DNA of 64,000 bases, taken from contig OZ244799.1 of NCBI GenBank assembly GCA_965219955.1, positions 1,824,001-1,888,000 on the forward strand, given 5' to 3'. A program made the translations under genes and the position numbers. The notes below the pieces were generated by a model. The model made no database searches. It was not told the origin of the DNA and saw nothing but the letters and a program-made list of their open reading frames with translations. The DNA is from a bacterium. GTDB lineage: Bacteria > UBA8248. Shown here piece by piece: positions 1 through 64,000 of the stretch (positions are counted from its first letter, which is position 1; the number at the start of each line of letters is the position of its first letter).

Positions 1-1
1 A

Positions 2-1492
2 GCCGCCATCGTCATGTACGCGTGCTTCAAGACGGGGGTGGCCGTGCTGCCCGTCTTCTCGGGCTTCGGCCCCGAAGGGCTGGCCGAGCGGTTGATACAC
101 GCGGAAGCGCGCATCCTCTTCACGGTGGACGGGGCCGTGCGCCGGGGCAAGAAGGTGCCCTTGAAAGGCACGGCGGACGCGGCTTTGGAGCGCGGCACGA
201 AGGTGGAGAAAGTCGTGGTGCTCACGCGCTCGGGCGATGAGGTCCCCATGAAAGCGGGGCGCGACGTCACCTGGGATGATTTCGTTGCGGGGCAATCCCC
301 GCAAGCCGAGACCGAGCGGCTCCCCGCCGACGCCGTCTCGATGATCATGTACACCTCGGGCACCACCGGAAAGCCCAAGGGCACCGTCTACACCCACGCA
401 GGATTGATGAGCGGCCCGGGGCGCGAACTCAAGTACTGCCTCGACATGCGCGACGGCGACACGGTCTTCTGGGTCACGGATTTCGGCTGGGTCATGGCGC
501 CCTATGAACTCGTGGGTTCTCACTTCAACGGCCATTCGTGCCAGCTCTACGAGAGCGTGCCGAACCACCCGGCGCCCGATCGCTTATGGCAGATCATCGC
601 GAGGAACGGCGTCACCCACCTGGGGCTTTCCCCGACGGCGGTGCGCGTGCTGATCAGCGCGGGCGATGAATGGGTGGAAAAGCACGACCTCTCCTCCTTG
701 CGCGTGCTGGGCTCCACGGGCGAACCCTGGGACCCGGAATCCTACATGTGGTATTTCGAAAAGGTGGGCGGCGGCAGGTGCCCCATCATGAACATATCGG
801 GCGGCACCGAGATCGGCGCCTGTCTCTTACAACCCCTGCCCGTCATGGACCTCTCCCCCTGCACGCTGGGCGCGCCCGCCATGGGCACGGACGCCGACGT
901 GTTCGGCGAGGACGCCAAGCCCATTCGCGGCGAGGTGGGCCACCTGGTGCTCAAACAGCCCATCCCCTCGCTCACCAACGGCTTCTGGAAGGAGCCGGAC
1001 CGCTACCTCGAGACCTATTTCTCGCGCTGGGAGGGCGTATGGTACCACGGCGACTGGGCCAAGGTGGACGAGCAGGGGCTGTGGTATCTCTACGGGCGGT
1101 CTGACGACACCATCAAGGTATCGGGCAAGCGCGTGGGGCCGAACGAAATCGAGTCCGAACTCATCAAGCACCCCGGCGTCATCGAGGCCGCCGTCGTGGG
1201 GACGCCCCACCCGGTGAAGGGAGAGGGCCTCACCTGCTTCGTCGTCATGCACGATTCCTTTGAGCTGAACGACGCCCTGCGCGAGGAATTGAAAGACCAG
1301 GCGGTGGAGTATCTCGGCAAGAGCCTGCGGCCCGATGAGGTCCGCTTCGTCAAAGCCCTGCCCAAGACGCGCTCCGCTAAAATCGTGCGCGGCGCCATCA
1401 AGAAAGTGTATCTCGGCGAACAGGTGGACCACATGGACCTGAACTCGCTCGAAAACCCCGCGCACCTGGACGCCATCCGGGAAGCGGTGTAG
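2..1492 (+). CDS. Acetate-CoA ligase-like acyl-CoA synthetase (5' truncated by window edge)
   Basis: AMP-binding motif YTSGTTGKPKG, plus GRSDDTIKVSGKR and LPKTRSAKIVR; frame is open back to position 2. Confidence 0.92.
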   Translation, partial: AAIVMYACFKTGVAVLPVFSGFGPEGLAERLIHAEARILFTVDGAVRRGKKVPLKGTADAALERGTKVEKVVVLTRSGDEVPMKAGRDVTWDDFVAGQSPQAETERLPADAVSMIMYTSGTTGKPKGTVYTHAGLMSGPGRELKYCLDMRDGDTVFWVTDFGWVMAPYELVGSHFNGHSCQLYESVPNHPAPDRLWQIIARNGVTHLGLSPTAVRVLISAGDEWVEKHDLSSLRVLGSTGEPWDPESYMWYFEKVGGGRCPIMNISGGTEIGACLLQPLPVMDLSPCTLGAPAMGTDADVFGEDAKPIRGEVGHLVLKQPIPSLTNGFWKEPDRYLETYFSRWEGVWYHGDWAKVDEQGLWYLYGRSDDTIKVSGKRVGPNEIESELIKHPGVIEAAVVGTPHPVKGEGLTCFVVMHDSFELNDALREELKDQAVEYLGKSLRPDEVRFVKALPKTRSAKIVRGAIKKVYLGEQVDHMDLNSLENPAHLDAIREAV

Positions 1493-1494
1493 CC

Positions 1495-3438
1495 ATGCCC
1501 GAAGACATCATCTGGCGGCCGAACGAGGATTTTCTGGAAAACTCGAACGTCGCCCGCTTCATGAAGAAACAGGGTCTCGCGAGCTATGAGGCGCTGATCG
1601 ATTTCTTCCGGGAAGACGTCGGACGCTTCTGGTCGGCCATCGAGAAGGACATGGGCGTCTCCTGGTACAGGCTGTATGACGAGATCATGGACGCATCGGG
1701 CGGCCTGCCCTGGACGAAGTGGTTCCTGGGGGGCGAGCTCAACATCGTCCACAACTGCATCGACAGGCACCTTGAGACCTCCAAGCGCGACAGGACGGCC
1801 CTCATCTGGGAAGGCGACGGCGGCGAGGTGCGCCGCTACACCTACGCCGAGATGAACACCCACGTCTGCCGCCTGGCGAACGCCATGCGCGCGATGGGGA
1901 TGCGGCCCGGCGACAGCGCCGGCATCTTCATGCCCATGCTGCCGGAGACGGTGTTCGCCATGTTCGCGTGTCTCAAGATCGGCGTCGTGGCGATCCCCAT
2001 CTTCTCGGGCTTCGGCCCCGAGGCCGTCGCCGAGCGTCTCGACCACGCCGACGCGCGGCTCGTCTTCACGTCGAACGGCGGGATGCGCCGTGGCAGGGAG
2101 ATCGGCGTGAAGACCCTGATGGACAAGGCCCTGGACCTCGGAACCCGGGTCGAGAAAGTCGTGGTCTTCAGAAGGACGGATACGGACGTTCCCATGCAGG
2201 CCGGGCGCGACGTCGATTGGGAGGAGTTCATCGAGGGCCATCCCGACGATGCCGAAACCGAGCGCCTGCCCGCCGAGGCCCTCTCCCTCATCATCTACAC
2301 CTCGGGCACGACGGGAAAGCCGAAAGGCTCGGTGCACACCCACGCGGGCTGCATGCTCAACGTGGCCAAGGAGATCCGCTACTGCATGGACCTGCGCGAT
2401 TCGGACACCCTTTTCTGGGTGACGGACATCGGCTGGATGATGGGGCCCTGGAAGATGATAGGCGTCCAGTTCGGGGGCGGAACGTATCTCATCTACGAGG
2501 GCGCGCCCAACTGGCCCGAGCCCGACAGGCTGTGGAAGATGCTGAGCGACCACAAGGTTTCCATCTTCGGGGTCTCGCCCACCGCCGTGCGGCTGCTCAT
2601 CAGCGCGGGCGATGAATGGGTGGAAAAACACGACCTCTCCTCCCTGCGCGTGCTGGGCTCCACGGGCGAGCCCTGGGACCCGGAATCCTACATGTGGTTC
2701 TTCGAAAAGGTGGGCGGCGGCAGGTGCCCCGTCATGAACATATCGGGCGGCACCGAGCTTTGCGGCTGCATATTGCAGCCCTACCCCATCGTCCCGCTCA
2801 CGCCCTGCTCGCTCGGCGGCCCGGCCCTGGGTTCCGACGCCGACGTGTTCAACGAGGAGGGCGAGCCCGTGCGCGGGGAGATCGGCCACCTCGTGCTCAA
2901 ACAGCCCGTCCCCTCGATGACCAAGGGCTTCCTGAAAGACGATGCGCGCTTCCTGGAAACCTATTTCTCGCGCTGGCCGGACGTCTGGTACCACGGCGAC
3001 TGGGCGCGCCTGGACGAGGACGGGCAGTGGTATCTCTTCGGGCGTTCGGACGACACCATCAACGTCGCGGGCAAGCGCGTGGGACCCGCCGAGGTGGAGT
3101 CCGCCCTCATCAGGCATCCCGCCGTGGTGGAGGCCGCCGTCATCGGCGCGCCGCACCCCATCAAGGGCGAGGGTCTTTGCTGTTTCGTGGTGCTGGTCGG
3201 GGGCCATGAGCCGAGCGACGCGCTCCGTGAGGCGCTCAAGGAAGAGACCGTGAAATATCTCGGAAAGAGTTTAAGGCCAGATGAGGTCAGGTTCGTCGAG
3301 GCGCTGCCCAAGACGCGCTCGGCCAAGATCGTGCGCGCCGCCATCAAGAAAGTCTATATGGGCGAGGACCCGGCCAACATCGATACGTCATCCATCGAGG
3401 TGCCGGAGTTTTTACGCGCGATCACAGAGGCGCGATGA
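1495..3438 (+). CDS. Acetate-CoA ligase-like acyl-CoA synthetase, tandem paralogue
   Basis: 647 aa; N-terminal WFLGGELNIVHNCIDRH, YTSGTTGKPKG, GRSDD, LPKTRSAK. Confidence 0.93.
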   Translation: MPEDIIWRPNEDFLENSNVARFMKKQGLASYEALIDFFREDVGRFWSAIEKDMGVSWYRLYDEIMDASGGLPWTKWFLGGELNIVHNCIDRHLETSKRDRTALIWEGDGGEVRRYTYAEMNTHVCRLANAMRAMGMRPGDSAGIFMPMLPETVFAMFACLKIGVVAIPIFSGFGPEAVAERLDHADARLVFTSNGGMRRGREIGVKTLMDKALDLGTRVEKVVVFRRTDTDVPMQAGRDVDWEEFIEGHPDDAETERLPAEALSLIIYTSGTTGKPKGSVHTHAGCMLNVAKEIRYCMDLRDSDTLFWVTDIGWMMGPWKMIGVQFGGGTYLIYEGAPNWPEPDRLWKMLSDHKVSIFGVSPTAVRLLISAGDEWVEKHDLSSLRVLGSTGEPWDPESYMWFFEKVGGGRCPVMNISGGTELCGCILQPYPIVPLTPCSLGGPALGSDADVFNEEGEPVRGEIGHLVLKQPVPSMTKGFLKDDARFLETYFSRWPDVWYHGDWARLDEDGQWYLFGRSDDTINVAGKRVGPAEVESALIRHPAVVEAAVIGAPHPIKGEGLCCFVVLVGGHEPSDALREALKEETVKYLGKSLRPDEVRFVEALPKTRSAKIVRAAIKKVYMGEDPANIDTSSIEVPEFLRAITEAR

Positions 3439-3439
3439 A

Positions 3440-3697
3440 GTGTCGCTCCTGAACTGCCCCGAATGCGGGGGGCTCCTGAGCACCGAAGCCAGAGAGTGTC
3501 CCCACTGCGGCTATCCGCTCAGGAAAGGCAGCATCGCGGGCGTCTTCAAAGCCATCGCCCAGATCCCGTGTTTCGTCGCGGGCCTGATCCTCATCTTCAT
3601 CATCTTGTTCTTCGGCCTGGTGCTGCTCGACGTCTACTACTTCCACGGCCTGCTCTTCAAGTTGTTCGGGATCGAGGGAGGCGTCACCACGTTCTAG
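3440..3697 (+). CDS. Small zinc-ribbon membrane protein
   Basis: GTG start just after the upstream stop; CPECG..CPHCG followed by a hydrophobic helix. Confidence 0.7.
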   Translation: MSLLNCPECGGLLSTEARECPHCGYPLRKGSIAGVFKAIAQIPCFVAGLILIFIILFFGLVLLDVYYFHGLLFKLFGIEGGVTTF

Positions 3698-3708
3698 GGT
3701 GACCGCAC

Positions 3709-4594
3709 GGGGTTGTTGAAGAGCCCGGCGCACGTCAACTACGGCGATTTCTCTCCACCAAATAGAATTTCAAATCAACTCCCCCCTTGAGGGGGAGTCG
3801 AAGAGCTGAGGGCGTAAGCCCGAAAGCGATTCGGTGGGGGGTATAAGTCGGACTGACAAGAAAACGCATTTTACCCCCCACCGCATCAGCCTTCGCATAA
3901 ACCGCTCGGCTTCTGCGACTCCCCCTCAAGGGGGGAGTGAAGTTCAAAATCCGCCCGTCGCTCAAATTCACACAAATACAGGACAGGCACAGGGGCCTGT
4001 CCCTACAGCCCTTGCGGTTTTGCCCTCCTCACCCTGAAAACCAACCCCCCTACCCCCCCTTGTCAGGGGGGTATGAAAAGTCGATGCCCCCGGCGAGGGG
4101 GTATGAAAAAGCGACGCCCGCCGCTCCGCCTCACCCTGAGTAGCGGCGAAGCCGCGTATCGAAGGGCGAAATTCGCGCTCCCCATCCTTCGATACGGCGC
4201 TTACGCGCCTACTCAGGATGAGGGTTTGGGACAACCGATGAAAGAGCAAGAAACACTCCATCCTTGCAGAGCACTCAACAATCACTCCCCCCTTGAGGGT
4301 CGGGCTTCCCGAGGGGGGAGTGAACTTCAAAAGCCGCCCGTCGGTCATATTCACCCCGATACAGGACAGGCACGGGGGCCTGTCCCTATAGCCCTTGTGG
4401 TTTTGCCCTCCTCGCCCTGAAAACCAACCCCCCCTACCCCCCCTTGTCAGGGGGGTATGAAAGAGCAAACCCTCCACCACAGCGGCGGAGGGCGAGGCCT
4501 TTTTTTACCCCCCTGACAAGGGGGGTAGGGGGGGGTTGCCTTTATCCCCTGAGGAGAGGGGTACTCCCTTGACAACGCCTTTTTCAACCACCTC
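3709..4594. repeat. Mosaic of REP-like hairpin elements bounded by GGGGTTGTTGAAGAGCCC ... GCCTTTTTCAACCACCTC
   Basis: Contains a ~160-bp ACTCCCCCCTTGAGGGGGAGT element (3778-3938), GGACAGGCAC..GCCTGTCCCTAC hairpins, CCCCCCTTGTCAGGGGGG hairpins, a CTCACCCTGAG...CTCAGGATGAG element (4130-4222) and a ~150-bp direct repeat (3931-4080 vs 4315-4464). Confidence 0.85.
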
Positions 4595-4677
4595 GCAAAC
4601 CCGCCCCCGCGCTTGTTCCCGGCCCCCCGAATCGCTAAGCTGGCGCTTCATATCGTCAAAGGCAAGCAGGGGACGTT

Positions 4678-5427
4678 TTGGACTACACGGCGCATCAGCT
4701 TCTCGCATTCGGGATCACCGCCTTTTTCGTCGGCTTTCTGAAAACCACCTTCAGTTCCGGTATCGGCATCCTTCTCGTTCCGATCATGATCATGTTCTGG
4801 CCCACGCGGTTCATCATCGGAATCGTGGCCGTCATCATGTGGGTGACGGATTTTTTCGCCATCCCCATGTTCTGGAAGCAGTGGGAGAGCCGCTTCCTGC
4901 GCTACCTGGTGCCCGGCTTCTACATCGGCATCATCATCGGCGTCTACTGGCTGGTGACCCTGCCCGATTTCTGGCTGAGAAAGGGGATCGGCTTGACCTG
5001 CGTCCTCTTCGCCGTGGTGCTCTTCTGGCGAGAGGCGCGTGGCGAGATGAAGCCCCCGCCCATCAGCCTGCCTGCGGGGGTGGGCATCGGTGTGGGCGGC
5101 GGCATCATCAGCGCCATGTTCCACTCGGGCGGCCTCGTGCTGAGCCTTTTCTTCATCAGCCAGGGAATGTCCAAGACGGCGGTGGTGGCGAGCATCCTCG
5201 TCGTCTGGTTCTGCGTGAACCCCTTCAAGGTCGCCTCGCTGTGGTACGGGGGCGTCGTGCAGACGCCCATGCTCGTGGCGGGCGCGCTCGCCTTCCCCCT
5301 CGCCTGGGCCGGAAGCTGGTGCGGCAAACAGGCGCTCAGTAAAATCCCCCAGAAGGGATTCACCTACATCCTCCTGCTCCTGTCCCTCATCACGGCTCTC
5401 CGCCTTCTGCTCGAATCGAACCCGTGA
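4678..5427 (+). CDS. Sulfite exporter TauE/SafE family permease
   Basis: 249 aa, about 8 hydrophobic segments, GG-rich helix pattern. Confidence 0.8.
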   Translation: MDYTAHQLLAFGITAFFVGFLKTTFSSGIGILLVPIMIMFWPTRFIIGIVAVIMWVTDFFAIPMFWKQWESRFLRYLVPGFYIGIIIGVYWLVTLPDFWLRKGIGLTCVLFAVVLFWREARGEMKPPPISLPAGVGIGVGGGIISAMFHSGGLVLSLFFISQGMSKTAVVASILVVWFCVNPFKVASLWYGGVVQTPMLVAGALAFPLAWAGSWCGKQALSKIPQKGFTYILLLLSLITALRLLLESNP

Positions 5428-6173
5428 TGCCGGATTTCACCTGGGTCGAGTGGGGCTTCGTTCTCGCGGCGGCGTTTTGCAACGGCTTTCTGGTGCGCAC
5501 GTTCGGGGCGGGCGTGGGACTGGTGATCACGCCGTTCCTCATCTTCGCGTTCTCGCCCTCTTTTTCGCTCGGCCTCATCGCGCTGTTCAGCTGCTGGTCG
5601 GGCCTGGGGTCGGCGCCCCATTTCTGGGGGAAATGGAACCTGCGCTACGTGTTTCTCTTAGCGCCCGGCATCGTGGTCGGGCTGGCCTGCGGCGTCTGGC
5701 TGCTCACCTGGCTGCCGGGCGCGGGTCTGAAAATGCTGATCGGCGCCATCTGCTTCTCCCTCGCCGCCTACCAGGCGCTCATCGAGATCAGGGGCAGGCC
5801 CTTCGAGATCCCTCCCCTGCCGATGTGGCAGGGCGGGGGCTTCGGCGTCATGAGCGGACTCTGCTCGGCACTCGCCAACAGCGGGGCGATCTTCCTCACC
5901 CCCGTCCTCATCAGCCAGCGACTGGAAAAACTCACGCTTGTGAGCACGATATGGGCGCTCTACACGGTGATGAACCCCGTCAAGGTGGTCGCCTTCTGGC
6001 AGGTGTCCGTCGTCACCTGGGACACCATCTGGGCGACCGTGGCCGGCCTGCCCGTCCTGTGGCTCGGCATCATGGCGGGCGCATGGGTGCAGGAGAGGCT
6101 CAGCGGGCGCACGTTCAACCTGTGCGTGCTGAGCATCGCCCTGGGAGGTTCGATACGGCTGCTGCTCGTTTAG
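5424..6173 (+). CDS. Sulfite exporter TauE/SafE family permease (paralogue)
   Basis: 249 aa, same topology, overlaps the upstream stop; shares the NPxKV motif. Confidence 0.8.
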   Translation: MMPDFTWVEWGFVLAAAFCNGFLVRTFGAGVGLVITPFLIFAFSPSFSLGLIALFSCWSGLGSAPHFWGKWNLRYVFLLAPGIVVGLACGVWLLTWLPGAGLKMLIGAICFSLAAYQALIEIRGRPFEIPPLPMWQGGGFGVMSGLCSALANSGAIFLTPVLISQRLEKLTLVSTIWALYTVMNPVKVVAFWQVSVVTWDTIWATVAGLPVLWLGIMAGAWVQERLSGRTFNLCVLSIALGGSIRLLLV

Positions 6174-6270
6174 GGAACGCTCGGGAATTATATGCTTGAA
6201 TTGGCAACTTCTTCTGAGCGGTCAATCCGTAAAGAATCCAGCAACCACTCCCTCATTCTTGAGTTGTTCT

Positions 6271-6509
6271 CACTCCCCCCTTGAGGGGCATCGGCAACCG
6301 AGAAGAAAGGAATCACTCCCCCCCGGAGGGGGAGTCAGTGAAGCCGAGCGATTTTTGCGAAGGCTGAACTGGTGGGGGGGGAAAGTGCGTTTTATCGCCA
6401 CCCGAATTATACCCCCCACCGAATCGCTTTCGGGCTTACGCCCTCAGCTCTTCGACTCCCCCTCAAGGGGGGAGTGATTCCTCTCTCCTCGGGATTTTTC
6501 AACACCCCC
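6271..6509. repeat. Copy of the ~160-bp CCCCCTCAAGGGGGGAGT hairpin element plus right-end motif GGGATTTTTCAACACCCCC
   Basis: Near-identical to 19287-19450 and to the reverse complement of 3778-3938. Confidence 0.85.
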
Positions 6510-6578
6510 GACAACGGGGGTTGGGGGGTTGGCCGGTCAAATATATAATCCCCCCAAAAACCGCATGGAGGATCGACA

Positions 6579-7691
6579 ATGAGCACGACGCCGCAAGCCG
6601 CGAAAACGCCCCTGCCGGTCTCGGAATCCAGCATCGGCATGGTGGACGCGGATATCCACCACGTACCGCCCTCGCTCGACGCGCTCAAGCCCTACCTGCC
6701 GCTCGTCTGGCGAAACTACGTGGAAGAAACCGACTACACGAAACTGCCCAACGCGCCCTATCCCAAGACGGCGGGGGGCGGCGTCCGCAAGGACGCCATA
6801 CCGCCGGACGGCCCGGCCGGTTCGAGTCTCGCCATGCTCCAGGAGCAGGTGCTGGACGCCTATGGCGTGAGCTACGGGGTCCTGAACGGCGCGTATTACA
6901 ACGTCTCCTTCATGGGAATCCCCGAATTCGGCGCGGCTCTGGCAAGCGCGCACAACGACTGGACGATCGAGCACTGGCTCGAAAAGGACGAGCGCCTGCG
7001 CGGCGCCATCACCGTCTCGCATCAGGACCCCCAGCACGCCGTGGACGAGATAAAGCGCGTCGGCGGGCGCGACGACATGGCGCAGGTGCTCTTCCCGGCG
7101 GGTTCGCACGCCCCCTACGGGCAGCGGCGCTACCACCCCATCTACGCGGCGGCGGAAGAGCGCGGGCTGCCTATCGGCATCCATTTCGGCGGTACGGGCG
7201 CGGGCAACGCGCCGCCGCCCACGGCTTCGGGCTGGCCCACCTACTACATCGAGTGGCACACGGCGATGAGCCAGGCCTTCATGACGCACGTCGTGAGCTT
7301 CATCTGCGAGGGCGTGTTCGAGTTTTTCCCGAAGCTCAAGGTCGTGCTCATCGAGGGGGGCCTCTCCTGGATTCCGGGGCTGCTCTGGCGGCTGGACAAG
7401 AACTACCGGGGGATGCGCGCCGAGGTGCCCTGGCTCAGGAAGCTGCCGAGCGAGTATTTTTACGAGCACTTCCGGGTGACGAGCCAGCCCATCGAGGAGC
7501 CGGATAAGGACGAGCACCTCGTCCGGATATTCGAGATGGTCCACGCCGAGAAAATCCTGCTCTTCGCCACCGACTACCCCCACTGGGACTTCGACTCCCC
7601 CGTCCACGCCCTCCCGCGCCAGGTGGACGCAGACCTCCGCGCGCGCATCATGCGCGACAACGCGGTGGAGTTGTACGGGTTGGGGGGTTAG
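6579..7691 (+). CDS. Amidohydrolase family 2 (decarboxylase/hydratase-like)
   Basis: DADIHH metal motif, [22 protein letters not shown]. Confidence 0.9.
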
Positions 7692-7850
7692 TAGATTTTG
7701 ACGGGGTTTGGTGGATCAATTATAGTTAGAGTGCGACTCAATCCAGCAACTACTGTCTGCTAGGATGTGTTAGAAGTAATCGCATATTCGTCAAAATTCA
7801 TCGAATTTTTACAGCATAAACCCTAAAAATTCTGCGAATGTGAGGGAAAT

Positions 7851-9821
7851 ATGAAAGCAGGTCCGGTAACAATCAGACATCTTCTGGAAAACCGACAGCG
7901 TTTCTGCGTGCCAATTTACCAACGTCATTACGTTTGGACCCGTGAAAAACAGTGGGAACCTTTTTGGAATGATATAAGATCTAAAGCCATCGAGCGTCTT
8001 GCTGGCCGTGATAGGCGGTTTTCCCATTTTATGGGGGCAGTGGTTCTAGAGACTCGGGGGGGCACTTCATCGAAAAGCGTAACATCTTATCAAGTCGTTG
8101 ACGGACAGCAACGCTTAACGACCTTCCAATTGTTCCTCTCTGCTGTACGCGACTATGCCACTCAAGTCGAGTTCAAAGAAATAGCAGAACGTGTCGAGGG
8201 TTTCTTGCTTAATGAACGACCTCATTTGATGGAAAATCCTGATATCGAAATCTTCAAGATATGGCCAACGGAATATGATCGGGAGCTTTTTCTGGACATC
8301 CTAAATCTCACCCGTACTGATTTGCGCAAAAAATATCGTCAACATTTCTATGCCAGACTTGACAAGATTTATGGATATCGAACCGTTCCTAATCTCCTCG
8401 GTGCTTATGGCTTCTTCTACGATTGTATCAAGTATGCTGTAGAGAGTGATGATCTAGACGATGACTTTGCTGAAGTTGTAGATGACACGAACGAAGAAAA
8501 GTTGTCTCCGCCATTAACCGACCGGGCAATGATGGAAATTCGTCTTGATGCCATTTGGGAAGCCTTGATTGAGGAATTCAAGGTCGTGGAGATCAGACTT
8601 GAAGAAGGCGACGATGCACAGGTTATCTTCGAGACCCTAAACGAACGTGGCGAACCTCTCCTGGCTGCCGACTTGGTGCGGAACAATATTTTTCATCGTG
8701 CTGATGCACATGGAGAGGACGCCGAAAAATTATTTTCAAAATACTGGACTCTCTTTGAAGACCCATTTTGGAACGAACTCGAAAAGCAAGGCCGCTATCG
8801 CAAGCCCAGGATCGAGTTCTTCATCGCAAATTTTATCTCCGGTCGAATCGCTAGTGAGGTTACGCTATCTAAATTATTCAGCGAGTACAAATCATTCTTG
8901 CAATATCTGAAAACAACACCAGCGGGTGGTTATCGCTCAGTCGAAGATGAAATTAAAGAACTTACGAAATATGGTGCCATATACCGAGTTTTGCTTGAAC
9001 GATCTGATAAAAATCCACTTGGCAAGTTTGCGCGTCAATTGCATGCATGGGATGTGACGACCGTCTTCCCATTCGTTCTCCGTTTGTGGGCAAATGATGA
9101 TTTAGAAGATGAAGAAAAAGAAGCTTGCCTGCCAATCCTTTTGTCATTCATTATCAGGCGAGCCGTCTGTGGCTTAACTACAAAGAACTACAATAAATTC
9201 TTCCTTTCCGTAGTTCGTCATCTCGATAGAGAAGGGTGGTCTCATACTCAACTAGCTAGATTTCTTGCAATTCAAAATACTGATACCGCGCGATTTCCAA
9301 CCGACACAGAATTTCAAGGCGTATGGCTCTCAAAGCCTGTTTACCAATCTCTTGGGAATACAAGGGTTCGATCCATTCTCGAATCCCTAGAGAAAGCCAA
9401 GCGTGGAAAATATCAGGAAAACGGTCAACTTAATTCAAACTTAAGCGTCGAACATATTCTTCCAATAGACTGGAGAGAGCACTGGCCTCTTGATGACGGA
9501 TCAACACCTACCCCTTCGGATATGTTACAGGCTTTCTTAGCTTCAGAAGAAAGCGACTCATTGTTAGGACATATAGCTCGCCGTGAACGACTTAAACATA
9601 CATTTGGGAATCTGACGCTCTTAACTCAACCACTTAATAGCAGTGTAAAAAATAAAGACTTCTTCACAAAACGAAGTGCTCTTTTAGAACACTCTCTTCT
9701 CATTCTAAACCGTGAAATCACACGAGAGGAAGAATGGGGCGAAGAACAAATCGAAAGAAGAGGAAAAGAACTTTTCCCTCTCGCACAGCAACTCTGGCCC
9801 TACCCTGATATAGATATATAA
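7851..9821 (+). CDS. GmrSD-like type IV restriction protein (DUF262 + DUF1524 HNH)
   Basis: VPIYQRHYVW, VVDGQQRLTT, IFETLNERG; C-terminal VEHILP...GNLTLLTQPLNS; low GC. Confidence 0.88.
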   Translation: MKAGPVTIRHLLENRQRFCVPIYQRHYVWTREKQWEPFWNDIRSKAIERLAGRDRRFSHFMGAVVLETRGGTSSKSVTSYQVVDGQQRLTTFQLFLSAVRDYATQVEFKEIAERVEGFLLNERPHLMENPDIEIFKIWPTEYDRELFLDILNLTRTDLRKKYRQHFYARLDKIYGYRTVPNLLGAYGFFYDCIKYAVESDDLDDDFAEVVDDTNEEKLSPPLTDRAMMEIRLDAIWEALIEEFKVVEIRLEEGDDAQVIFETLNERGEPLLAADLVRNNIFHRADAHGEDAEKLFSKYWTLFEDPFWNELEKQGRYRKPRIEFFIANFISGRIASEVTLSKLFSEYKSFLQYLKTTPAGGYRSVEDEIKELTKYGAIYRVLLERSDKNPLGKFARQLHAWDVTTVFPFVLRLWANDDLEDEEKEACLPILLSFIIRRAVCGLTTKNYNKFFLSVVRHLDREGWSHTQLARFLAIQNTDTARFPTDTEFQGVWLSKPVYQSLGNTRVRSILESLEKAKRGKYQENGQLNSNLSVEHILPIDWREHWPLDDGSTPTPSDMLQAFLASEESDSLLGHIARRERLKHTFGNLTLLTQPLNSSVKNKDFFTKRSALLEHSLLILNREITREEEWGEEQIERRGKELFPLAQQLWPYPDIDI

Positions 9822-9882
9822 AATCTCGGCTCTACAAAGCTTGCCCGAAAGTTACTAGAATGCGACTCGAAGAGAGAACGCG

Positions 9883-9987
9883 ATGGGCCTCAACATTAAG
9901 AACGAAGAAACCTACCGCATGGACCCTGACATGTGCACACGCATCATGCGCGAGAACGCATGCGAATTGTACGGGTTTGGTGGTTAG
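9883..9987 (+). pseudogene. Chimeric remnant: VapB-like antitoxin N-terminus fused in frame to a diverged copy of the amidohydrolase C-terminus
   Basis: Reads MGLNIKNEETYR-MDPDMCTRIMRENACELYGFGG*; compare 12235 onward and 7623-7691 ([22 protein letters not shown]). Confidence 0.75.
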
Positions 9988-10152
9988 GGGAGTATCGCAA
10001 TTAGAAAAACGAAAGTTGTCAATTCACCTTAATCAAACCATTGCAAAATGAAATGATTCTGATATATTCCGCTTTCCGCCCACGCAGAATCCAAAACCAA
10101 AATCAAAGTGCTGATTCATAAACCAGAACATCATGAGAAGGATAGAGAGTAG

Positions 10153-11088
10153 ATGAAAGCATTCATCTCATATTCTCACAAAGATGAAAGAATTCTAGAA
10201 CGGCTGCATACACATCTCGTAATGCTTCGCCGTGATGGCCAACTCAATGATTGGTATGACCGAGAAATTCTCGCTGGGGGGGACCTAGACCAAGAAATTT
10301 CAGAGCACCTCGAATCTTCCGATCTTTTTTTGGCCCTTGTAAGCCCGGATTTCCTTGCATCAGACTATTGCTATGACAATGAAATGATGCGAGCACTTGA
10401 GCGCCATGAGGCTGGTCAGATGCGTGTCATCCCGATAATCATTGAGCCATGTGACTGGAAAGCCTCTCCACTTAAAAAGCTAAAGGCACTTCCGCGCGAT
10501 GGAGAACCCATCACAGAATGGACAAATGAAAACAATGCATTCTTGGACATTGTAGAAGAATTGCGAAGAATTCTATCCAGCGACAATGCTGCTCAACCCG
10601 CTACGACTGTTACACCAAGCACTCGTTCAGTATCTGAAAGTCACCGCTACAGGATAAAACGCGACTTTGATGAAATCGATCGTAGTGATTTCCGCGATAA
10701 CGCGTTTAAGGAAATTCAAAGCTACTTCGAGTCCTCTATCGCTGAAATTGACATTATCGAAGGTCTTCGAGGTCGCCTTGTTGATGTCGGCCCGCAAAAC
10801 TTTACTTGTACCGTAGTCAACCAACGTATGAGCCGGGGAGCAGCACATATCACCGTAAATGCACGAAACAGTAACATGGGTTTTGCAGACATCTACTACT
10901 CCTTTTCGGAGAACGCTCCGCTTAACACAGCAAACGGCGGATTTAGTATTGAGGCTGACGAATACGATCTTTTCCTACGACCCCATATGTTTTTTATTTC
11001 TGACCAAGATAAAAAGCTCACGCCTCAACAGGCCGCAGAGCTTCTATGGTCTGAGTTTATCAAACAGGCGGGAGTGTCCTATGACTAA
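10153..11088 (+). CDS. TIR-domain protein with uncharacterised C-terminal domain
   Basis: AFISYSHKD, WYDREILAG, LVSPDFLASDYCYDNE (candidate catalytic Glu), VIPII. Confidence 0.88.
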   Translation: MKAFISYSHKDERILERLHTHLVMLRRDGQLNDWYDREILAGGDLDQEISEHLESSDLFLALVSPDFLASDYCYDNEMMRALERHEAGQMRVIPIIIEPCDWKASPLKKLKALPRDGEPITEWTNENNAFLDIVEELRRILSSDNAAQPATTVTPSTRSVSESHRYRIKRDFDEIDRSDFRDNAFKEIQSYFESSIAEIDIIEGLRGRLVDVGPQNFTCTVVNQRMSRGAAHITVNARNSNMGFADIYYSFSENAPLNTANGGFSIEADEYDLFLRPHMFFISDQDKKLTPQQAAELLWSEFIKQAGVSYD

Positions 11089-11245
11089 ACTGGTACGGTT
11101 TTTTTGCAGAAATTGTGGTAACAGGTTTGAGGCTAAGGTCCTCGACGACGATGAAAAGCGTGAGGCGAGAAGCAAGAATCAGCCGACCTCCCCCGTCCGA
11201 TGCCCTGAATGCAATCGTGCTGATGTTCGAATTGGTTGGGATTGA
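11081..11245 (+). CDS. 54-aa zinc-ribbon protein coupled to the TIR gene
   Basis: ATG overlaps the TIR stop, GGAG upstream; CRNC...CPEC. Confidence 0.7.
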   Translation: MTKLVRFFCRNCGNRFEAKVLDDDEKREARSKNQPTSPVRCPECNRADVRIGWD

Positions 11246-11351
11246 TCATCCACAGAGAGCCAAGCACTCTCGCTGTGGCTGAAGTAAGCACCTCGATTGT
11301 TCGTCTTCTTCGGCGAAGCGGACGCAATACGCTTCGCCCTCCCGTCCAATG

Positions 11352-12050
11352 TCATTTGTGTTGCCTATTCACAGGCACGAAAACATCCAAAACATGCTGC
11401 TTCAGGGGGTGGTTATCTGGAAGTCCCAATGCCTGATGCGCCGCCTGGATATGAGGCTGCCACCCGGTACGTGTCTCTGGACATTTAGTTTTGTAAGGGA
11501 ATTTATCCCCGGTAAAGTAAATGAGAATCAGCCGCGAGGGTATACCTGCCACCTTGTTGAGGAAATAAAGCGCCGCCAGCCTGTTAGCGAGTTGGTAGTA
11601 GGTTTTATACCAGACCACCGACTCGTCAACACCAAAGAATCGCTTCGTTTCATTCAATCTATTGATGATTTTATCTAGGCCGCCATCCTTAGACGCTCGA
11701 CATATTGGGTACTTTATCTCATAGGCACGAGCCTTTGCCTCGACCAACAGTGGAACCTTACTACCTTGCTCGTTGGCTACCGCCCAACCGTCCCACTTTT
11801 GTGAACTCCCAGACGTTGGCCAGAATTCGCGCCATTTTTCCACCACATCCTGGCGGCTAGATTTACAAAAAAAATCCATCCCGTCCAACTCATGGTAATT
11901 AGATACCTTGAGTGGGGACTTCCATTGGAGGTCAGAAAATAGTGGTCCTAGCCCCGCGTCTTGATATGCTTGAGCAATTGCCTTACAAATCCTCTGAGGC
12001 TCCTCGTTAACGAGTCGCCGTAAGTGATACTTGCTGCCGTAATGCTTCAT
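11352..12050 (-). CDS. Putative PD-(D/E)XK restriction-endonuclease-like protein
   Basis: GGAGG RBS; WDG...LVEAKA motif and YYQLANR; low GC. Confidence 0.6.
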   Translation of the reverse strand: MKHYGSKYHLRRLVNEEPQRICKAIAQAYQDAGLGPLFSDLQWKSPLKVSNYHELDGMDFFCKSSRQDVVEKWREFWPTSGSSQKWDGWAVANEQGSKVPLLVEAKARAYEIKYPICRASKDGGLDKIINRLNETKRFFGVDESVVWYKTYYQLANRLAALYFLNKVAGIPSRLILIYFTGDKFPYKTKCPETRTGWQPHIQAAHQALGLPDNHPLKQHVLDVFVPVNRQHK

Positions 12051-12180
12051 TTTTGCCTCCACACATAGTTTCCCCTTTATGACCACCAAGAGTCCGAAAT
12101 AAATTCAGTCAGATAAACAAACTTTCCCCTTCCACTACTCCCGACGGCTCCTCTCTTGCCCATCAACCCAAAATGCCGTT

Positions 12181-12290
12181 GGGTAGAAATAGAAATTGTA
12201 TCCTACCCTTGTGTGTTACCGGGGAGATAAAACGATGGGCCTCAACATCAAGAACGAGGAAACCTGTCGGCTCGCAGGGAACTCGCTCAA
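12181..12290 (+). pseudogene. Truncated VapB-like (Rv0623-type) antitoxin with upstream palindromic operator
   Basis: ATG at 12235 gives MGLNIKNEETCRLA, then a frameshifted RELA; GGGTAG-N16-CTACCC palindrome at 12181-12208. Confidence 0.6.
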
Positions 12291-12509
12291 TTGCCCTGCC
12301 CTGGTCTCTATGCTACATTTAACTATCTCTAATATATTTATACTTGTGACCACGCCATCAAACATCTTTCAAAGAGAAGCGTTTTGGGTGTCCCGATGCG
12401 CCGCCGCTACGCCGGCGTATCGGGGTGCGCATCCGGGAAACCCGACAAAGACGCGGAAGGCGCCGGTGCGCTTTCCTTTTCTTAAACCTGGAGACAGGGG
12501 AGGTGAACT

Positions 12510-13547
12510 ATGTGGCGTAATCGAAGCAATGGTAAGCGTCTCGTTCAAAACCGAACCGTGAGAAGTTGTGGATGGCTCCTGGCGTCGGCGATATTCGGCT
12601 TTGTCGCCGTTCTCTCGACCCCCGTATTCGCCATGGACAAGCAGCTTACCTTCATGTCGGGCGGCGCGAAGGGTTCGTGGTACCGCTACCTGACCGCGAT
12701 GAGCGAATGCATGCGGAAAAACAGCGACATCAAGGTCACCGTCGTCCCGACCTCGGGCGGCATGGAAGCGTTCCGCAAGCTCCAGGGAGGCAAGGCCGAC
12801 GTGGGGTTCACCTTCCAGACCGTGGCCTTTCCGGCCTGGCAGGGCAAGGGAAGCTGGAAGGGGAAGAAGCTCCGGGAACTGCGCGCGGTCGGTTTCGGGA
12901 TTTCCTCATCGATATTCCACTTCGTCGTCCTGAAAAGCTCCGGCATCAAGAAACTGGCCGACTTGAGCGGGAAGAAGTTTTCGCCCTGCCCCATCGGCAC
13001 CACCTGCTACGCATCCGTCGGCTCCTTTCTCAAGCACATCGGCCTGTACGAGAAGATCAAGGTCAGCAACCTCTCCCACGGCGAGCAGGTCAGCTATCTG
13101 AAGGACGGCAAGATCGACGGCTACGCCCTTCAGGGCGGCCTTCCGAACCCCTCGGTCACCGAGGCGGCCCTGACCCGGCCCGTCCGGCTGATCAGCATCG
13201 ATCAGGGGGTGAATTTCAGCGGCTTCCTGAAGGAGTTTCCCGGCTTCGAGCCCACGACGATTCCGAAGGGGACCTACAAGGGCGTGGACTACGACGTGTC
13301 CACCATGGGCCTGAGCGGTGTTCTGGTGGCGAACAAGAACACCTCGCCTGATCTGATTTACCAGATGACGAAGACGCTCTGGGGCAAGTCCTGCGTCGGT
13401 TACCTGACCAAGAACAACCGCGGCCTGGCCGGCATGAAGAAAGCCAATCCGACCGAAGGGCTGGTGATTCCGGTTCACGCGGGCGCCGCGCGCTACTGGA
13501 AGGAAAGAGGGATCAAGAACATGGCGCCCGCCGAGGGCTCGATGTAA
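12510..13547 (+). CDS. TAXI-family TRAP solute-binding protein
   Basis: Signal peptide, GGAKGSWY, C-terminal IPVHAGAARYWKE. Confidence 0.9.
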   Translation: MWRNRSNGKRLVQNRTVRSCGWLLASAIFGFVAVLSTPVFAMDKQLTFMSGGAKGSWYRYLTAMSECMRKNSDIKVTVVPTSGGMEAFRKLQGGKADVGFTFQTVAFPAWQGKGSWKGKKLRELRAVGFGISSSIFHFVVLKSSGIKKLADLSGKKFSPCPIGTTCYASVGSFLKHIGLYEKIKVSNLSHGEQVSYLKDGKIDGYALQGGLPNPSVTEAALTRPVRLISIDQGVNFSGFLKEFPGFEPTTIPKGTYKGVDYDVSTMGLSGVLVANKNTSPDLIYQMTKTLWGKSCVGYLTKNNRGLAGMKKANPTEGLVIPVHAGAARYWKERGIKNMAPAEGSM

Positions 13548-13643
13548 CCCAGGCGGGTGATATTGGCGTTTGTCTCCCCGGAGGCGCGGGGTTCGGGCAG
13601 CCTTCGCTATCCATTTGCGAAGGCGCCCGGTTCCACCTCCTGC

Positions 13644-13880
13644 GGGGCTGTTGAGAAACCCTGTTTCGAGAGCGGGCGGACACTTAGGTCCGCCCCTACG
13701 GGTCAAGACGCGATGGTTCCGTAGGGGAGGACCTGTGTGTCCTCCCCCCGCCGAGAGGTGAGGGAATGATTCTCGCCTTGGCCGTCATTCCGGCGAAAGC
13801 CGGAATGACGGCCAAAACCCGAAACCGGGCGGAGGCGCAGGCGTCACTTCCTCCTCGATGGACTTTTTCAGCAACCCCCC
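13644..13880. repeat. Inverted-repeat-bounded REP cassette
   Basis: GGGGCTGTTGAGAAACCC ... GGACTTTTTCAGCAACCCCC enclosing an inverted pair of GTAGGGG-type REPs and the hairpin TTGGCCGTCATTCCGGC-GAAA-GCCGGAATGACGGCCAA. Confidence 0.8.
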
Positions 13881-13958
13881 TGCGGGAGAAGTCGGCGATG
13901 GTCATGATTCGGGGTTTCCCGGTCCCGTGCGGGACCCAAGAGGGCGGAGCCGTTTGCG

Positions 13959-15053
13959 ATGAGTTTTGAGAGAAAGACACTCGGGGTCGCCGTCATCGGC
14001 GCGGGGCGCATGGGGACCCACCGCGCCCGGATGGCGTCCAAACACCCCGCGGTCCGGTTCCTGGCGATTTCGGATATCGACCCCGACCGCGCCAGGGCGC
14101 TGGGCGAACAGGTGGGCGCCCATTTCACCACAGGCGACAACGAGGAGGCGATATCCCACCCCGACGTCACCGCCGTCATCGTGTCCACCCCCGAACCCAG
14201 GCACGTCGAGCCGATTCTGCAGACCATCGAGCGCGGAAAACGCGTCGTTGTCGAGACGCCCCTGGCCCTGAGCCTCGACGATGCGGACAGGCTCATCGAT
14301 GCTTCGGCGAGCAGCGGCGTGGAACTGCACGTGAACTACAGCAAGCGCTACTCGCGGCACTACTTCCTCGGCAAGGAGCAGGTCGTGGAGGGACGGCTGG
14401 GGCGGATCCTGGGCGGAACGGCCCGGGTGTACAATTCGCGCGCGCAGGCCTTCGAGATCCTGAAGCGAACGGACGAGGTCACCCCGGTGGTCGACGTACT
14501 GGTGTATTCCGTAGACATGATCTGCTGGCTCATGGAGGGGATCCGCCCCGTGGAGGTTTTCGCCCGCGGTCACGGGGTCGTTTTCGAAGAGGCCGGCTAC
14601 CCCGGAATCGACGATACGACCTGGGCGATCCTCACGTTCGAGGACGGCGCCGTCTTCAGCCTGGGAATCTGCTACGCCCTGCCCTACAAATATCCCACGC
14701 TGGGGCAAGGCACCCGCCTGGAAGTCATCGGAAAGGAGGGGGTCCTGCTTTTCGACGAGGACAAGAAGGAGAACCTCCTCTACACGGAAAAGGGGTATCC
14801 CCACGTCTACGTCCCCGACCACCACATCAACACCGCGTTCCTGGGAACCAACTCCGCGGGCGACTGGGCGCTCGATCACATGTTCGGGCCCGTCGCCCAC
14901 GAGACGCGCGCCTGGCTCGATTACCTTTCGACGGGGAATCCCTGCCTGCATCCGACCGCCAAAGAAGCGCGGCAGACGCTGGAAATCACCCTCGCGATCG
15001 ACGAATCCGCCCGGACCGGACGGGCGATAGAACTGCCCTCGAGAGTCATCTGA
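13959..15053 (+). CDS. Gfo/Idh/MocA-family oxidoreductase
   Basis: VAVIGAGRMG Rossmann motif; VVETPLA in place of the usual EKP. Confidence 0.88.
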   Translation: MSFERKTLGVAVIGAGRMGTHRARMASKHPAVRFLAISDIDPDRARALGEQVGAHFTTGDNEEAISHPDVTAVIVSTPEPRHVEPILQTIERGKRVVVETPLALSLDDADRLIDASASSGVELHVNYSKRYSRHYFLGKEQVVEGRLGRILGGTARVYNSRAQAFEILKRTDEVTPVVDVLVYSVDMICWLMEGIRPVEVFARGHGVVFEEAGYPGIDDTTWAILTFEDGAVFSLGICYALPYKYPTLGQGTRLEVIGKEGVLLFDEDKKENLLYTEKGYPHVYVPDHHINTAFLGTNSAGDWALDHMFGPVAHETRAWLDYLSTGNPCLHPTAKEARQTLEITLAIDESARTGRAIELPSRVI

Positions 15054-15117
15054 GAATCCCCCGCTCCGCATATGACGCCCCTGACGCCATACGAGCCATG
15101 CCCCCGGAACGTAAGGC

Positions 15118-17067
15118 TTGGAGACGATAGCCGTGCGCGATGACGCCCAGAGGAACTGGCTCGACCGCTTCGTCACCCGGACGACCGCCATTCCGCTGCC
15201 CCGGGACCTGCGCTCGAAGGGGCTCCGCACCGTCGTAACGCTGGTTTCCGTCGCGTTTTCCCTGCTCTACATCTACTACGCCGGGTTCGGGTATTTCTCG
15301 CCCGAGAGCTTCATCTCGGGATACCTGGGTTTCACCTTCGTCCTGGTTTTCATCCTTTTTCCGGGTTCGGACAAATCGCCGCGCGACCGCATCACCGCGG
15401 TCGACGGGATTCTGGTGTTGAGCACCATCGCGGTCACCTACCACTACAACGTCTACTTCCCCATCCGCTACATCGAGCGGTTCGGCGAGGCGCTCGCGCA
15501 CGACGTGGTTTTCGGCATCATGGCCATCGTGCTGGCCCTGGAAGCCTGCCGCCGCACGCTGGGCCCCGCCCTCCCGCTGATCTCGGTGTGCTTGATCGGA
15601 TATTCCCTGTTCGGCCCCTACTTTCCGGGCCATCTGACGCACCAGGGAATCAGCGTCTGGGACACCGCGGCTTGGCTCTACAGCAACCAGTCGATCTACG
15701 GCGTCATCACGCGGATCTTTGCGAGTTTCGTGTTTCTCTTCATCGTGTTCGGCGCGATTCTGGAGATGTCGGGAGGCAAGGAGCTCTTCCTCAATCTCCC
15801 GCTCTCGATTATCGGGCGGACGCGGGGAGGCTCGGCGAAGCTCAGCGCCGTGGCGAGCGCGCTCTTCGGCATGATCTCCGGGAGTCCCACGGCGAACATC
15901 GTGGGCACCGGAACGCTCACCATCCCGCTGATGAAGCGCTCCGGGTTCCCGCCGCACGTCTCGGCCGCTTTCGAGGCCACCGCCTCGACCATCGGGGTGA
16001 CCATGCCCCCGCTGATGGGCGCGGCTATATTCCTCATGGCGGATTTCACGGGAATTCCCTACCTGGAAATCGTCAAGGTATCCATACTGCCTTCGCTGTT
16101 GTTCATGCTGTCCCTCCTGGTGGTGGCCCACGTGTACGCGAGGAAGGCGGGCATCGAGGGATTGCCGCCCGAGGAGTTGGGAGACCCCTGGGAGATACTC
16201 AAAAACTACTGGACCTTCGCGGTTCCCCTGGGTCTCATCTTCTACATGCTCGGATCGGGCTACAGCCCGGATTACGCCGTGTTCGTCGCTATTCTCGGTG
16301 TGGCGGGGGCGAGCCTCCTCTCCAGGCACACGCGCCTGACGATTCCCCAGTGGGCGAAAATCCTGGAAGTCGGCGCCCGGAGATCGCTCACCGTCGGCGG
16401 ATTGGCCGGATGCCTGGGCATCATCATCGGGATCGTGTTCCGAACGGGAATCGGAACCAAGCTCTCGATTCTGGTGGTCGACCTGTCCGGGGGGTATCTC
16501 ATCCTCGCCGTCTTGCTGACCGCCCTGGTGACGTTCGTGCTGGGGATGGGCGTCTCCTCCATCACCGCCGACTACCTCCTCCTTTCGGTGCTGATCGCAC
16601 CGGCGCTGATCGAACTCGGCGCGACGCCGATGGCGGCCCACCTGTTGATCATCTGGTATTCGCAGACTTCGAACCTGACGCCTCCGGTCTGCGGCGGCGC
16701 CTTCACCGCGGCCGCCATCGCGGGCGCTCACCCCTGGAGGACGGGGTTCTTCGCCTTCCGGATCGGGCTGTTCATCTACCTCATCCCCATCGCTTTCGTT
16801 TTCGGCGACCTCCTGAACCCGGGGCTGAACCTCCCCTTCTTCTGGACGCTGTTGACGGCGGCCCTCTCGGCGATTTGCTTCGGCGGCGCCGTCATCGGCT
16901 ACCTTGCGGGCTCCTTGAATATATGGCAGAGGTTCTTGCTCGCGGCGGCGACGATCGCCTTGTTCGAACCGCATGTACTCCTGGACTTCATCGGCATGGT
17001 CCTCCTGGCGCTGGTGGCGGGGTGGCAAATTCTCGGGAGAAGGCGGGAGAATCAGGAGGACGCTTGA
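15118..17067 (+). CDS. TRAP transporter fused permease (4TM/12TM)
   Basis: SALFGMISGSPTANI, GTLTIPLMK, MPPLMGAAIFLMA, LTPPV; start codon uncertain. Confidence 0.9.
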   Translation: METIAVRDDAQRNWLDRFVTRTTAIPLPRDLRSKGLRTVVTLVSVAFSLLYIYYAGFGYFSPESFISGYLGFTFVLVFILFPGSDKSPRDRITAVDGILVLSTIAVTYHYNVYFPIRYIERFGEALAHDVVFGIMAIVLALEACRRTLGPALPLISVCLIGYSLFGPYFPGHLTHQGISVWDTAAWLYSNQSIYGVITRIFASFVFLFIVFGAILEMSGGKELFLNLPLSIIGRTRGGSAKLSAVASALFGMISGSPTANIVGTGTLTIPLMKRSGFPPHVSAAFEATASTIGVTMPPLMGAAIFLMADFTGIPYLEIVKVSILPSLLFMLSLLVVAHVYARKAGIEGLPPEELGDPWEILKNYWTFAVPLGLIFYMLGSGYSPDYAVFVAILGVAGASLLSRHTRLTIPQWAKILEVGARRSLTVGGLAGCLGIIIGIVFRTGIGTKLSILVVDLSGGYLILAVLLTALVTFVLGMGVSSITADYLLLSVLIAPALIELGATPMAAHLLIIWYSQTSNLTPPVCGGAFTAAAIAGAHPWRTGFFAFRIGLFIYLIPIAFVFGDLLNPGLNLPFFWTLLTAALSAICFGGAVIGYLAGSLNIWQRFLLAAATIALFEPHVLLDFIGMVLLALVAGWQILGRRRENQEDA

Positions 17068-17104
17068 AATTCGTGGATATAACTGAACCAACGATCCGTG
17101 GAGG

Positions 17105-19156
17105 ATGTATCGGTTGTTTACGTTAGGCGTCGACATCGGTGGAACGTTCACCGACCTCGTGGCGGTCGATCCCGAGCGCGGCGAGGTGCGGACGGGAAAG
17201 ATACCCTCGGTTTCGGATGAGCCCGCAAGGGCCATCCTGGCGTGCCTCCGGGATCTCGGGCTCGAAGGCGAGGAACTGGAGCGGATGATCCATGGAACCA
17301 CCGTCGCCACCAATGCGCTCCTGGAGCGGCGCGGCGCCGTGACGGCGCTGGTGACCACGCGCGGGTTCCGGGACGTGGTCGAAATCGGGAGGTGCCGGCG
17401 GCTGGTCGAGGGCGGCATGTTCAACATCGGGTTCCGCCGTCCGCCGCCCCTGGTTCCCCGAAACTTGCGCGAGGAGGTAGACGAGCGCCTCCGGGCGAAC
17501 GGAAGCGTCGAAGCCTCGCCCCGGCCGGAAGAGTTCCGGAATGTAGTGGAGAATTTGAGACGGGAGGGGGTCGAGGCGGTGGCGGTATGCTTCCTCCACT
17601 CCTACGAGAATCCGGAGCACGAGGAAGCCGTCGGGCGGTGGTTGCGGGACCAGTTGGGGCCTGAGGTCTACATCTCGCTCTCAAGCTCCGTGAACCCCCA
17701 GTACCGCGAATTCGAGCGGTTCTCCACGACTGTGGTGAACGCCTATGTCGGTCCGGCTGTGGGGCGGTATCTCTCGAAACTGAGAGACGAAGATATCGGG
17801 AAGCTGGACAACCGGAGCATTTACATCATGGGTTCGGCCGGCGGCGTGATGGATATCGACACGGCGGAGGACTTTCCGGTGCGGACCATCTTTTCGGGGC
17901 CCGCCGGCGGGGTCACCGCGGGGCGTTTTATCTCCGAGGAACTCGAACTGCCGAATCTCATCACCTGCGACATGGGCGGAACGAGCGCGGACGTCGCCCT
18001 GCTCCTCCGGGACCGGATTCTGTACGCCAGGGATGCCGTCATCTCGGGGGTACCCGTCCGCGCCGCCCAGCTCGAGATCAAAACCGTCGGCGCGGGAGCC
18101 GGGAGCGTCGTGTGGGTCGATGTCGACGGGGCGCTATGCGTGGGACCCAGGAGCGCGGGCTCCTCGCCGGGTCCCGCCTGTTACGGATTCGGGGGAGCGG
18201 AGCCCACCGTCACCGACGCGAACGTCATCCTGAACCGGATCGGGGACGGCGCCCTTCTCGGCGGGAAAATACGGGTGGACGCCTCGCTGGCGCGGGAGGC
18301 GATGGCCCCGGTGCGGGAGCGGCTCGATTTCGGTTCGCTCGAGGAACTGGCCGAAGGGGCGTTGAAAATTCTCGTGGCCCGGACGGTTCGGCTCATCCGC
18401 GAGATCTCGCTCGAACGGGGATTCGACCCGCGCGAATTCGCCTTCGCGGCCTTCGGCGGCGCAGGTCCCATGCACGCCGCGGCCATCGCGGATGAACTCG
18501 ATATGGAAACGGTCGTGGTTCCGTCTCACCCGGGGAATTTTTCCGCCCTGGGGCTCGTGATGGCGAAGATGCGCCGGGATGCGAGCGCCACCTACCTCGA
18601 ACGCTCCTCCACCCTCGACTTGACGGACCTGCGCGGTCGGCTCGCGGATATGGCCAAAGGGGTCGAGGGTCGCCTCCTTGCCGACGGCGTCCGGGAGGAG
18701 AGCATCTCCTTGTCGTGTTTTCTGGAGATGCGCTGTCTCGGGCAGGCTCACGAGATTCCCGTTCCCTTAGGGTCATCTCCGGAGCGGGTGGACCTGCCGT
18801 CCATAGAAGGCGCCTTCCGGAAGATTTATGCCGAGCGCTACGGACGCGACCCGGACCCCGCGACCGAATGGGAGGTGATCTCCATCCAGATCATCGGCGA
18901 GGGAGAAGTCCAGGCGTATCCGGCGAATACCTGGCGGGCAAAGCCCGGGGGCGGCGAAGGCCATAAGGAGATCAGGAAAGTCTGGTTCGAGGGGGAGTGG
19001 CGCGAAACTTGCGTATATGAGCGAAACGAGGTTAGGCCTGGAGCAAGCGTGGAAGGTCCCGCCATCATCGAGGAGAGCGGGGCCACGACGGTGATTCCAC
19101 CGGGGTGGCGCGCCGCGACTCACGCGAGCGGGCATCTGCTGCTGCGGCGACTGTAG
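17105..19156 (+). CDS. Hydantoinase/5-oxoprolinase subunit A
   Basis: GVDIGGTFTD, HGTTVATNALLER, SGPAGG, DMGGTS, PTVTDA. Confidence 0.92.
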   Translation: MYRLFTLGVDIGGTFTDLVAVDPERGEVRTGKIPSVSDEPARAILACLRDLGLEGEELERMIHGTTVATNALLERRGAVTALVTTRGFRDVVEIGRCRRLVEGGMFNIGFRRPPPLVPRNLREEVDERLRANGSVEASPRPEEFRNVVENLRREGVEAVAVCFLHSYENPEHEEAVGRWLRDQLGPEVYISLSSSVNPQYREFERFSTTVVNAYVGPAVGRYLSKLRDEDIGKLDNRSIYIMGSAGGVMDIDTAEDFPVRTIFSGPAGGVTAGRFISEELELPNLITCDMGGTSADVALLLRDRILYARDAVISGVPVRAAQLEIKTVGAGAGSVVWVDVDGALCVGPRSAGSSPGPACYGFGGAEPTVTDANVILNRIGDGALLGGKIRVDASLAREAMAPVRERLDFGSLEELAEGALKILVARTVRLIREISLERGFDPREFAFAAFGGAGPMHAAAIADELDMETVVVPSHPGNFSALGLVMAKMRRDASATYLERSSTLDLTDLRGRLADMAKGVEGRLLADGVREESISLSCFLEMRCLGQAHEIPVPLGSSPERVDLPSIEGAFRKIYAERYGRDPDPATEWEVISIQIIGEGEVQAYPANTWRAKPGGGEGHKEIRKVWFEGEWRETCVYERNEVRPGASVEGPAIIEESGATTVIPPGWRAATHASGHLLLRRL

Positions 19157-19186
19157 GATGAACGAAAGCGGGATTCGCTCCTCCCT

Positions 19187-19492
19187 TGAGGGGGTTGTTG
19201 AAAAAGCCATGATTTCGTGATTCCACGTATAGAGCTGACCATAAAGGGATGAAACTTTATTTCTCCCTTGCAGAACGCCAATCAACTACTCCCCCCTTGA
19301 GGGGGAGTCGATGAAGCCGAGCGTTTTATGCGAAGGCTGAATCGGTGGGGGGTAAAATGCGTTTTATCGCCACTCCGAATTATACCCCCCACCGAATCGC
19401 TTTCGGGCTTACGCCCTCAGCTCTTCGACTCCCCCTCAAGGGGGGAGTGAAATCTAGCGCGCTCCTTCTGTGGGCTTTTTTAACAGCCCCTC
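19187..19492. repeat. Inverted-repeat-bounded cassette carrying the ~160-bp hairpin element
   Basis: TGAGGGGGTTGTTGAAAAAGCC ... GGCTTTTTAACAGCCCCTCA around 19287-19450. Confidence 0.85.
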
Positions 19493-19574
19493 ATGGAAGG
19501 ATTCCGAACATTTTCGAGGCCTGCCGGAAACTCTATTTGGAATTACGGCCTGCCATGAATGAAGAGGTGGAGAG

Positions 19575-20864
19575 ATGACTTCAAGAAAGGGATCTGATTT
19601 CCTCGAAAGGGCCCGCGCTTCCCTCCCGGGCGGCTGGCTCGGGGACCTGACGCTTCCCGATGAGATGATGCTGATCGCCTCTCGCGGCGAAGGAAGCCGC
19701 CTGTATGACGTGGATGGGCGCGGTTACCTCGATTTCACGATGGGCGGGGGGTCCCTGATTCTGGGACACGCGCATCCGGCCATCCTCGAGGCGGTGCGAA
19801 AGCAGATGGAACTCGGTTCGACTTACTATACGCTGAGTGACCGCTCCATCGAGTTGGCCGAGGAGCTTGTGAAGGCGATTCCCTGCGCGGAACTGGTGCG
19901 TTTCGCCTCAACGGGCGGGGAGGCCACGTTCTACGCGCTGCGGCTGGCGCGCGCCTTCACCGGCAAGGAGAAAATCCTGAAATTCGAAGGGAGCTACATC
20001 GGCCACAGCGACTACGGAATGATGAGCGTCTCCCCGCCGCGCCCGAACCTGTATCCGTCTCATCACCCCGATTCTGCCGGGATTCCCGCAGCGGTTCAGG
20101 AGCTGGTGATCACGGCGCCCTTCAACAACGCCGATATCGCCTGCGGGCTGGTGGAAGAGCACGCCGGGGAGCTTGCCGCCGTCATCGTCGAGCCCGTTCA
20201 GCGCTCCATTCCCCCGGCACCGGGTTTTCTGGAGCAGCTTCGACAGGTGACGACCGAGCGCGGGGTGCTGCTCGTATATGATGAGGTGGTGACCGGGTTC
20301 CGGCTGGCCTACGGAGGGGCGCAGGAGTATTTCGGCGTCGTTCCCGATCTGGCGGCTTACGGCAAAGCCGTCGCGTGCGGATTCCCCTTGTCGGCGGTCG
20401 CGGGACGAGCGGACGTGATGGAGCTGGCGGACCCCGCCCGAAAGGGGGAGCCTGGGTACGTCTACATCAGCGGCACGCTCTCGGGTAACCCGGTGTGCGC
20501 CGCGGCGGCGCTCGCCACCCTGGCAGAATTGTCCAGGCCCGGCGTCTACGACGGCTTACGCGAGATGGGGGAGCGATACCGAAGAGAACTTGCGGCGTTG
20601 TTCGACGAATACGGGGTTCCGGCCCGGGTGCAAGGGCTCGGGCCCTTCTTCCAGGTATTCTTCACGCCGAATCCCGTCACGGACTACCGGAGCCAGACGC
20701 AGGCCGACAGGAATCGTTTCGAATCGTTCGTCCGAAAAATGTTCGCGCAGGGGATTTTCATGAGCCGCAGGGCGAAGAACTATCTTTCCACGGCCCACGG
20801 CGAACCGGACCTGGGCGAGTTCCTGGAAGCGGCGCGAGCCGTATGCGCCGGAGGCCTCGACTGA
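19575..20864 (+). CDS. Class III PLP aminotransferase (GSA-aminomutase-like)
   Basis: YDEVVTGFR, PDLAAYGKAVACG, SGTLSGNP. Confidence 0.9.
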   Translation: MTSRKGSDFLERARASLPGGWLGDLTLPDEMMLIASRGEGSRLYDVDGRGYLDFTMGGGSLILGHAHPAILEAVRKQMELGSTYYTLSDRSIELAEELVKAIPCAELVRFASTGGEATFYALRLARAFTGKEKILKFEGSYIGHSDYGMMSVSPPRPNLYPSHHPDSAGIPAAVQELVITAPFNNADIACGLVEEHAGELAAVIVEPVQRSIPPAPGFLEQLRQVTTERGVLLVYDEVVTGFRLAYGGAQEYFGVVPDLAAYGKAVACGFPLSAVAGRADVMELADPARKGEPGYVYISGTLSGNPVCAAAALATLAELSRPGVYDGLREMGERYRRELAALFDEYGVPARVQGLGPFFQVFFTPNPVTDYRSQTQADRNRFESFVRKMFAQGIFMSRRAKNYLSTAHGEPDLGEFLEAARAVCAGGLD

Positions 20865-20866
20865 TC

Positions 20867-22927
20867 ATGAGCGAGAGCCGGACGATTCCAGAGAGCGCCT
20901 CGGCCGACGCCGTCACGGTCTCGGTCATTCAGGAACTCCTCATCTCCGTGGTCCGCGAGATGCGGGTCACTTTTTCGAGAAGCGCCTTCTCGTCGATCAT
21001 CAACGAAGGACACGATTTTTCCTGCGCCCTTCTCTCGCCGGAAGGAGATCTGGTCGCCCAGTCGGAAGATCATCCCGGCCACATCTTCCCGATCTCCTAC
21101 GCCGCCAGAGCGGTTTTCGAGCGCTACGCGGGCGACGTTCATCCGGGCGACGTTTTTCTCCTGAACGACCCCTATATCTGCGGAACCCACATGAACGACA
21201 TGGCGATGTTCTGCCCCCGGTTTTTTGAGGGCCGCGCGCTCGCCTTTCCGGCGCTCCGCGCGCATTGGGGGGACGTCGGCGGCTCGGTGGCCGGCAGTCT
21301 CTCCGGCGACGCCTCCCACATCTTCATGGAGGGGATGATCGTCCCGCCCATCCGGCTCTACTCCCGGGGCGAGTTGAACCAGGAATGCCTGGAGGTCGTT
21401 CTCCGGAACATGCGGGGCCGCGAAGACAGGCACGGCGACCTGATGGCCATGCTCGGCACCTGCCGGCTGGCCCAGCGGCGCCTGGACGAAATCGAGGAGC
21501 GGTACGGACGCGAAACGCTCCAGGCGGTGAACGACAACCTCATAGCCAGGGCGGAGAAACGGATGCGGGCGGCCATCAGCGCGCTGCCGGACGGAACGTT
21601 CCACTACGAGAACTATATCGACAACAGCGGGACGGGCGCCGAGCCGCTCAGAATTTCACTTCGCCTCCAGATTCAGGAAGACCGAATCCACTGTGATTTC
21701 AGCGGGACTTCCGGGCAGGTGAAAGGGCCTACGAATGCGGGCCCCGCCACGGTGGCCACGTCTTGCTTCATGGTGCTCAAATCGCTCCTGGATCCCGCCC
21801 TGAGCGTGAATGCGGGCTGTTTCCGCCCGCTTACGATGGATGCCCCGGAAGGGTCCATTCTCAATGCGGAATTTCCCGCTCCGTTCGGCGGCGCTTCCGA
21901 CGTGCGGCGCACGATTGAATCGTGCGTCCTGGGCGCGGCGGTCCAGGCGATGCCCGACCTTGCGGCGGGCGACACGAAGGGGGCGGCCAACCATTGCTAC
22001 ATCGCTGGCAGCCAACCCGGCTCCGGCGAAGCCTTCCTCTACTATGAATATCCGGCGGGGGGCACGGGCGCTCTCGCGGGAAGCGACGGGGACCACGCCA
22101 TCCGGACCTACACCGAAGGGGATTTTAACGCCGTCCAGCCGGTGGAGAGCCTGGAGGCCACGCTTCCGGTCCTCGTGGAGGAGAGCGGCCTTCGGGTCGG
22201 CTCCTGCGGCCACGGGGAGCGGCGCGGCGGTCTGGGAATGGAGCGGAGGGTCCGCCTGGAGACAGGCGGCGCGGGTCTCACCGTTTTGACGGACCGCGTG
22301 ATCATTCCTCCCTACGGGGTGGACGGCGGGACCTCGGGTGGAGGAAACCGGTTCACGGTGCAGCGGGATGGTTCGGAGGTCGAGCCTTCCGGCGTCCCAG
22401 GAAAAGCCACGGCGTTCCCGCTTCTCGAAGGCGACGCCGTCGTGCTGCGCTCCGCGGGTGGAGGAGGCTGGGGAGACCCCCTGCTCCGCACGCCCGAGGC
22501 GGTGCTGGCGGACCTCCGGCTGGGATACATCACGGTGGAGGATGCGCGGGATATCTATGGCGTGGTCTTGAAGGACGGAGCGCTCGATGCGGCCGCGACC
22601 TCCGCTGCGCGGGAGCAGCTTAGAAATGGAAGGACATATCTCACCATACTCATTGACGAGGAGGACGCCTGCAGCGGCAGCCGGCGGCTTTGCCCGATGT
22701 CTCCCGAGACGGCTGGCGAAGGCGGATTCTCGGAGGGAATGCTCGTGGAGTACGTTCCGGCGCGGGGCGCGCCGCTCAGAGCCTGGGTGAAGATAACGCC
22801 GGGGCCGGCCAAGGGGGAAACTCCCCTCGGACCCGTCGCGGCGAGCATCCTGAAACTGCGGGATAAAGAGCGAATATGGGTCCGGCGGATCCTGACGCCC
22901 TATTCGCACCCCCCGTTGGCCTCGTGA
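20867..22927 (+). CDS. Hydantoinase/5-oxoprolinase subunit B
   Basis: NDPYICGTHMND, HWGDVGG, GGGGWGDP; real ATG at 20867. Confidence 0.9.
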   Translation: MSESRTIPESASADAVTVSVIQELLISVVREMRVTFSRSAFSSIINEGHDFSCALLSPEGDLVAQSEDHPGHIFPISYAARAVFERYAGDVHPGDVFLLNDPYICGTHMNDMAMFCPRFFEGRALAFPALRAHWGDVGGSVAGSLSGDASHIFMEGMIVPPIRLYSRGELNQECLEVVLRNMRGREDRHGDLMAMLGTCRLAQRRLDEIEERYGRETLQAVNDNLIARAEKRMRAAISALPDGTFHYENYIDNSGTGAEPLRISLRLQIQEDRIHCDFSGTSGQVKGPTNAGPATVATSCFMVLKSLLDPALSVNAGCFRPLTMDAPEGSILNAEFPAPFGGASDVRRTIESCVLGAAVQAMPDLAAGDTKGAANHCYIAGSQPGSGEAFLYYEYPAGGTGALAGSDGDHAIRTYTEGDFNAVQPVESLEATLPVLVEESGLRVGSCGHGERRGGLGMERRVRLETGGAGLTVLTDRVIIPPYGVDGGTSGGGNRFTVQRDGSEVEPSGVPGKATAFPLLEGDAVVLRSAGGGGWGDPLLRTPEAVLADLRLGYITVEDARDIYGVVLKDGALDAAATSAAREQLRNGRTYLTILIDEEDACSGSRRLCPMSPETAGEGGFSEGMLVEYVPARGAPLRAWVKITPGPAKGETPLGPVAASILKLRDKERIWVRRILTPYSHPPLAS

Positions 22928-22969
22928 GCGGGCTGACAACCTTACCTCGTCGCCGGGTCAGAGCGAGGA

Positions 22970-23320
22970 GGGGCTGTTGAAAAAGTCCTGTCCAACCTTC
23001 GAGATTGTTCGCCGTAGGGACAGGCCTCCGTGCCTGTCCTGACGAAGGACAACCACGAAGAGCCGGACAGGCACGGAGGCCTGTCCCTACAAAACCATCA
23101 CGTCTGCGCCGCATGAACCTCCTTGCCACCGATCCCGAAACCGGCTTTCTCAACAATCCCTTCTCGCTCGAAATTGACCACCGCCGGAATGACGCTCAAA
23201 GCTGTATTCGCCCGTAGGGGCGGTTCGCGAACCGCCCCTACAATCCCATCATGTCAAACTCTCACTCACCAGTCGGCTCCATGTACCGAATCAGGAAATC
23301 GGGACTTTCTCAACACCCCC
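22970..23320. repeat. Inverted-repeat-bounded REP cassettes
   Basis: GGGGCTGTTGAAAAAGTCC; inverted GTAGGGACAGGCCTCCGTGCCTGTCC pair; GGCTTTCTCAACAATCCC; GTAGGGGCGGTTCGCGAACCGCCCCTAC; GGGACTTTCTCAACACCCCC. Confidence 0.85.
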
Positions 23321-23420
23321 CCGGATCAGGGTTCCATGACACCCTGAACACAATGAATTACAATTCCTCCACACATCGAACCCAGCCCCAAGAGACTCGA
23401 TTTTTCGGGAGGAACCCAGA

Positions 23421-24809
23421 ATGCCTCAGAAAGCCGATTATCTTCTAAGCGGGGGAACCGTCATCACGGTGGATGAAGAGCGCCGCGTTATCCGGGACGG
23501 CGCCGTAGCCATTCGAGGAGACCGGATCGCCGCCGTCGGGAAGGCGGAGGAGTTGAGCCGGGAATTCACCGCCGGGCGCACGATTGACGCCAAGGGGAAG
23601 CTCATCATGCCCGGTTTCGTGAATTCCCACATGCATTTCTACCACACCATGCACCGGGGGCTGGCGCCGGAAAATCTCGGAGGTATGCTGTGGTCCGACT
23701 ACGTTCACAGATACATCGCCACGGTCCTCACGCCCGAGGATGAGATATACGGCGCGCTGACGATTCTCCTGGAAACCTTGAAGGCGGGCACCACCACCTT
23801 TCTCGAGGCGGGCTCCTACAACCCGGCGGCGGTGATCGAGGGAATCTCGCGCATCGGGATGCGCGGCCTGATGGGCAGGCGGTCCTTCGACGAGGAGCTT
23901 CTGGGCCACGGCATGCTCCTGGAGGATACCGAGACGTGCCTGAAGGAAAATCTCGCCTTCCTGGAGAAGTACAAGGACGGCTACAACGGCGGGTTGATCA
24001 AGGCGTGCGTGGACGTCGTCGGGCTCGGCCGCTGCTCGGACAAGCTGTATATCGATTCGAAAAAGATGGCGGATGATTACGGGACCACCCTGAACCTGCA
24101 CCTTGCGGCCATGTTCGAGGAAGTGACGGCCACGCGCATGCGCTATGGCCACCGTCCCGTCGAGCATATGTATCATCTGGACGTGCTCGGGCCGAATACG
24201 GTTCTCGTTCACATGGTTCACGTGAGCGAGCGGGAAATCGACATGCTGGCCGAAAAAGAGGCGCGGGTGATTCACTGTCCCTCGACGGCGCTCAAGATTT
24301 CCTACGGCAACGCGGCGTTCGGAAGATTCCCGGAGATGTTGGACAAGGGCGTCACCGTCGGAATCGGAAGCGACGCTTCGGACTGCTCGAACTATGCCGA
24401 CATGATTCGCGTCATGTACCTGGCCGGCGTGCTGCCCAAGGATTACCGCTACGACCCCGACGCCGGTTCCGCGGAGACGGCCATCGAGATGGCCACCATC
24501 AACGGAGCGCGCGCCATCGGGATGGACCATGAAATCGGTTCGCTCGAGACCGGCAAAAAGGCGGACGTGATCATCATCACCATGAAGCGGCCCGAGTGGT
24601 ACCCGCTCTACAGCGAGGTGCAGAACCTCGTGTATTCCGCCTCGGGCGATTCGGTGGAGACGGTGTTCATCGACGGGAAGGTCATCATGGAAGACCGCCG
24701 GGTGTTGACGGTGAATGAGGAGGAAATCCTGGAGAAGTGCCAGGAATGCGCGGCGGGAATCCTCAAGAGGAGCGGCGTGGAAGTACCGGGCAAATGGCCT
24801 ATCCTGTAA
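23421..24809 (+). CDS. Metal-dependent amidohydrolase/deaminase (MTA/SAH deaminase, AtzA-like)
   Basis: PGFVNSHMH, HCPSTALK, GIGSD, IGSLETGKKAD. Confidence 0.9.
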   Translation: MPQKADYLLSGGTVITVDEERRVIRDGAVAIRGDRIAAVGKAEELSREFTAGRTIDAKGKLIMPGFVNSHMHFYHTMHRGLAPENLGGMLWSDYVHRYIATVLTPEDEIYGALTILLETLKAGTTTFLEAGSYNPAAVIEGISRIGMRGLMGRRSFDEELLGHGMLLEDTETCLKENLAFLEKYKDGYNGGLIKACVDVVGLGRCSDKLYIDSKKMADDYGTTLNLHLAAMFEEVTATRMRYGHRPVEHMYHLDVLGPNTVLVHMVHVSEREIDMLAEKEARVIHCPSTALKISYGNAAFGRFPEMLDKGVTVGIGSDASDCSNYADMIRVMYLAGVLPKDYRYDPDAGSAETAIEMATINGARAIGMDHEIGSLETGKKADVIIITMKRPEWYPLYSEVQNLVYSASGDSVETVFIDGKVIMEDRRVLTVNEEEILEKCQECAAGILKRSGVEVPGKWPIL

Positions 24810-25130
24810 AAAAACCCGCTCGGTCCGGGGAGAAGCGTCAGGAGCGGATCACGAAACCGGAGGGCGAATGAACAAGATTTACGGCGTGAGATGAAGCGCA
24901 TTTCCACACGAATCGAATTTCCGAAAAATTCGATTAATAATTGTCATGAACCCGGTGTCGGCGCGATAGTATGATTGACTCCGTTTGTCTACGATAACTG
25001 GTTGTTTATAATACCATATTTCTTTTATTTCCTACCCGATGCCCCTTGCGCTTCCGCCGCACATATGCTTGGATAGCTCCCAGTTTGATGCCGCGCGTAT
25101 GCGTTTTGATTACAGACTCAGGGAGGCGGG

Positions 25131-26315
25131 ATGCCGAAGCGAAGCGATCTGAAACTCACGAAGCGCACCGTCGACGCTCTGGAGGTGGATTCCAAAGACG
25201 CCGTCTTCTGGGACCGGGAGCTGGCAGGCTTCGGGGTGCGCGTCCACGCCACCGGCCGGAAGACCTACGTGGTGCAGTCCCGGGGACCCGGAGGGCCGAA
25301 GCGCGTGACGCTCGGCCGTCACGGGGAGCTGTCTGCTGATGAGGCCAGGAAACAGGCCGCCCTCATTATCGACCGCATCAAGCGGGGCGAGGAGCCGGTG
25401 GCCGAACCGCCCGAGGCGGAGACCACCGTGGCCGGCCTTGCAGAGCGCTTCATGCGCACCCACGTGGAGAAACACCTGAAACCCGCCAGCATTGCCGCGT
25501 ACCGCACCGTGCTCGAGGGGCACATCCTGCCGGCCCTGGGCGGGATGGGGCTGGACGAGGTCGGCGGGGCGGAAGTCACGGCGCTCCATCACGGCCTTCG
25601 CGATACGCCGGTCCTGGCGAACCGGGCGGTCCACCTGCTCTCGCGCATGTTCGTACTTGCCGAGGCGTGGGAGCTGGTCCCGCCCGGGCGGAACCCCTGC
25701 CTCGCCGTGCGCCGCTACAGGACGCAGGCGCGCGAGCGGTTCCTGACGCCCGAGGAATACCGGCGCCTGGGCCGTGCGCTCGGGCAAGCCGAGGCGGAGG
25801 GTGGTGTATGGCCGCCCGCCGTCGCGGCCATCCGGCTGCTCGCACTTACCGGATGCCGCAGGGGCGAGATACTGAATCTCGGGTGGGACGACGTGGACCG
25901 CACGTCGGGGGACCTCAGACTTCGGGACGCCAAGGCGGGCCCCTGGATGGTCCCCCTGACGAAGCCCGTGCTCAGGGTGCTCGACGCCATCCCCCGCTCC
26001 GGGGAGAACCCATGGGTGATCGCGGGACAAAGACCCGGAAAACCCCTGACGGGCCTGCACCACTACTGGCGGCCCGTCCGGGAGCGGGCGGGGCTTCATG
26101 ACGTACGCATCCACGACCTCAGACACTCCTACGCATCGAGGGCGCTGGCTCTGGGCGAGAGCCTCTACACGATCGGGAAACTCCTCGGGCACACGAGCGT
26201 GGCGACGAGCGCGCGCTACGCGCACCTGATGCGAGACGCCGAGAGGGAGGCGGCGGTACGGGTGGGCGGGAGCATCGGCGCCCACGTCGCGAACGGGAGG
26301 GTTGAGCACGGATGA
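25131..26315 (+). CDS. Tyrosine integrase with N-terminal arm-binding domain
   Basis: WDRELAGFGVRV; TGCRRGE, HDLRH, LGH, RY. Confidence 0.93.
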   Translation: MPKRSDLKLTKRTVDALEVDSKDAVFWDRELAGFGVRVHATGRKTYVVQSRGPGGPKRVTLGRHGELSADEARKQAALIIDRIKRGEEPVAEPPEAETTVAGLAERFMRTHVEKHLKPASIAAYRTVLEGHILPALGGMGLDEVGGAEVTALHHGLRDTPVLANRAVHLLSRMFVLAEAWELVPPGRNPCLAVRRYRTQARERFLTPEEYRRLGRALGQAEAEGGVWPPAVAAIRLLALTGCRRGEILNLGWDDVDRTSGDLRLRDAKAGPWMVPLTKPVLRVLDAIPRSGENPWVIAGQRPGKPLTGLHHYWRPVRERAGLHDVRIHDLRHSYASRALALGESLYTIGKLLGHTSVATSARYAHLMRDAEREAAVRVGGSIGAHVANGRVEHG

Positions 26316-27481
26316 AGCAGCCCGTCATGAAAACGCTATCAAACCGCGCGGTCGGGAAGATCGCGGTGAAGAAGGACACCGTCTTCTGGGACGGGGAGCT
26401 CACGGGCTTCGGGGTCAGGGTCTATCCCACCGGGAGCAAGGTCTACGTCGCCCAGGCGCGGGGTCCCGAGGGTCCCAAACGCGTGGCCGTGGGCCGCCAC
26501 GGGGTGATCAACGCCGATGAGGCGAGAAAGCGCGCCGCCCATGTCATCGCGCGTATCAAGGCGGGCGAGGAGGCAATCCCCAAGCCCATGAAACCCGTGG
26601 GAGGCCCCACGGTGGCCGAGCTGTGCGCGCGCTACATGGAGGAATACGTCTCGGTGCGGTGCAAGCCGGGCACCGCCGCGCTCTACCGCTCGGTGATCGA
26701 CCGCCACGTCCTGCCCGCCCTGGGCAGGGCGCCGCTGGCCGCGCTCTCGCGCGCGCAGGTGGCGGAATTCCACGAGAGCCTTTATGAGACGCCCGCTGTG
26801 GCGAACATGGCGCTCCGCGTCCTCTCCGCGATGTACGAACTCGCACGGAAGTGGGAACTGGTGCCAGACGGATTATCAAACCCCTGCAAGGCCCTTGTGA
26901 AATATCCCGAGCGGAAGCGCGAGCGGTTCCTGACGGATTCGGAGTTCACCCGCCTGGGAGAGGCGCTCGATGAGGCGGAGGCCCGGGGCGGTGTTTCCGT
27001 GTCTGCTGTGGCCGCTATCCGCCTCCTGGCGCTGACGGGGTGCCGCAGGAGCGAGATACTCAAACTACGCCGGGAGGACGTGGCGCTCGAAGCTGCCGAG
27101 CTCAGGCTGCCCGATTCCAAGACGGGCGCGCGGGCGGTCCCGCTCCCGCCGCAGGCGGTCGAGCTTCTAGTGAATCTCCTGAGCGCCCACGACGGCCCCT
27201 GGGTCATCCCGGGCAGGAAGCCGGGGACGCGCTTGAGGAACATCGACGAGGCTTGGCGAATGATAAGGGAGCGCGCGAGCCTGGAAGGCGTAAGGCTGCA
27301 CGACCTGCGCCACTCCTGGGCCTCGCGGGCGCTTGCGCTCGGCGAGGGGCTGCCCGTCATCGGGAAGCTCCTGGGCCACAGCAGGATGGAGACGACGGCG
27401 CGCTACGCGCACCTCGCGCGCGACTCGGCCCAGGAGGCGGCCGGGCGGGTCGCGGAGAGCATCGCCGAAGACATGCTGTAG
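26312..27481 (+). CDS. Tyrosine integrase with arm-binding domain (second of pair)
   Basis: ATGA overlap; TGCRRSE, DSKTG, HDLRH, LGH, RY. Confidence 0.93.
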   Translation: MKQPVMKTLSNRAVGKIAVKKDTVFWDGELTGFGVRVYPTGSKVYVAQARGPEGPKRVAVGRHGVINADEARKRAAHVIARIKAGEEAIPKPMKPVGGPTVAELCARYMEEYVSVRCKPGTAALYRSVIDRHVLPALGRAPLAALSRAQVAEFHESLYETPAVANMALRVLSAMYELARKWELVPDGLSNPCKALVKYPERKRERFLTDSEFTRLGEALDEAEARGGVSVSAVAAIRLLALTGCRRSEILKLRREDVALEAAELRLPDSKTGARAVPLPPQAVELLVNLLSAHDGPWVIPGRKPGTRLRNIDEAWRMIRERASLEGVRLHDLRHSWASRALALGEGLPVIGKLLGHSRMETTARYAHLARDSAQEAAGRVAESIAEDML

Positions 27482-27854
27482 GGTCGCAGCAGGCGTGCCC
27501 CCCGTGCGCATCCCTTCATCGCTGCTCCTTCCCGGGAGCAGGAAAAACCACAAGAATACACGATAAAGGCATGCAGCTGGTTCCATGGAATATGCACAGG
27601 ATATACGACTCCTGTATAATCGGAACAGACGTTCACCGGGAGGTGAGCGGGTTGCCCGCCTCCCCCGGGGGAAACCGCGGGAGAGTGAAAGGGAGGACCC
27701 GGAAAATGAGGCAGCGCGCGAGGGGAGCCCGCCCAGGCTTGCAGCCGGAGGCCGCATCCCGGACAGTCCGTATTCCGTCATCTCTCACCTGTTTCTACCG
27801 CCCCCGAAGTTATTCTTCTCCACGCAACGAGGTTCCGGTCCCGGAGAGGGCGGC

Positions 27855-28858
27855 ATGAAGATCAAGAAGAATTTTTTGAGCCGTATCGCGCGTCGCAAGG
27901 GTGCCGCACAGGCTGAATCGGAAGAGGGGCACGGGATTCCGCCTCCGGCGGCCATCGAGCCGTTCGTTCCGGATGCGACGGGAATCCCGAAGGACAAGGA
28001 GCTTGGTTCGCACCGGGAACTGGAACTGGTCGCTTCCGGGGAGCCTGCGCCAGCCGGTTCGGCGGACGGCGCGGACGCGGTTGACGGCGGTGATGCTCCC
28101 GCCCCGGAGGCATTGTCCGAACTACCTCGTGGAGCAGCGCCGTATGAGGAATATGGCCTCGAACTCGAGTTGCTGAGCGGCACGGAATCAGAAGCGTCGC
28201 CCGAAGAACCGAATCTGTCTCCGGATGGATCGTCTCTCGGAGAAGAAGCCGCCGCCTCAGCGGCAGCCGGTAGCGTCGTGCAGGCGTCTGCGCCCGAGCC
28301 GGTTCACGAAGAAGACGAGAGCGTCTCGCTCGTGTCCGAAAGCGCCGCGGATGCGGTTGCGCCCGAGCCGGAGGTCATACGGGAGAGCGAACCGGAAGCC
28401 GCCGATGACGCCGTTGCCGGGGATGGGAGAGCCTGAGGGCGCCGGTTTTGCAAGATTCGCCGGATGAAGACGAGCCGCCGTTCGCAGACGAAGAAGCCGG
28501 CCCGGAGACAGCCGGAAGCGCCGCGGAAGCTGCTGCGCCTGAACCGGAACTCTCCAGGGAGAGTGAGCCTGCGGGATATGTCACGGGGGAGGTCGGTGAG
28601 CCCCTCGCGGCTCCGGTGACGCAGGACTCGCCGGATGAGTCCTTCAAACCCGCTCCCGCGGAAAACGGTATTTTCCCCCTCGTGCGGGACGCTCGCGGCG
28701 CGTGGCGGCCCGGCAGGGGATTCAGCGGGGGTGAATTGCGCGAAGCGGGCCTGAGCCCCGCCGATTCCCTGCGCCTGCATATCCGCTTCGACAAGCGCCG
28801 CCCCAACGCGCACTCGGTGAACGTCGCAGCCCTCGAACAGGCGAAGAACGGCGTTTGA
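27855..28858 (+). CDS. Acidic low-complexity protein ending in an eL13 (L13e)-like domain; split by a 1-nt frameshift near 28425
   Basis: ATG 27855 with GGAGAGG upstream; E/A/P-rich repeats; C-terminal GRGFSGGELREAGL...IRFDKRR...HSVNV. Confidence 0.7.
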
Positions 28859-29009
28859 GGGCCATGAACCGGCAGTGAAAGGGAGCAACGATGAGCGAAT
28901 CCGTATTGGAATTCAAGAATTGTCACGGCTCCACCAGGTACGACGAGGAGAACAGGACCCTGCACGGCAAGGTTCTCCCTGCGCAGGGGATTTGATTGCA
29001 TGCGAAGCC

Positions 29010-29085
29010 GAAGAGGACGTGGCGCTCGAAGAAGCGGAACTGAGGCTCGCGAGCTCCAAGACGGGCGCGCGTGTCGTCTCGCTCA
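29010..29085 (+). pseudogene. Integrase fragment
   Basis: EEDVALEEAELRLASSKTGARVVSL matches REDVALEAAELRLPDSKTGARAVPL of 26312-27481. Confidence 0.75.
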
Positions 29086-29397
29086 CGGAGCCGAACGAGA
29101 GCCGTCTGCCGATCACCGGTCCCCCGGGGTGTGTCCGATTCTCCGGGTAAGCGGCGGTCCTGGGCATGGGCTTTCATGGTTCAACTCTACGATTTGCAGT
29201 TTGAATTCGAGTGTAATCAGGAGCTCTGTCAGCCGCAGGAGTCAAGGTTTGCAGCATCGCACGTTCCTGGTGGTGCGGATGCGTTCCTGTGGACATACCG
29301 GGCCGTTGCGACAAAGCGCAGAATGCAGATAACATCGACAATCATCCACTCTGGCCTTGGCCGGTTCGTTTGCGTTTATCGGGAAAGGGGAATTTCG

Positions 29398-31872
29398 ATG
29401 AGGATCGCTTTGGCGGCCGTCGCCGCTTATGCAGTGCTGACGGTGATGATATCCCATGCCGGGCCTCTCGCGCCGGCCCCGCAGGTTATCGCCGAATACG
29501 ACCGCAAGTTCATCGAGCGGTCGGGCGCCCAGACGCTCGAGGAACTGTTGGACACCGGCATCATCCGCTACTTTTTCACCGGGGGACGAGATCTGCTCGT
29601 ACTGGTGAACGGCAGACCCTACGCCACCACCGGCCATAATCTGGACTCCCTGCCGCTCTCGGCCGTGGAGCGCATCGAGGTTCTGAGAGGAGAGAGTCTG
29701 AGCACGCTGGGCGGCCACGCCGCCGTAAACGGCGCGTTCAATATCGTGCTCAGAAAGGACCTGAACGGCTTCGAGGTGCGTACGGTTACGCGGATGCCGA
29801 GCAAGGACGGTGGCGACGGCTGGCAGGGCAGCCTCTTCTGGGGCGGCGCCGTCGGCAAGGGAGGACGCATGACCATCGGCGTGGACATATTGGATCGTCA
29901 GGAAATCCTCGGAAAGGACCGGGAACACAGCCGCTCCGAGTGGGTCAAGGGTGGCAGCTTCAGCCAGGCCAGGAATATCAGCGTCGGCGGCAACACCGTC
30001 TATGTCACCCAGAAAGACGACCAGGGAGAATTTGTCGGCTTGAGGTCGGTACCACTGGGGGACTGCGACCCGTCGCTAGGCTATGCCGGCCCGCTCAGCA
30101 ATCCGCCCGGTATCCGCACGGGCGACGAGGGCTGTGGTTACGCCTATGGAAACATCTGGTGGGACACACCCAGCTATGAGCAGAAGAGCGCCGTCCTGAA
30201 CCTGGAGTATCCGCTCGGAGAGGACGCCAAATTCCATCTGGACGCGAACATCAGTCAGGGCCACGGGGCGTTCCGCTACGCGCCGTCGATCGACGTGTTT
30301 TCCTTTACGCCGAACGAGACATTGCTGGATGAGCTCAAGAGAGCAGCAGGCTCAGACTTCCAGTTGGGAGAAAACGACGAATTCTCCGTGGGGCACCGCT
30401 TCATCGGCCACGGCAACCGTGACTGGGTGACGGACACCGAGGAATACGACGTTTCCGCAAGCGTTGAGGGTCGTCTGGCTGAAGGTCTCGGCTATGATGT
30501 GCGCGTCAGTGCCTACCGGCTGGACCATTCCGTGTCCGGCGACACCTTCGTGCATGCGGGCAGGATCAGGGAAGAGATCGAGAGCGGGGGTTACAACATC
30601 GCGAACCCGTTGGACCCGCGTAATTCCGCGGCGATCGAGAACAGCAGCTTGCAAGAGGAAAAAGATTCCAGTTCGGACTATCTCGGCGCCCGGCTGGCGC
30701 TGGAGGGCATTGGCTTCTCCATCGGCGGGCGCCCGGCGGCATGGACCGCAGGGGTCGAACTGGGGAGTGTGGACGCGCACCGCCTCCTGGTCTTCCGGGA
30801 CAGGGACGGACGAACCCATAAAGTGACCGAGGTGCTCGGTTCCGGCGGCACCAGCTATGCCGGCAAGCGCGACATCGCCGCGGCCTTTTGGGAGATGTCC
30901 CTGCCGCTGGCCGACAATCTGGAAATCAGGGTCGGGGGACGCGGCGATGAATACGACGATATCGGCGGATTGGAATCGTGGCGTTTTGGAGCCGAATACC
31001 GGCTGACCGGCATCGTCACGCTGCGCGGCTCTTGGAGCGCGGGCGACGCGTCGCCCTCCATGAGGCACCTCTACAGCGACGCGGCGCAGACCCACCCTTA
31101 TGTCGTTTGCGACCCCGGGAGCGGACCGCCGCCCCGCACATGCGATAGTCCGAACTACCGGCAGGTGACGCGCGAGACGAGCGGCAACCCGGGTCTCGAC
31201 CCCTCGGGCTCCGAGATGCTCTCTTTGGGCGCCGAGGCCCGCAAAGGGCCGTTCTATCTCGTCGCGGACTGGTACCGGCTCACAACATCCGACCAGGCGG
31301 GGCAGAACAGCGCCACCTGGGCCATGTTGAACCTGCAAGAATGCCAGGGCGGTAACCGAAACGACTGCATCGAGCGCATCGGCGGCGACATCACCATTCA
31401 CCACAGCTTTGCGAACATTGTCGATACCGATATTTCGGGCGTGAATTTCCGGTACGGCGCGCGGACGAGAACGGCGTGGGGCGTTATCGGGATGCGCGGG
31501 TTCTGGCGGCGCGTCATCAGCTCCGAACAGCAAATCGCGGACGAAAAGCAGCGGTATCCCCTCCCCAAGGATGCCGTCCGCGTCGTCGTCTCGGCCGGGC
31601 GCGGCAACCTCACCGCTTTCTGGTCCACGAACTACCGCTCCGAAATCGAGAATCAGTCGGACGAAGGGAGGTTCAAGTCCTGGACCGGCCACGATGTAAC
31701 ACTCGACTGGAAGCGGCCGCTGGGGTGGGAAGACGTGCGGGTGACCGCAGGCGTGTACAACGTCACCGATTCCAAGCTCTCGACGAATACAGCCAACCCC
31801 TCCCTTGTGGACGGACCCACCGCGGCCGGTTGGGGCCGCACCTTCTTCCTCACCCTCAACATGCGGTTCTGA
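29398..31872 (+). CDS. TonB-dependent receptor
   Basis: Signal peptide, plug motif LVLVNG..LPLSAVERIEVLRG, barrel strands, terminal GRTFFLTLNMRF. Confidence 0.88.
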   Translation: MRIALAAVAAYAVLTVMISHAGPLAPAPQVIAEYDRKFIERSGAQTLEELLDTGIIRYFFTGGRDLLVLVNGRPYATTGHNLDSLPLSAVERIEVLRGESLSTLGGHAAVNGAFNIVLRKDLNGFEVRTVTRMPSKDGGDGWQGSLFWGGAVGKGGRMTIGVDILDRQEILGKDREHSRSEWVKGGSFSQARNISVGGNTVYVTQKDDQGEFVGLRSVPLGDCDPSLGYAGPLSNPPGIRTGDEGCGYAYGNIWWDTPSYEQKSAVLNLEYPLGEDAKFHLDANISQGHGAFRYAPSIDVFSFTPNETLLDELKRAAGSDFQLGENDEFSVGHRFIGHGNRDWVTDTEEYDVSASVEGRLAEGLGYDVRVSAYRLDHSVSGDTFVHAGRIREEIESGGYNIANPLDPRNSAAIENSSLQEEKDSSSDYLGARLALEGIGFSIGGRPAAWTAGVELGSVDAHRLLVFRDRDGRTHKVTEVLGSGGTSYAGKRDIAAAFWEMSLPLADNLEIRVGGRGDEYDDIGGLESWRFGAEYRLTGIVTLRGSWSAGDASPSMRHLYSDAAQTHPYVVCDPGSGPPPRTCDSPNYRQVTRETSGNPGLDPSGSEMLSLGAEARKGPFYLVADWYRLTTSDQAGQNSATWAMLNLQECQGGNRNDCIERIGGDITIHHSFANIVDTDISGVNFRYGARTRTAWGVIGMRGFWRRVISSEQQIADEKQRYPLPKDAVRVVVSAGRGNLTAFWSTNYRSEIENQSDEGRFKSWTGHDVTLDWKRPLGWEDVRVTAGVYNVTDSKLSTNTANPSLVDGPTAAGWGRTFFLTLNMRF

Positions 31873-31929
31873 GGGTCCGTTCGAGAATCTTCAGGGACAG
31901 ACGGTGGAGCGGAATCCGGTCGATGATGA

Positions 31930-32345
31930 ATGCGGTTTTCCTGTAACTCCAACCCCCGGTCCGAGCGGGTTTTCTCCATCGCCGGCGTCCGCCGCTCCAT
32001 GGTTCGCGCCGCCTCGTTCGATTTCTCCGCCCCGATGCTCTCCGCCTTGCCCGCTCCTATCGCCTCGAGCGCCGCGACCCGCTCCCCCGTCGCGGCTTCG
32101 AGCCGCTCGCGCAGGGCCTTCGCGTCGTCGGTCACGAGTTCCGCCCGGTCCCGGGCGCGGCTGATCTCGACGTAGAGCGTCTTCTGGTTGGTGAGGTAGG
32201 GGTGGTTCGCTTCCATGGCGGCGATGACGGTATCGACAGTCTGGCCCTGGAAGGCGTGGACGGTCGAGGCCCAGGCGCGGTCGATATGGCGAAGCTGGGG
32301 AACGCCGGCGGTCATGCCGAGCGTGCGCCCGTCCTCGACCCGGTC
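31930..32345 (-). pseudogene. C-terminal helicase remnant of a TrwC/TraI-type conjugative relaxase
   Basis: QLRHIDRAWASTVHAFQGQTVD...LYVEISRARDRAELVTDD (SF1 motifs V/VI); no upstream part present. Confidence 0.8.
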
Positions 32346-32356
32346 CTGGCCGGGAA

Positions 32357-33199
32357 TCACTGCTTGAGATCGAACCGCTCCATCCAGTCCCTGCCCTTGA
32401 ACCAGTAGCGGTGCCGCTTTTCCAGCCAGCCGTTCGCCTTGTTGACCATGATCCAGTTCGAGAAGAAGCGCAGCGCGTCCGGGTCTCCCTTGCGCAGACC
32501 GAACGCCTCGTCGCTTTCGGAGAGGTTCTCCGTGGTCGGCAGGAATATCCGCTCCGGGTGGGCGCCGGCCCATACCACAGGCTGCGGGTAGGAGGAGAGG
32601 ACCGCATGCGCGTTGCCGCTCAGGACTTCGCGCAACGCCCGGGCGTCGTCGTCGAACCTGCGAACCCCCGCCTTGGGGAACAGCCGCTCGACGTCGCTGC
32701 ACGAGGTGGTGCCGCGGCGGCACGAGAAGGTCACCCCTGCGCGGTCGTAGTCGTCCGGCCACTTCATGTCCGCGGCCATCGCCCTGTTGGCCGCGACCCC
32801 CATGCCGGAGTGCGCGTAGGGAACGGTGAAGTCGATGACGAGCATGCGGCGGGGACGCACGCTCATGCCCGCGATGATCACGTCGAACTCGCCGGCGATC
32901 AAGGCGGGGATGAGCCCCTGCCAGGGTGCCGGGACGAACTCGATATCCACGCCCATGTCCCTCGCGACTTTCTTCGCGACGTCGATCTCGAACCCGACCA
33001 GTTCTCCGTTCCTCGTCCGCATCGCCCAGGGCACGAAAATCGACATGCCGGCCCTGAGCACCCCGCGTTTCCTGATCGTCTCGACGACGCTCCCGGACAC
33101 GGGCTGATTCGGTCCGCTCTGCGCGGCCGCCCCGGCCGCGACCGCCACGACGAGCGCGGCGGCCAAGAGCGGTTTCCATGCCGCCCTGGTCCACCCCAT
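32357..33199 (-). CDS. Amino-acid ABC transporter substrate-binding protein (family 3), orphan
   Basis: Signal peptide, GFEIDVAK, WQGLIPALIAGEFDVIIAGMS, IDFTVPY. Confidence 0.9.
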   Translation of the reverse strand: MGWTRAAWKPLLAAALVVAVAAGAAAQSGPNQPVSGSVVETIRKRGVLRAGMSIFVPWAMRTRNGELVGFEIDVAKKVARDMGVDIEFVPAPWQGLIPALIAGEFDVIIAGMSVRPRRMLVIDFTVPYAHSGMGVAANRAMAADMKWPDDYDRAGVTFSCRRGTTSCSDVERLFPKAGVRRFDDDARALREVLSGNAHAVLSSYPQPVVWAGAHPERIFLPTTENLSESDEAFGLRKGDPDALRFFSNWIMVNKANGWLEKRHRYWFKGRDWMERFDLKQ

Positions 33200-33557
33200 C
33201 GCCTTATCCCCTCTCCCGTGGCGCAGGCAGTCTTTTGCTCGTGCCCGCGCACCGTACCCGTTGAAATCCCGCCGATACGAACATATCCGCATGAAAACCG
33301 CAAGAACGACCCGGGCGCCGGTGCGCTCATGGCCTCATCCGTCGCGCTCCGTCACGTTTGGGTTTCCCTGAAAAAAACTTGATATCGATCTCCTGAAGCG
33401 AAAGAATAGAGATATATACGCGGCGCCGCCCTCCGGAGCGGCTCTCCATGTTTTCGGAGAAGCGGGAGCCGGGCGACTCTCAGTTGAAACGCGTGAGGAT
33501 CGGCTCTGCGCGGAGCGAAATCATGCAAACGTCCGTAGCGGGCGGCAGAGCGCAAGG

Positions 33558-34964
33558 ATGGATGAAACCATGAACGCGCCGAGGAAGTTCAGGGACCTGC
33601 CGGGTCCGGTGGGCCTGCCTTTCATCGGAAACCTACACCAGGTCCGTTTCGAGAGGCTCCACCTGGTTCTCGAGGAATGGGCGCTGCGCTACGGGCCCAT
33701 ATACCGGATGGCCATGGGAACTCGTCCCCATGCAGTTGTCTCTGACCCCGGCGCCATCGGGCGGATGCTGGGCCGGCGGCCCCACGGTTTCCGGCGCGCG
33801 AGCCCGCTCGGCCCCGTGGCCGAAGAGATGGGCCTCGCAGGCGTCTTCGCCGCCGAGGGAGAGGACTGGCGCCGCCAGCGGCGCATCGTCTCCTCCGCCC
33901 TGAGCCCCGAGCGGCTGCGGCGTTTTTTCCCCGAACTCGTGAAGAGCGTGGAGCGCCTGAGAGAGCGCTGGGAGGGCCTGGCCGACAAGGGAGAGGCGTT
34001 CGACCCCGCCGATGAGCTGATGCGTTTCACGGTCGAGGTCACCATGCAACTCGCCCTGGGCGTGGACCCCGAGGCGTCGGAAACCACAGGCCGCCTGATC
34101 AGGCGGCATCTCGACAAAATCTTTCCGGTCCTGCACAGGCGCGTGAACATGCCGTATCCCTACTGGCGGTGGTTCAGCCTGCCGTCCGACCGCGCGCTCG
34201 AGGGCGCCCTGGCCGAACTCAGGGCACAGGTCCACGGGATGATCCGCACCGCGAGGGAGCGCATGGACGCGGACCCCGCGAGGCGCGCCTCGCCCGGGAA
34301 TTTTCTGGAAGCCGTACTGGCGGCGTCAGAAGGCGGAGAACCCGGATTCTCCGATGAGGAGATATTCGCCAACGCCGTCACCCTCCTGCTCGCAGGAGAG
34401 GATACGACAGCGAACACGCTCGCCTGGACGCTCCACTACTTCACCGGATATCCGGAACATTTCGCTCGGGCCCGCGAGGAAGTGGACGCGGCGCTCGGTC
34501 CGGCCCTGGCCATCGAGACGCCCGGGCAGACGGAACGCCTCGCTTTTGTCGACGCCTTCTGCGAGGAGGTCATGCGCCTGAGGCCCGTCGCGCCGATCAT
34601 CGCCCTGGAACCCATCGCGGACGAGGATGTGGTCGGTTGCCGGATCCCGGGGGGAACGCCCGTCCTCCTGCTTACGCGACACGCCGCGACGCGCGAAGAA
34701 GGTTCCGCTCGCTTTGAGCCTGAGCGGCGGCTCGCGCCGCAAGAGGGGGCGGTCTTCTTCCCGTTCGGGGGCGGGCCGCGCCTTTGTCCGGGGCGCAATC
34801 TCGCCCTGCTCGAGATGCGCACCGTGCTGGCCATGCTGTGCAGGAACTTCGACGTGGAGCCCGTCCCGCCGACCGAGGAGGTGGGCGAACGCCTCGCCTT
34901 CACCATGGCGCCCGCCAACCTCTCCGTACGCCTGAGGCGCAGGAGCGGCGCCGGTTCTTCCTGA
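33558..34964 (+). CDS. Cytochrome P450
   Basis: AGEDTT I-helix, EVMR (ExxR), FPFGGGPRLCPG haem ligand. Confidence 0.93.
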   Translation: MDETMNAPRKFRDLPGPVGLPFIGNLHQVRFERLHLVLEEWALRYGPIYRMAMGTRPHAVVSDPGAIGRMLGRRPHGFRRASPLGPVAEEMGLAGVFAAEGEDWRRQRRIVSSALSPERLRRFFPELVKSVERLRERWEGLADKGEAFDPADELMRFTVEVTMQLALGVDPEASETTGRLIRRHLDKIFPVLHRRVNMPYPYWRWFSLPSDRALEGALAELRAQVHGMIRTARERMDADPARRASPGNFLEAVLAASEGGEPGFSDEEIFANAVTLLLAGEDTTANTLAWTLHYFTGYPEHFARAREEVDAALGPALAIETPGQTERLAFVDAFCEEVMRLRPVAPIIALEPIADEDVVGCRIPGGTPVLLLTRHAATREEGSARFEPERRLAPQEGAVFFPFGGGPRLCPGRNLALLEMRTVLAMLCRNFDVEPVPPTEEVGERLAFTMAPANLSVRLRRRSGAGSS

Positions 34965-35683
34965 AACGCGCGACAGGCCCGGGAAGATACCGCTCTCTCC
35001 CAAGAACCCTTCCGTCGCGGCGGGTATCCCGGCTTCCCGAAAGGCATCCTCGTCGTATTCGTAGAGCGAGAAAATGTCTCCCGTGCTTCGGTCGAGCCAG
35101 GTCCTTATTTCCGTTCCTTTCCGAATTGTATGTGATCGCGCGTATGCGCCATGAGTGGGACCGGGCCGGACGACCCGGCCCCGCTACCGTTTTCCAAAGG
35201 GGCCACCCCTCCCGCCCTCAAGGAGACGGCTTGGCGGGAGGGGCGGCTGACCGCTTCTCCCAAAGGCAGTCCCTGACCACCCCGTAAAAGGAACAGACCG
35301 AAGCGGCGGAATCCACAGCTTCTTTCAGCATCGTCCCGACGGACCCGCAACGGTATGCGGCTCCCCCGGATCCGTGCAGATGTATAGTACGAAAACATCC
35401 CGCCTGCAAGGATTTTTTATATCCAGTTTCCTGCGTTTTCGCGCCATACGCAGACTCGCATACGACCGGCTGCACAGGGGTATGACAAAAAAATTTTCCG
35501 CAGCATACCTCACACGGTCCCGAAGGCCGCCGGGACCGGGCGGCCGCTCATCGCGCACTTCCCCCGGACTGCGCCCTGCACCCGAAAGAGGCAGAGTCTG
35601 GCGGGAGGCGGGCGTGGGAGCCGGGGCCTGAGAGGCCGGGCGGCGCCTGCCCTCCCTTCACCCACAGCACCGGAGGCACGGCC

Positions 35684-36010
35684 ATGACGAACGACAATCC
35701 ATCCCGCTCCGCGAGGCTACTCGTCCTCGCGGGACTTGGCCTGGCCCTCCTCGCCACGATTCTCTCTCTCGTGACAGGGAGCGGCCTCCGCCCTTTGGGT
35801 GCCATCTGGGTCTGTGCCGCCCTCTGGAGCCTCCTCACGGCTCTCTGCTGCGTCCTGTGGCGGGGGTTCCGCCACGGGGACTGGTCCGCCTTTCATCGCT
35901 ACGAACTGCGCGACGGGAAAGAAGAGGACTTCGAGTGGGCTTCCCGCACTGGCCGTTACGCCTGGCGCCGCGAACTGGAGGAGCAGGAGCTGTTCGGCCA
36001 GGACACGTAG
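35684..36010 (+). CDS. Small two-helix membrane protein
   Basis: GGAGG RBS, two hydrophobic segments, charged tail. Confidence 0.6.
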   Translation: MTNDNPSRSARLLVLAGLGLALLATILSLVTGSGLRPLGAIWVCAALWSLLTALCCVLWRGFRHGDWSAFHRYELRDGKEEDFEWASRTGRYAWRRELEEQELFGQDT

Positions 36011-36039
36011 AAAAGCCACAGGTGCGCGATGCGTAAACT

Positions 36040-36665
36040 AAAAAGAGAAGCGGACACCTTCCTCACCCACCTGTTGAGCCGGGGACTGGCGGACGAGCGC
36101 TAAGAAGTGAAACGCTACAAGTCCGCCGATGGCGACATCCGCCCCGTCGCCCCGGCAGAGACGGACAAAAACAAGAAAAAGCGCGTGACCGCTTCGCGCC
36201 GGGCGGTGCGCGAGAGGATGAGGAAGCGCAGGCGAGAGTAGGTGAAGGCGGGGTTGTGCTCTCGCTGCGGATGTGCGCTTCGTGCGCCGCAAAAGAAGCA
36301 AAACGCCGGGCGCGCTATCGCGACAGGCGGGCCCGGGGGCTTTGCGTCGACTACGTTGTCGATGCGGACGCAGGGGTGAGATGTACTGCGCCGATCATAT
36401 CACTCCTCGGGAGAGCACAAGGGGATGCCCGTCTATCCGCCACTCTTCACCATGGTCGAGCTCGCCACCGGCATCGAGCACGGACCTCTCGACTCCTGGG
36501 AGGAGGTGGCCATGTGCCTCGCGTTCAGCAAACTCTCGCGGGATGAGGTGGAGGTGGTTACGGACAGCCCGGTGATGGCAACTCTCAACGGCTACTGAGC
36601 GCCGACTCACGGCCGGGCCTGCACTTGCAGCCGGCCTGCCGTCCGCCGGGGCACGTGCTGCCGTA
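36040..36665 (+). pseudogene. Degenerate, internally deleted copy of 40231-41497
   Basis: Shares TTCCTCACCCACCTGTT, GAAGTGAAACGCTACAAGTCCGCCGATGGCGACATC, GGACCTCTCGACTCCTGGGAGGAGGT and GGCCGGGCCTGCACTTGCAGCCGGCCT; has stops and frameshifts. Confidence 0.85.
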
Positions 36666-37149
36666 TGTGGACAACCCCGTAAATGCAAGCATGTCAGTTG
36701 AACGACTCGGGGTCCGTGGTCAGGTGCAGTCGTATGTCCGGCCTCTTGGTGCGGCATATAACTCGCCGCGGGCCCGTATGGAGATGCGCGGCTCGGGCCC
36801 AATTCGTCCGGGCGAGCCAGGGAACTCTCGGCTGCACCCTGCTTTTCCCGACCCTGTTTCATTGGCCATTTTCCCTTACCCGTCCTCCGACCTGCTCACA
36901 TTCCCGGATAATCCGTTTGCCTGCTGCTCAGGCGACCGGCGCCGGTTCCTTGTAGACTTCTTTCTTTGTAATCAGCGCCCAGGCGAGAGTCCGATCCGGA
37001 CATCGAAACCGTCATCCGGACAAATGCAAATCGGCCTGTGGCGAGCTGATACTCTCACACTCTCAATCGCCACGCGGAGGCTTCAGAAACTTATTCGCTC
37101 CCGGTTGGATGGTGTTGCGACTCTCGGTTTTCGTCTCGTCTCAGCCGAG

Positions 37150-38208
37150 TCAGAAGCCGTACCTCACCGTAACGACGGCCCTAGTTCCCCTGGATGCGAT
37201 GAGGTCCACGCCGCCGAGGCTCACCCTCGCATCTTCATAGTTGAGACCGAAATCGGCGGACAATCCCCGTGCCAGGTCGTATTGAACGCCCAGGGCGGCG
37301 GAGGTTTTCTCTATGCCCTCGACCCTGCCGTAGTGGCCTTCCAGGGATAGACTCACAACGCCGATTTTGATGCGAACGCCCGATGAGACGTACCATTGAT
37401 CGAACTCCAGGCCGGGGGACGAGAGGGTTTCATACCCTAAACCTAAATCGAACGAGGCGCTCCCGTAGATGAGTTCGCCCGCGCCGCTCACGGCTTTCGT
37501 GTCGAACCGCCTTACCCCGTCGGCGGAGGTGAAAGCGCCTTGGGTGTATCGCGTGGTCAGTCGATAGTCCCGCTCGGCGATGGGACGCTGATACATCGCC
37601 CCGAAGTCGAAATCCCCCTCCTCGTCCACCACTGCGCTCAGGACCCAGGGGCCCATGCGAACCAGATAGCCGCCGCCCCATTTTTCCAGCGAGCCGAATA
37701 CGTCGTCGAATGAGAGAGATGCCGCTCCCGCTCCCCCCGCGCGCCGTGTCTGATCGCGAACGAGCTCCGAGACGTTGCCGGCAGCCGCTGTGCCCCACGC
37801 GCCGCCGACGGAGAGCGTGACGTCGTCCTCGTAGTCCTCATCCTCTCTGGAGGCGAAGCCCGCGTCGGGGTTTTCCTGCGGGTCGGTGGCGTAGCGGCCC
37901 GTATAGCTCAGGCGCACCCGCCAGCGGTTGGGCAACTGCGTCCGTGCGCCGAGCTGAAAGCGGCTGCTGAAACTTTCGTCCGAATCATCGCTTTCGCGGC
38001 GATACGTCCACCCGCCTTCCGCCATGCCTCCCGCGAGGAGCGTCACGTCGCCGATCTCGACCGCGAGAGGGGCTTCGAGCAGAGACATCTCGTCGTAGTT
38101 GAGAAAGATTTCCTGCGCCCAGGCGGGCCTGACAGTCCCGATGACGCAGAAGAAAACAACCGCCGCCCATATAAGGCGAAACCTGCGGTTCGTGCTTCGT
38201 CTCGCCAT
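37150..38208 (-). CDS. Porin-like outer-membrane beta-barrel
   Basis: Signal peptide ending AWA, alternating amphipathic strands, terminal VTVRYGF. Confidence 0.75.
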   Translation of the reverse strand: MARRSTNRRFRLIWAAVVFFCVIGTVRPAWAQEIFLNYDEMSLLEAPLAVEIGDVTLLAGGMAEGGWTYRRESDDSDESFSSRFQLGARTQLPNRWRVRLSYTGRYATDPQENPDAGFASREDEDYEDDVTLSVGGAWGTAAAGNVSELVRDQTRRAGGAGAASLSFDDVFGSLEKWGGGYLVRMGPWVLSAVVDEEGDFDFGAMYQRPIAERDYRLTTRYTQGAFTSADGVRRFDTKAVSGAGELIYGSASFDLGLGYETLSSPGLEFDQWYVSSGVRIKIGVVSLSLEGHYGRVEGIEKTSAALGVQYDLARGLSADFGLNYEDARVSLGGVDLIASRGTRAVVTVRYGF

Positions 38209-38212
38209 GTTC

Positions 38213-39589
38213 TCAAACCTTTTTCGGAAAGGTGGAATAAAACGCCTGGCGCGCGATGGCCCGGCCGGCCTTCATCCCCGCGGTGTGGTCGATCTCCCAG
38301 TGAACGCCGCCGCAGATGCGGCTCATGCCGTTTTCCTCCGCCATCCGGGAGAGGCTCCTCCAGTGCCTGGTGACGCCCTTGAGTTGCGGCCACAGGACCT
38401 GGTCGGGCGAGCGGCCCGAGAACGAAACGTCGTCGCGGCCATGTATCAGCGCGATCAACTCGGCGGCGGCTGCGCCGAAAGTGGAATGGCCCGCGGGATA
38501 GGCGGGAAATTCCGGTGTCGGGATGAAGCTGCGCCAGCCGGGGTGAAGTTTTACGCGCGGGTCGGGGTTGGCGAATTTGGGCGCGCGGGCGCGGATGGCC
38601 GTTTCCGGGCGGAGGATGTCGTGGTGGTACTTGGCGTCCCATGCGCATATCGAGGCGTCGCACTGCGTCATGCCGACCAGGGCGAGGGCGCGCGCAAGCT
38701 CGATGAAAGAGAGCCCCCGATCCTGGAGAATCTGCATGGCGATGTAGATCATATGCCCCGGCGGGGTGATGCCCCAGGGACCGTCCTCCCAGAAGAGCGC
38801 GATCTCGGACTGCTCGGCAGTGCGGACTTTACTGTCCACGCCTCCGATGCGGCGGATATTGTCGAACTCCTCGGCGAACTCCGGGCTTTTCGGGTCATGG
38901 AAGTCCGATCCGCGAAACTGCGAGCCGCTCTTCATCGTCCAGGGCTTGATCCGCCCGTGTCCCGGCGCAAGCCCCCGCTCGAAGGAGGCGAACGCAGGAC
39001 CAGGCCTGGCGCCGTAGAACGGGCCGGTGGGGCGCCACCTTAACGAGTCCGTGCGCCGCTCGTAGCGGCCCAGGTAATAGTTGACCTCGCTGGGCTCGGC
39101 GCCGTCGTTCGTCCGCAAGTCGAGCACCTTGCGGGCGGCGGCGCGGCCCCACCGGACGCCGAGGTCTTTCGCCTCGCCCCCGGGGAAGCGATCCAGAAAG
39201 GCCATACGCTCGAAGAGGAAGGGCTGCTGGAACGCTTCCGCCGCCGCGTCGGCGAAAGCCACGCCGTAGGCGACTTCCGGGTCCGCGCCGCGCGGGCCGG
39301 GGCCGATACCAAAGGGCTCCTCGTATGCCCGGAGAATCCCGTTCGCGGCGAGGAAACCGGCGGCCAGGGGCAGGCTGCAGCAGTATGCCGCCAGAGGCGG
39401 GGTGACCCTCTGATCCCGCACCTGCTGCAAGGCCTTATCGACCCAGTGGAAAACAGTGTTCCGGTTTTGGGGCTTGATGATCTGGCTCGTGTAGGACGTT
39501 TTGGGGTCTTGGCTGCCGATGCAGCCGGTTGCGAGGAGCGCGGAGGCGGCCGCCGCGTTCCTCAGGAATTGCCTCCTCGTGCAGTTCAT
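38213..39589 (-). CDS. Vanadium-dependent haloperoxidase (PAP2 superfamily), Tat-exported, possible lipoprotein
   Basis: TRRQFL Tat motif, LATGC lipobox-like; K(YHHDIL)RP, PAYPAGH, SRICGGVHW vanadate-binding motifs. Confidence 0.85.
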   Translation of the reverse strand: MNCTRRQFLRNAAAASALLATGCIGSQDPKTSYTSQIIKPQNRNTVFHWVDKALQQVRDQRVTPPLAAYCCSLPLAAGFLAANGILRAYEEPFGIGPGPRGADPEVAYGVAFADAAAEAFQQPFLFERMAFLDRFPGGEAKDLGVRWGRAAARKVLDLRTNDGAEPSEVNYYLGRYERRTDSLRWRPTGPFYGARPGPAFASFERGLAPGHGRIKPWTMKSGSQFRGSDFHDPKSPEFAEEFDNIRRIGGVDSKVRTAEQSEIALFWEDGPWGITPPGHMIYIAMQILQDRGLSFIELARALALVGMTQCDASICAWDAKYHHDILRPETAIRARAPKFANPDPRVKLHPGWRSFIPTPEFPAYPAGHSTFGAAAAELIALIHGRDDVSFSGRSPDQVLWPQLKGVTRHWRSLSRMAEENGMSRICGGVHWEIDHTAGMKAGRAIARQAFYSTFPKKV

Positions 39590-39697
39590 TGCTCGGGTCC
39601 TTTATGGATTCATTGGGCGAAGATGAAACGGATTCTGTCGCAACGTGTGAGGGGTTTACGTCTGGAGCCGGGGTCTTCGGCAGGAGTGCGATCTAAT

Positions 39698-39767
39698 CTT
39701 GAGGCTTGAGGCTTGAGGCTTGAGGCTTGAGGCTTGAGGCTTGAGGCTTGAGGCTTGAGGCTTGAGG
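39698..39767. repeat. Perfect tandem repeat (CTTGAGG)10
   Basis: Ten exact 7-mers counted. Confidence 0.97.
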
Positions 39768-40230
39768 TCTTCCCGATCATGCCGGAACCGGGGCGCAAGG
39801 GCAAACCCCGGAGCCTCGGATTACTGGTTCTCAGACAAAACATCTCGCATGCCTTCACAAAACGACGGGCATCGAAGACACCCGAGAGCGGACTTCATGG
39901 AAAAAGAGAGCACACAGTCTCTTCCAGGGATATCTTTGCGTGCCGGATTTCCCGAAAGACCGATACGCCCCGTTACGTGAAACAATTTGGAGAGTTCATA
40001 CCTGAATCACTGCCGGTTTGTCAAGCCAAAACAAGGCGTTAGCGAGTGACCCCCCCCACCCCTTTTCCCGGCGGCGTTCCCGGAATCGATTGGACTGGGA
40101 GTTTGTGCGGCTGTGCACGGAGCGCTCCGCGCCCGAAAGAGGCCGAGTCCGGCCGGGAGGGGGCGGCGGCGGAGAGTCGGTGAGAGGCTCGTTTCCGGCG
40201 CCGTCATCCACCCACCCAAGGAGGCGCGCG

Positions 40231-40530
40231 ATGCCGAAACCCAGACCCGAAGCGAGTACTTTCCTCACCCACCTGTTCGGCCGAGGCCTCGAGGACGAGC
40301 GCTACGAAGTGAAACGCTACAAGTCCGCCGATGGCGACATCAGGCCCCTCCCCCCGGAAGAGCCGAAGAACGGGGCGCGGCGCAGGCGCGTGACCGCCTC
40401 GCGCCGTGCGGTCCGCGAGATGCGGCCCGCCCGGGACGAACTCATCGTCTGCACGGGGCTCCGCGTCCCCGGCAGCGGGCTGCAGCTCTGGGGCGAGCAC
40501 CTCGTGTGGGCCCGGATGCTCACCCGGTGA
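40231..40530 (+). CDS. Hypothetical 99-aa basic protein
   Basis: AGGAGG RBS; its 5' part is duplicated at ~36050. Confidence 0.5.
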   Translation: MPKPRPEASTFLTHLFGRGLEDERYEVKRYKSADGDIRPLPPEEPKNGARRRRVTASRRAVREMRPARDELIVCTGLRVPGSGLQLWGEHLVWARMLTR

Positions 40531-40625
40531 GGGAGTCCCTCCCGGGGAGGACTTCCGCCCGCAAGACGTCTTGCCGGCCAAGCGTCGACAGTATGGATTC
40601 CATTCACACCAGGGAGGGAGACGGA

Positions 40626-41435
40626 GTGCCACATAGGGACCTTGAAACAAGACGAGCGTACGAGCGTGAGCGCCACCGCCGGCGCACCGCCGACCGACTC
40701 GCGCGGGGTCTGTGTCCCCGATGCGGAAAGATTCCTCCCGCGCCGGGGCGCAGTCTGTGCGAATCCTGCCTTGAGAGGGACCGGGAGACCCGACGCGCCC
40801 GATACGCCGAAGCCCGAGCGGGGGGAGCCCCATATGGTGGACGCGACCCCGAGAGCCGCCGCCGCATGGCGCGCGAGAGGGCGAGGAAGCGCAGGCGCGA
40901 GCGGGTGGAGGCCGGCTTGTGCCCGCGCTGCGGACGCGAGCCCGTCGAGGCTGGTGCCGTCTGCGAATCCTGCCGGGAGACGAGGCGCGCTGAAGATCGA
41001 AAGCTCTACGCCGCCAGGAGAGCGAAAGGGCTTTGCGGACGGTGCGGTGCGGAAGTCGTCGATGAGGCTTCGACGTGCGCTTCATGCGCCGCGCGCGATG
41101 AGGCGCGCTCATCGAAAAAGAACGCCGCCAGCAGGAAGCGCTATCACGACAGGCGAGCCCTCGGACTTTGCGTCGACTGCGGTGCCAATGCGGACGCAGG
41201 GGTGAGATGTACTCCCTGCGCGCGCCGATCATATCTTTCATCAAGCGAGCACAAGGGGATGCCCATCCATCCGCCGAGCTACACCGTGGTTGAACTAGCC
41301 ACGGGTGCCGAGCACGGACCTCTCGACTCCTGGGAGGAGGTCGCCATGTGCCTCGCCTTCGAGAAGCTCTCCCGCGAGGAGGTGGAAATCATCGAGGACG
41401 CTCCCTTAACGGCAAACCTGACAGCTTGGGAGTGA
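40626..41435 (+). CDS. Arg-rich protein with four tandem Cys4 zinc-finger repeats
   Basis: GLCPRCG..CESC twice, GLCGRCG..CASC, GLCVDCG..CTPC; acidic C-terminal domain. Confidence 0.75.
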   Translation: MPHRDLETRRAYERERHRRRTADRLARGLCPRCGKIPPAPGRSLCESCLERDRETRRARYAEARAGGAPYGGRDPESRRRMARERARKRRRERVEAGLCPRCGREPVEAGAVCESCRETRRAEDRKLYAARRAKGLCGRCGAEVVDEASTCASCAARDEARSSKKNAASRKRYHDRRALGLCVDCGANADAGVRCTPCARRSYLSSSEHKGMPIHPPSYTVVELATGAEHGPLDSWEEVAMCLAFEKLSREEVEIIEDAPLTANLTAWE

Positions 41436-41582
41436 GCGTCGCGGCCGGGCCTGCACTTGCAGCCGGCCTACCGTCTGCCGGGGCACGTGCCGCCGTCAGT
41501 CCTCCGGCGGGTTACTTGCAGCCGTCCGGCCGGGGAGGGGAGAAGGAAAGCGCCGCCCTGCTGCGCAGCCGGCGGGCCGCCG

Positions 41583-41954
41583 TCACCTGCCACGGACACA
41601 CCACCGCGAGAACCACCACCAGACCACCCAGGCCGGGAGGCTGAGAAGGACCGCACAGGCGGCTATCCAGAGCGGGCCGGGCAGTCCCGCCACCAGCGGC
41701 GCCGTTACCGCTCCAAGCCCCGCCCACGTCACCCAGGCGGCGCGGCGCCAACCCAGGCACCATATCTGCCGGCAAGCCAGGGCGAGGGGCAACCCGCACG
41801 GCGCCAGGGACGCCGCCGACCCCGGGAACATCGGCGTCCATGCCTCGGGCGCCGTCCAGAAGAGCACGGCGGCGGTCACGAACACCCCGAACGGCAGCCA
41901 CAAGAGAGCCACCAACCAGAAGCCGCTCCGTTTGATACCTCTTCGTCGGTCCAT
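41583..41954 (-). CDS. Small Trp-rich membrane protein
   Basis: About four hydrophobic segments. Confidence 0.55.
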   Translation of the reverse strand: MDRRRGIKRSGFWLVALLWLPFGVFVTAAVLFWTAPEAWTPMFPGSAASLAPCGLPLALACRQIWCLGWRRAAWVTWAGLGAVTAPLVAGLPGPLWIAACAVLLSLPAWVVWWWFSRWCVRGR

Positions 41955-42138
41955 TACTCATCTGACCCGAATCCAGGGCCAGGCACAAGCCCGGCGCGGT
42001 CCGCGAGCGTCCCTCACCGGTAGCGACCCTCCTCCCAAGAGGAAGAGCGAAGCTCGGAGCCGGGCAAAGGCCCGGAAGGGGAGAGGGAGACGGTCTCCCT
42101 CCCTCGCCGGGTGCGACAACCCGAGAGGAGGCCTGGAC

Positions 42139-42270
42139 ATGTACGAGAACGACTTCGACGTCGATGTTCCCACCCCAGACGAACTGCTCGCAGAGATCGG
42201 ACTCGACGCGTACACGATCCGCAGGATACGCGACGAGGCGGGGGGCGAGGAGGAGTTCTGCAGCATCTAG
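42139..42270 (+). CDS. 43-aa acidic peptide
   Basis: AGGAGG RBS; MYENDFDVDVPTPDELLAEIGL... Confidence 0.45.
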   Translation: MYENDFDVDVPTPDELLAEIGLDAYTIRRIRDEAGGEEEFCSI

Positions 42271-42349
42271 GACGAACCGGGGGGCCGGGAGAGAGGATTT
42301 CAGACTCCCCAACTTCATCATCCACACCACACTACGAAGGAGTATGAAA

Positions 42350-42796
42350 ATGGCATTCGGACTCAACAGAGCGGAACTGATCGGGCGCTTAGGCGCCGAC
42401 GTCACCATCAACCATCTCACGAGCGGCGGTCGCGTCGCGAACCTGTCCATCGCCACGGATGAGGGCTACGTCGACAAGCAGTCCGGCGAGCGGGTGGACA
42501 AGACCGAGTGGCACCGGGTCGTGACCTTCCAGCCCGGGCTGGTGGACATGTTCGAAAAGCACGCGAAGAAGGGACGCCTGGTCTACGTGGCGGGCAAGCT
42601 GCAGACCCGCCGCTGGAAGAAGGACGATGAGGACTCCGATCGGTTCTCGACCGAGATCCTCATCGCGCCGGGCGGGCGCGTCCAGTTCCTCGACAAGGCG
42701 AACGGGAACGGCAATGGCAACGGAAACGGCGCGCACGCCGAGACGGCGGACGTGGTGGCCACTGCGGGCGTAGTGGGCGAAGACATTCCATTTTGA
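42350..42796 (+). CDS. ssb: Single-stranded DNA-binding protein
   Basis: LNRAELIGRLGAD, KTEWHRVV, GKLQTRRW, C-terminal EDIPF. Confidence 0.93.
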   Translation: MAFGLNRAELIGRLGADVTINHLTSGGRVANLSIATDEGYVDKQSGERVDKTEWHRVVTFQPGLVDMFEKHAKKGRLVYVAGKLQTRRWKKDDEDSDRFSTEILIAPGGRVQFLDKANGNGNGNGNGAHAETADVVATAGVVGEDIPF

Positions 42797-42805
42797 GCGC
42801 TTCAT

Positions 42806-42839
42806 GGGCCGGCGCCTCGCGCGTCGGCCCTTTTCTTTT
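42806..42839 (+). terminator. Intrinsic terminator after ssb
   Basis: GGGCCGGCGC/GCGTCGGCCC stem followed by TTTTCTTTT. Confidence 0.75.
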
Positions 42840-43133
42840 GCTCGCTATCCAGAGGAAGTCCGCCCTGCCGGCTCTCTCCTCTACCGGGAACTCCTGAAGA
42901 ATCTCCGGTTCCGCGAACGATGAACCATGTTCCCGGAAGATCGGCATGCTCCTGTAATCACTCCATACTCAAGATAGTGGCTCGATCTACCCCCCGCTGC
43001 GGGAATTTCGGGCCGGAAAAGACGGCCCGAAATGACCCTTTCCGCAGCATGAGAGAATGTTTCCCGATGAGCTTCGCCTTCATCGTGAAACACCAAAGGC
43101 TCTTGTGTCCCGTTGGCGGTACTACCCTCTCTC

Positions 43134-43326
43134 TCTTAGCGCTCCCATTTTAGCACGCACGGCGCGGGGTCAAGGGTGCTTTTGCAAAGAACGCAAAAGC
43201 ATCTTTTTTCAGAAAAAATCGGTGAAGCGTGGATTTTTTCCGCTGCGCGCCCTCCGGGTGAAAAAAAGACTGAAAACCGCCCCTGACGCCCACGCCTACC
43301 ACGTGCTGAAAATGGGGGCGCTAAGA
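43134..43326 (+). promoter_or_regulatory. Large stem-loop, candidate single-stranded-DNA (Frpo-like) promoter
   Basis: TCTTAGCGCTCCCATTTTAGCACG pairs with CGTGCTGAAAATGGGGGCGCTAAGA; -35/-10-like boxes in the arms. Confidence 0.6.
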
Positions 43327-43361
43327 AGCGCATCCGTTAACTCTCTACGAAGGAGAAAGGC

Positions 43362-43736
43362 ATGGAAACCACCGTGGTGAACTTGAACGACTACGTTGCT
43401 CCCCAGTTCGGAGGCGGCTGTCTCGTCGTGATTGACCGCACGACGAAGTGGGGAAACCCCTTCCGCATCGGCAAGGACGGCTCCCGCAGCGAGGTCATCG
43501 AGAAATACCGGCGATGGCTCTGGGAAAAAATCAAGCGCGAGGAGCAGGACCTCCACGAACTCGCCGACCTCCAAGGCTGCGAGCTCGGCTGCCACTGCCA
43601 TCCCTTGCCGTGCCACGGCGACGTACTCGCGCGTGCTGCCGAGTGGGCCGCCGGGTATCTCGACGAGATGCCGAAAGAAGTGGGGCGCAACGAGCGTGGC
43701 TACGCTCTTCCCGAATTCAACCATCCCCTCGCCTGA
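43362..43736 (+). CDS. DUF4326-family protein
   Basis: IDRTTKWGNPF...LGCHCHPLPCHGDVL. Confidence 0.85.
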   Translation: METTVVNLNDYVAPQFGGGCLVVIDRTTKWGNPFRIGKDGSRSEVIEKYRRWLWEKIKREEQDLHELADLQGCELGCHCHPLPCHGDVLARAAEWAAGYLDEMPKEVGRNERGYALPEFNHPLA

Positions 43737-43757
43737 GGACAACGAAAGGAGTGAACG

Positions 43758-44708
43758 ATGACCGCCACCGAGACACACAAGGAGATGATCATGCACGAGG
43801 TCGACAACATCGAAGCGCAGAACGAATCCTTCACCGCCATGGTCTGCGAACAGGCAGCACTGTTCGGCGCGACTCCGGGGCCGGACGAGTTCGACAACCG
43901 GCCCGTCTGGGGCGAGGCGGAGTCCACCGCCGCCGTCCTCAAGGCCTTCGCCGCACTCGCGGAAGCTGCACCCGACGGCACGCAGTTAGCGGATGAGCGG
44001 GCGAGTCTCCTGTGGGGCTTCGTCAACACCCTCGACGCCCAGACACAGCGCCTCGACCGCGCCGCCGACAAACTCATCCCCGGCATCCGTGAACTCCAGC
44101 GCGAGCAGGACGGCTCCGAGATCAGGTCTCGCGAACTCGAACTCGCCACCGACCGCGCGCAAAACTTTAATGCTCGGCGTGATGCTTTTGAACAACTCCG
44201 TGACGCCGCCGCAGAGGCCTACCGCGTCGAGACCGGCGAGGTCTGGCGGCCCAGGCGAGGATCGCACGTCTCCCAGACCGGCAAGCTCACATCGGCGGTG
44301 ATCGAGGCGCGAGACTTCCAGCGCGCGAAAAAGGACCGCGAGAACACGGCCCACCTCCCCCAGGGAACCCTCGTCGCCGTCGCGGGCGGAAAGGAGGCGA
44401 ACGACGCGGGCAAAATCATCGCGCATCTCGACAAGGTCAAGGCCAAGTACGCCGACGTCGTTCTCGTCCACGGCGGCGGCCCCGGAGCCGAGAAGATTGC
44501 AGCCGGCTGGGCCGAGCGCAACGGCGTCCACCAGGTCGTCTGCAAACCGGATTGGGATGCGCATGGACGTGCGGCTCCTTTCCGGCGCAACGACGAGCTG
44601 CTCTCCCTCCTCCCCAAGGGCGTGGTCGCGTTCCCCGGCTCGGGCATCACCGACAACCTCGTCGACAAGGCCCGAAGCCTCGGCATCCCCGTTCAAAAAG
44701 TAGCGTGA
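43758..44708 (+). CDS. DUF2493 / YspA-like SLOG-domain protein
   Basis: VAVAGG, LVHGGGPGAE, AAPFRRND, VVAFPGSGIT; helical N-terminal extension typical of plasmid/ICE versions. Confidence 0.85.
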   Translation: MTATETHKEMIMHEVDNIEAQNESFTAMVCEQAALFGATPGPDEFDNRPVWGEAESTAAVLKAFAALAEAAPDGTQLADERASLLWGFVNTLDAQTQRLDRAADKLIPGIRELQREQDGSEIRSRELELATDRAQNFNARRDAFEQLRDAAAEAYRVETGEVWRPRRGSHVSQTGKLTSAVIEARDFQRAKKDRENTAHLPQGTLVAVAGGKEANDAGKIIAHLDKVKAKYADVVLVHGGGPGAEKIAAGWAERNGVHQVVCKPDWDAHGRAAPFRRNDELLSLLPKGVVAFPGSGITDNLVDKARSLGIPVQKVA

Positions 44709-44719
44709 CATGAACGCTC

Positions 44720-44759
44720 AACGAGTCGCGTCGTCGCCCCGGCGGCGCGGCTCGTTTTT
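44720..44759 (+). terminator. Probable intrinsic terminator
   Basis: AACGAGTCGCGTCGTC/GGCGGCGCGGCTCGTT stem followed by a T run. Confidence 0.65.
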
Positions 44760-45118
44760 CCCCTCGTTCGTTCCGCCGCTCTTCCTCGCATACTCCACTC
44801 GTCTCCATGCTCAATCGCCGCTGCGGCTCCCGCTCGTTATTCTCGCCGGCGAAAGTTCCCCCGACTCGTGTTCCATAAAATCCCTGCGCTTGCCGCCCGT
44901 CGGCGTTTCGTTCAGTACACCGGACGCAGCGGGCTGCACCAAGCGAGTCACGATCGAGCCATCCTCAGTAAGCGTATCCCTTTGTAAGGCAATTAGTTAG
45001 ACGGAATCACCCGGTCCACCGTCCTTGCCTGCGTGCCGTTTTCTCTTCCCGTAACCGCCGTCCCTGTTCCCTCGGAGCGGGCGGCCCTCATCAGGTAACC
45101 GGGAAAGGAGAAGAGCCC

Positions 45119-46258
45119 ATGCGCATCCACGCCACCATCAACGAAAGAACCCTGCGGCGCACCTTCAGGAAACAGGTGAAAGGAAAAAACGGCCTCACGG
45201 TCCAGGACCGCGACCTGCCCGAATTCGGCATCGAGGTCGCGAGGGACGGGAAGAACACCTTCTTCGTCCTGAAACCCGGCGGGGAGAGGCACGTCCTCGG
45301 CCCGGCGAACGCAATGACGGCCGCGGCGGACCGTGAGCAGGCCGCCGCCTTGCTCGAGGAGACGAAGGCCATGAGCGAGCACGGACCCCTGTTCGCCGAC
45401 TTCGCCTGTGAATTCATGCGTGGGCAGGGACGGCGCTGGAAGCAATCCACCCGCGAGGGCAATCGCCACCTGCTCCGCCGCTACATCCTGCCCTTCTTCG
45501 GCGCCATGCGCGTCGCCGACATCGCCCGCGCCGACGTCGCGCGCTGGTTCGACTCGATGAGCGCTACGCCGGGGAACGCAAACCGGGCCCTGCCCGTTCT
45601 CTCCGTCATGATGAAAGAAGCGGAACTCCGAGAACTGAGGCCACAGGGGTTGAACCCCTGCAGCGGCATGAGGCGCTACAGGATGAAGCCCCGCGAGCGT
45701 TTCTTGTCAGCTGAGGAGTTAAAGCGCCTGGGCTTCGTGCTCGACCATACAGAAGACGTAATGGCCGCGGCTGCGATCAGGCTCCTTCTGTTCACCGGCG
45801 CGCGATCGTCGGAGATCACGGGTCTCAAGTGGGAATGGATACGCGGGAGCCGCGCGCTCCTGCCCGACTCCAAGACGGGACCCAAGACGATCCAGTTGCC
45901 GCCGCCCGCGCGGGCGGTGCTGAACGCCCTCCCGCGCAAAGGCGAGTTCGTGTTCCCGAACAAGAAGAATGGTGGTCCGATGAGGGACCTGGGTCCCCGC
46001 TGGTGCAAGCTGCGCGGACTCGCCGGTCTTGATGACGTGCGCATCCATGACTGCCGCCACACGTTCGCCTCCCACGCCGTTATGAGCGGGCTGGACCTCT
46101 ATACCGTGGGCCGCCTGCTCGGCCACGCGGATACCGGCTCCACGGAGCGCTACGCCCATCTCGCGGATGAGCACGTCCGCGAGGCGGCGGGGCGCATCTC
46201 AGGCATCGTCCACGACGCGATGACCGGAAAGGGGAAGGAGGTGGAGCATGGCGCATAG
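45119..46258 (+). CDS. Tyrosine integrase (reduced arm domain)
   Basis: TGARSSE, DSKTG, HDCRH, LGH, RY. Confidence 0.9.
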   Translation: MRIHATINERTLRRTFRKQVKGKNGLTVQDRDLPEFGIEVARDGKNTFFVLKPGGERHVLGPANAMTAAADREQAAALLEETKAMSEHGPLFADFACEFMRGQGRRWKQSTREGNRHLLRRYILPFFGAMRVADIARADVARWFDSMSATPGNANRALPVLSVMMKEAELRELRPQGLNPCSGMRRYRMKPRERFLSAEELKRLGFVLDHTEDVMAAAAIRLLLFTGARSSEITGLKWEWIRGSRALLPDSKTGPKTIQLPPPARAVLNALPRKGEFVFPNKKNGGPMRDLGPRWCKLRGLAGLDDVRIHDCRHTFASHAVMSGLDLYTVGRLLGHADTGSTERYAHLADEHVREAAGRISGIVHDAMTGKGKEVEHGA

Positions 46259-47690
46259 ACATAAGAAAAAACGGCTCACGCACAAGACCATCGCCGCCGC
46301 GAAGCCGCGAGAGAGAGAATACACGCTTTGGGACGGGACGCTCGCCCACTTCGGACTCAGGGTGCATCCCTCGGGCGTCAAATCCTTCATCGTCCAGACC
46401 CGCGTCCGGGGACGGATGCGCAAGTTCACTCTGGGCCGTTACCCGGAAATCGGTGTCGAAAGAGCGAGAAAGGAGGCCGCCGCCCTCCTCGCCCGCCTGT
46501 GGGGAGGCGAGACAGTGGCTCCCCGACGCAGGAGGCGGGCGCCTCTGTTCAAAGACTTCGCAGCGCGCTACCGCGAAGGTCGAAAGAACCGCTGGAAACC
46601 GTCTTCGCTCGAGACCTTCGACGTCTACATGAAAAACCGCCTGATGCCGCATTTCGGCAAGCTCAGGCTCGACGCCATCGACCACAAGTGCGTCTCGGCG
46701 TGGTTCGATGCGGCGAGCGCGGACAGACCCGGCGCCGCCAACCGCGCCTTCGAGATCCTCCGCGCCATGCTGCGCACGGCGCGCCGGTGGGGCGAACTCG
46801 CAGAGGACTTCCCCGACGCCTGCGCCAACATAGCAAAGAACCCCCGGAAACCCGTCGCACGGTATCTCGGCGCAGAAGAATTGATGCGCCTGAACGCCGT
46901 GTTCGAACGACACCGGGATGAGCAACCCTGGGCGGTAGCGGCCCTGCGTCTCCTCACGCTTACCGGGGCGCGGCTCTCCGAAGTCGTGAACCTCAAACGG
47001 GAGGAGCTTGAAGAGGACGGCGTTAGCGTAAGGCTGGAAGATTCCAAGACCGGCCCGCGCACTCTGTGGTTCGGGTCCGAAGCGGCGGGTCTTCTGGCAG
47101 GGCTGCCCCGCCTGGAAGACACCGCGCGGGTGTTCCCCGAGGCTCTCACCCCCGACAGCCTCTACACGTTCTGGCGCGGCGTCAGGGAGGAAGCGGGACT
47201 GCCGGGTCTGCGCATTCACGATTTGCGCCACACCTGGGCGTCGCAAGGCGTAATGAACGGCGTCGGACTCACCACCGTCGGACGGCTGCTCGGGCACCGG
47301 AGACGTGAGACCACGGCCGTCTACGCCCATCTCGACGACGAAGCGCTCAGGGACGCCGCCGCGCAGGCGGCCTCCGTCATCGCCCACGCCATGAGATACA
47401 GCGCCTGCGTGCCTCCCTTGCCAGAGGAAGCGAATGATCCAGTAGGCGACAGGGAATTCGATTGGTTGAGCGAAGATGGGAGACGAGACGCGAAGCCTGG
47501 TCGATGTGAACCCGCCAAGACGACGGCTTCCCGCAGTGGGCCGGAACGGCCGAAGATGGGTGGGGACAGGGAGGAACTCGCCCGGGATATCGACCGGCTT
47601 CGGGCCGACTCCATCGGACCGGACGAGGACGCAACCAGTCAGGATGGGGCCAAACCTGCCCGGCCACTATGCCGGCTTCGCTGGTTTTGA
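46248..47690 (+). CDS. Tyrosine integrase with arm-binding domain and ~100-aa low-complexity tail
   Basis: WDGTLAHFGLRV; TGARLSE, DSKTG, HDLRH, LGH, VY. Confidence 0.9.
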   Translation: MAHRHKKKRLTHKTIAAAKPREREYTLWDGTLAHFGLRVHPSGVKSFIVQTRVRGRMRKFTLGRYPEIGVERARKEAAALLARLWGGETVAPRRRRRAPLFKDFAARYREGRKNRWKPSSLETFDVYMKNRLMPHFGKLRLDAIDHKCVSAWFDAASADRPGAANRAFEILRAMLRTARRWGELAEDFPDACANIAKNPRKPVARYLGAEELMRLNAVFERHRDEQPWAVAALRLLTLTGARLSEVVNLKREELEEDGVSVRLEDSKTGPRTLWFGSEAAGLLAGLPRLEDTARVFPEALTPDSLYTFWRGVREEAGLPGLRIHDLRHTWASQGVMNGVGLTTVGRLLGHRRRETTAVYAHLDDEALRDAAAQAASVIAHAMRYSACVPPLPEEANDPVGDREFDWLSEDGRRDAKPGRCEPAKTTASRSGPERPKMGGDREELARDIDRLRADSIGPDEDATSQDGAKPARPLCRLRWF

Positions 47691-47779
47691 TGCTCTGGTC
47701 GGTGCTTAGGCAGTATTGAATAACTGTAGGCCCGGGCATGCCTTTGTTCGGGTAGTTGTTTGCGTTACAAAACGCCATG

Positions 47780-48361
47780 TCAGTATTCAAACTTGGCGCA
47801 AATGCGATCAATAGTGTTTCTGTCAACATGCGGCAAACGAGCAGCAAGCATATCAGGCGAAATATCTCGGATACTGATGCCGGACTTCCTGATTCCCTTC
47901 ACCGCCACGGCAAGTTGCGGCATGCAACGGAAAACGAGGTCCTTTGCTGTATCGTAAAGGCCGTTGGATTTAGTATTCTTCTTGATATATTGCTTTACAG
48001 CATCGTCATGGAAGCGCGGTTCATTTTGAAACCACGTAGCCAAGCCTTCTTCAAGAAAATTTGTTGTGCCGCATACAGGGTCTAGTAGGTGCACGCATTC
48101 ATGGGCTACCTGCCACTTTCCCTGATCGGGTGAATAGTGTTCCCACGGAAAATCAGAAATATGGATATCAACGATACACCCACCATTCTTGTGGTACATA
48201 TTGGGGAAAAATGTGCGTGGTGTATTGTCCTCTGATTTTCGGATGGTGCCGAAAACGAATCTCGAATCGCAAGGACCAAATAAATCTTTAAGAATTTCCC
48301 GATATCTTCGGACCTCAAATTCAAGACTCTGTACGTAATTTTGTCTATTGATATCGTTCAT
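47780..48361 (-). CDS. Zincin-like metallopeptidase-domain protein
   Basis: AHECVH plus downstream LEEGLA; low GC. Confidence 0.6.
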   Translation of the reverse strand: MNDINRQNYVQSLEFEVRRYREILKDLFGPCDSRFVFGTIRKSEDNTPRTFFPNMYHKNGGCIVDIHISDFPWEHYSPDQGKWQVAHECVHLLDPVCGTTNFLEEGLATWFQNEPRFHDDAVKQYIKKNTKSNGLYDTAKDLVFRCMPQLAVAVKGIRKSGISIRDISPDMLAARLPHVDRNTIDRICAKFEY

Positions 48362-48486
48362 TTCTAAGTAACTATCCGAGTTTTTCGCTGAAATCAAGGT
48401 CGTCAAACCAAACTTCAACTGCAATGAAACCGCCTTGTTAATTCAGCCCCTACTTCCGAACTGGGAATAACTTAAAAAATATTGGT

Positions 48487-51400
48487 TCATGAACTGAATT
48501 GGACGTCGGTCACGCCTGCCGCCAGCGAGTTCATGAAGCTGAGGCACAAATCGCGGGAGCGGTAGTCTCCGTAAGCCTTGGTTTCCTCACGTTCGACAAT
48601 GGGGAAGGTGGAATAGATGTAGCGCACATCGTCGCGGTCGGTGACGCCGTAGAGATGGAAGAAAACGGCGTCCAGCTTGGCGCGAAGATGCAGACGGCGT
48701 TCCTCGTCCCAGACGAAGGGAGGCCGCACATCGCCTTCTTCATCCACATGACCCATATCACGGGCGAAGGGGGCCATGTCGTGCGCCGTGTAGGTGAGTT
48801 CCAGCACGGCATCGCAGACGATTTCCCCTGCGGTTTTTGTGCCGAAGCGCACAATCTCGTAAGTTTCGGGCGGAACGACGGGAAGTTGTTCGACGATGAA
48901 AAGATTCAGCGTCTGACCCTGAACCTTCTGGCGTGTCACAAAGTCTAAAATCGTCGCGTTGAGATTGGCGGCTAATAACCATTCATCGCGCTCGGCTGTT
49001 TCCGGTTTGAGGATGGGCACTTTGTTACCGAATGCCACCGCCGGAAAGAGCGCCGCGATGAGGGTTCTGATGTTTGTGGGTGCGGTAATCTCCTTGAAGC
49101 CGAGAATCCAATTTTGCTCCGATGGCCAACTACACTCTGAAGCGGGAATCCAATACTGCGGAGCAGGGAGCCAGTTTGGATCTTTATGTTGCGTCAAAGT
49201 GGCCGGTTGGGGCTGCGCGGGGCGGTGTCGGTTTTCGGGATTGACGACGACTTGGGCGGCGCGATGATCGAACGCTTGCACCATCTTGCCCTCGTAAAGC
49301 GGAACCCAATCTCCCGCATCACTCTGATAAAGGTTGCCGCCGATGGCCCAGGCACCCTCGTTTTCTTCAAGCTCCTCTCTTGTGCGGAACAGATTCGAGT
49401 CGTTGGTCATGTGGAACATGGTCGAATACTTAACCGGCCACGCCTTCGCCTCTTCGCCTGAGGAGCGATCCACCAGAACCGGCAGGCGGTCGTATATCGC
49501 TGTGGTCAGTTCCGCATCCCGCTCGGTGCGGAAGATGGGCGCGGTGCCGGTGTTCGGGTTGACGCTGGCGAAATCCTCCGCACTCAGCGAAAAGCAACGC
49601 TTGGAGTCGGTAGTTTTTAGTTCGGAGACATTGTGAAGGTAGAATGCGCATTTGGCAGACTCTTTGATTTGAGATGGACTTGCGACGAATACGCAGAATT
49701 TGAACGACGCGTGAACGTCGGGGAAGAAAATTTTTTTATTCTCGAAATCATAAAGAGCCTTCAGCCTGCCTTCCGTAGCCACGCCTTTGAAAAACCGGGC
49801 CGCCGTTTTGTCGGATGCGATACCGGAGGGCGTCAGGAGGCCGATCATCCCCTCCGGCTTCACGAGCGACATGGCCCGCTCGACGAACAGCGAATAGAGG
49901 TTCACGTCGCCTCTCGAGAGCAGGGGGTAATCGCCGCAGCTTCTCGCCATGCGGGCCGCAGTCATGGCGCGTTCACCCGCTTCGGCGAAATCACGGGCGA
50001 GCGGGTCTTCCTCTTCCACTAAATTGGCGATCATCCGCTTGCGGTCGGAAGCGCGGGCGGCGCGGGCGATCTCGGGCCGCCGCGCGGCGAACCATTCCAC
50101 CTGTTGCAGCTTTACACGGTCCCACGGCGGATTGCCGATAACGGCATCGAAACCGCCCTCGCGTTCGGTGCTTTCCCATTCCGACCACACGCCCGGGAAG
50201 GCCACCTGCCAGTGGAGAAAGCGTTCTTCGTCGATGAGCAAAAGGGCCTTCTCCAGCAACCCGGAGAATCGCACACTCTCCGAATTGCTTTTCGGAACTT
50301 CTATATTGCGTAGCGCAATCTCGACCGGATCTCCGAATTGTCCCAAGTAATAAAAACGAAGTGCGGCTTTATCCTCCTTACTCCGAGGGTTCAGCCATTC
50401 GAGGGCGTCGAGCAGGGATAAGAAGGCGTCAAGCGGCTTTGTGCTTTCCCCCACTTCGGTGAAGCGTTCTGCGGATTCGTGGGCTTCTGCAATTTCAGCG
50501 TCGGTCAGGCTCTCGACCTCCTGCATGGGGGAGGCTGCGGCGGTCGCTCGCCTGATAGGCTCATGCAGAAAGAGCGAGGCTTCCGTTCCCGCCTTGTCGA
50601 TGCCCGCCCTCACCCATGAGCCGAAGAGACTGTCTCCGCAGCGCAGGTGGTGATCCAGAAAGCTGAGCGGTGCGCCCACCGTGAACGTGTGCAGCCAGAG
50701 CGCGACCTTGGCGAGTTCGACCGCCATGGGGCTCTTGTCCACCCCGTAGACGCAGCGCTTGAGCACCATGCGGCGGATGATGTTGCGGTCGTCGAGTTGC
50801 GCCGGGTCGATGCGCCAGTCGTCTTTCCCGGCCCTTGCGAGTATCGTCTTGCGGATACCTGCGATCCGCTCGTTCAGCGGCGAGGCGTAGCCCTCGACTT
50901 CAGCTTCCGCATCGGCCATGGCCTCGATGACTCTATCTGCAAGATAGTCCACGAGGTTGACCAGAAAGTGCCCCGAGCCCATGGCGGGATCGCAGATTTT
51001 GAGTTCCAAAATCTTCTCCGCCGGGTCGAGGCGTTCGAGTTCTTCCATTCGCATGTCCGGTGAAGAATCCGAAACGAACGCGCCAAAAGCATCTTTGCGA
51101 ATGCGAATGAGCGGCTCGACTGTTTCCTCGATGATGAGGCCGACCAGATCGTCCGGCGTGTAATAGCTGCCCGATCCTTTTCTGGCGAAGGGGCTGAGGC
51201 GGACTTCAATATCGCTCTCGACGAAGACGGGTTCCTGCTCCAGCAGGCGTTCGTAAATCGAGCCCAATTGCTGCACGCCCAGGTCACGGTAGTTGATGTA
51301 GCGGCGTCCCTGCGGGGTTTTCTCGAACGAGAGGGCGTCGATGACGTTCGCCATTATCTGATCGGAAAGCCGAATCCTATCGAGTAGAGGCGTTCGCTCC

Positions 51401-52584
51401 GGGTCAAACAGCCCGCCGTTATAAGGCGGCAGGCCGATGGAGGCGTCGCCTCCGTCAATCGCGCGGCAAAGATTGTCGAATGCCGACCAGTAGTTGGTGA
51501 AACTCTCTGAGAACGTGTCTCTCGAATCCATGCGCCGCCCGACCTCGTCGCGCACCTTGTTGCGCAGGCCGTAATCGTCATAGCGATCATCGCGGACGGG
51601 AAGCAGGTTGCGGTCCTCGGCATAGAGGATGAACAAAAGGCGGTAGAGGATGACCAGGACGGCCTCGCGGACCTCCGGCAGCGGCGCGTCGGGCGCGGCG
51701 GCAACGATGGCGGCGAGGAGCTGCGGAAAAATCGGAGCCTCTTTCTGCTTGTCTTGCTTCTGTTCGTCTTGGAATATCTGTTCGTAGAGACTGTCCGTTA
51801 CGCGCTCTTCGTAGCGGCGTCCCTCGTCCATGGAGCGTTCGTGAAAGGTGCGCGAATGCTCTTCGGTCGGCAGGAATGCCTCTCGCCGGAACATGAGCGC
51901 GAACACCTTCAGCCAGTGGCGGCGAACGGATTCGGGAAGGGCGAACAAATCGTCGTTATATCCGGGGAGATTCAGGACTCGCGCGAGATCAATTTCAAAA
52001 AATTGCTCCGAAACCGAACGCGCCCCTGCAAAATAAAGCCGCCACTGAGCGCCGTTGGTGAGAATGCCCCAGCGGAGCTTGCCGATTGTCCGATCATCCA
52101 CGCGCCTCAGGTAGCGAAGCATCTGGGTGGATGGTGCCGTTTCTTCGCTCCGGCTTCCCGAAGGGCGATCGAGAGGTCGCTTCCAGCGCTTCGATTCCAC
52201 GATGGCGAGGCCGAACTCGTAGCGTTTCCATTCGGGGAAGCCATTGGCATGGGTCTTCGCTTCTTCGCTTTCGAACATGAGACCATCGGGAACATCCTCC
52301 CGTCCTCGCTCGGAGAGATTTTGCTGGCGAAGACTCGATTTCCATCCGAGATAATCAAGTACGGGCCAAATGATCTCGTCTTCCGTCTGGCTTTCGTTGG
52401 GAGAAGTGCCCAGCGGGAGACTGCCAAAGAATTCCCTAAGCGTATTTTCCAGGGCATCGAGCGAGGCATCATCGAATTCTTTCCACTCATTCAGATCGCC
52501 GATAGCCTCACAAAGAAAATCGCCAGCGAAGAGGCTTCCTGGAAATAGATTCTCTAATCTCAAGGGAGACTCATTCCCGTCCAT
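48487..52584 (-). CDS. Type IIG-like fused restriction endonuclease / N6-adenine methyltransferase
   Basis: N-terminal PDG..IVESK and WGILTNG; GSYYTP, DPAMGSGHFL, GNPPW; C-terminal specificity region. Confidence 0.9.
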   Translation of the reverse strand: MDGNESPLRLENLFPGSLFAGDFLCEAIGDLNEWKEFDDASLDALENTLREFFGSLPLGTSPNESQTEDEIIWPVLDYLGWKSSLRQQNLSERGREDVPDGLMFESEEAKTHANGFPEWKRYEFGLAIVESKRWKRPLDRPSGSRSEETAPSTQMLRYLRRVDDRTIGKLRWGILTNGAQWRLYFAGARSVSEQFFEIDLARVLNLPGYNDDLFALPESVRRHWLKVFALMFRREAFLPTEEHSRTFHERSMDEGRRYEERVTDSLYEQIFQDEQKQDKQKEAPIFPQLLAAIVAAAPDAPLPEVREAVLVILYRLLFILYAEDRNLLPVRDDRYDDYGLRNKVRDEVGRRMDSRDTFSESFTNYWSAFDNLCRAIDGGDASIGLPPYNGGLFDPERTPLLDRIRLSDQIMANVIDALSFEKTPQGRRYINYRDLGVQQLGSIYERLLEQEPVFVESDIEVRLSPFARKGSGSYYTPDDLVGLIIEETVEPLIRIRKDAFGAFVSDSSPDMRMEELERLDPAEKILELKICDPAMGSGHFLVNLVDYLADRVIEAMADAEAEVEGYASPLNERIAGIRKTILARAGKDDWRIDPAQLDDRNIIRRMVLKRCVYGVDKSPMAVELAKVALWLHTFTVGAPLSFLDHHLRCGDSLFGSWVRAGIDKAGTEASLFLHEPIRRATAAASPMQEVESLTDAEIAEAHESAERFTEVGESTKPLDAFLSLLDALEWLNPRSKEDKAALRFYYLGQFGDPVEIALRNIEVPKSNSESVRFSGLLEKALLLIDEERFLHWQVAFPGVWSEWESTEREGGFDAVIGNPPWDRVKLQQVEWFAARRPEIARAARASDRKRMIANLVEEEDPLARDFAEAGERAMTAARMARSCGDYPLLSRGDVNLYSLFVERAMSLVKPEGMIGLLTPSGIASDKTAARFFKGVATEGRLKALYDFENKKIFFPDVHASFKFCVFVASPSQIKESAKCAFYLHNVSELKTTDSKRCFSLSAEDFASVNPNTGTAPIFRTERDAELTTAIYDRLPVLVDRSSGEEAKAWPVKYSTMFHMTNDSNLFRTREELEENEGAWAIGGNLYQSDAGDWVPLYEGKMVQAFDHRAAQVVVNPENRHRPAQPQPATLTQHKDPNWLPAPQYWIPASECSWPSEQNWILGFKEITAPTNIRTLIAALFPAVAFGNKVPILKPETAERDEWLLAANLNATILDFVTRQKVQGQTLNLFIVEQLPVVPPETYEIVRFGTKTAGEIVCDAVLELTYTAHDMAPFARDMGHVDEEGDVRPPFVWDEERRLHLRAKLDAVFFHLYGVTDRDDVRYIYSTFPIVEREETKAYGDYRSRDLCLSFMNSLAAGVTDVQFSS

Positions 52585-52782
52585 ATCGTTGCAACCTCTC
52601 ATAAAGCTCATAGCACGTCATGCCGAAAGGTATATCCTATGCGACGCGCGGTTCACAATCTCCACATCGTTCTGGGGTTAAAGTCAAATCTGGGGTAGAG
52701 ACTGTATTCAAGAAAGCGGTGTATTCCTGAAGAAATAGTTTTTCATAGGCCCCTTCATTCAGTACACAGGAGATGCGCCAAC

Positions 52783-53260
52783 ATGATAGAAGATACGACG
52801 ATTACCTTTACTAACCCAGCCTTTAGGGACGAACTGAGGAAACTGGCGCGTGAGGACGCGCAAAGCATTATCCGGCAGGTTGTGGAAGCGGTTTCGGGGC
52901 CTTTCTGGAAGACCACGCGAGCAAGCGTGACGCGCGGGGTCTTCGCGGGAAAATTTGACGAAATCTGCGCATTGCAGGTTCGGGTTCCCTGGAGGCGCGA
53001 CAGGAACTGCGCGAGGATGGGGTGGACACGCCCCTCCAAAAATACTGCGGTGAAAAGCCAGTGCACAAGTTTATGTCCGCCGTTATTATCCGGGCTGCCG
53101 GGCGATGGCGTGCGCTCAAGGTCACCAGCTTCGAGAGATGCCGGATGGATGTTCTGAAACCGGAACTGGATCATGATTAAGAAGCAGAAAACAACCTCAG
53201 GCAGCTCTCAGCTAACGTGCGCAAAAAAGAAATTTTCCAGCATTTACAAGACATGACCCT
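52783..53260 (+). pseudogene. Degraded IS256-family transposase remnant
   Basis: N-terminal DELRKLAREDAQSIIRQVVEA..QVRVP..RDR and C-terminal IRAAGRWRALKVTSFER resemble IS256 transposase ends; middle is missing. Confidence 0.5.
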
Positions 53261-53968
53261 TGTCCGCAATCGAATTTCTTCTCTGGTGTTAAGTATGGGG
53301 TTGAGTATTTCGCTTGACGAGGGCTAAAATTTGTTTATGCAACAGCTAGCCGTCAAACGCATGTACAAGTTTAAGGTGCTACTCATCAAGCGTGCCGTCC
53401 AGACTCTCGAATCGGCCATAGAGACCTTCATCACTTGTGGTGATTGGTTCGTTAGCTTCGATGTTTTTGTAAACCCCTCAGGTGCACGACCTTCGTCGTC
53501 AACTACTGCGTCGCCAACAAGCGCATCACACATTTTCGATTCGGGCACTTTGCGTCCGACCAAACGCGACGTCGAGGCACAGTTCAACAGAGTCACTAAG
53601 AAACAAGACTGTGCGACCACGAACCCGGCAGTCTTCATATTATCCGCGATCAACCATCGCTCTTGCATCGGCCATGAGGAGTTGACAACTCAGTCGGTCT
53701 CTAGGTTACCGGGGCGAGAACGATACTACTGCGGGCGAAGAGCAGCTGTTCCCCGCCGCCAAAAGTTGAAATGGCCATTTGTTGGGCATTTACCACTACC
53801 ATGCCGATATCACCAAGGAGACGGGAACGCGGCTCTGGTTCCACGGGCTGCGCAACGTCTTAATTACAGTAGCCGAGTAAGAGGTCGAGGCCGCCGAACG
53901 ATTTGCATTCCAATCAATCTCGTTTCTCCTATCCGACATGCCCCTGTAATGAAACTTGGAGACAAATC

Positions 53969-55708
53969 GTGAACGTAAGTGACACTGAAATTAGGCAAAG
54001 ATTGCATTTGCGCGAGGACAGCACTTGGGAGTTCAAACAGGTGGAGTTCAAAGGGGATCGCCCGACGAGTCCCCGGCGGGATGAACTTGCGGATGAGATG
54101 GCCGCCTTCGCGAATGCGGGAGGCGGCGTACTGCTTTGCGGTGTGACTAATGATGGCCAGATTCAGGGAATGTCTTCAGAGCAGATCGTGGCGATAGATC
54201 ACTTATTGGTTGAGGTGTCCACGGATATCGTAAGGCCTGCATTGCGCATCGACGTTCATCATCGGGAACTTGACGGAAAGGCATTTGTGCTAGTTGAAAT
54301 ACCGCGGGGCGACACTATTCACGAACGAGACGGACGCGCGTTCATCCGTGTTGGCGCGACTAAGCGGCGTCTAGACGGCGATGAACGCCTGAGGTTGGCG
54401 CAGAATCGTGCACAGAGCCGTTACTTATGGTTCGACAAGCAGATTGTGCCCAATACGGGCTTCGAGACGCTCAACGAGCGGCTATGGGAACCGCTCCTCA
54501 GCGTAGCTGGAGCGGATGACCCACGCAGGGGGCTGATTAACCTTCGCCTGCTAGCCCAGGATGAAGCCGGTGTAGCCCGCGCGACAGTCGCAGGTCTATT
54601 GCTTTGTGCTCAGTCGCCGCAGGAATGGTTGCCGCAAGCCACGATTGTGGCAACCCACTATCGCGGAAAAGGTCGCGCCTCCGGTCAATTGGACGCACAG
54701 GAAATCGTTGGCCCGCTTCCCACTCAGATTGCCGACGCTGTGAAATTCATAGTCCGCAACATGCGCGTCGCGGCGCGCAAGTTGCCAGAGCGGGAAGAAG
54801 TGCCACAGTACAGCATTGCAGCTGTGTTTGAAGCAGTGGTCAATGCTGTCGCGCACCGCGACTACTCCATATCGTCAAGGCGGATTAGGTTATCGATGTT
54901 TAAGGAGCGTCTTGAGATCGACTCGCCTGGTCAGCTTCCCAATGGGATGACCATCGAAAGCATGGACACTAGCCAAGCAACGCGCAACGAAGTGATCGCT
55001 TCCGTGTTCGGACGAATTCCCGTCGGCGATGTTCCAGGAGCGAACCATCGTCGGTACTTGATGGAACGTCGAGGGGATGGTGTGTCGATTATCAAGACGG
55101 AGACCCACGAAGCCACCGGCAACATGCCGCAATACAAAGTCGTTGACGAATCCAGCCTCGTGTTGAGCATTCCCGCTGCAAAGCTCGAATTGAGTCCCGC
55201 CGACTCCACGGTAACGGTGCACTCGGAGGGAGAGCCTCTGTCGGGAGTTGAGATTTTGGCGCTCTTTCCAAACAAAACTTGGCAACGAGCAACGACAGAT
55301 GTAGCTGGCGAAGCAGCACTCGATCTATACACAACGAATCTTCCGATGACCGTTTATGCTGCAACGCCGGGCTACACTGGAGGGCTAAAACGGGAGTGGT
55401 TACCGAGTCGAGGTGGTCTGCTGTTGGAACTCGAACGCCTTCCGGATGGAGGTGCTGTCATATTTCCTGAGGAGACCGGATATCTCCCTGGCCTACGCGG
55501 GCGGCTCAATCCTATACGTGACACATCTGATAGAACTTATCTGTATGCGGACAATATCGCCATAGAGGAGGGTCGGCAACAACCAGTGCATTTTCGGCTG
55601 GGCAAGCCGATGAAGCTTACAGACTCGTTTGGCTCCGAATTGTCCGTGGCCATCATTGACATTATCGGACGTTCTGTATTGGTGGAATATCGTTCATTGA
55701 AACTGTGA
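53969..55708 (+). CDS. Schlafen/AlbA_2 + HATPase_c_4 protein with an extra C-terminal beta-sandwich region
   Basis: EDSTWEFK, AAFANAGGGVLLCGV, EAVVNAVAHRDY, IDSPG, RN, MERRGDG. Confidence 0.85.
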   Translation: MNVSDTEIRQRLHLREDSTWEFKQVEFKGDRPTSPRRDELADEMAAFANAGGGVLLCGVTNDGQIQGMSSEQIVAIDHLLVEVSTDIVRPALRIDVHHRELDGKAFVLVEIPRGDTIHERDGRAFIRVGATKRRLDGDERLRLAQNRAQSRYLWFDKQIVPNTGFETLNERLWEPLLSVAGADDPRRGLINLRLLAQDEAGVARATVAGLLLCAQSPQEWLPQATIVATHYRGKGRASGQLDAQEIVGPLPTQIADAVKFIVRNMRVAARKLPEREEVPQYSIAAVFEAVVNAVAHRDYSISSRRIRLSMFKERLEIDSPGQLPNGMTIESMDTSQATRNEVIASVFGRIPVGDVPGANHRRYLMERRGDGVSIIKTETHEATGNMPQYKVVDESSLVLSIPAAKLELSPADSTVTVHSEGEPLSGVEILALFPNKTWQRATTDVAGEAALDLYTTNLPMTVYAATPGYTGGLKREWLPSRGGLLLELERLPDGGAVIFPEETGYLPGLRGRLNPIRDTSDRTYLYADNIAIEEGRQQPVHFRLGKPMKLTDSFGSELSVAIIDIIGRSVLVEYRSLKL

Positions 55709-55854
55709 AGGGCTGACAGTATCTACAAGGTGTCTCAATACTTCTTTAACAGGGGAGGAATTAACACTTCCGAGAAACCATTCCGACCTCACTGAAAACT
55801 GATCCGGATGTGCACAGTCCTCTTGAGGTAACATAAAGTGCTAACGGAGGGTTC

Positions 55855-56652
55855 TTGGCCAAAAACTACAACTGCATGAAACACGAAGAGAAAACAGTTC
55901 TACAACTTGGAGCAGTGCAGTTGATGACACCCCGTTTCGCCGACTATGAACACAAGTTGCGGTCTTTACCTGCCGACCCCACTGCATATGAAGTTACCGG
56001 AGACGACTTCCTTCTGGCTCACGAGGGTGATTTGGAAGTGTTCTACGCTCCGATGCACGGCTTCACCCTAGACGCGCAAATCGTCATCATTGGTCTGACG
56101 CCCGGAAGGTCTCAGATGGTCGCCGCTTTCCGGGAAATCCGTAAACTGCTTCACGAAGGCTCACGCCCTCCGCAACTGTTCCGTGAGGTCAGACGCCGGA
56201 TAGCCTTCGGAGGCGCCATGCGCACCAACCTGGTCCAGATGCTCGACCAGATCGGTGTTGCCGATCGTCTGGGATTGGACACCTGTGCCGATCTGTTCGG
56301 CAGTGCGTCGCACTTACTTCATTCTACGTCCGCGCTGCGCTACCCCGTTTTTTTCAAGGGAAACAACTATCGAGGCTCACCAAAAATCAGGAGTTCGAAG
56401 TTGCTCTCATATATCGTCAAGACCAATCTTCCACATGAACTGCAACGATTTCCGAACGCCCTGTTAGTTCCCCTCGGCAGGGCCGTAGAAGAAGGGCTGA
56501 ATGTCGCCGGCATCGGCGAGCCGTTGAGAATCCTCAAGGGTTTCCCGCACCCTTCGGGCGCCAACGGACATCGAGTCAAACAGTTTCAATCCGAGTTTCG
56601 AAGGCTCCGAAGCGCCGTGCGCAAATGGACACCATTGGAGACAGTCTCTTGA
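55855..56652 (+). CDS. Uracil-DNA-glycosylase-superfamily-like protein (start uncertain)
   Basis: IVIIGLTPG, LVPLG, FPHPSGAN correspond to UDG-fold motifs A and B. Confidence 0.65.
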   Translation: MAKNYNCMKHEEKTVLQLGAVQLMTPRFADYEHKLRSLPADPTAYEVTGDDFLLAHEGDLEVFYAPMHGFTLDAQIVIIGLTPGRSQMVAAFREIRKLLHEGSRPPQLFREVRRRIAFGGAMRTNLVQMLDQIGVADRLGLDTCADLFGSASHLLHSTSALRYPVFFKGNNYRGSPKIRSSKLLSYIVKTNLPHELQRFPNALLVPLGRAVEEGLNVAGIGEPLRILKGFPHPSGANGHRVKQFQSEFRRLRSAVRKWTPLETVS

Positions 56653-57148
56653 CGAGGGTGCGCGCCAGTTGCTTATTGCATGGATGGCCATATCCCGGTG
56701 GAAAGACCCGTACTGCATATCCGTCGTTTGCCTGTGCGCTGCTGCCGACATCGACGACGCACAACCACCCTGCAAGTTTCGAAGACCGTCCGGCTTACAG
56801 GGCCGCTTGGCGAGACCGCACGGGCCCACATCACGGCACCCGCAATTCAGATGGGTTCCTGTTCCCGAACTTCGCGCATGGAGATGGCTACGGTCCTCTA
56901 CGTGAGTGTTAGCGTGCCGTCTGTCCAGACGCGTGGCTTGGGACACTTCGCCGGGGCGACCTTCGGCACACGGCAGCCAGCCAAGCCGTCATGTCTGGCG
57001 GAATTCTCCCGCTGGTTGACAAGCTGCCCGGGCAAAGGCGGCACCGCGCTACGGCGGGCTGCACCCACGCTCTTGGCGCGCACTCGGTCGAGGCAGTCTA
57101 GAAGATGGGCAAAATTATCGCGGAGGTGATGACGACATGAAGCTCCCA

Positions 57149-57970
57149 CTACTTCGCCACTTTCGACTCACTGCCGGAATCGGCATTCAGAGACGGGAAG
57201 TCCGCCATCGAAATCTTCGCCAAGCATCCGTTCGGGTGATGCTCCCGTTCCGCCACCCTGCGGATAAGTGCCCTCACCGCTTGATTCAGAAAACACCGTT
57301 CCCGCGAACTGAAATCTTGTCCAAGACCACCGGCCTTTCTCGCCTCAGGTCCACCCTTATTCGCCGTCAAATTTGCAATCTTGTCGAGGACGCACTTGTC
57401 TACATGGTACATCTTGGCAGCGGCGGGACGACGCCTTCTTTTTTTCTGCTCTCCGGTCGAATTTTCGAGGACAGTTAGGCAAAAGTTTGCCATTGAGCCG
57501 AGTGGTTCGCGGCCCTTACGATGACCGAGGTAACGCTGATGCATGGTTTCAGCATCCGGATTGGGGATTATGTCCGACGGTGGCGCAGGATACTCCGGCG
57601 GCGAGACAGTAATCTGCGCGGATTCAGTAACAAGAAGCCATTCCACACTGCGAACGCTCACGCATCCGGGCGTTGGACTTCGGTCGATGATTTCTGATGC
57701 TTGGCGGTCAAGCACCAGACTAAAACTATCAGGGCCTCTGACAAGTTGCGCATCAAACTCCCACGCGCGCTTGTATATGGCAATCGCCTTCTCTGCTTCC
57801 TCGAATGACGAAAAGTGATCCTTCATTTCGAACCGCGCCTCGCCGTTCATCACCGATAGTCGAAATCCTGGCTCGTCGCGATCAAGGGATTCCGCGTTGC
57901 TGTAGTCAATGGACTCATTGTGTTCAATTCGATAGACCAGCGAGACTACATGCGGATCATTCATCATCAA
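57149..57970 (-). CDS. Hypothetical protein
   Basis: 273-aa ORF with GAGGG RBS and globular composition; no family recognised. Confidence 0.6.
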   Translation of the reverse strand: MMMNDPHVVSLVYRIEHNESIDYSNAESLDRDEPGFRLSVMNGEARFEMKDHFSSFEEAEKAIAIYKRAWEFDAQLVRGPDSFSLVLDRQASEIIDRSPTPGCVSVRSVEWLLVTESAQITVSPPEYPAPPSDIIPNPDAETMHQRYLGHRKGREPLGSMANFCLTVLENSTGEQKKRRRRPAAAKMYHVDKCVLDKIANLTANKGGPEARKAGGLGQDFSSRERCFLNQAVRALIRRVAEREHHPNGCLAKISMADFPSLNADSGSESKVAK

Positions 57971-58695
57971 CCCTCGTCAACTCGCTTCGGTGGTGGTTGG
58001 TAGGCTGCCAGACTACCGGGGATGCCTTTTCCTCGGCCGCGCCTTTGCTACAGCCTCCAGTGGCGAGCGCATGTTCTCATACAGCACGAAAAGGTGCTCG
58101 ACACGCTCGCGCTCGGAAGCCAAACCGTCAATTTCCGTCTACATTCTGCACCATTGGCCTGATATGCGCGAGAGTATAAAGATCGTCAATTTTCCGAATC
58201 ATGCCAACCACTACCTATCAATCTTCGGCCGGGTTTCAGCATTCATGGTCTCGCCTTCGTTGAATCGTCAGTATAGTCCGGCCATCTGCCTTGCTCAGGA
58301 TTGCGTCGCCGGATGCACTCCACCAGCGGATGTCAGTTAGCACCGATTTTAAACGGGAATCAATGTTGCCTTCGGTGCCGAGCACCCGCGCCAGATGGCC
58401 GAGCGCCAATCCGTATACGCATCCGAGACAGCGCAGCCATATGACGAACCGCAGGTAGCTTTTCCGGTGCCTCGGCATCACGGGTCCGCTCCGGGTGCGC
58501 GAGGAGTTGATTTCGGAGAGGATTTCCTCACCTGCAGCGGGTGGTTCTCCCCCGACGACATCAAGCAGAACGGTGGTGAGCGGCCCATCCCAGACGGCTA
58601 CCGGGCAGCCTCCCGCGAGCACGGTGGGCGTGCCGCAGAAAAAGCCGGATGTGGACGCGGTCGGCGCGCCGGGAAGAGGTCGTTGAATAAGCCCT

Positions 58696-58955
58696 GGGAC
58701 TGCCGGGTCTGCGCATTCACGACTTGCGCCACACCTGGGTGTCGCAGGGCGTAATGAACGGGGTAGGACTCACCACCGTCGGGCGGCTGCTCGGGCACCG
58801 GAGACGTGAGACCACGGCCGTCTACGCCCATCTCGACGACTAAGCGCTCAGGGACGCCGCCTCGCAGGTGGCCTCCGTCATCGCCCGTGCGATGGGGTTT
58901 AGTACGTGCGCGCCCCTTTTGCCAGATGGAGGGGAATCCGATTGGCTGGGTGGTG
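58696..58955 (+). pseudogene. Duplicated 3' end of integrase 46248-47690
   Basis: Closely matches 47195-~47470; GAA>TAA stop at 58841. Confidence 0.9.
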
Positions 58956-59186
58956 GCGAAGGGTCAGTCCCGTCGCCCGGTTCGCATTCGTCCGCCACGA
59001 GTGAGGGGGATATCGAAGCGGGAGAAGCTGCCCGAAATCAGGACGTCGACTGGCTGGTCGGAGAGACTACAGAGCCGATTCGCCAGTCAAGGACACGGGC
59101 GAGTCTTCCAAGGGGTTCGGATTGGTGTGGATTTAGCAGAATGTAATTTAATTCGGGGTGAATCCGGAACCCGGGTCGGCGTATCT

Positions 59187-60074
59187 TCATGCTCTGACGT
59201 CATTCGGCCCACCCGCTTCACGAGCGGCCGCGGCAGGCGGCATCAGAAAATCCTCGAGCACCTTCACAACGCCGTCGAGCGGCCCGGGGTCGAGCCCCAA
59301 ATCACGCTTGAAGGCCTCCCATTGTCGTCGTCTTACGACGTCCTCCGCGAACATCCGCGACAACCCGTCCGGAACTGCATCCGGTATCGGTGTGCGCCGC
59401 CGGGCGAAAGTAGCCGATATCGCGCCTGCGAGACGCGTCCGATCAATATCAAAGGTCCGGCTGATGACCCACAAGTCGTAATAGTCCTTCATCCGGCTGT
59501 TGGCCATGCCCAGGGCCACCATGGCCTGGAATTTCTCTGCGACCACGGTCTCGCGCGCGTAACCCAGCAACCTCGGCGCCGGCATATCGAGCAGAACGGG
59601 ATAGTCGAGCCACTCGGCAGGAGGTTCGGTCGCTTCCCCGAAGCCGACGTCGACGTTCACGACAACGCGGGCGCCATCAACATCGGCCGGCGCCCGTACC
59701 CGGAGACCGCCGTACTCGTTCTCTTCTCGAATGCGGCCGATACTCGTCTCATCGGCGCCAAAGAGAACGCCGTCGGGCTGCTTCTGAGAGAGAACCTCTC
59801 TGAAGACTCCGAGGACGGTATAAGGTGCGGGGTTGCCGTGACCCAGGAGATCGAGATCGCGCGTACTGCGAAGCGGCTCGTCGAACCACGTCATCAGCAG
59901 CATCGCCCCTTTCAGAACGAAACGCTCGGCATGGCGGGATAGCGCGAGGCGGTAGAGCAAGCGCTCGATCGCATAGCGCGTCAGCACCAGATCGAAGTTC
60001 AGGCCTTTTTCCTTGCTCAGCCTGAGGAGACGGGCCCGAACGGAGGCGCCGACGTTCTTGACCTCCCTAGCCAT
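59187..60074 (-). CDS. abiEii: AbiEii nucleotidyltransferase toxin (type IV TA)
   Basis: ERLLYRL, FVLKGA, RSTRDLD, AEKFQA, SRMKDYYD. Confidence 0.92.
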   Translation of the reverse strand: MAREVKNVGASVRARLLRLSKEKGLNFDLVLTRYAIERLLYRLALSRHAERFVLKGAMLLMTWFDEPLRSTRDLDLLGHGNPAPYTVLGVFREVLSQKQPDGVLFGADETSIGRIREENEYGGLRVRAPADVDGARVVVNVDVGFGEATEPPAEWLDYPVLLDMPAPRLLGYARETVVAEKFQAMVALGMANSRMKDYYDLWVISRTFDIDRTRLAGAISATFARRRTPIPDAVPDGLSRMFAEDVVRRRQWEAFKRDLGLDPGPLDGVVKVLEDFLMPPAAAAREAGGPNDVRA

Positions 60075-60684
60075 TTGCGGTGAGCGCCTCGAGATGGGGC
60101 CGGATCACCGTGGCCACGCCGCCACGCGCCGCATGGCGGGCGATCTCGGCCGGGGTGGCTTTCCTCTGTCGAATCGCCTCCTGCAGACCCTCGAGTGCGA
60201 CCGACTGGCCGACCGTCCGTCGATGCCGGTAACAGTCGGCGATAGTCTTCGCGACGCCGAAGATTTTAACGGGCACTTTCTCGATATGCACGGTGGCGAC
60301 ATCGTCCGCGAGAAGCGGGTTCGTGAACCGCACGATCCGCATCGGCGGGCTTTCCTCCTTTGGAGCCCAGTCCTTTGCGCCGATCGCCATCCAGACCGCG
60401 TTTGGAATCTGATCGGTCAGACCGTGGTATGCAAGCGCGGAGACGAGGCAGACGACGCCCCTGGGAACCCGCTTCGCCGCCTCGGCGAGGCTGTGATGGG
60501 CGTCGAGGGGCGCACCGGGCATCTGATAGAGCCCGCGTGAGAGTCGTACGACCTCGCCGTCCTCGACCATGCGGCTGATCGTGGCCGCGGTGATGCCGGC
60601 ATCCTTGAACTCGCAGAGGCGCACGATCCCCTCCCTGTGCAAGACTTCGGTCGCCCGGTCGCGTTGTGTCCTTGATTTCGACAT
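60067..60684 (-). CDS. abiEi: AbiEi antitoxin (type IV TA)
   Basis: wHTH RLSRGLY, CLVSALAYHGLTDQIP, KTIADC; overlaps the toxin start. Confidence 0.9.
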   Translation of the reverse strand: MSKSRTQRDRATEVLHREGIVRLCEFKDAGITAATISRMVEDGEVVRLSRGLYQMPGAPLDAHHSLAEAAKRVPRGVVCLVSALAYHGLTDQIPNAVWMAIGAKDWAPKEESPPMRIVRFTNPLLADDVATVHIEKVPVKIFGVAKTIADCYRHRRTVGQSVALEGLQEAIRQRKATPAEIARHAARGGVATVIRPHLEALTANG

Positions 60685-60938
60685 TGATAGAATTCCACAT
60701 AAACGAGAAGCTGACATCCGATCTTTTCTATCAAAAAAACCTGCCTGCGTAAATCATTTTCTAACCGGGCCGATCGAATCACAGTACAGGACCCATCTTT
60801 ATAACCGAAAAGTGGAACCGGGATGGCGCATCACACGTGGGAGGATCCCATATGTCCATATCGGTTGATCATATCCGGATCCAGAAAGCGGCTTCCCCGC
60901 TCAGGAAGGCCGCAATGCCGCCATGAATTGTACTGCTG

Positions 60939-63938
60939 TCAGCGTCGTCTGCGTTTCCCGGGTCTTGATACGTTTGGTTCAGAATCGGAACATTTTCGCG
61001 ATTGCCGCAAGTTTCTCGTATAGTCGCAATCTGGAAAGTTCGAGCAGCCGAGGAAGCGACCGTACTTCCCCATTCTGGCATCCAGCCACCCGTCGCAGAC
61101 GGGACAGGCCTCGATTGTCCCACCACAGTCGCGGCAGCGGTAAGCCTCGCCGGACCTCACGGGAAGGCCTGACCCGCAGCGAGGACAAGCACGCGTTCTG
61201 TGTTCGCAAAGCGGAAAGTTCGAGCAGCCGTAGAAAACACTTCCGTTGCGGGAGTTTTCACGGCGCTCCAGCCGTCCGCTTGTGCATTGTGGACAGGATA
61301 CGTCGCCTTCCGGCGGACGGCCGAACACTTCGACGTCGTATCCACCGTCTTTCAGTTCGTTCACGAATTCGGACGGCGGGCCGCCGTCGGCAAGTAGGAA
61401 GGCCTGCCGTCTCGCCCGGGTGATGGCGACATAGAGCAAACGTCGCTCCTCGGCGTTCGGATGGGCTTCGGACGCCGCCAGCACCAGATCCAGCAGCGGA
61501 TCGTCGGCTATCTCGGCCGGAAACCCGAACTTTCCCGAACACATACCGAGAACCACAGCATAGTCAGCTTCGAGACCCTTGGAGCGGTGCACGGTCTTCC
61601 AACTGAAGCGAAGGCCCGGATACTGCTTCGGCAACGCACCCAGATTGCGGGGACACAGATGCCGGTAGCGGCCCAGCAACAGCACATCCGAAATTCCGTC
61701 GTGACGGCGCACATCCTCCGAGATCCGGTCGAGCGCCTCTTTCAGGAGCGAGAGTTCCTGCTCACCAGGGAGTCCGACGTATACCGCGGGCCGGTCCGCC
61801 TTGCGCGTCGCGCGGACCCTCTTGCGGATTTGCGCCGGATTGCGTAGCACGAAGTCCGTGGCGACCTCGGCTATGCGGTCGGCGCAGCGGAACGTCGTTG
61901 CGAGATCGATACGCTCGAACGCACCGAAATGGTCTCCGAACTCCCGCATGAGCGCAATGTCCGATCCGCCGAACCGGTAGATCGCCTGCCAGTCGTCGCC
62001 GACCGCGAACAATTGGGTCCCCGGTGAACTGTCGAGCAGCGCCTTCAGCAGCCGCGCCCTGGACGGCGAAATATCTTGGAACTCGTCGACCAGGATGTAT
62101 CCGAACGGGCTGCGGTAGTGTCCTCTCTCCACGAGGTCGGTCGCACGGTTGATCATGTCGTGAAAATCGATCTCACCTGAACGTGCAAGCGTGTCCTGAT
62201 AGCGCTCGAAAATCGGCCGGAACACCGCAAGAAACGCTTGCGCCCGCGCACGTTCCCGGTGAGCGTCGGCGCGCTTGGCGATGTCGGCGAAGGACAGCCG
62301 GCTTCCCTTGAAGTGCTGCAGGAAGGATGCCACCAGCCGCGTAAACGGTTCGATTCGCCCCTGTTGTTCGAGAGCAGCGAACGCATCCTCGCGCGGAATC
62401 GGCGAAAGACTCACACCGTGGGGCGCAAGCTTCTCCGTCAGGTTCCTGAGCAGCCTGCCGTCAACCTGTTCGTGGCTGAAGGTTTCAATCAGGACGGTGC
62501 CGTGCTCTGCATGGACGCCGCGCTTCCATTCCATTTCCTGCCGATACGACTGCTGGTCGACGAATGGCGCCGTGTTTCCTTCGGTGTCGATACCGAAGTG
62601 CTCGATATAGACGCCGTGTTCGGGAAGATGGAAGTCGGGCTTGTACTGGCGCTTCTCCGAGGTCGCCAGGTCATGCTCATAGGGGGCTTCGTACTCGTAG
62701 GCGACTCCGTTGAGATAGAGAAAGTTCGCGATCTCGCATTCCTCGAAACTGCGGACGGTTTCGCCTTTGAGCGAGCGTATGTCGAACTTGCGGATATAGT
62801 CGTGGTACTCGCCCCAGTTTCTGAACTCGTGCTCGCTCTTGTATGGCGCAAACCGGTCCTGGAACCATTCATGCAGCGTGGCCGAGAGTTCCCGGTCGGC
62901 GAGCAGATCGGCCACGATTCCCTTGAGCAGGTCGAACAGGGCTCGGTCGCTCTCCGTCGTCGCGGCGAGCGCCGGGCGCTTCCCTTCGGCTTCGCCGATG
63001 ATCGCCATGCCGAGGCTGTGGAATGTGCGCACCGTAACTTCGTGCGCTATTTTTACGCCGAGACGCTTTTCGAGCCGCTCCTCCATCTCCTTGCTGGCGT
63101 CTCGCGCAAAGGCGAGCAACAGCAGTTCAGAGGGCTTGCGATACCCTTTTCTGATGAGCCAGCCTGTCTTGGCTACGATTACCGAGGTCTTGCCGCTTCC
63201 GGCCGCGGCTACCACGAGGTTCCGTTGCTCGTCGATGACGACCGCTCTGCGCTGCTCTTCCGTGAGCGGGCGGGCTTCGATCCGGTCGAATAGCTCACGT
63301 GACCGGACCAGTTCGTTGACGACGAACGACTTGTTGGTTTTCGTCCGGACATCGCCAGACGCTTCGAGAAACTCGAGAACCTCTCGCAGCATCCGAATCT
63401 CGGGGGTATCCGAAAGCGCTTCCGGCCAACGCGCCGCGAAGCCGCTGGTGACTGACTGGGCATCGTTTTCAAGGTCTCTGAACGCATCGGCCGTGAGGTA
63501 TTTCGGTGGATCTGCAATCTCGGCGATGCGGTCGTGGACCGCCCGAATCGCACAGGCCCTTGAGGCGAGGGAGCGGCGCCACCATTGGCATCTCGATGTT
63601 TCGATGGCTTCGGCCAGAGCGCTTCCAGCCATTCGGGACAGGCCCGAAACTTGCGCACTGCCCTTGGTATGACGGATCCGAATTCTGGAATAGAGATTGC
63701 CGCCCCCTGCATCGACCGTTTCCACTTCACCCAACGGTATGTCATTGTAACCCGAACCGAACTGCAGCCGGACGGCTTCGGCGCTCACCGATGCCGCCTT
63801 GGCATGTCTCGGATGCAGGATTGCGAACAGGAACTTTGCCAGCCCGGTTCGTTTGGCTTCAATCAGGACGTTCGCCGCCAAGCTCGATTGATATCCCGAG
63901 TTCCCGGCGTGTGTGGATTTTTCGGGGGTCTTTCTCAA
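60939..63938 (-). CDS. UvrD/helicase IV-like SF1 helicase with nuclease-like insertion and C-terminal topoisomerase-type Zn ribbons
   Basis: AAAGSGKT, LVDEFQD, VGDDWQAIYRF, TVHRSKGLE, LYVAITRAR; YKPDF..YIEHFG; CPQC/GCSNFP repeats; start uncertain. Confidence 0.9.
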   Translation of the reverse strand: MRKTPEKSTHAGNSGYQSSLAANVLIEAKRTGLAKFLFAILHPRHAKAASVSAEAVRLQFGSGYNDIPLGEVETVDAGGGNLYSRIRIRHTKGSAQVSGLSRMAGSALAEAIETSRCQWWRRSLASRACAIRAVHDRIAEIADPPKYLTADAFRDLENDAQSVTSGFAARWPEALSDTPEIRMLREVLEFLEASGDVRTKTNKSFVVNELVRSRELFDRIEARPLTEEQRRAVVIDEQRNLVVAAAGSGKTSVIVAKTGWLIRKGYRKPSELLLLAFARDASKEMEERLEKRLGVKIAHEVTVRTFHSLGMAIIGEAEGKRPALAATTESDRALFDLLKGIVADLLADRELSATLHEWFQDRFAPYKSEHEFRNWGEYHDYIRKFDIRSLKGETVRSFEECEIANFLYLNGVAYEYEAPYEHDLATSEKRQYKPDFHLPEHGVYIEHFGIDTEGNTAPFVDQQSYRQEMEWKRGVHAEHGTVLIETFSHEQVDGRLLRNLTEKLAPHGVSLSPIPREDAFAALEQQGRIEPFTRLVASFLQHFKGSRLSFADIAKRADAHRERARAQAFLAVFRPIFERYQDTLARSGEIDFHDMINRATDLVERGHYRSPFGYILVDEFQDISPSRARLLKALLDSSPGTQLFAVGDDWQAIYRFGGSDIALMREFGDHFGAFERIDLATTFRCADRIAEVATDFVLRNPAQIRKRVRATRKADRPAVYVGLPGEQELSLLKEALDRISEDVRRHDGISDVLLLGRYRHLCPRNLGALPKQYPGLRFSWKTVHRSKGLEADYAVVLGMCSGKFGFPAEIADDPLLDLVLAASEAHPNAEERRLLYVAITRARRQAFLLADGGPPSEFVNELKDGGYDVEVFGRPPEGDVSCPQCTSGRLERRENSRNGSVFYGCSNFPLCEHRTRACPRCGSGLPVRSGEAYRCRDCGGTIEACPVCDGWLDARMGKYGRFLGCSNFPDCDYTRNLRQSRKCSDSEPNVSRPGKRRRR

Positions 63939-64000
63939 CGCATTCTTTCCTGAGTATTTCAGTGAACAGGGATTTTCGTGGGAAATTAATTCCGACCCCT

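What the first reader, a model, noticed from the sequence alone, without database searches (positions are those of the whole stretch)
27855..28858. Archaeal/eukaryotic ribosomal protein eL13-like domain on a bacterial integrative element, fused to a long acidic tail
Seen: the last ~62 aa (28670-28858) read IFPLVRDARGAWRPGRGFSGGELREAGLSPADSLRLHIRFDKRRPNAHSVNVAALE. Known (recalled consensus): eL13/L13e has GRGFSxxELxxAG-x10-IxxDxRR, and short archaeal forms end RRxxxHxxNVxxL. The spacing here matches, and bacterial ribosomes have no eL13. Seen: it follows a basic N-terminus (MKIKKNFLSRIARRK) and ~250 aa of E/A/P-rich disorder, directly behind an integrase pair. Inference: a horizontally acquired, repurposed RNA-binding module, with the acidic tail as an RNA mimic or autoinhibitor, possibly acting on ribosomes or element RNA.
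Basis: partly seen in the sequence, partly recalled or inferred. Interest (0 to 1): 0.88.

Follow-up and report, generated by a model that had tools for sequence, protein, structure and literature searches.

The report
Broken bacterial gene with eL13 domain
A sponge-associated bacterium carries a frameshifted extra copy of a gene whose end really is a copy of the core of the archaeal/eukaryotic ribosomal protein eL13, a module that in many other sponge bacteria sits at the tail of the partner protein of a Druantia-type anti-phage helicase.

Summary
Evidence: Pfam PF01294 27.0 bits against a cut-off of 24.9; archaeal L13e model E 1.5e-11; PDB eL13 chains E 3e-8; predicted fold matches eL13 at TM 0.65-0.82.

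But 27855-28858 is not one gene. A 1-base deletion near 28426 splits it into two frames, and contigs of four public runs show the same break.

It is an extra, decaying copy of a family found in 17 of 22 sister species and in no other genus of the phylum. Intact members are 287-541 aa: basic N-terminus, acidic repeat region (charge about -85), basic eL13-like C-terminus (dN/dS 0.21). The intact copy lies in a conserved chromosomal locus, and only the window copy adjoins integrases.

The same domain ends a roughly 800-aa Ig-array protein in MAGs of 13 named phyla. In 76 of 80 loci a DruE helicase (Druantia) follows it. In the same slot some lineages carry uS17, uS5 or RNA polymerase omega instead, and one carries NusB ahead of the eL13 domain.

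The likely role is a nucleic-acid or expression-machinery binding module. This is inferred, not shown.

The parts
25131..26315 (+). tyrosine integrase 1 (394 aa)
   Evidence: Pfam Phage_integrase E 1.3e-17 and Arm-DNA-bind_3 E 4.8e-12. It is 53% identical to integrase 2.
26312..27481 (+). tyrosine integrase 2 (389 aa)
   Evidence: Pfam Phage_integrase E 3.2e-22.
27593..27620 (+). promoter-like site, a consensus match only
   Evidence: TGCACA-16-TATAAT, 10 of 12 positions. One site found against 0.2 expected in shuffles.
27855..28436 (+). front piece of the broken gene (193 aa): basic N-terminus, then acidic repeats with one EEYGLELELL motif. Ends at TGA 28434-28436.
   Evidence: Aligns to the N-terminal parts of intact family members.
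28426..28426 (.). site of the 1-nt deletion, in a GGG/GAG run, that shifts the frame
   Evidence: It is the single uncompensated gap against L010, L011 and L012. No indel here in contigs of 4 runs.
28448..28858 (+). back piece of the broken gene (136-aa ORF, TTG start, frame open from about 28403): acidic repeats plus the eL13-like domain
   Evidence: Pfam PF01294 24.8 bits (cut-off 24.9) and NCBIfam PRK12277 E 1e-10. A 98% identical 136-aa protein, P0001, is in the database.
28661..28855 (+). eL13-like domain (65 aa, pI 11.2)
   Evidence: Pfam 27.0 bits, E 4.9e-6, for 28670-28855. PDB eL13 chains E 2.6e-8. AlphaFold2 pLDDT 87.8. The Foldseek top 50 lie in ribosome and pre-ribosome entries, TM 0.65-0.82. 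It carries P where 18 of 18 intact members have R (DKRRR to DKRRP) and G at a nearly invariant R.
28336..28393 (+). internal repeat unit. Its second copy, at 28512-28569 (76% identical), lies after the frameshift.
   Evidence: The two copies encode the same peptide unit only if the frame changes between them.
28891..28977 (+). fragment of the first ~29 codons of a hicB antitoxin gene
   Evidence: tblastn with HicB of locus L001: 66% identity over residues 1-29. The same fragment follows the second broken copy, L005.
29013..29087 (+). fragment of a third integrase gene
   Evidence: 79% identical to 27074-27148 of integrase 2.

Best explanation
Window 27855-28858 is a frameshift-broken, probably decaying duplicate of a gene family confined to one genus of sponge-associated bacteria.

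The intact protein is 287-541 aa and has three parts:
- a conserved basic N-terminus followed by a PPP motif;
- a fast-evolving, strongly acidic repeat region with EEYGLxLELL-type motifs;
- a 60-65 aa basic C-terminal domain that is a true homologue of the core of archaeal/eukaryotic ribosomal protein eL13.

In bacteria this domain is not a ribosomal protein. It is a transferable C-terminal module. Its main home is the roughly 800-aa partner protein (disordered acidic N-terminal region, tandem Ig-like domains, C-terminal module) encoded directly upstream of a DruE helicase. That pair is a Druantia-III-like two-gene anti-phage system found in MAGs of many phyla. In a few lineages the same slot is filled by uS17, uS5 or RNA polymerase omega, or NusB is added.

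Inferred mechanism: the eL13-like module binds nucleic acid (RNA or single-stranded DNA) or docks onto the expression machinery. In the long protein it would play the part that the C-terminal ssDNA-binding domain plays in DruH. In the short acidic family the module was kept without the Ig array and without DruE, and is under purifying selection. The acidic region may mask or tune it.

The window copy itself most likely makes no full-length protein.
For: **Shown: the break**
- Two frames and internal stops.
- A 1-nt deletion at about 28426 against 3 of 3 intact relatives.
- The same sequence, without indel, in contigs of 4 of 4 laid runs.
- Substitutions at family-invariant positions.
- Raised pairwise dN/dS of the window domain, 0.51-0.81, against 0.22-0.48 among its three nearest relatives. 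The counts are small.

**Shown: eL13 homology**
- Pfam and NCBIfam matches.
- All three copies in the own genome match PF01294, two of them over the cut-off.
- 60 of the 61 PDB sequences at E up to 0.001 are named eL13 or L13. The other is DotG, and one further listed eL13 hit has E 0.0014.
- Fold match.
- 35-49% identity to 55-143-aa stand-alone proteins. All 8 of these that were tested match the archaeal L13e model at E 1e-15 to 1e-22.

**Shown: the family**
- Three copies in the own genome, one of them intact at 416 aa.
- Short form in 17 of 22 other species of the genus, and in 0 of 28 genomes of the 14 other genera of the phylum.
- 11 loci share flanking genes.
- dN/dS of the domain has a median of 0.21 over 91 pairs of 14 intact copies.
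- Charges in the intact copy are +5.5 / -85 / +8.9.

**Shown: the Druantia link**
- 573 representative proteins match at E up to 0.001, many of them 700-970 aa with the domain at the very end.
- 80 loci in 13 named phyla.
- A helicase of about 1400 aa follows on the same strand in 76 of 80 loci.
- That helicase has DEAD, Helicase_C and MZB domains in 4 of 4 tested, and matches DruE at E 1e-155 in 2 of 2 tested.
- The eL13 domain lies within 10-20 aa of the C-terminus in 63 of 80 loci.
- The middle of the partner protein is predicted as tandem Ig-like domains.

**Shown: other modules in the slot**
- uS17, E 2.7e-27.
- uS5, N- and C-terminal domains.
- Omega/Rpb6, E 1e-8.
- NusB, E 1e-18, ahead of the eL13 domain.

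**From the literature**
DruH is an Ig-array protein whose C-terminal domain binds ssDNA (bioRxiv 10.64898/2026.05.12.722862, sections 8 and 9 read).
Against: - No binding of any kind was tested.
- The own genome has no DruE detectable with the query used. In the genus only G007 and G009 have one, and both lack the short form. The short family therefore cannot act through DruE.
- The partner protein matches no PADLOC model, DruH included, even at E up to 10. 'DruH-like' rests on architecture only.
- Homology between the N-termini of short and long forms was sought and not found: best E 0.044, at a non-N-terminal place.
- Omega binds protein, not nucleic acid, which fits a docking or decoy reading better than plain nucleic-acid binding.
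- The break is stable in several samples, and an RNA library holds the stretch. A product from the 136-aa ORF cannot be excluded.
- Pfam scores are close to the cut-off, and the NCBIfam equivalog cut-off (96 bits) is not reached.
Confidence: 0.6

Rival explanations
1. The split copy is still in use. The 136-aa ORF (28448-28858) is made on its own as a small acidic protein with an eL13-like end, or ribosomes slip back one base near 28426 and restore the full protein.
For: The same break is present in contigs of 4 of 4 laid runs, one of them an RNA library. A 98% identical 136-aa protein is on record from other contigs. The domain keeps the residues that are invariant across the wider alignment, D44, R47 and N54.
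Against: - No X-XXY-YYZ slippery heptamer is visible at the site (read by eye).
- No Rfam family was found in 24000-34000.
- The second broken copy (L002) is shifted at another place and in the other direction, and has an intact 373-aa counterpart, P0006.
- Family-invariant R is replaced by P, and dN/dS is raised.
- The TTG start has no evident ribosome-binding site (by eye).
- An RNA library may also hold DNA.
Confidence: 0.15
2. The short acidic family is a host-directed 'eukaryote-like' protein. It would be released into sponge cells, where the eL13-like end competes with host eL13 or binds host rRNA, and the acidic motifs engage host proteins.
For: The stretch is held by runs labelled sponge metagenome in at least two studies, and laid pieces of 770-1185 nt differ by 0-5 letters. 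The domain is of the archaeal/eukaryotic kind. The repeat region varies in length from 287 to 541 aa with recurring short motifs.
Against: There is no signal peptide or known secretion signal (read by eye; not tested with a predictor). The closest kin of the domain sit in cytoplasmic defence-type operons with DruE. No secretion genes lie nearby.
Confidence: 0.07
3. One reading: one intact fusion protein carried as cargo of an integrative element, acting on ribosomes or on the element's RNA.
For: Two integrase genes lie directly upstream and an integrase fragment downstream. The copies are segmental duplicates that carry the start of hicB along with them.
Against: The gene is frameshifted. Integrases lie beside 1 of 16 loci. 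There is no tRNA gene in the window and no flanking direct repeat in 24500-33500. tblastn found no match in 50,697 phage records or 72,556 plasmid records, and the IMG/VR scan found none either.
Confidence: 0.05
4. The eL13 likeness is a chance or convergent match of a short G-F-S-x-x-E-L-x-x-A-G motif.
For: The same motif recurs in the repeats of DotG/IcmE, which scored E 3e-8 as a sum of many weak repeat hits.
Against: The match extends over about 50-60 residues, including the I-x-V-D-x-R-R...H..N-V part. The independent fold prediction matches eL13. 573 proteins match the profile at E up to 0.001.
Confidence: 0.02

Closest known systems
Ribosomal protein eL13 (Pfam PF01294; short archaeal L13e, NCBIfam PRK12277)
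   Same: Homologous core of about 50-60 aa with the R-x-G-[KR]-G-F-S-x-x-E-L and D-x-R-R...N-V signatures. Predicted two-strand plus three-helix fold superposes on eL13 of ribosome structures.
   Different: Covers only positions 62-99 of 180 in the Pfam model, or 26-73 of 83 in the archaeal model. It is the C-terminal end of 287-970-aa bacterial proteins and is not in a ribosomal gene cluster. Bacterial ribosomes have no eL13 (established knowledge).
DruH, partner of DruE in Druantia type III
   Same: The long-form relatives are encoded directly upstream of a DruE-type helicase (76 of 80 loci). They consist of tandem Ig-like domains plus a small C-terminal domain, as described for DruH (paper sections read).
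   Different: There is no sequence match to any PADLOC DruH model. The C-terminal domain is an eL13, uS17, uS5 or omega module. The DruE is about 1400 aa, with no nuclease domain found by Pfam. The window's own family lacks both the Ig array and DruE.
Eukaryote-like proteins of sponge symbionts (ankyrin, TPR, LRR classes)
   Same: A domain of non-bacterial type, shared across many phyla whose labels are typical of sponge consortia. That these labels are typical is recalled, not tested. The window's stretch is held by sponge metagenome runs.
   Different: Not a repeat-type protein-binding domain. The context points to phage defence, not host contact. Not named in the sponge papers my searches listed (listings and abstracts only).
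Integrated decoy domains of plant NLR immune receptors (resemblance in principle only; recalled)
   Same: An immune-type protein with one slot that holds unrelated domains copied from housekeeping proteins.
   Different: No evidence that the modules are baits. eL13 has no bacterial original to mimic.

Membership tests
eL13 / Ribosomal_L13e (PF01294) | Score at or above the curated Pfam cut-off (24.9 bits) | tested here: met
   27.0 bits for 28670-28855. The whole 136-aa ORF scores 24.8, just under the cut-off. In the six-frame genome search the paralogues score 30.8 and 29.7 (over) and the window copy 23.5 (under).
eL13 / Ribosomal_L13e (PF01294) | Conserved signature residues (G-[KR]-G-F-S..E-L; D-x-R-R; N-V) | tested here: met
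   In the 63-sequence alignment D44, R47 and N54 are invariant, and G18, G20, F21, S22, E25 and R46 are at least 90% conserved. The window domain has all of them.
eL13 / Ribosomal_L13e (PF01294) | Fold of the eL13 core | tested here: met
   AlphaFold2 pLDDT 87.8. The Foldseek top 50 PDB matches all lie in ribosome or pre-ribosome entries, with TM (query) 0.65-0.82, rmsd 2.0-3.3 and 26-36% identity. Those of these chains that also appear are named eL13 there.
eL13 / Ribosomal_L13e (PF01294) | Archaeal L13e equivalog cut-off (NCBIfam PRK12277, 96 bits), that is, being the ribosomal protein itself | tested here: not met
   41.1 and 43.8 bits, covering positions 26-73 of 83.
eL13 / Ribosomal_L13e (PF01294) | Stand-alone protein that is part of the large ribosomal subunit | tested here: not met
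   It is the C-terminal module of 287-970-aa bacterial proteins. Neighbours are integrases, TRAP transporter genes, a hydrolase gene or DruE. Ribosome binding itself cannot be tested with these tools.
Druantia type III (DruH-DruE) | DruE helicase encoded beside the gene | tested here: not met
   For the window and its genome: no DruE found with the L035 DruE as query, in a genome 94% complete. For the long-form relatives: met in 76 of 80 loci.
Druantia type III (DruH-DruE) | Sequence match to DruH | tested here: not met
   No PADLOC model matched 3 long-form and 2 short-form proteins at E up to 0.01, nor 4 further long-form proteins at E up to 10 apart from one Csx19 hit at E 0.048.
Druantia type III (DruH-DruE) | Ig-like domain array plus C-terminal nucleic-acid-binding domain | tested here: inconclusive
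   The long form has a predicted all-beta region at residues 177-607 that matches Ig arrays. No DruH structure was among the matches. The window's family has no such region.
Cargo of an integrative element | Integrase plus ends (att repeats, tRNA target), and the gene travelling with it | tested here: not met
   Integrases are present. But there are 0 tRNA genes in the window, and in 24500-33500 the only direct repeats lie inside the integrase genes and their fragment or inside the broken gene. Integrases lie beside 1 of 16 loci.
Programmed -1 ribosomal frameshift | Slippery heptamer and downstream structure at a conserved site | tested here: inconclusive
   No heptamer seen by eye at 28417-28436. 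No Rfam match. 18 of 18 aligned relatives are in one frame. No fold of the downstream RNA was made.

The most novel reading that the evidence does not exclude
Bacteria of many phyla that share the sponge habitat exchange a Druantia-like immune pair. Its sensor protein has a plug-in C-terminal slot filled with copies of gene-expression proteins: archaeal-type eL13, uS17, uS5, RNA polymerase omega, NusB. These modules would act as tethers to, or integrated decoys of, the transcription-translation machinery, a bacterial counterpart of plant NLR integrated decoys. The genus of this window would have freed the eL13 module onto an acidic disordered protein that works as a stand-alone regulator, decoy or host-directed mimic.
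Probability: 0.15. Interest if true: 0.9.

Novelty: new variant of a known kind. Interest (0 to 1): 0.7.

Why it matters
- eL13 is taken as a marker of archaeal and eukaryotic ribosomes. Here its core is a mobile protein module in bacteria of at least 13 named phyla.
- The module marks an undescribed partner of the DruE helicase. How Druantia senses infection is only now being worked out.
- A slot that accepts eL13, uS17, uS5 or omega, and that can also hold NusB ahead of eL13, gives a direct experimental handle: swap or delete the module and test phage defence and binding.
- The spread across unrelated phyla with sponge-type labels is a clear case of habitat-wide gene sharing.
- For annotation: a Pfam hit to 'Ribosomal_L13e' in a bacterium does not mean a ribosomal protein, and this window's copy should be called a pseudogene.

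Tried and rejected
- **One ORF, 27855-28858:** rejected.
- **Assembly error as the cause of the frameshift:** rejected for this copy. 4 of 4 runs show no indel.
- **Complex prediction:** residues 1-125 of the intact paralogue against its eL13-like domain (350-416). The result was 'no answer', score 0.00 against a mark of 0.32, with controls not run. It counts neither for nor against binding.
- **Homology of short-form and long-form N-termini:** an HMM of 14 N-termini against 132 long-form sequences gave a best E of 0.044, not at an N-terminus.
- **Phage, plasmid and viral sources:** tblastn of the domain found no match in 50,697 phage or 72,556 plasmid records. In the IMG/VR scan, 255 stretches matched a pattern but none was a relative.
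- **ESM Atlas, for the Ig region of the long form:** best score 0.82, below the level where hits mean anything.
- **C-terminal ends without the eL13 domain:** of the 17 loci, 11 were scanned with Pfam. L057 gave uS17, L070 gave omega, and L109 gave only SNF2 and a weak NusG. The other eight gave nothing in Pfam: seven of them (L037, L046, L049, L060, L063, L074, L082) had nothing at E below 0.03 in their C-terminal pieces, and L083 shares the end of L082. Of three sent to the PDB sequences, L037 and L074 matched nothing at E up to 0.1 and L060 one chain at E 0.094.
- **The HicAB link:** hicA is found in 4 and intact hicB in 6 of 16 loci. I read this as a neighbouring insertion, not a partner.
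- **Domain tree:** 126 rows and 65 columns, with only 8 of 123 branches well supported. It supports one clade for the short family (SH-aLRT 97), but not a donor or a root. Rows left out: small proteins whose domain starts after residue 40 (fragments of long forms), and rows matching fewer than 40 model positions.
- **Donor of the domain, archaeon or host:** not resolved, because the library has no names.
- **Literature:** no paper found or 93 mentions a bacterial eL13-like domain or ribosomal-protein modules on a DruE partner. In PMC12458937, 'L13', 'ribosomal' and 'DruH' occur 0 times in the main text. Supplements were not opened and may list such domains.
Full report
**1. What is in the window**

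They are not in one frame. Read from 27855, the frame ends at TGA 28434-28436 after 193 aa, with four more stops beyond. The eL13-like part belongs to a 136-aa ORF, 28448-28858, in another frame.

Aligning the DNA to three intact relatives from other species (L010, L011, L012) leaves one uncompensated gap: a base missing in the window at about 28426, inside a GGG/GAG run. A 58-nt internal repeat, 28336-28393 and 28512-28569, encodes the same peptide unit only if the frame changes between the two copies.

Contigs of four public runs cross the site without any inserted or deleted letter. These runs come from at most three samples and three studies, and one is an RNA library. The break is therefore in the DNA of the population. 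It is not an error of this record.

**2. The eL13 likeness is real**

- Pfam Ribosomal_L13e scores 27.0 bits (E 4.9e-6, cut-off 24.9) on the last 62 aa and 24.8 bits on the 136-aa ORF.
- The archaeal L13e model of NCBIfam gives E 1.5e-11 over positions 26-73 of 83. This is well below its 96-bit equivalog cut-off.
- A profile of the three copies in this genome finds eL13 chains of ribosome structures from microsporidia, trypanosomatids, yeast, mammals and the archaeon Pyrobaculum, at E 2.6e-8 to 1e-3.
- The one other kind of hit is DotG/IcmE, through its many G-F-S-x-x-E-L repeats.
- In an alignment with 60 further proteins, D44, R47 and N54 are invariant and the G-x-G-F-S..E and R46 positions are at least 90% conserved.
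- AlphaFold2 gives a confident model, pLDDT 87.8, of two short strands and three helices.
- Its 50 best PDB matches all lie in ribosome or pre-ribosome entries, TM 0.65-0.82. Those of these chains that also appear are named eL13 there.
- The nearest non-bacterial-looking relatives are 55-143-aa stand-alone proteins, 35-49% identical. All 8 that were tested match the archaeal L13e model at E 1e-15 to 1e-22.

**3. The family the window copy belongs to**

The genome is one contig of 4.28 Mb, 94% complete, and has three copies.

- The copy at 2.098 Mb (L001) is intact, 416 aa. It has a basic N-terminus (+5.5), 337 acidic residues (D+E 0.28, net -85) with two EEYGLDLE[PL]L motifs, and the basic domain (+8.9).
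- The copy at 1.944 Mb (L002) is also frameshifted, at a G5 run and in the other direction. The database holds an intact 373-aa version of it, P0006.

Likeness between the three copies is limited to 27787-29012 of the window. That span is the gene plus the first codons of a hicB gene.

Distribution:
- The short form is found in 17 of 22 other species of the genus, as open frames of 219-550 aa.
- One further species, G007, has only a long form.
- Four species have no match.
- No genome of the 14 other genera of the phylum has a match (0 of 28), nor do 15 genomes of other phyla.

Eleven loci, including L004, the 20-kb region around L001 that holds the intact copy of this genome, share flanking genes. 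These are TRAP transporter DctPQM, a molybdopterin oxidoreductase, an alpha/beta hydrolase and IlvD.

Integrases lie beside the window copy alone, 1 of 16 loci. Downstream of the window copy lie a hicB fragment (28891-28977) and a fragment of a third integrase (29013-29087). The window copy is thus a segmental duplicate that landed in an array of integrase genes.

Selection:
- Among 14 intact copies the domain evolves under purifying selection, with a median dN/dS of 0.21 over 91 pairs.
- The window copy shows 0.51-0.81 against its three nearest relatives, while they show 0.22-0.48 among themselves. The counts are small and this is no formal test.
- It has P where 18 of 18 intact members have R.

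I read it as a pseudogene or a remnant.

**4. Where else the domain occurs**

A profile search of 1.84 billion representative proteins finds 573 at E up to 0.001. Beside the short family and the small stand-alone proteins, many are 700-970 aa with the domain at the very end. Of ten such proteins, eight have PF01294 as their only Pfam family and two have none.

A search with one of them (P0020) finds 265 relatives. A scan of one genome per prokaryote species finds 93 stretches, of which 80 loci were kept. All are MAGs. They are labelled with 13 named phyla, plus 4 unnamed records. Among the labels are Poribacteria, Poriferihabitaceae, Latescibacterota, Dehalococcoidia/SAR202, Binatia, Dadabacteria, Gemmatimonadota, Acidobacteriota, Rhodothermota, Spirochaetota, Nitrospinota, and Alpha- and Gammaproteobacteria.

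That roll-call is, from memory, that of sponge symbiont consortia. I did not verify the habitat of these records. For the window's own stretch, runs labelled sponge metagenome from at least two studies hold it. Laid pieces of 770-1185 nt differ by 0-5 letters.

The domain tree does not follow taxonomy. For example, a Longimicrobiales and an Acidobacteriota sequence pair at SH-aLRT 99. This fits transfer between phyla, but the tree is weak.

**5. The Druantia link**

- In 76 of 80 loci the long-form gene is followed on the same strand by a gene of about 1400 aa. Most overlap the long-form gene by 4-11 bases. Three of the four exceptions lie at contig ends or on short contigs.
- Four of four tested have DEAD, Helicase_C and MrfA Zn-binding domains.
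- Two of two tested match the DruE models of PADLOC at E 1e-149 to 1e-155.
- The long form itself matches no PADLOC model, even at E up to 10.
- Its predicted structure (P0020, pLDDT 78.6) has a disordered acidic region, an all-beta region at residues 177-607, and the eL13-like end. The beta region matches tandem Ig-like arrays: S-layer proteins, Sidekick, contactins.
- A 2026 preprint describes DruH as a globular domain, six Ig-like subdomains and a C-terminal domain. ssDNA is bound between Ig5 and the C-terminal domain (10.64898/2026.05.12.722862; abstract and sections 8 and 9 read).

The long form therefore looks like a DruH analogue by architecture and gene position. Membership in DruH is not shown.

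A 2025 preprint on YprA helicases mentions a distinct 'Druantia Type III-like' branch, mostly without nuclease domains (PMC12458937; passages read). The DruE found here, with no nuclease domain in Pfam, may belong there. I did not test that.

**6. A slot with changing modules**

The eL13 domain ends the long form in 63 of 80 loci. In 62 of these it lies within 10 aa of the C-terminus. Other fillings of the slot are:

- L057 (Dehalococcoidia) carries a complete ribosomal protein S17 domain, E 2.7e-27.
- P0248 carries both domains of ribosomal protein S5.
- L070 carries an RNA polymerase omega/Rpb6 domain, E 1e-8.
- P0104 has a NusB domain (E 1e-18 to Thermotoga NusB) between an Ig-like domain and the eL13 domain.
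- Of the 17 loci without the domain, 11 were scanned with Pfam. L109 is fused to an SNF2 helicase, and eight others gave no Pfam family. Three ends checked against the PDB gave nothing significant.

In G009, a species of the window's genus, the omega module is followed, out of frame, by the remains of the second half of an eL13 domain. Omega thus replaced eL13 in place.

Within the genus, G007 has the long form with eL13 plus DruE. G009 has the long form with omega plus DruE. Seventeen species and the window's genome have the short acidic form and no DruE. Because these are kin, the complementary pattern may simply reflect one split in the genus.

**7. How it most likely works**

Shown: homology to eL13, the architecture, the genomic associations, purifying selection on intact copies, and the break in this copy.

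Inferred:
- The module binds nucleic acid or docks onto the expression machinery. eL13, uS17, uS5 and NusB bind RNA in their native settings, and omega binds RNA polymerase (established knowledge).
- The slot corresponds in position to the ssDNA-binding end of DruH.
- For the short family, the acidic region (-85) next to two basic ends suggests masking or mimicry of nucleic acid. Nothing here tests that.

The family's function without DruE remains open. I put about 0.6 on the overall reading and about 0.35 on the nucleic-acid-binding step.

**8. Comparison, novelty and limits**

Automatic annotation already tags these proteins with PF01294. I found no paper describing them. Supplements were not opened.

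- The window feature itself is an ordinary pseudogene of an unusual family.
- The family and its long-form kin are a new variant of a known kind of system, Druantia III-like.

Noticed in passing
L057:7305-10274 (+), residues 895-962: A DruE-partner protein of a Dehalococcoidia MAG ends in a complete bacterial ribosomal protein S17 domain (PF00366, E 2.7e-27) where most relatives have the eL13-like domain.
   Followed up: partly
P0248 (816 aa), residues 692-812: Another member of the long-form family ends in both domains of ribosomal protein S5 (PF00333, PF03719).
   Followed up: partly
L070:9309-9908 and L115:1-1700 (G009, same genus as the window): The C-terminal slot holds an RNA polymerase omega/Rpb6 domain (PF01192, E 1e-8). 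Just downstream, in another frame, lie the remains of the second half of an eL13-like domain, so one module replaced the other in place.
   Followed up: partly
P0104 (297 aa), residues 122-212: A NusB domain (E 1e-18 to NusB of the PDB) lies between an Ig-like domain and the eL13-like end. P0236 has a PIN domain and P0159 has HTH domains at the N-terminus. L109 is fused to an SNF2 helicase.
   Followed up: partly
L004:9713-10382 (-), i.e. L001:571-1240: A hicA-hicB toxin-antitoxin pair lies 215-250 bp downstream of the intact copy. hicA is in 4 and intact hicB in 6 of 16 loci. The duplicated copies carry only the first ~30-50 codons of hicB.
   Followed up: yes
window 31900-32250 (-): Part of the long minus-strand open frame 31653-33194 reads, by eye, like the C-terminal helicase part of a conjugative relaxase (TraA/MobA type). 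Pfam found nothing in 31891-32604. It overlaps the end of the TonB-dependent receptor gene region.
   Followed up: no
window 22999-23060 and 39687-39757: Short stretches are 95-100% identical to places in the two paralogue loci (L004:4406-4466, L005:15490-15560), outside any shared gene. They may be small dispersed repeats.
   Followed up: no
PDB chains 7muc_AG and 9ngw_A: The G-F-S-x-x-E-L-x-x-A-G part of the eL13 signature recurs about 17 times in the repeat region of Legionella DotG/IcmE, which gives a misleadingly low summed E-value.
   Followed up: no
P0107 (143 aa): A small eL13-type protein is fused to a helix-hairpin-helix region like that of RadA and of halophile L32e (NCBIfam hits E 6e-8 and weaker).
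   Followed up: no
window 17105-24809: Upstream of the integrases lies a block of hydantoinase A and B, a class-III aminotransferase and an amidohydrolase. Downstream are a TonB-dependent receptor (29071-31872), a family-3 solute-binding protein and a cytochrome P450.
   Followed up: no
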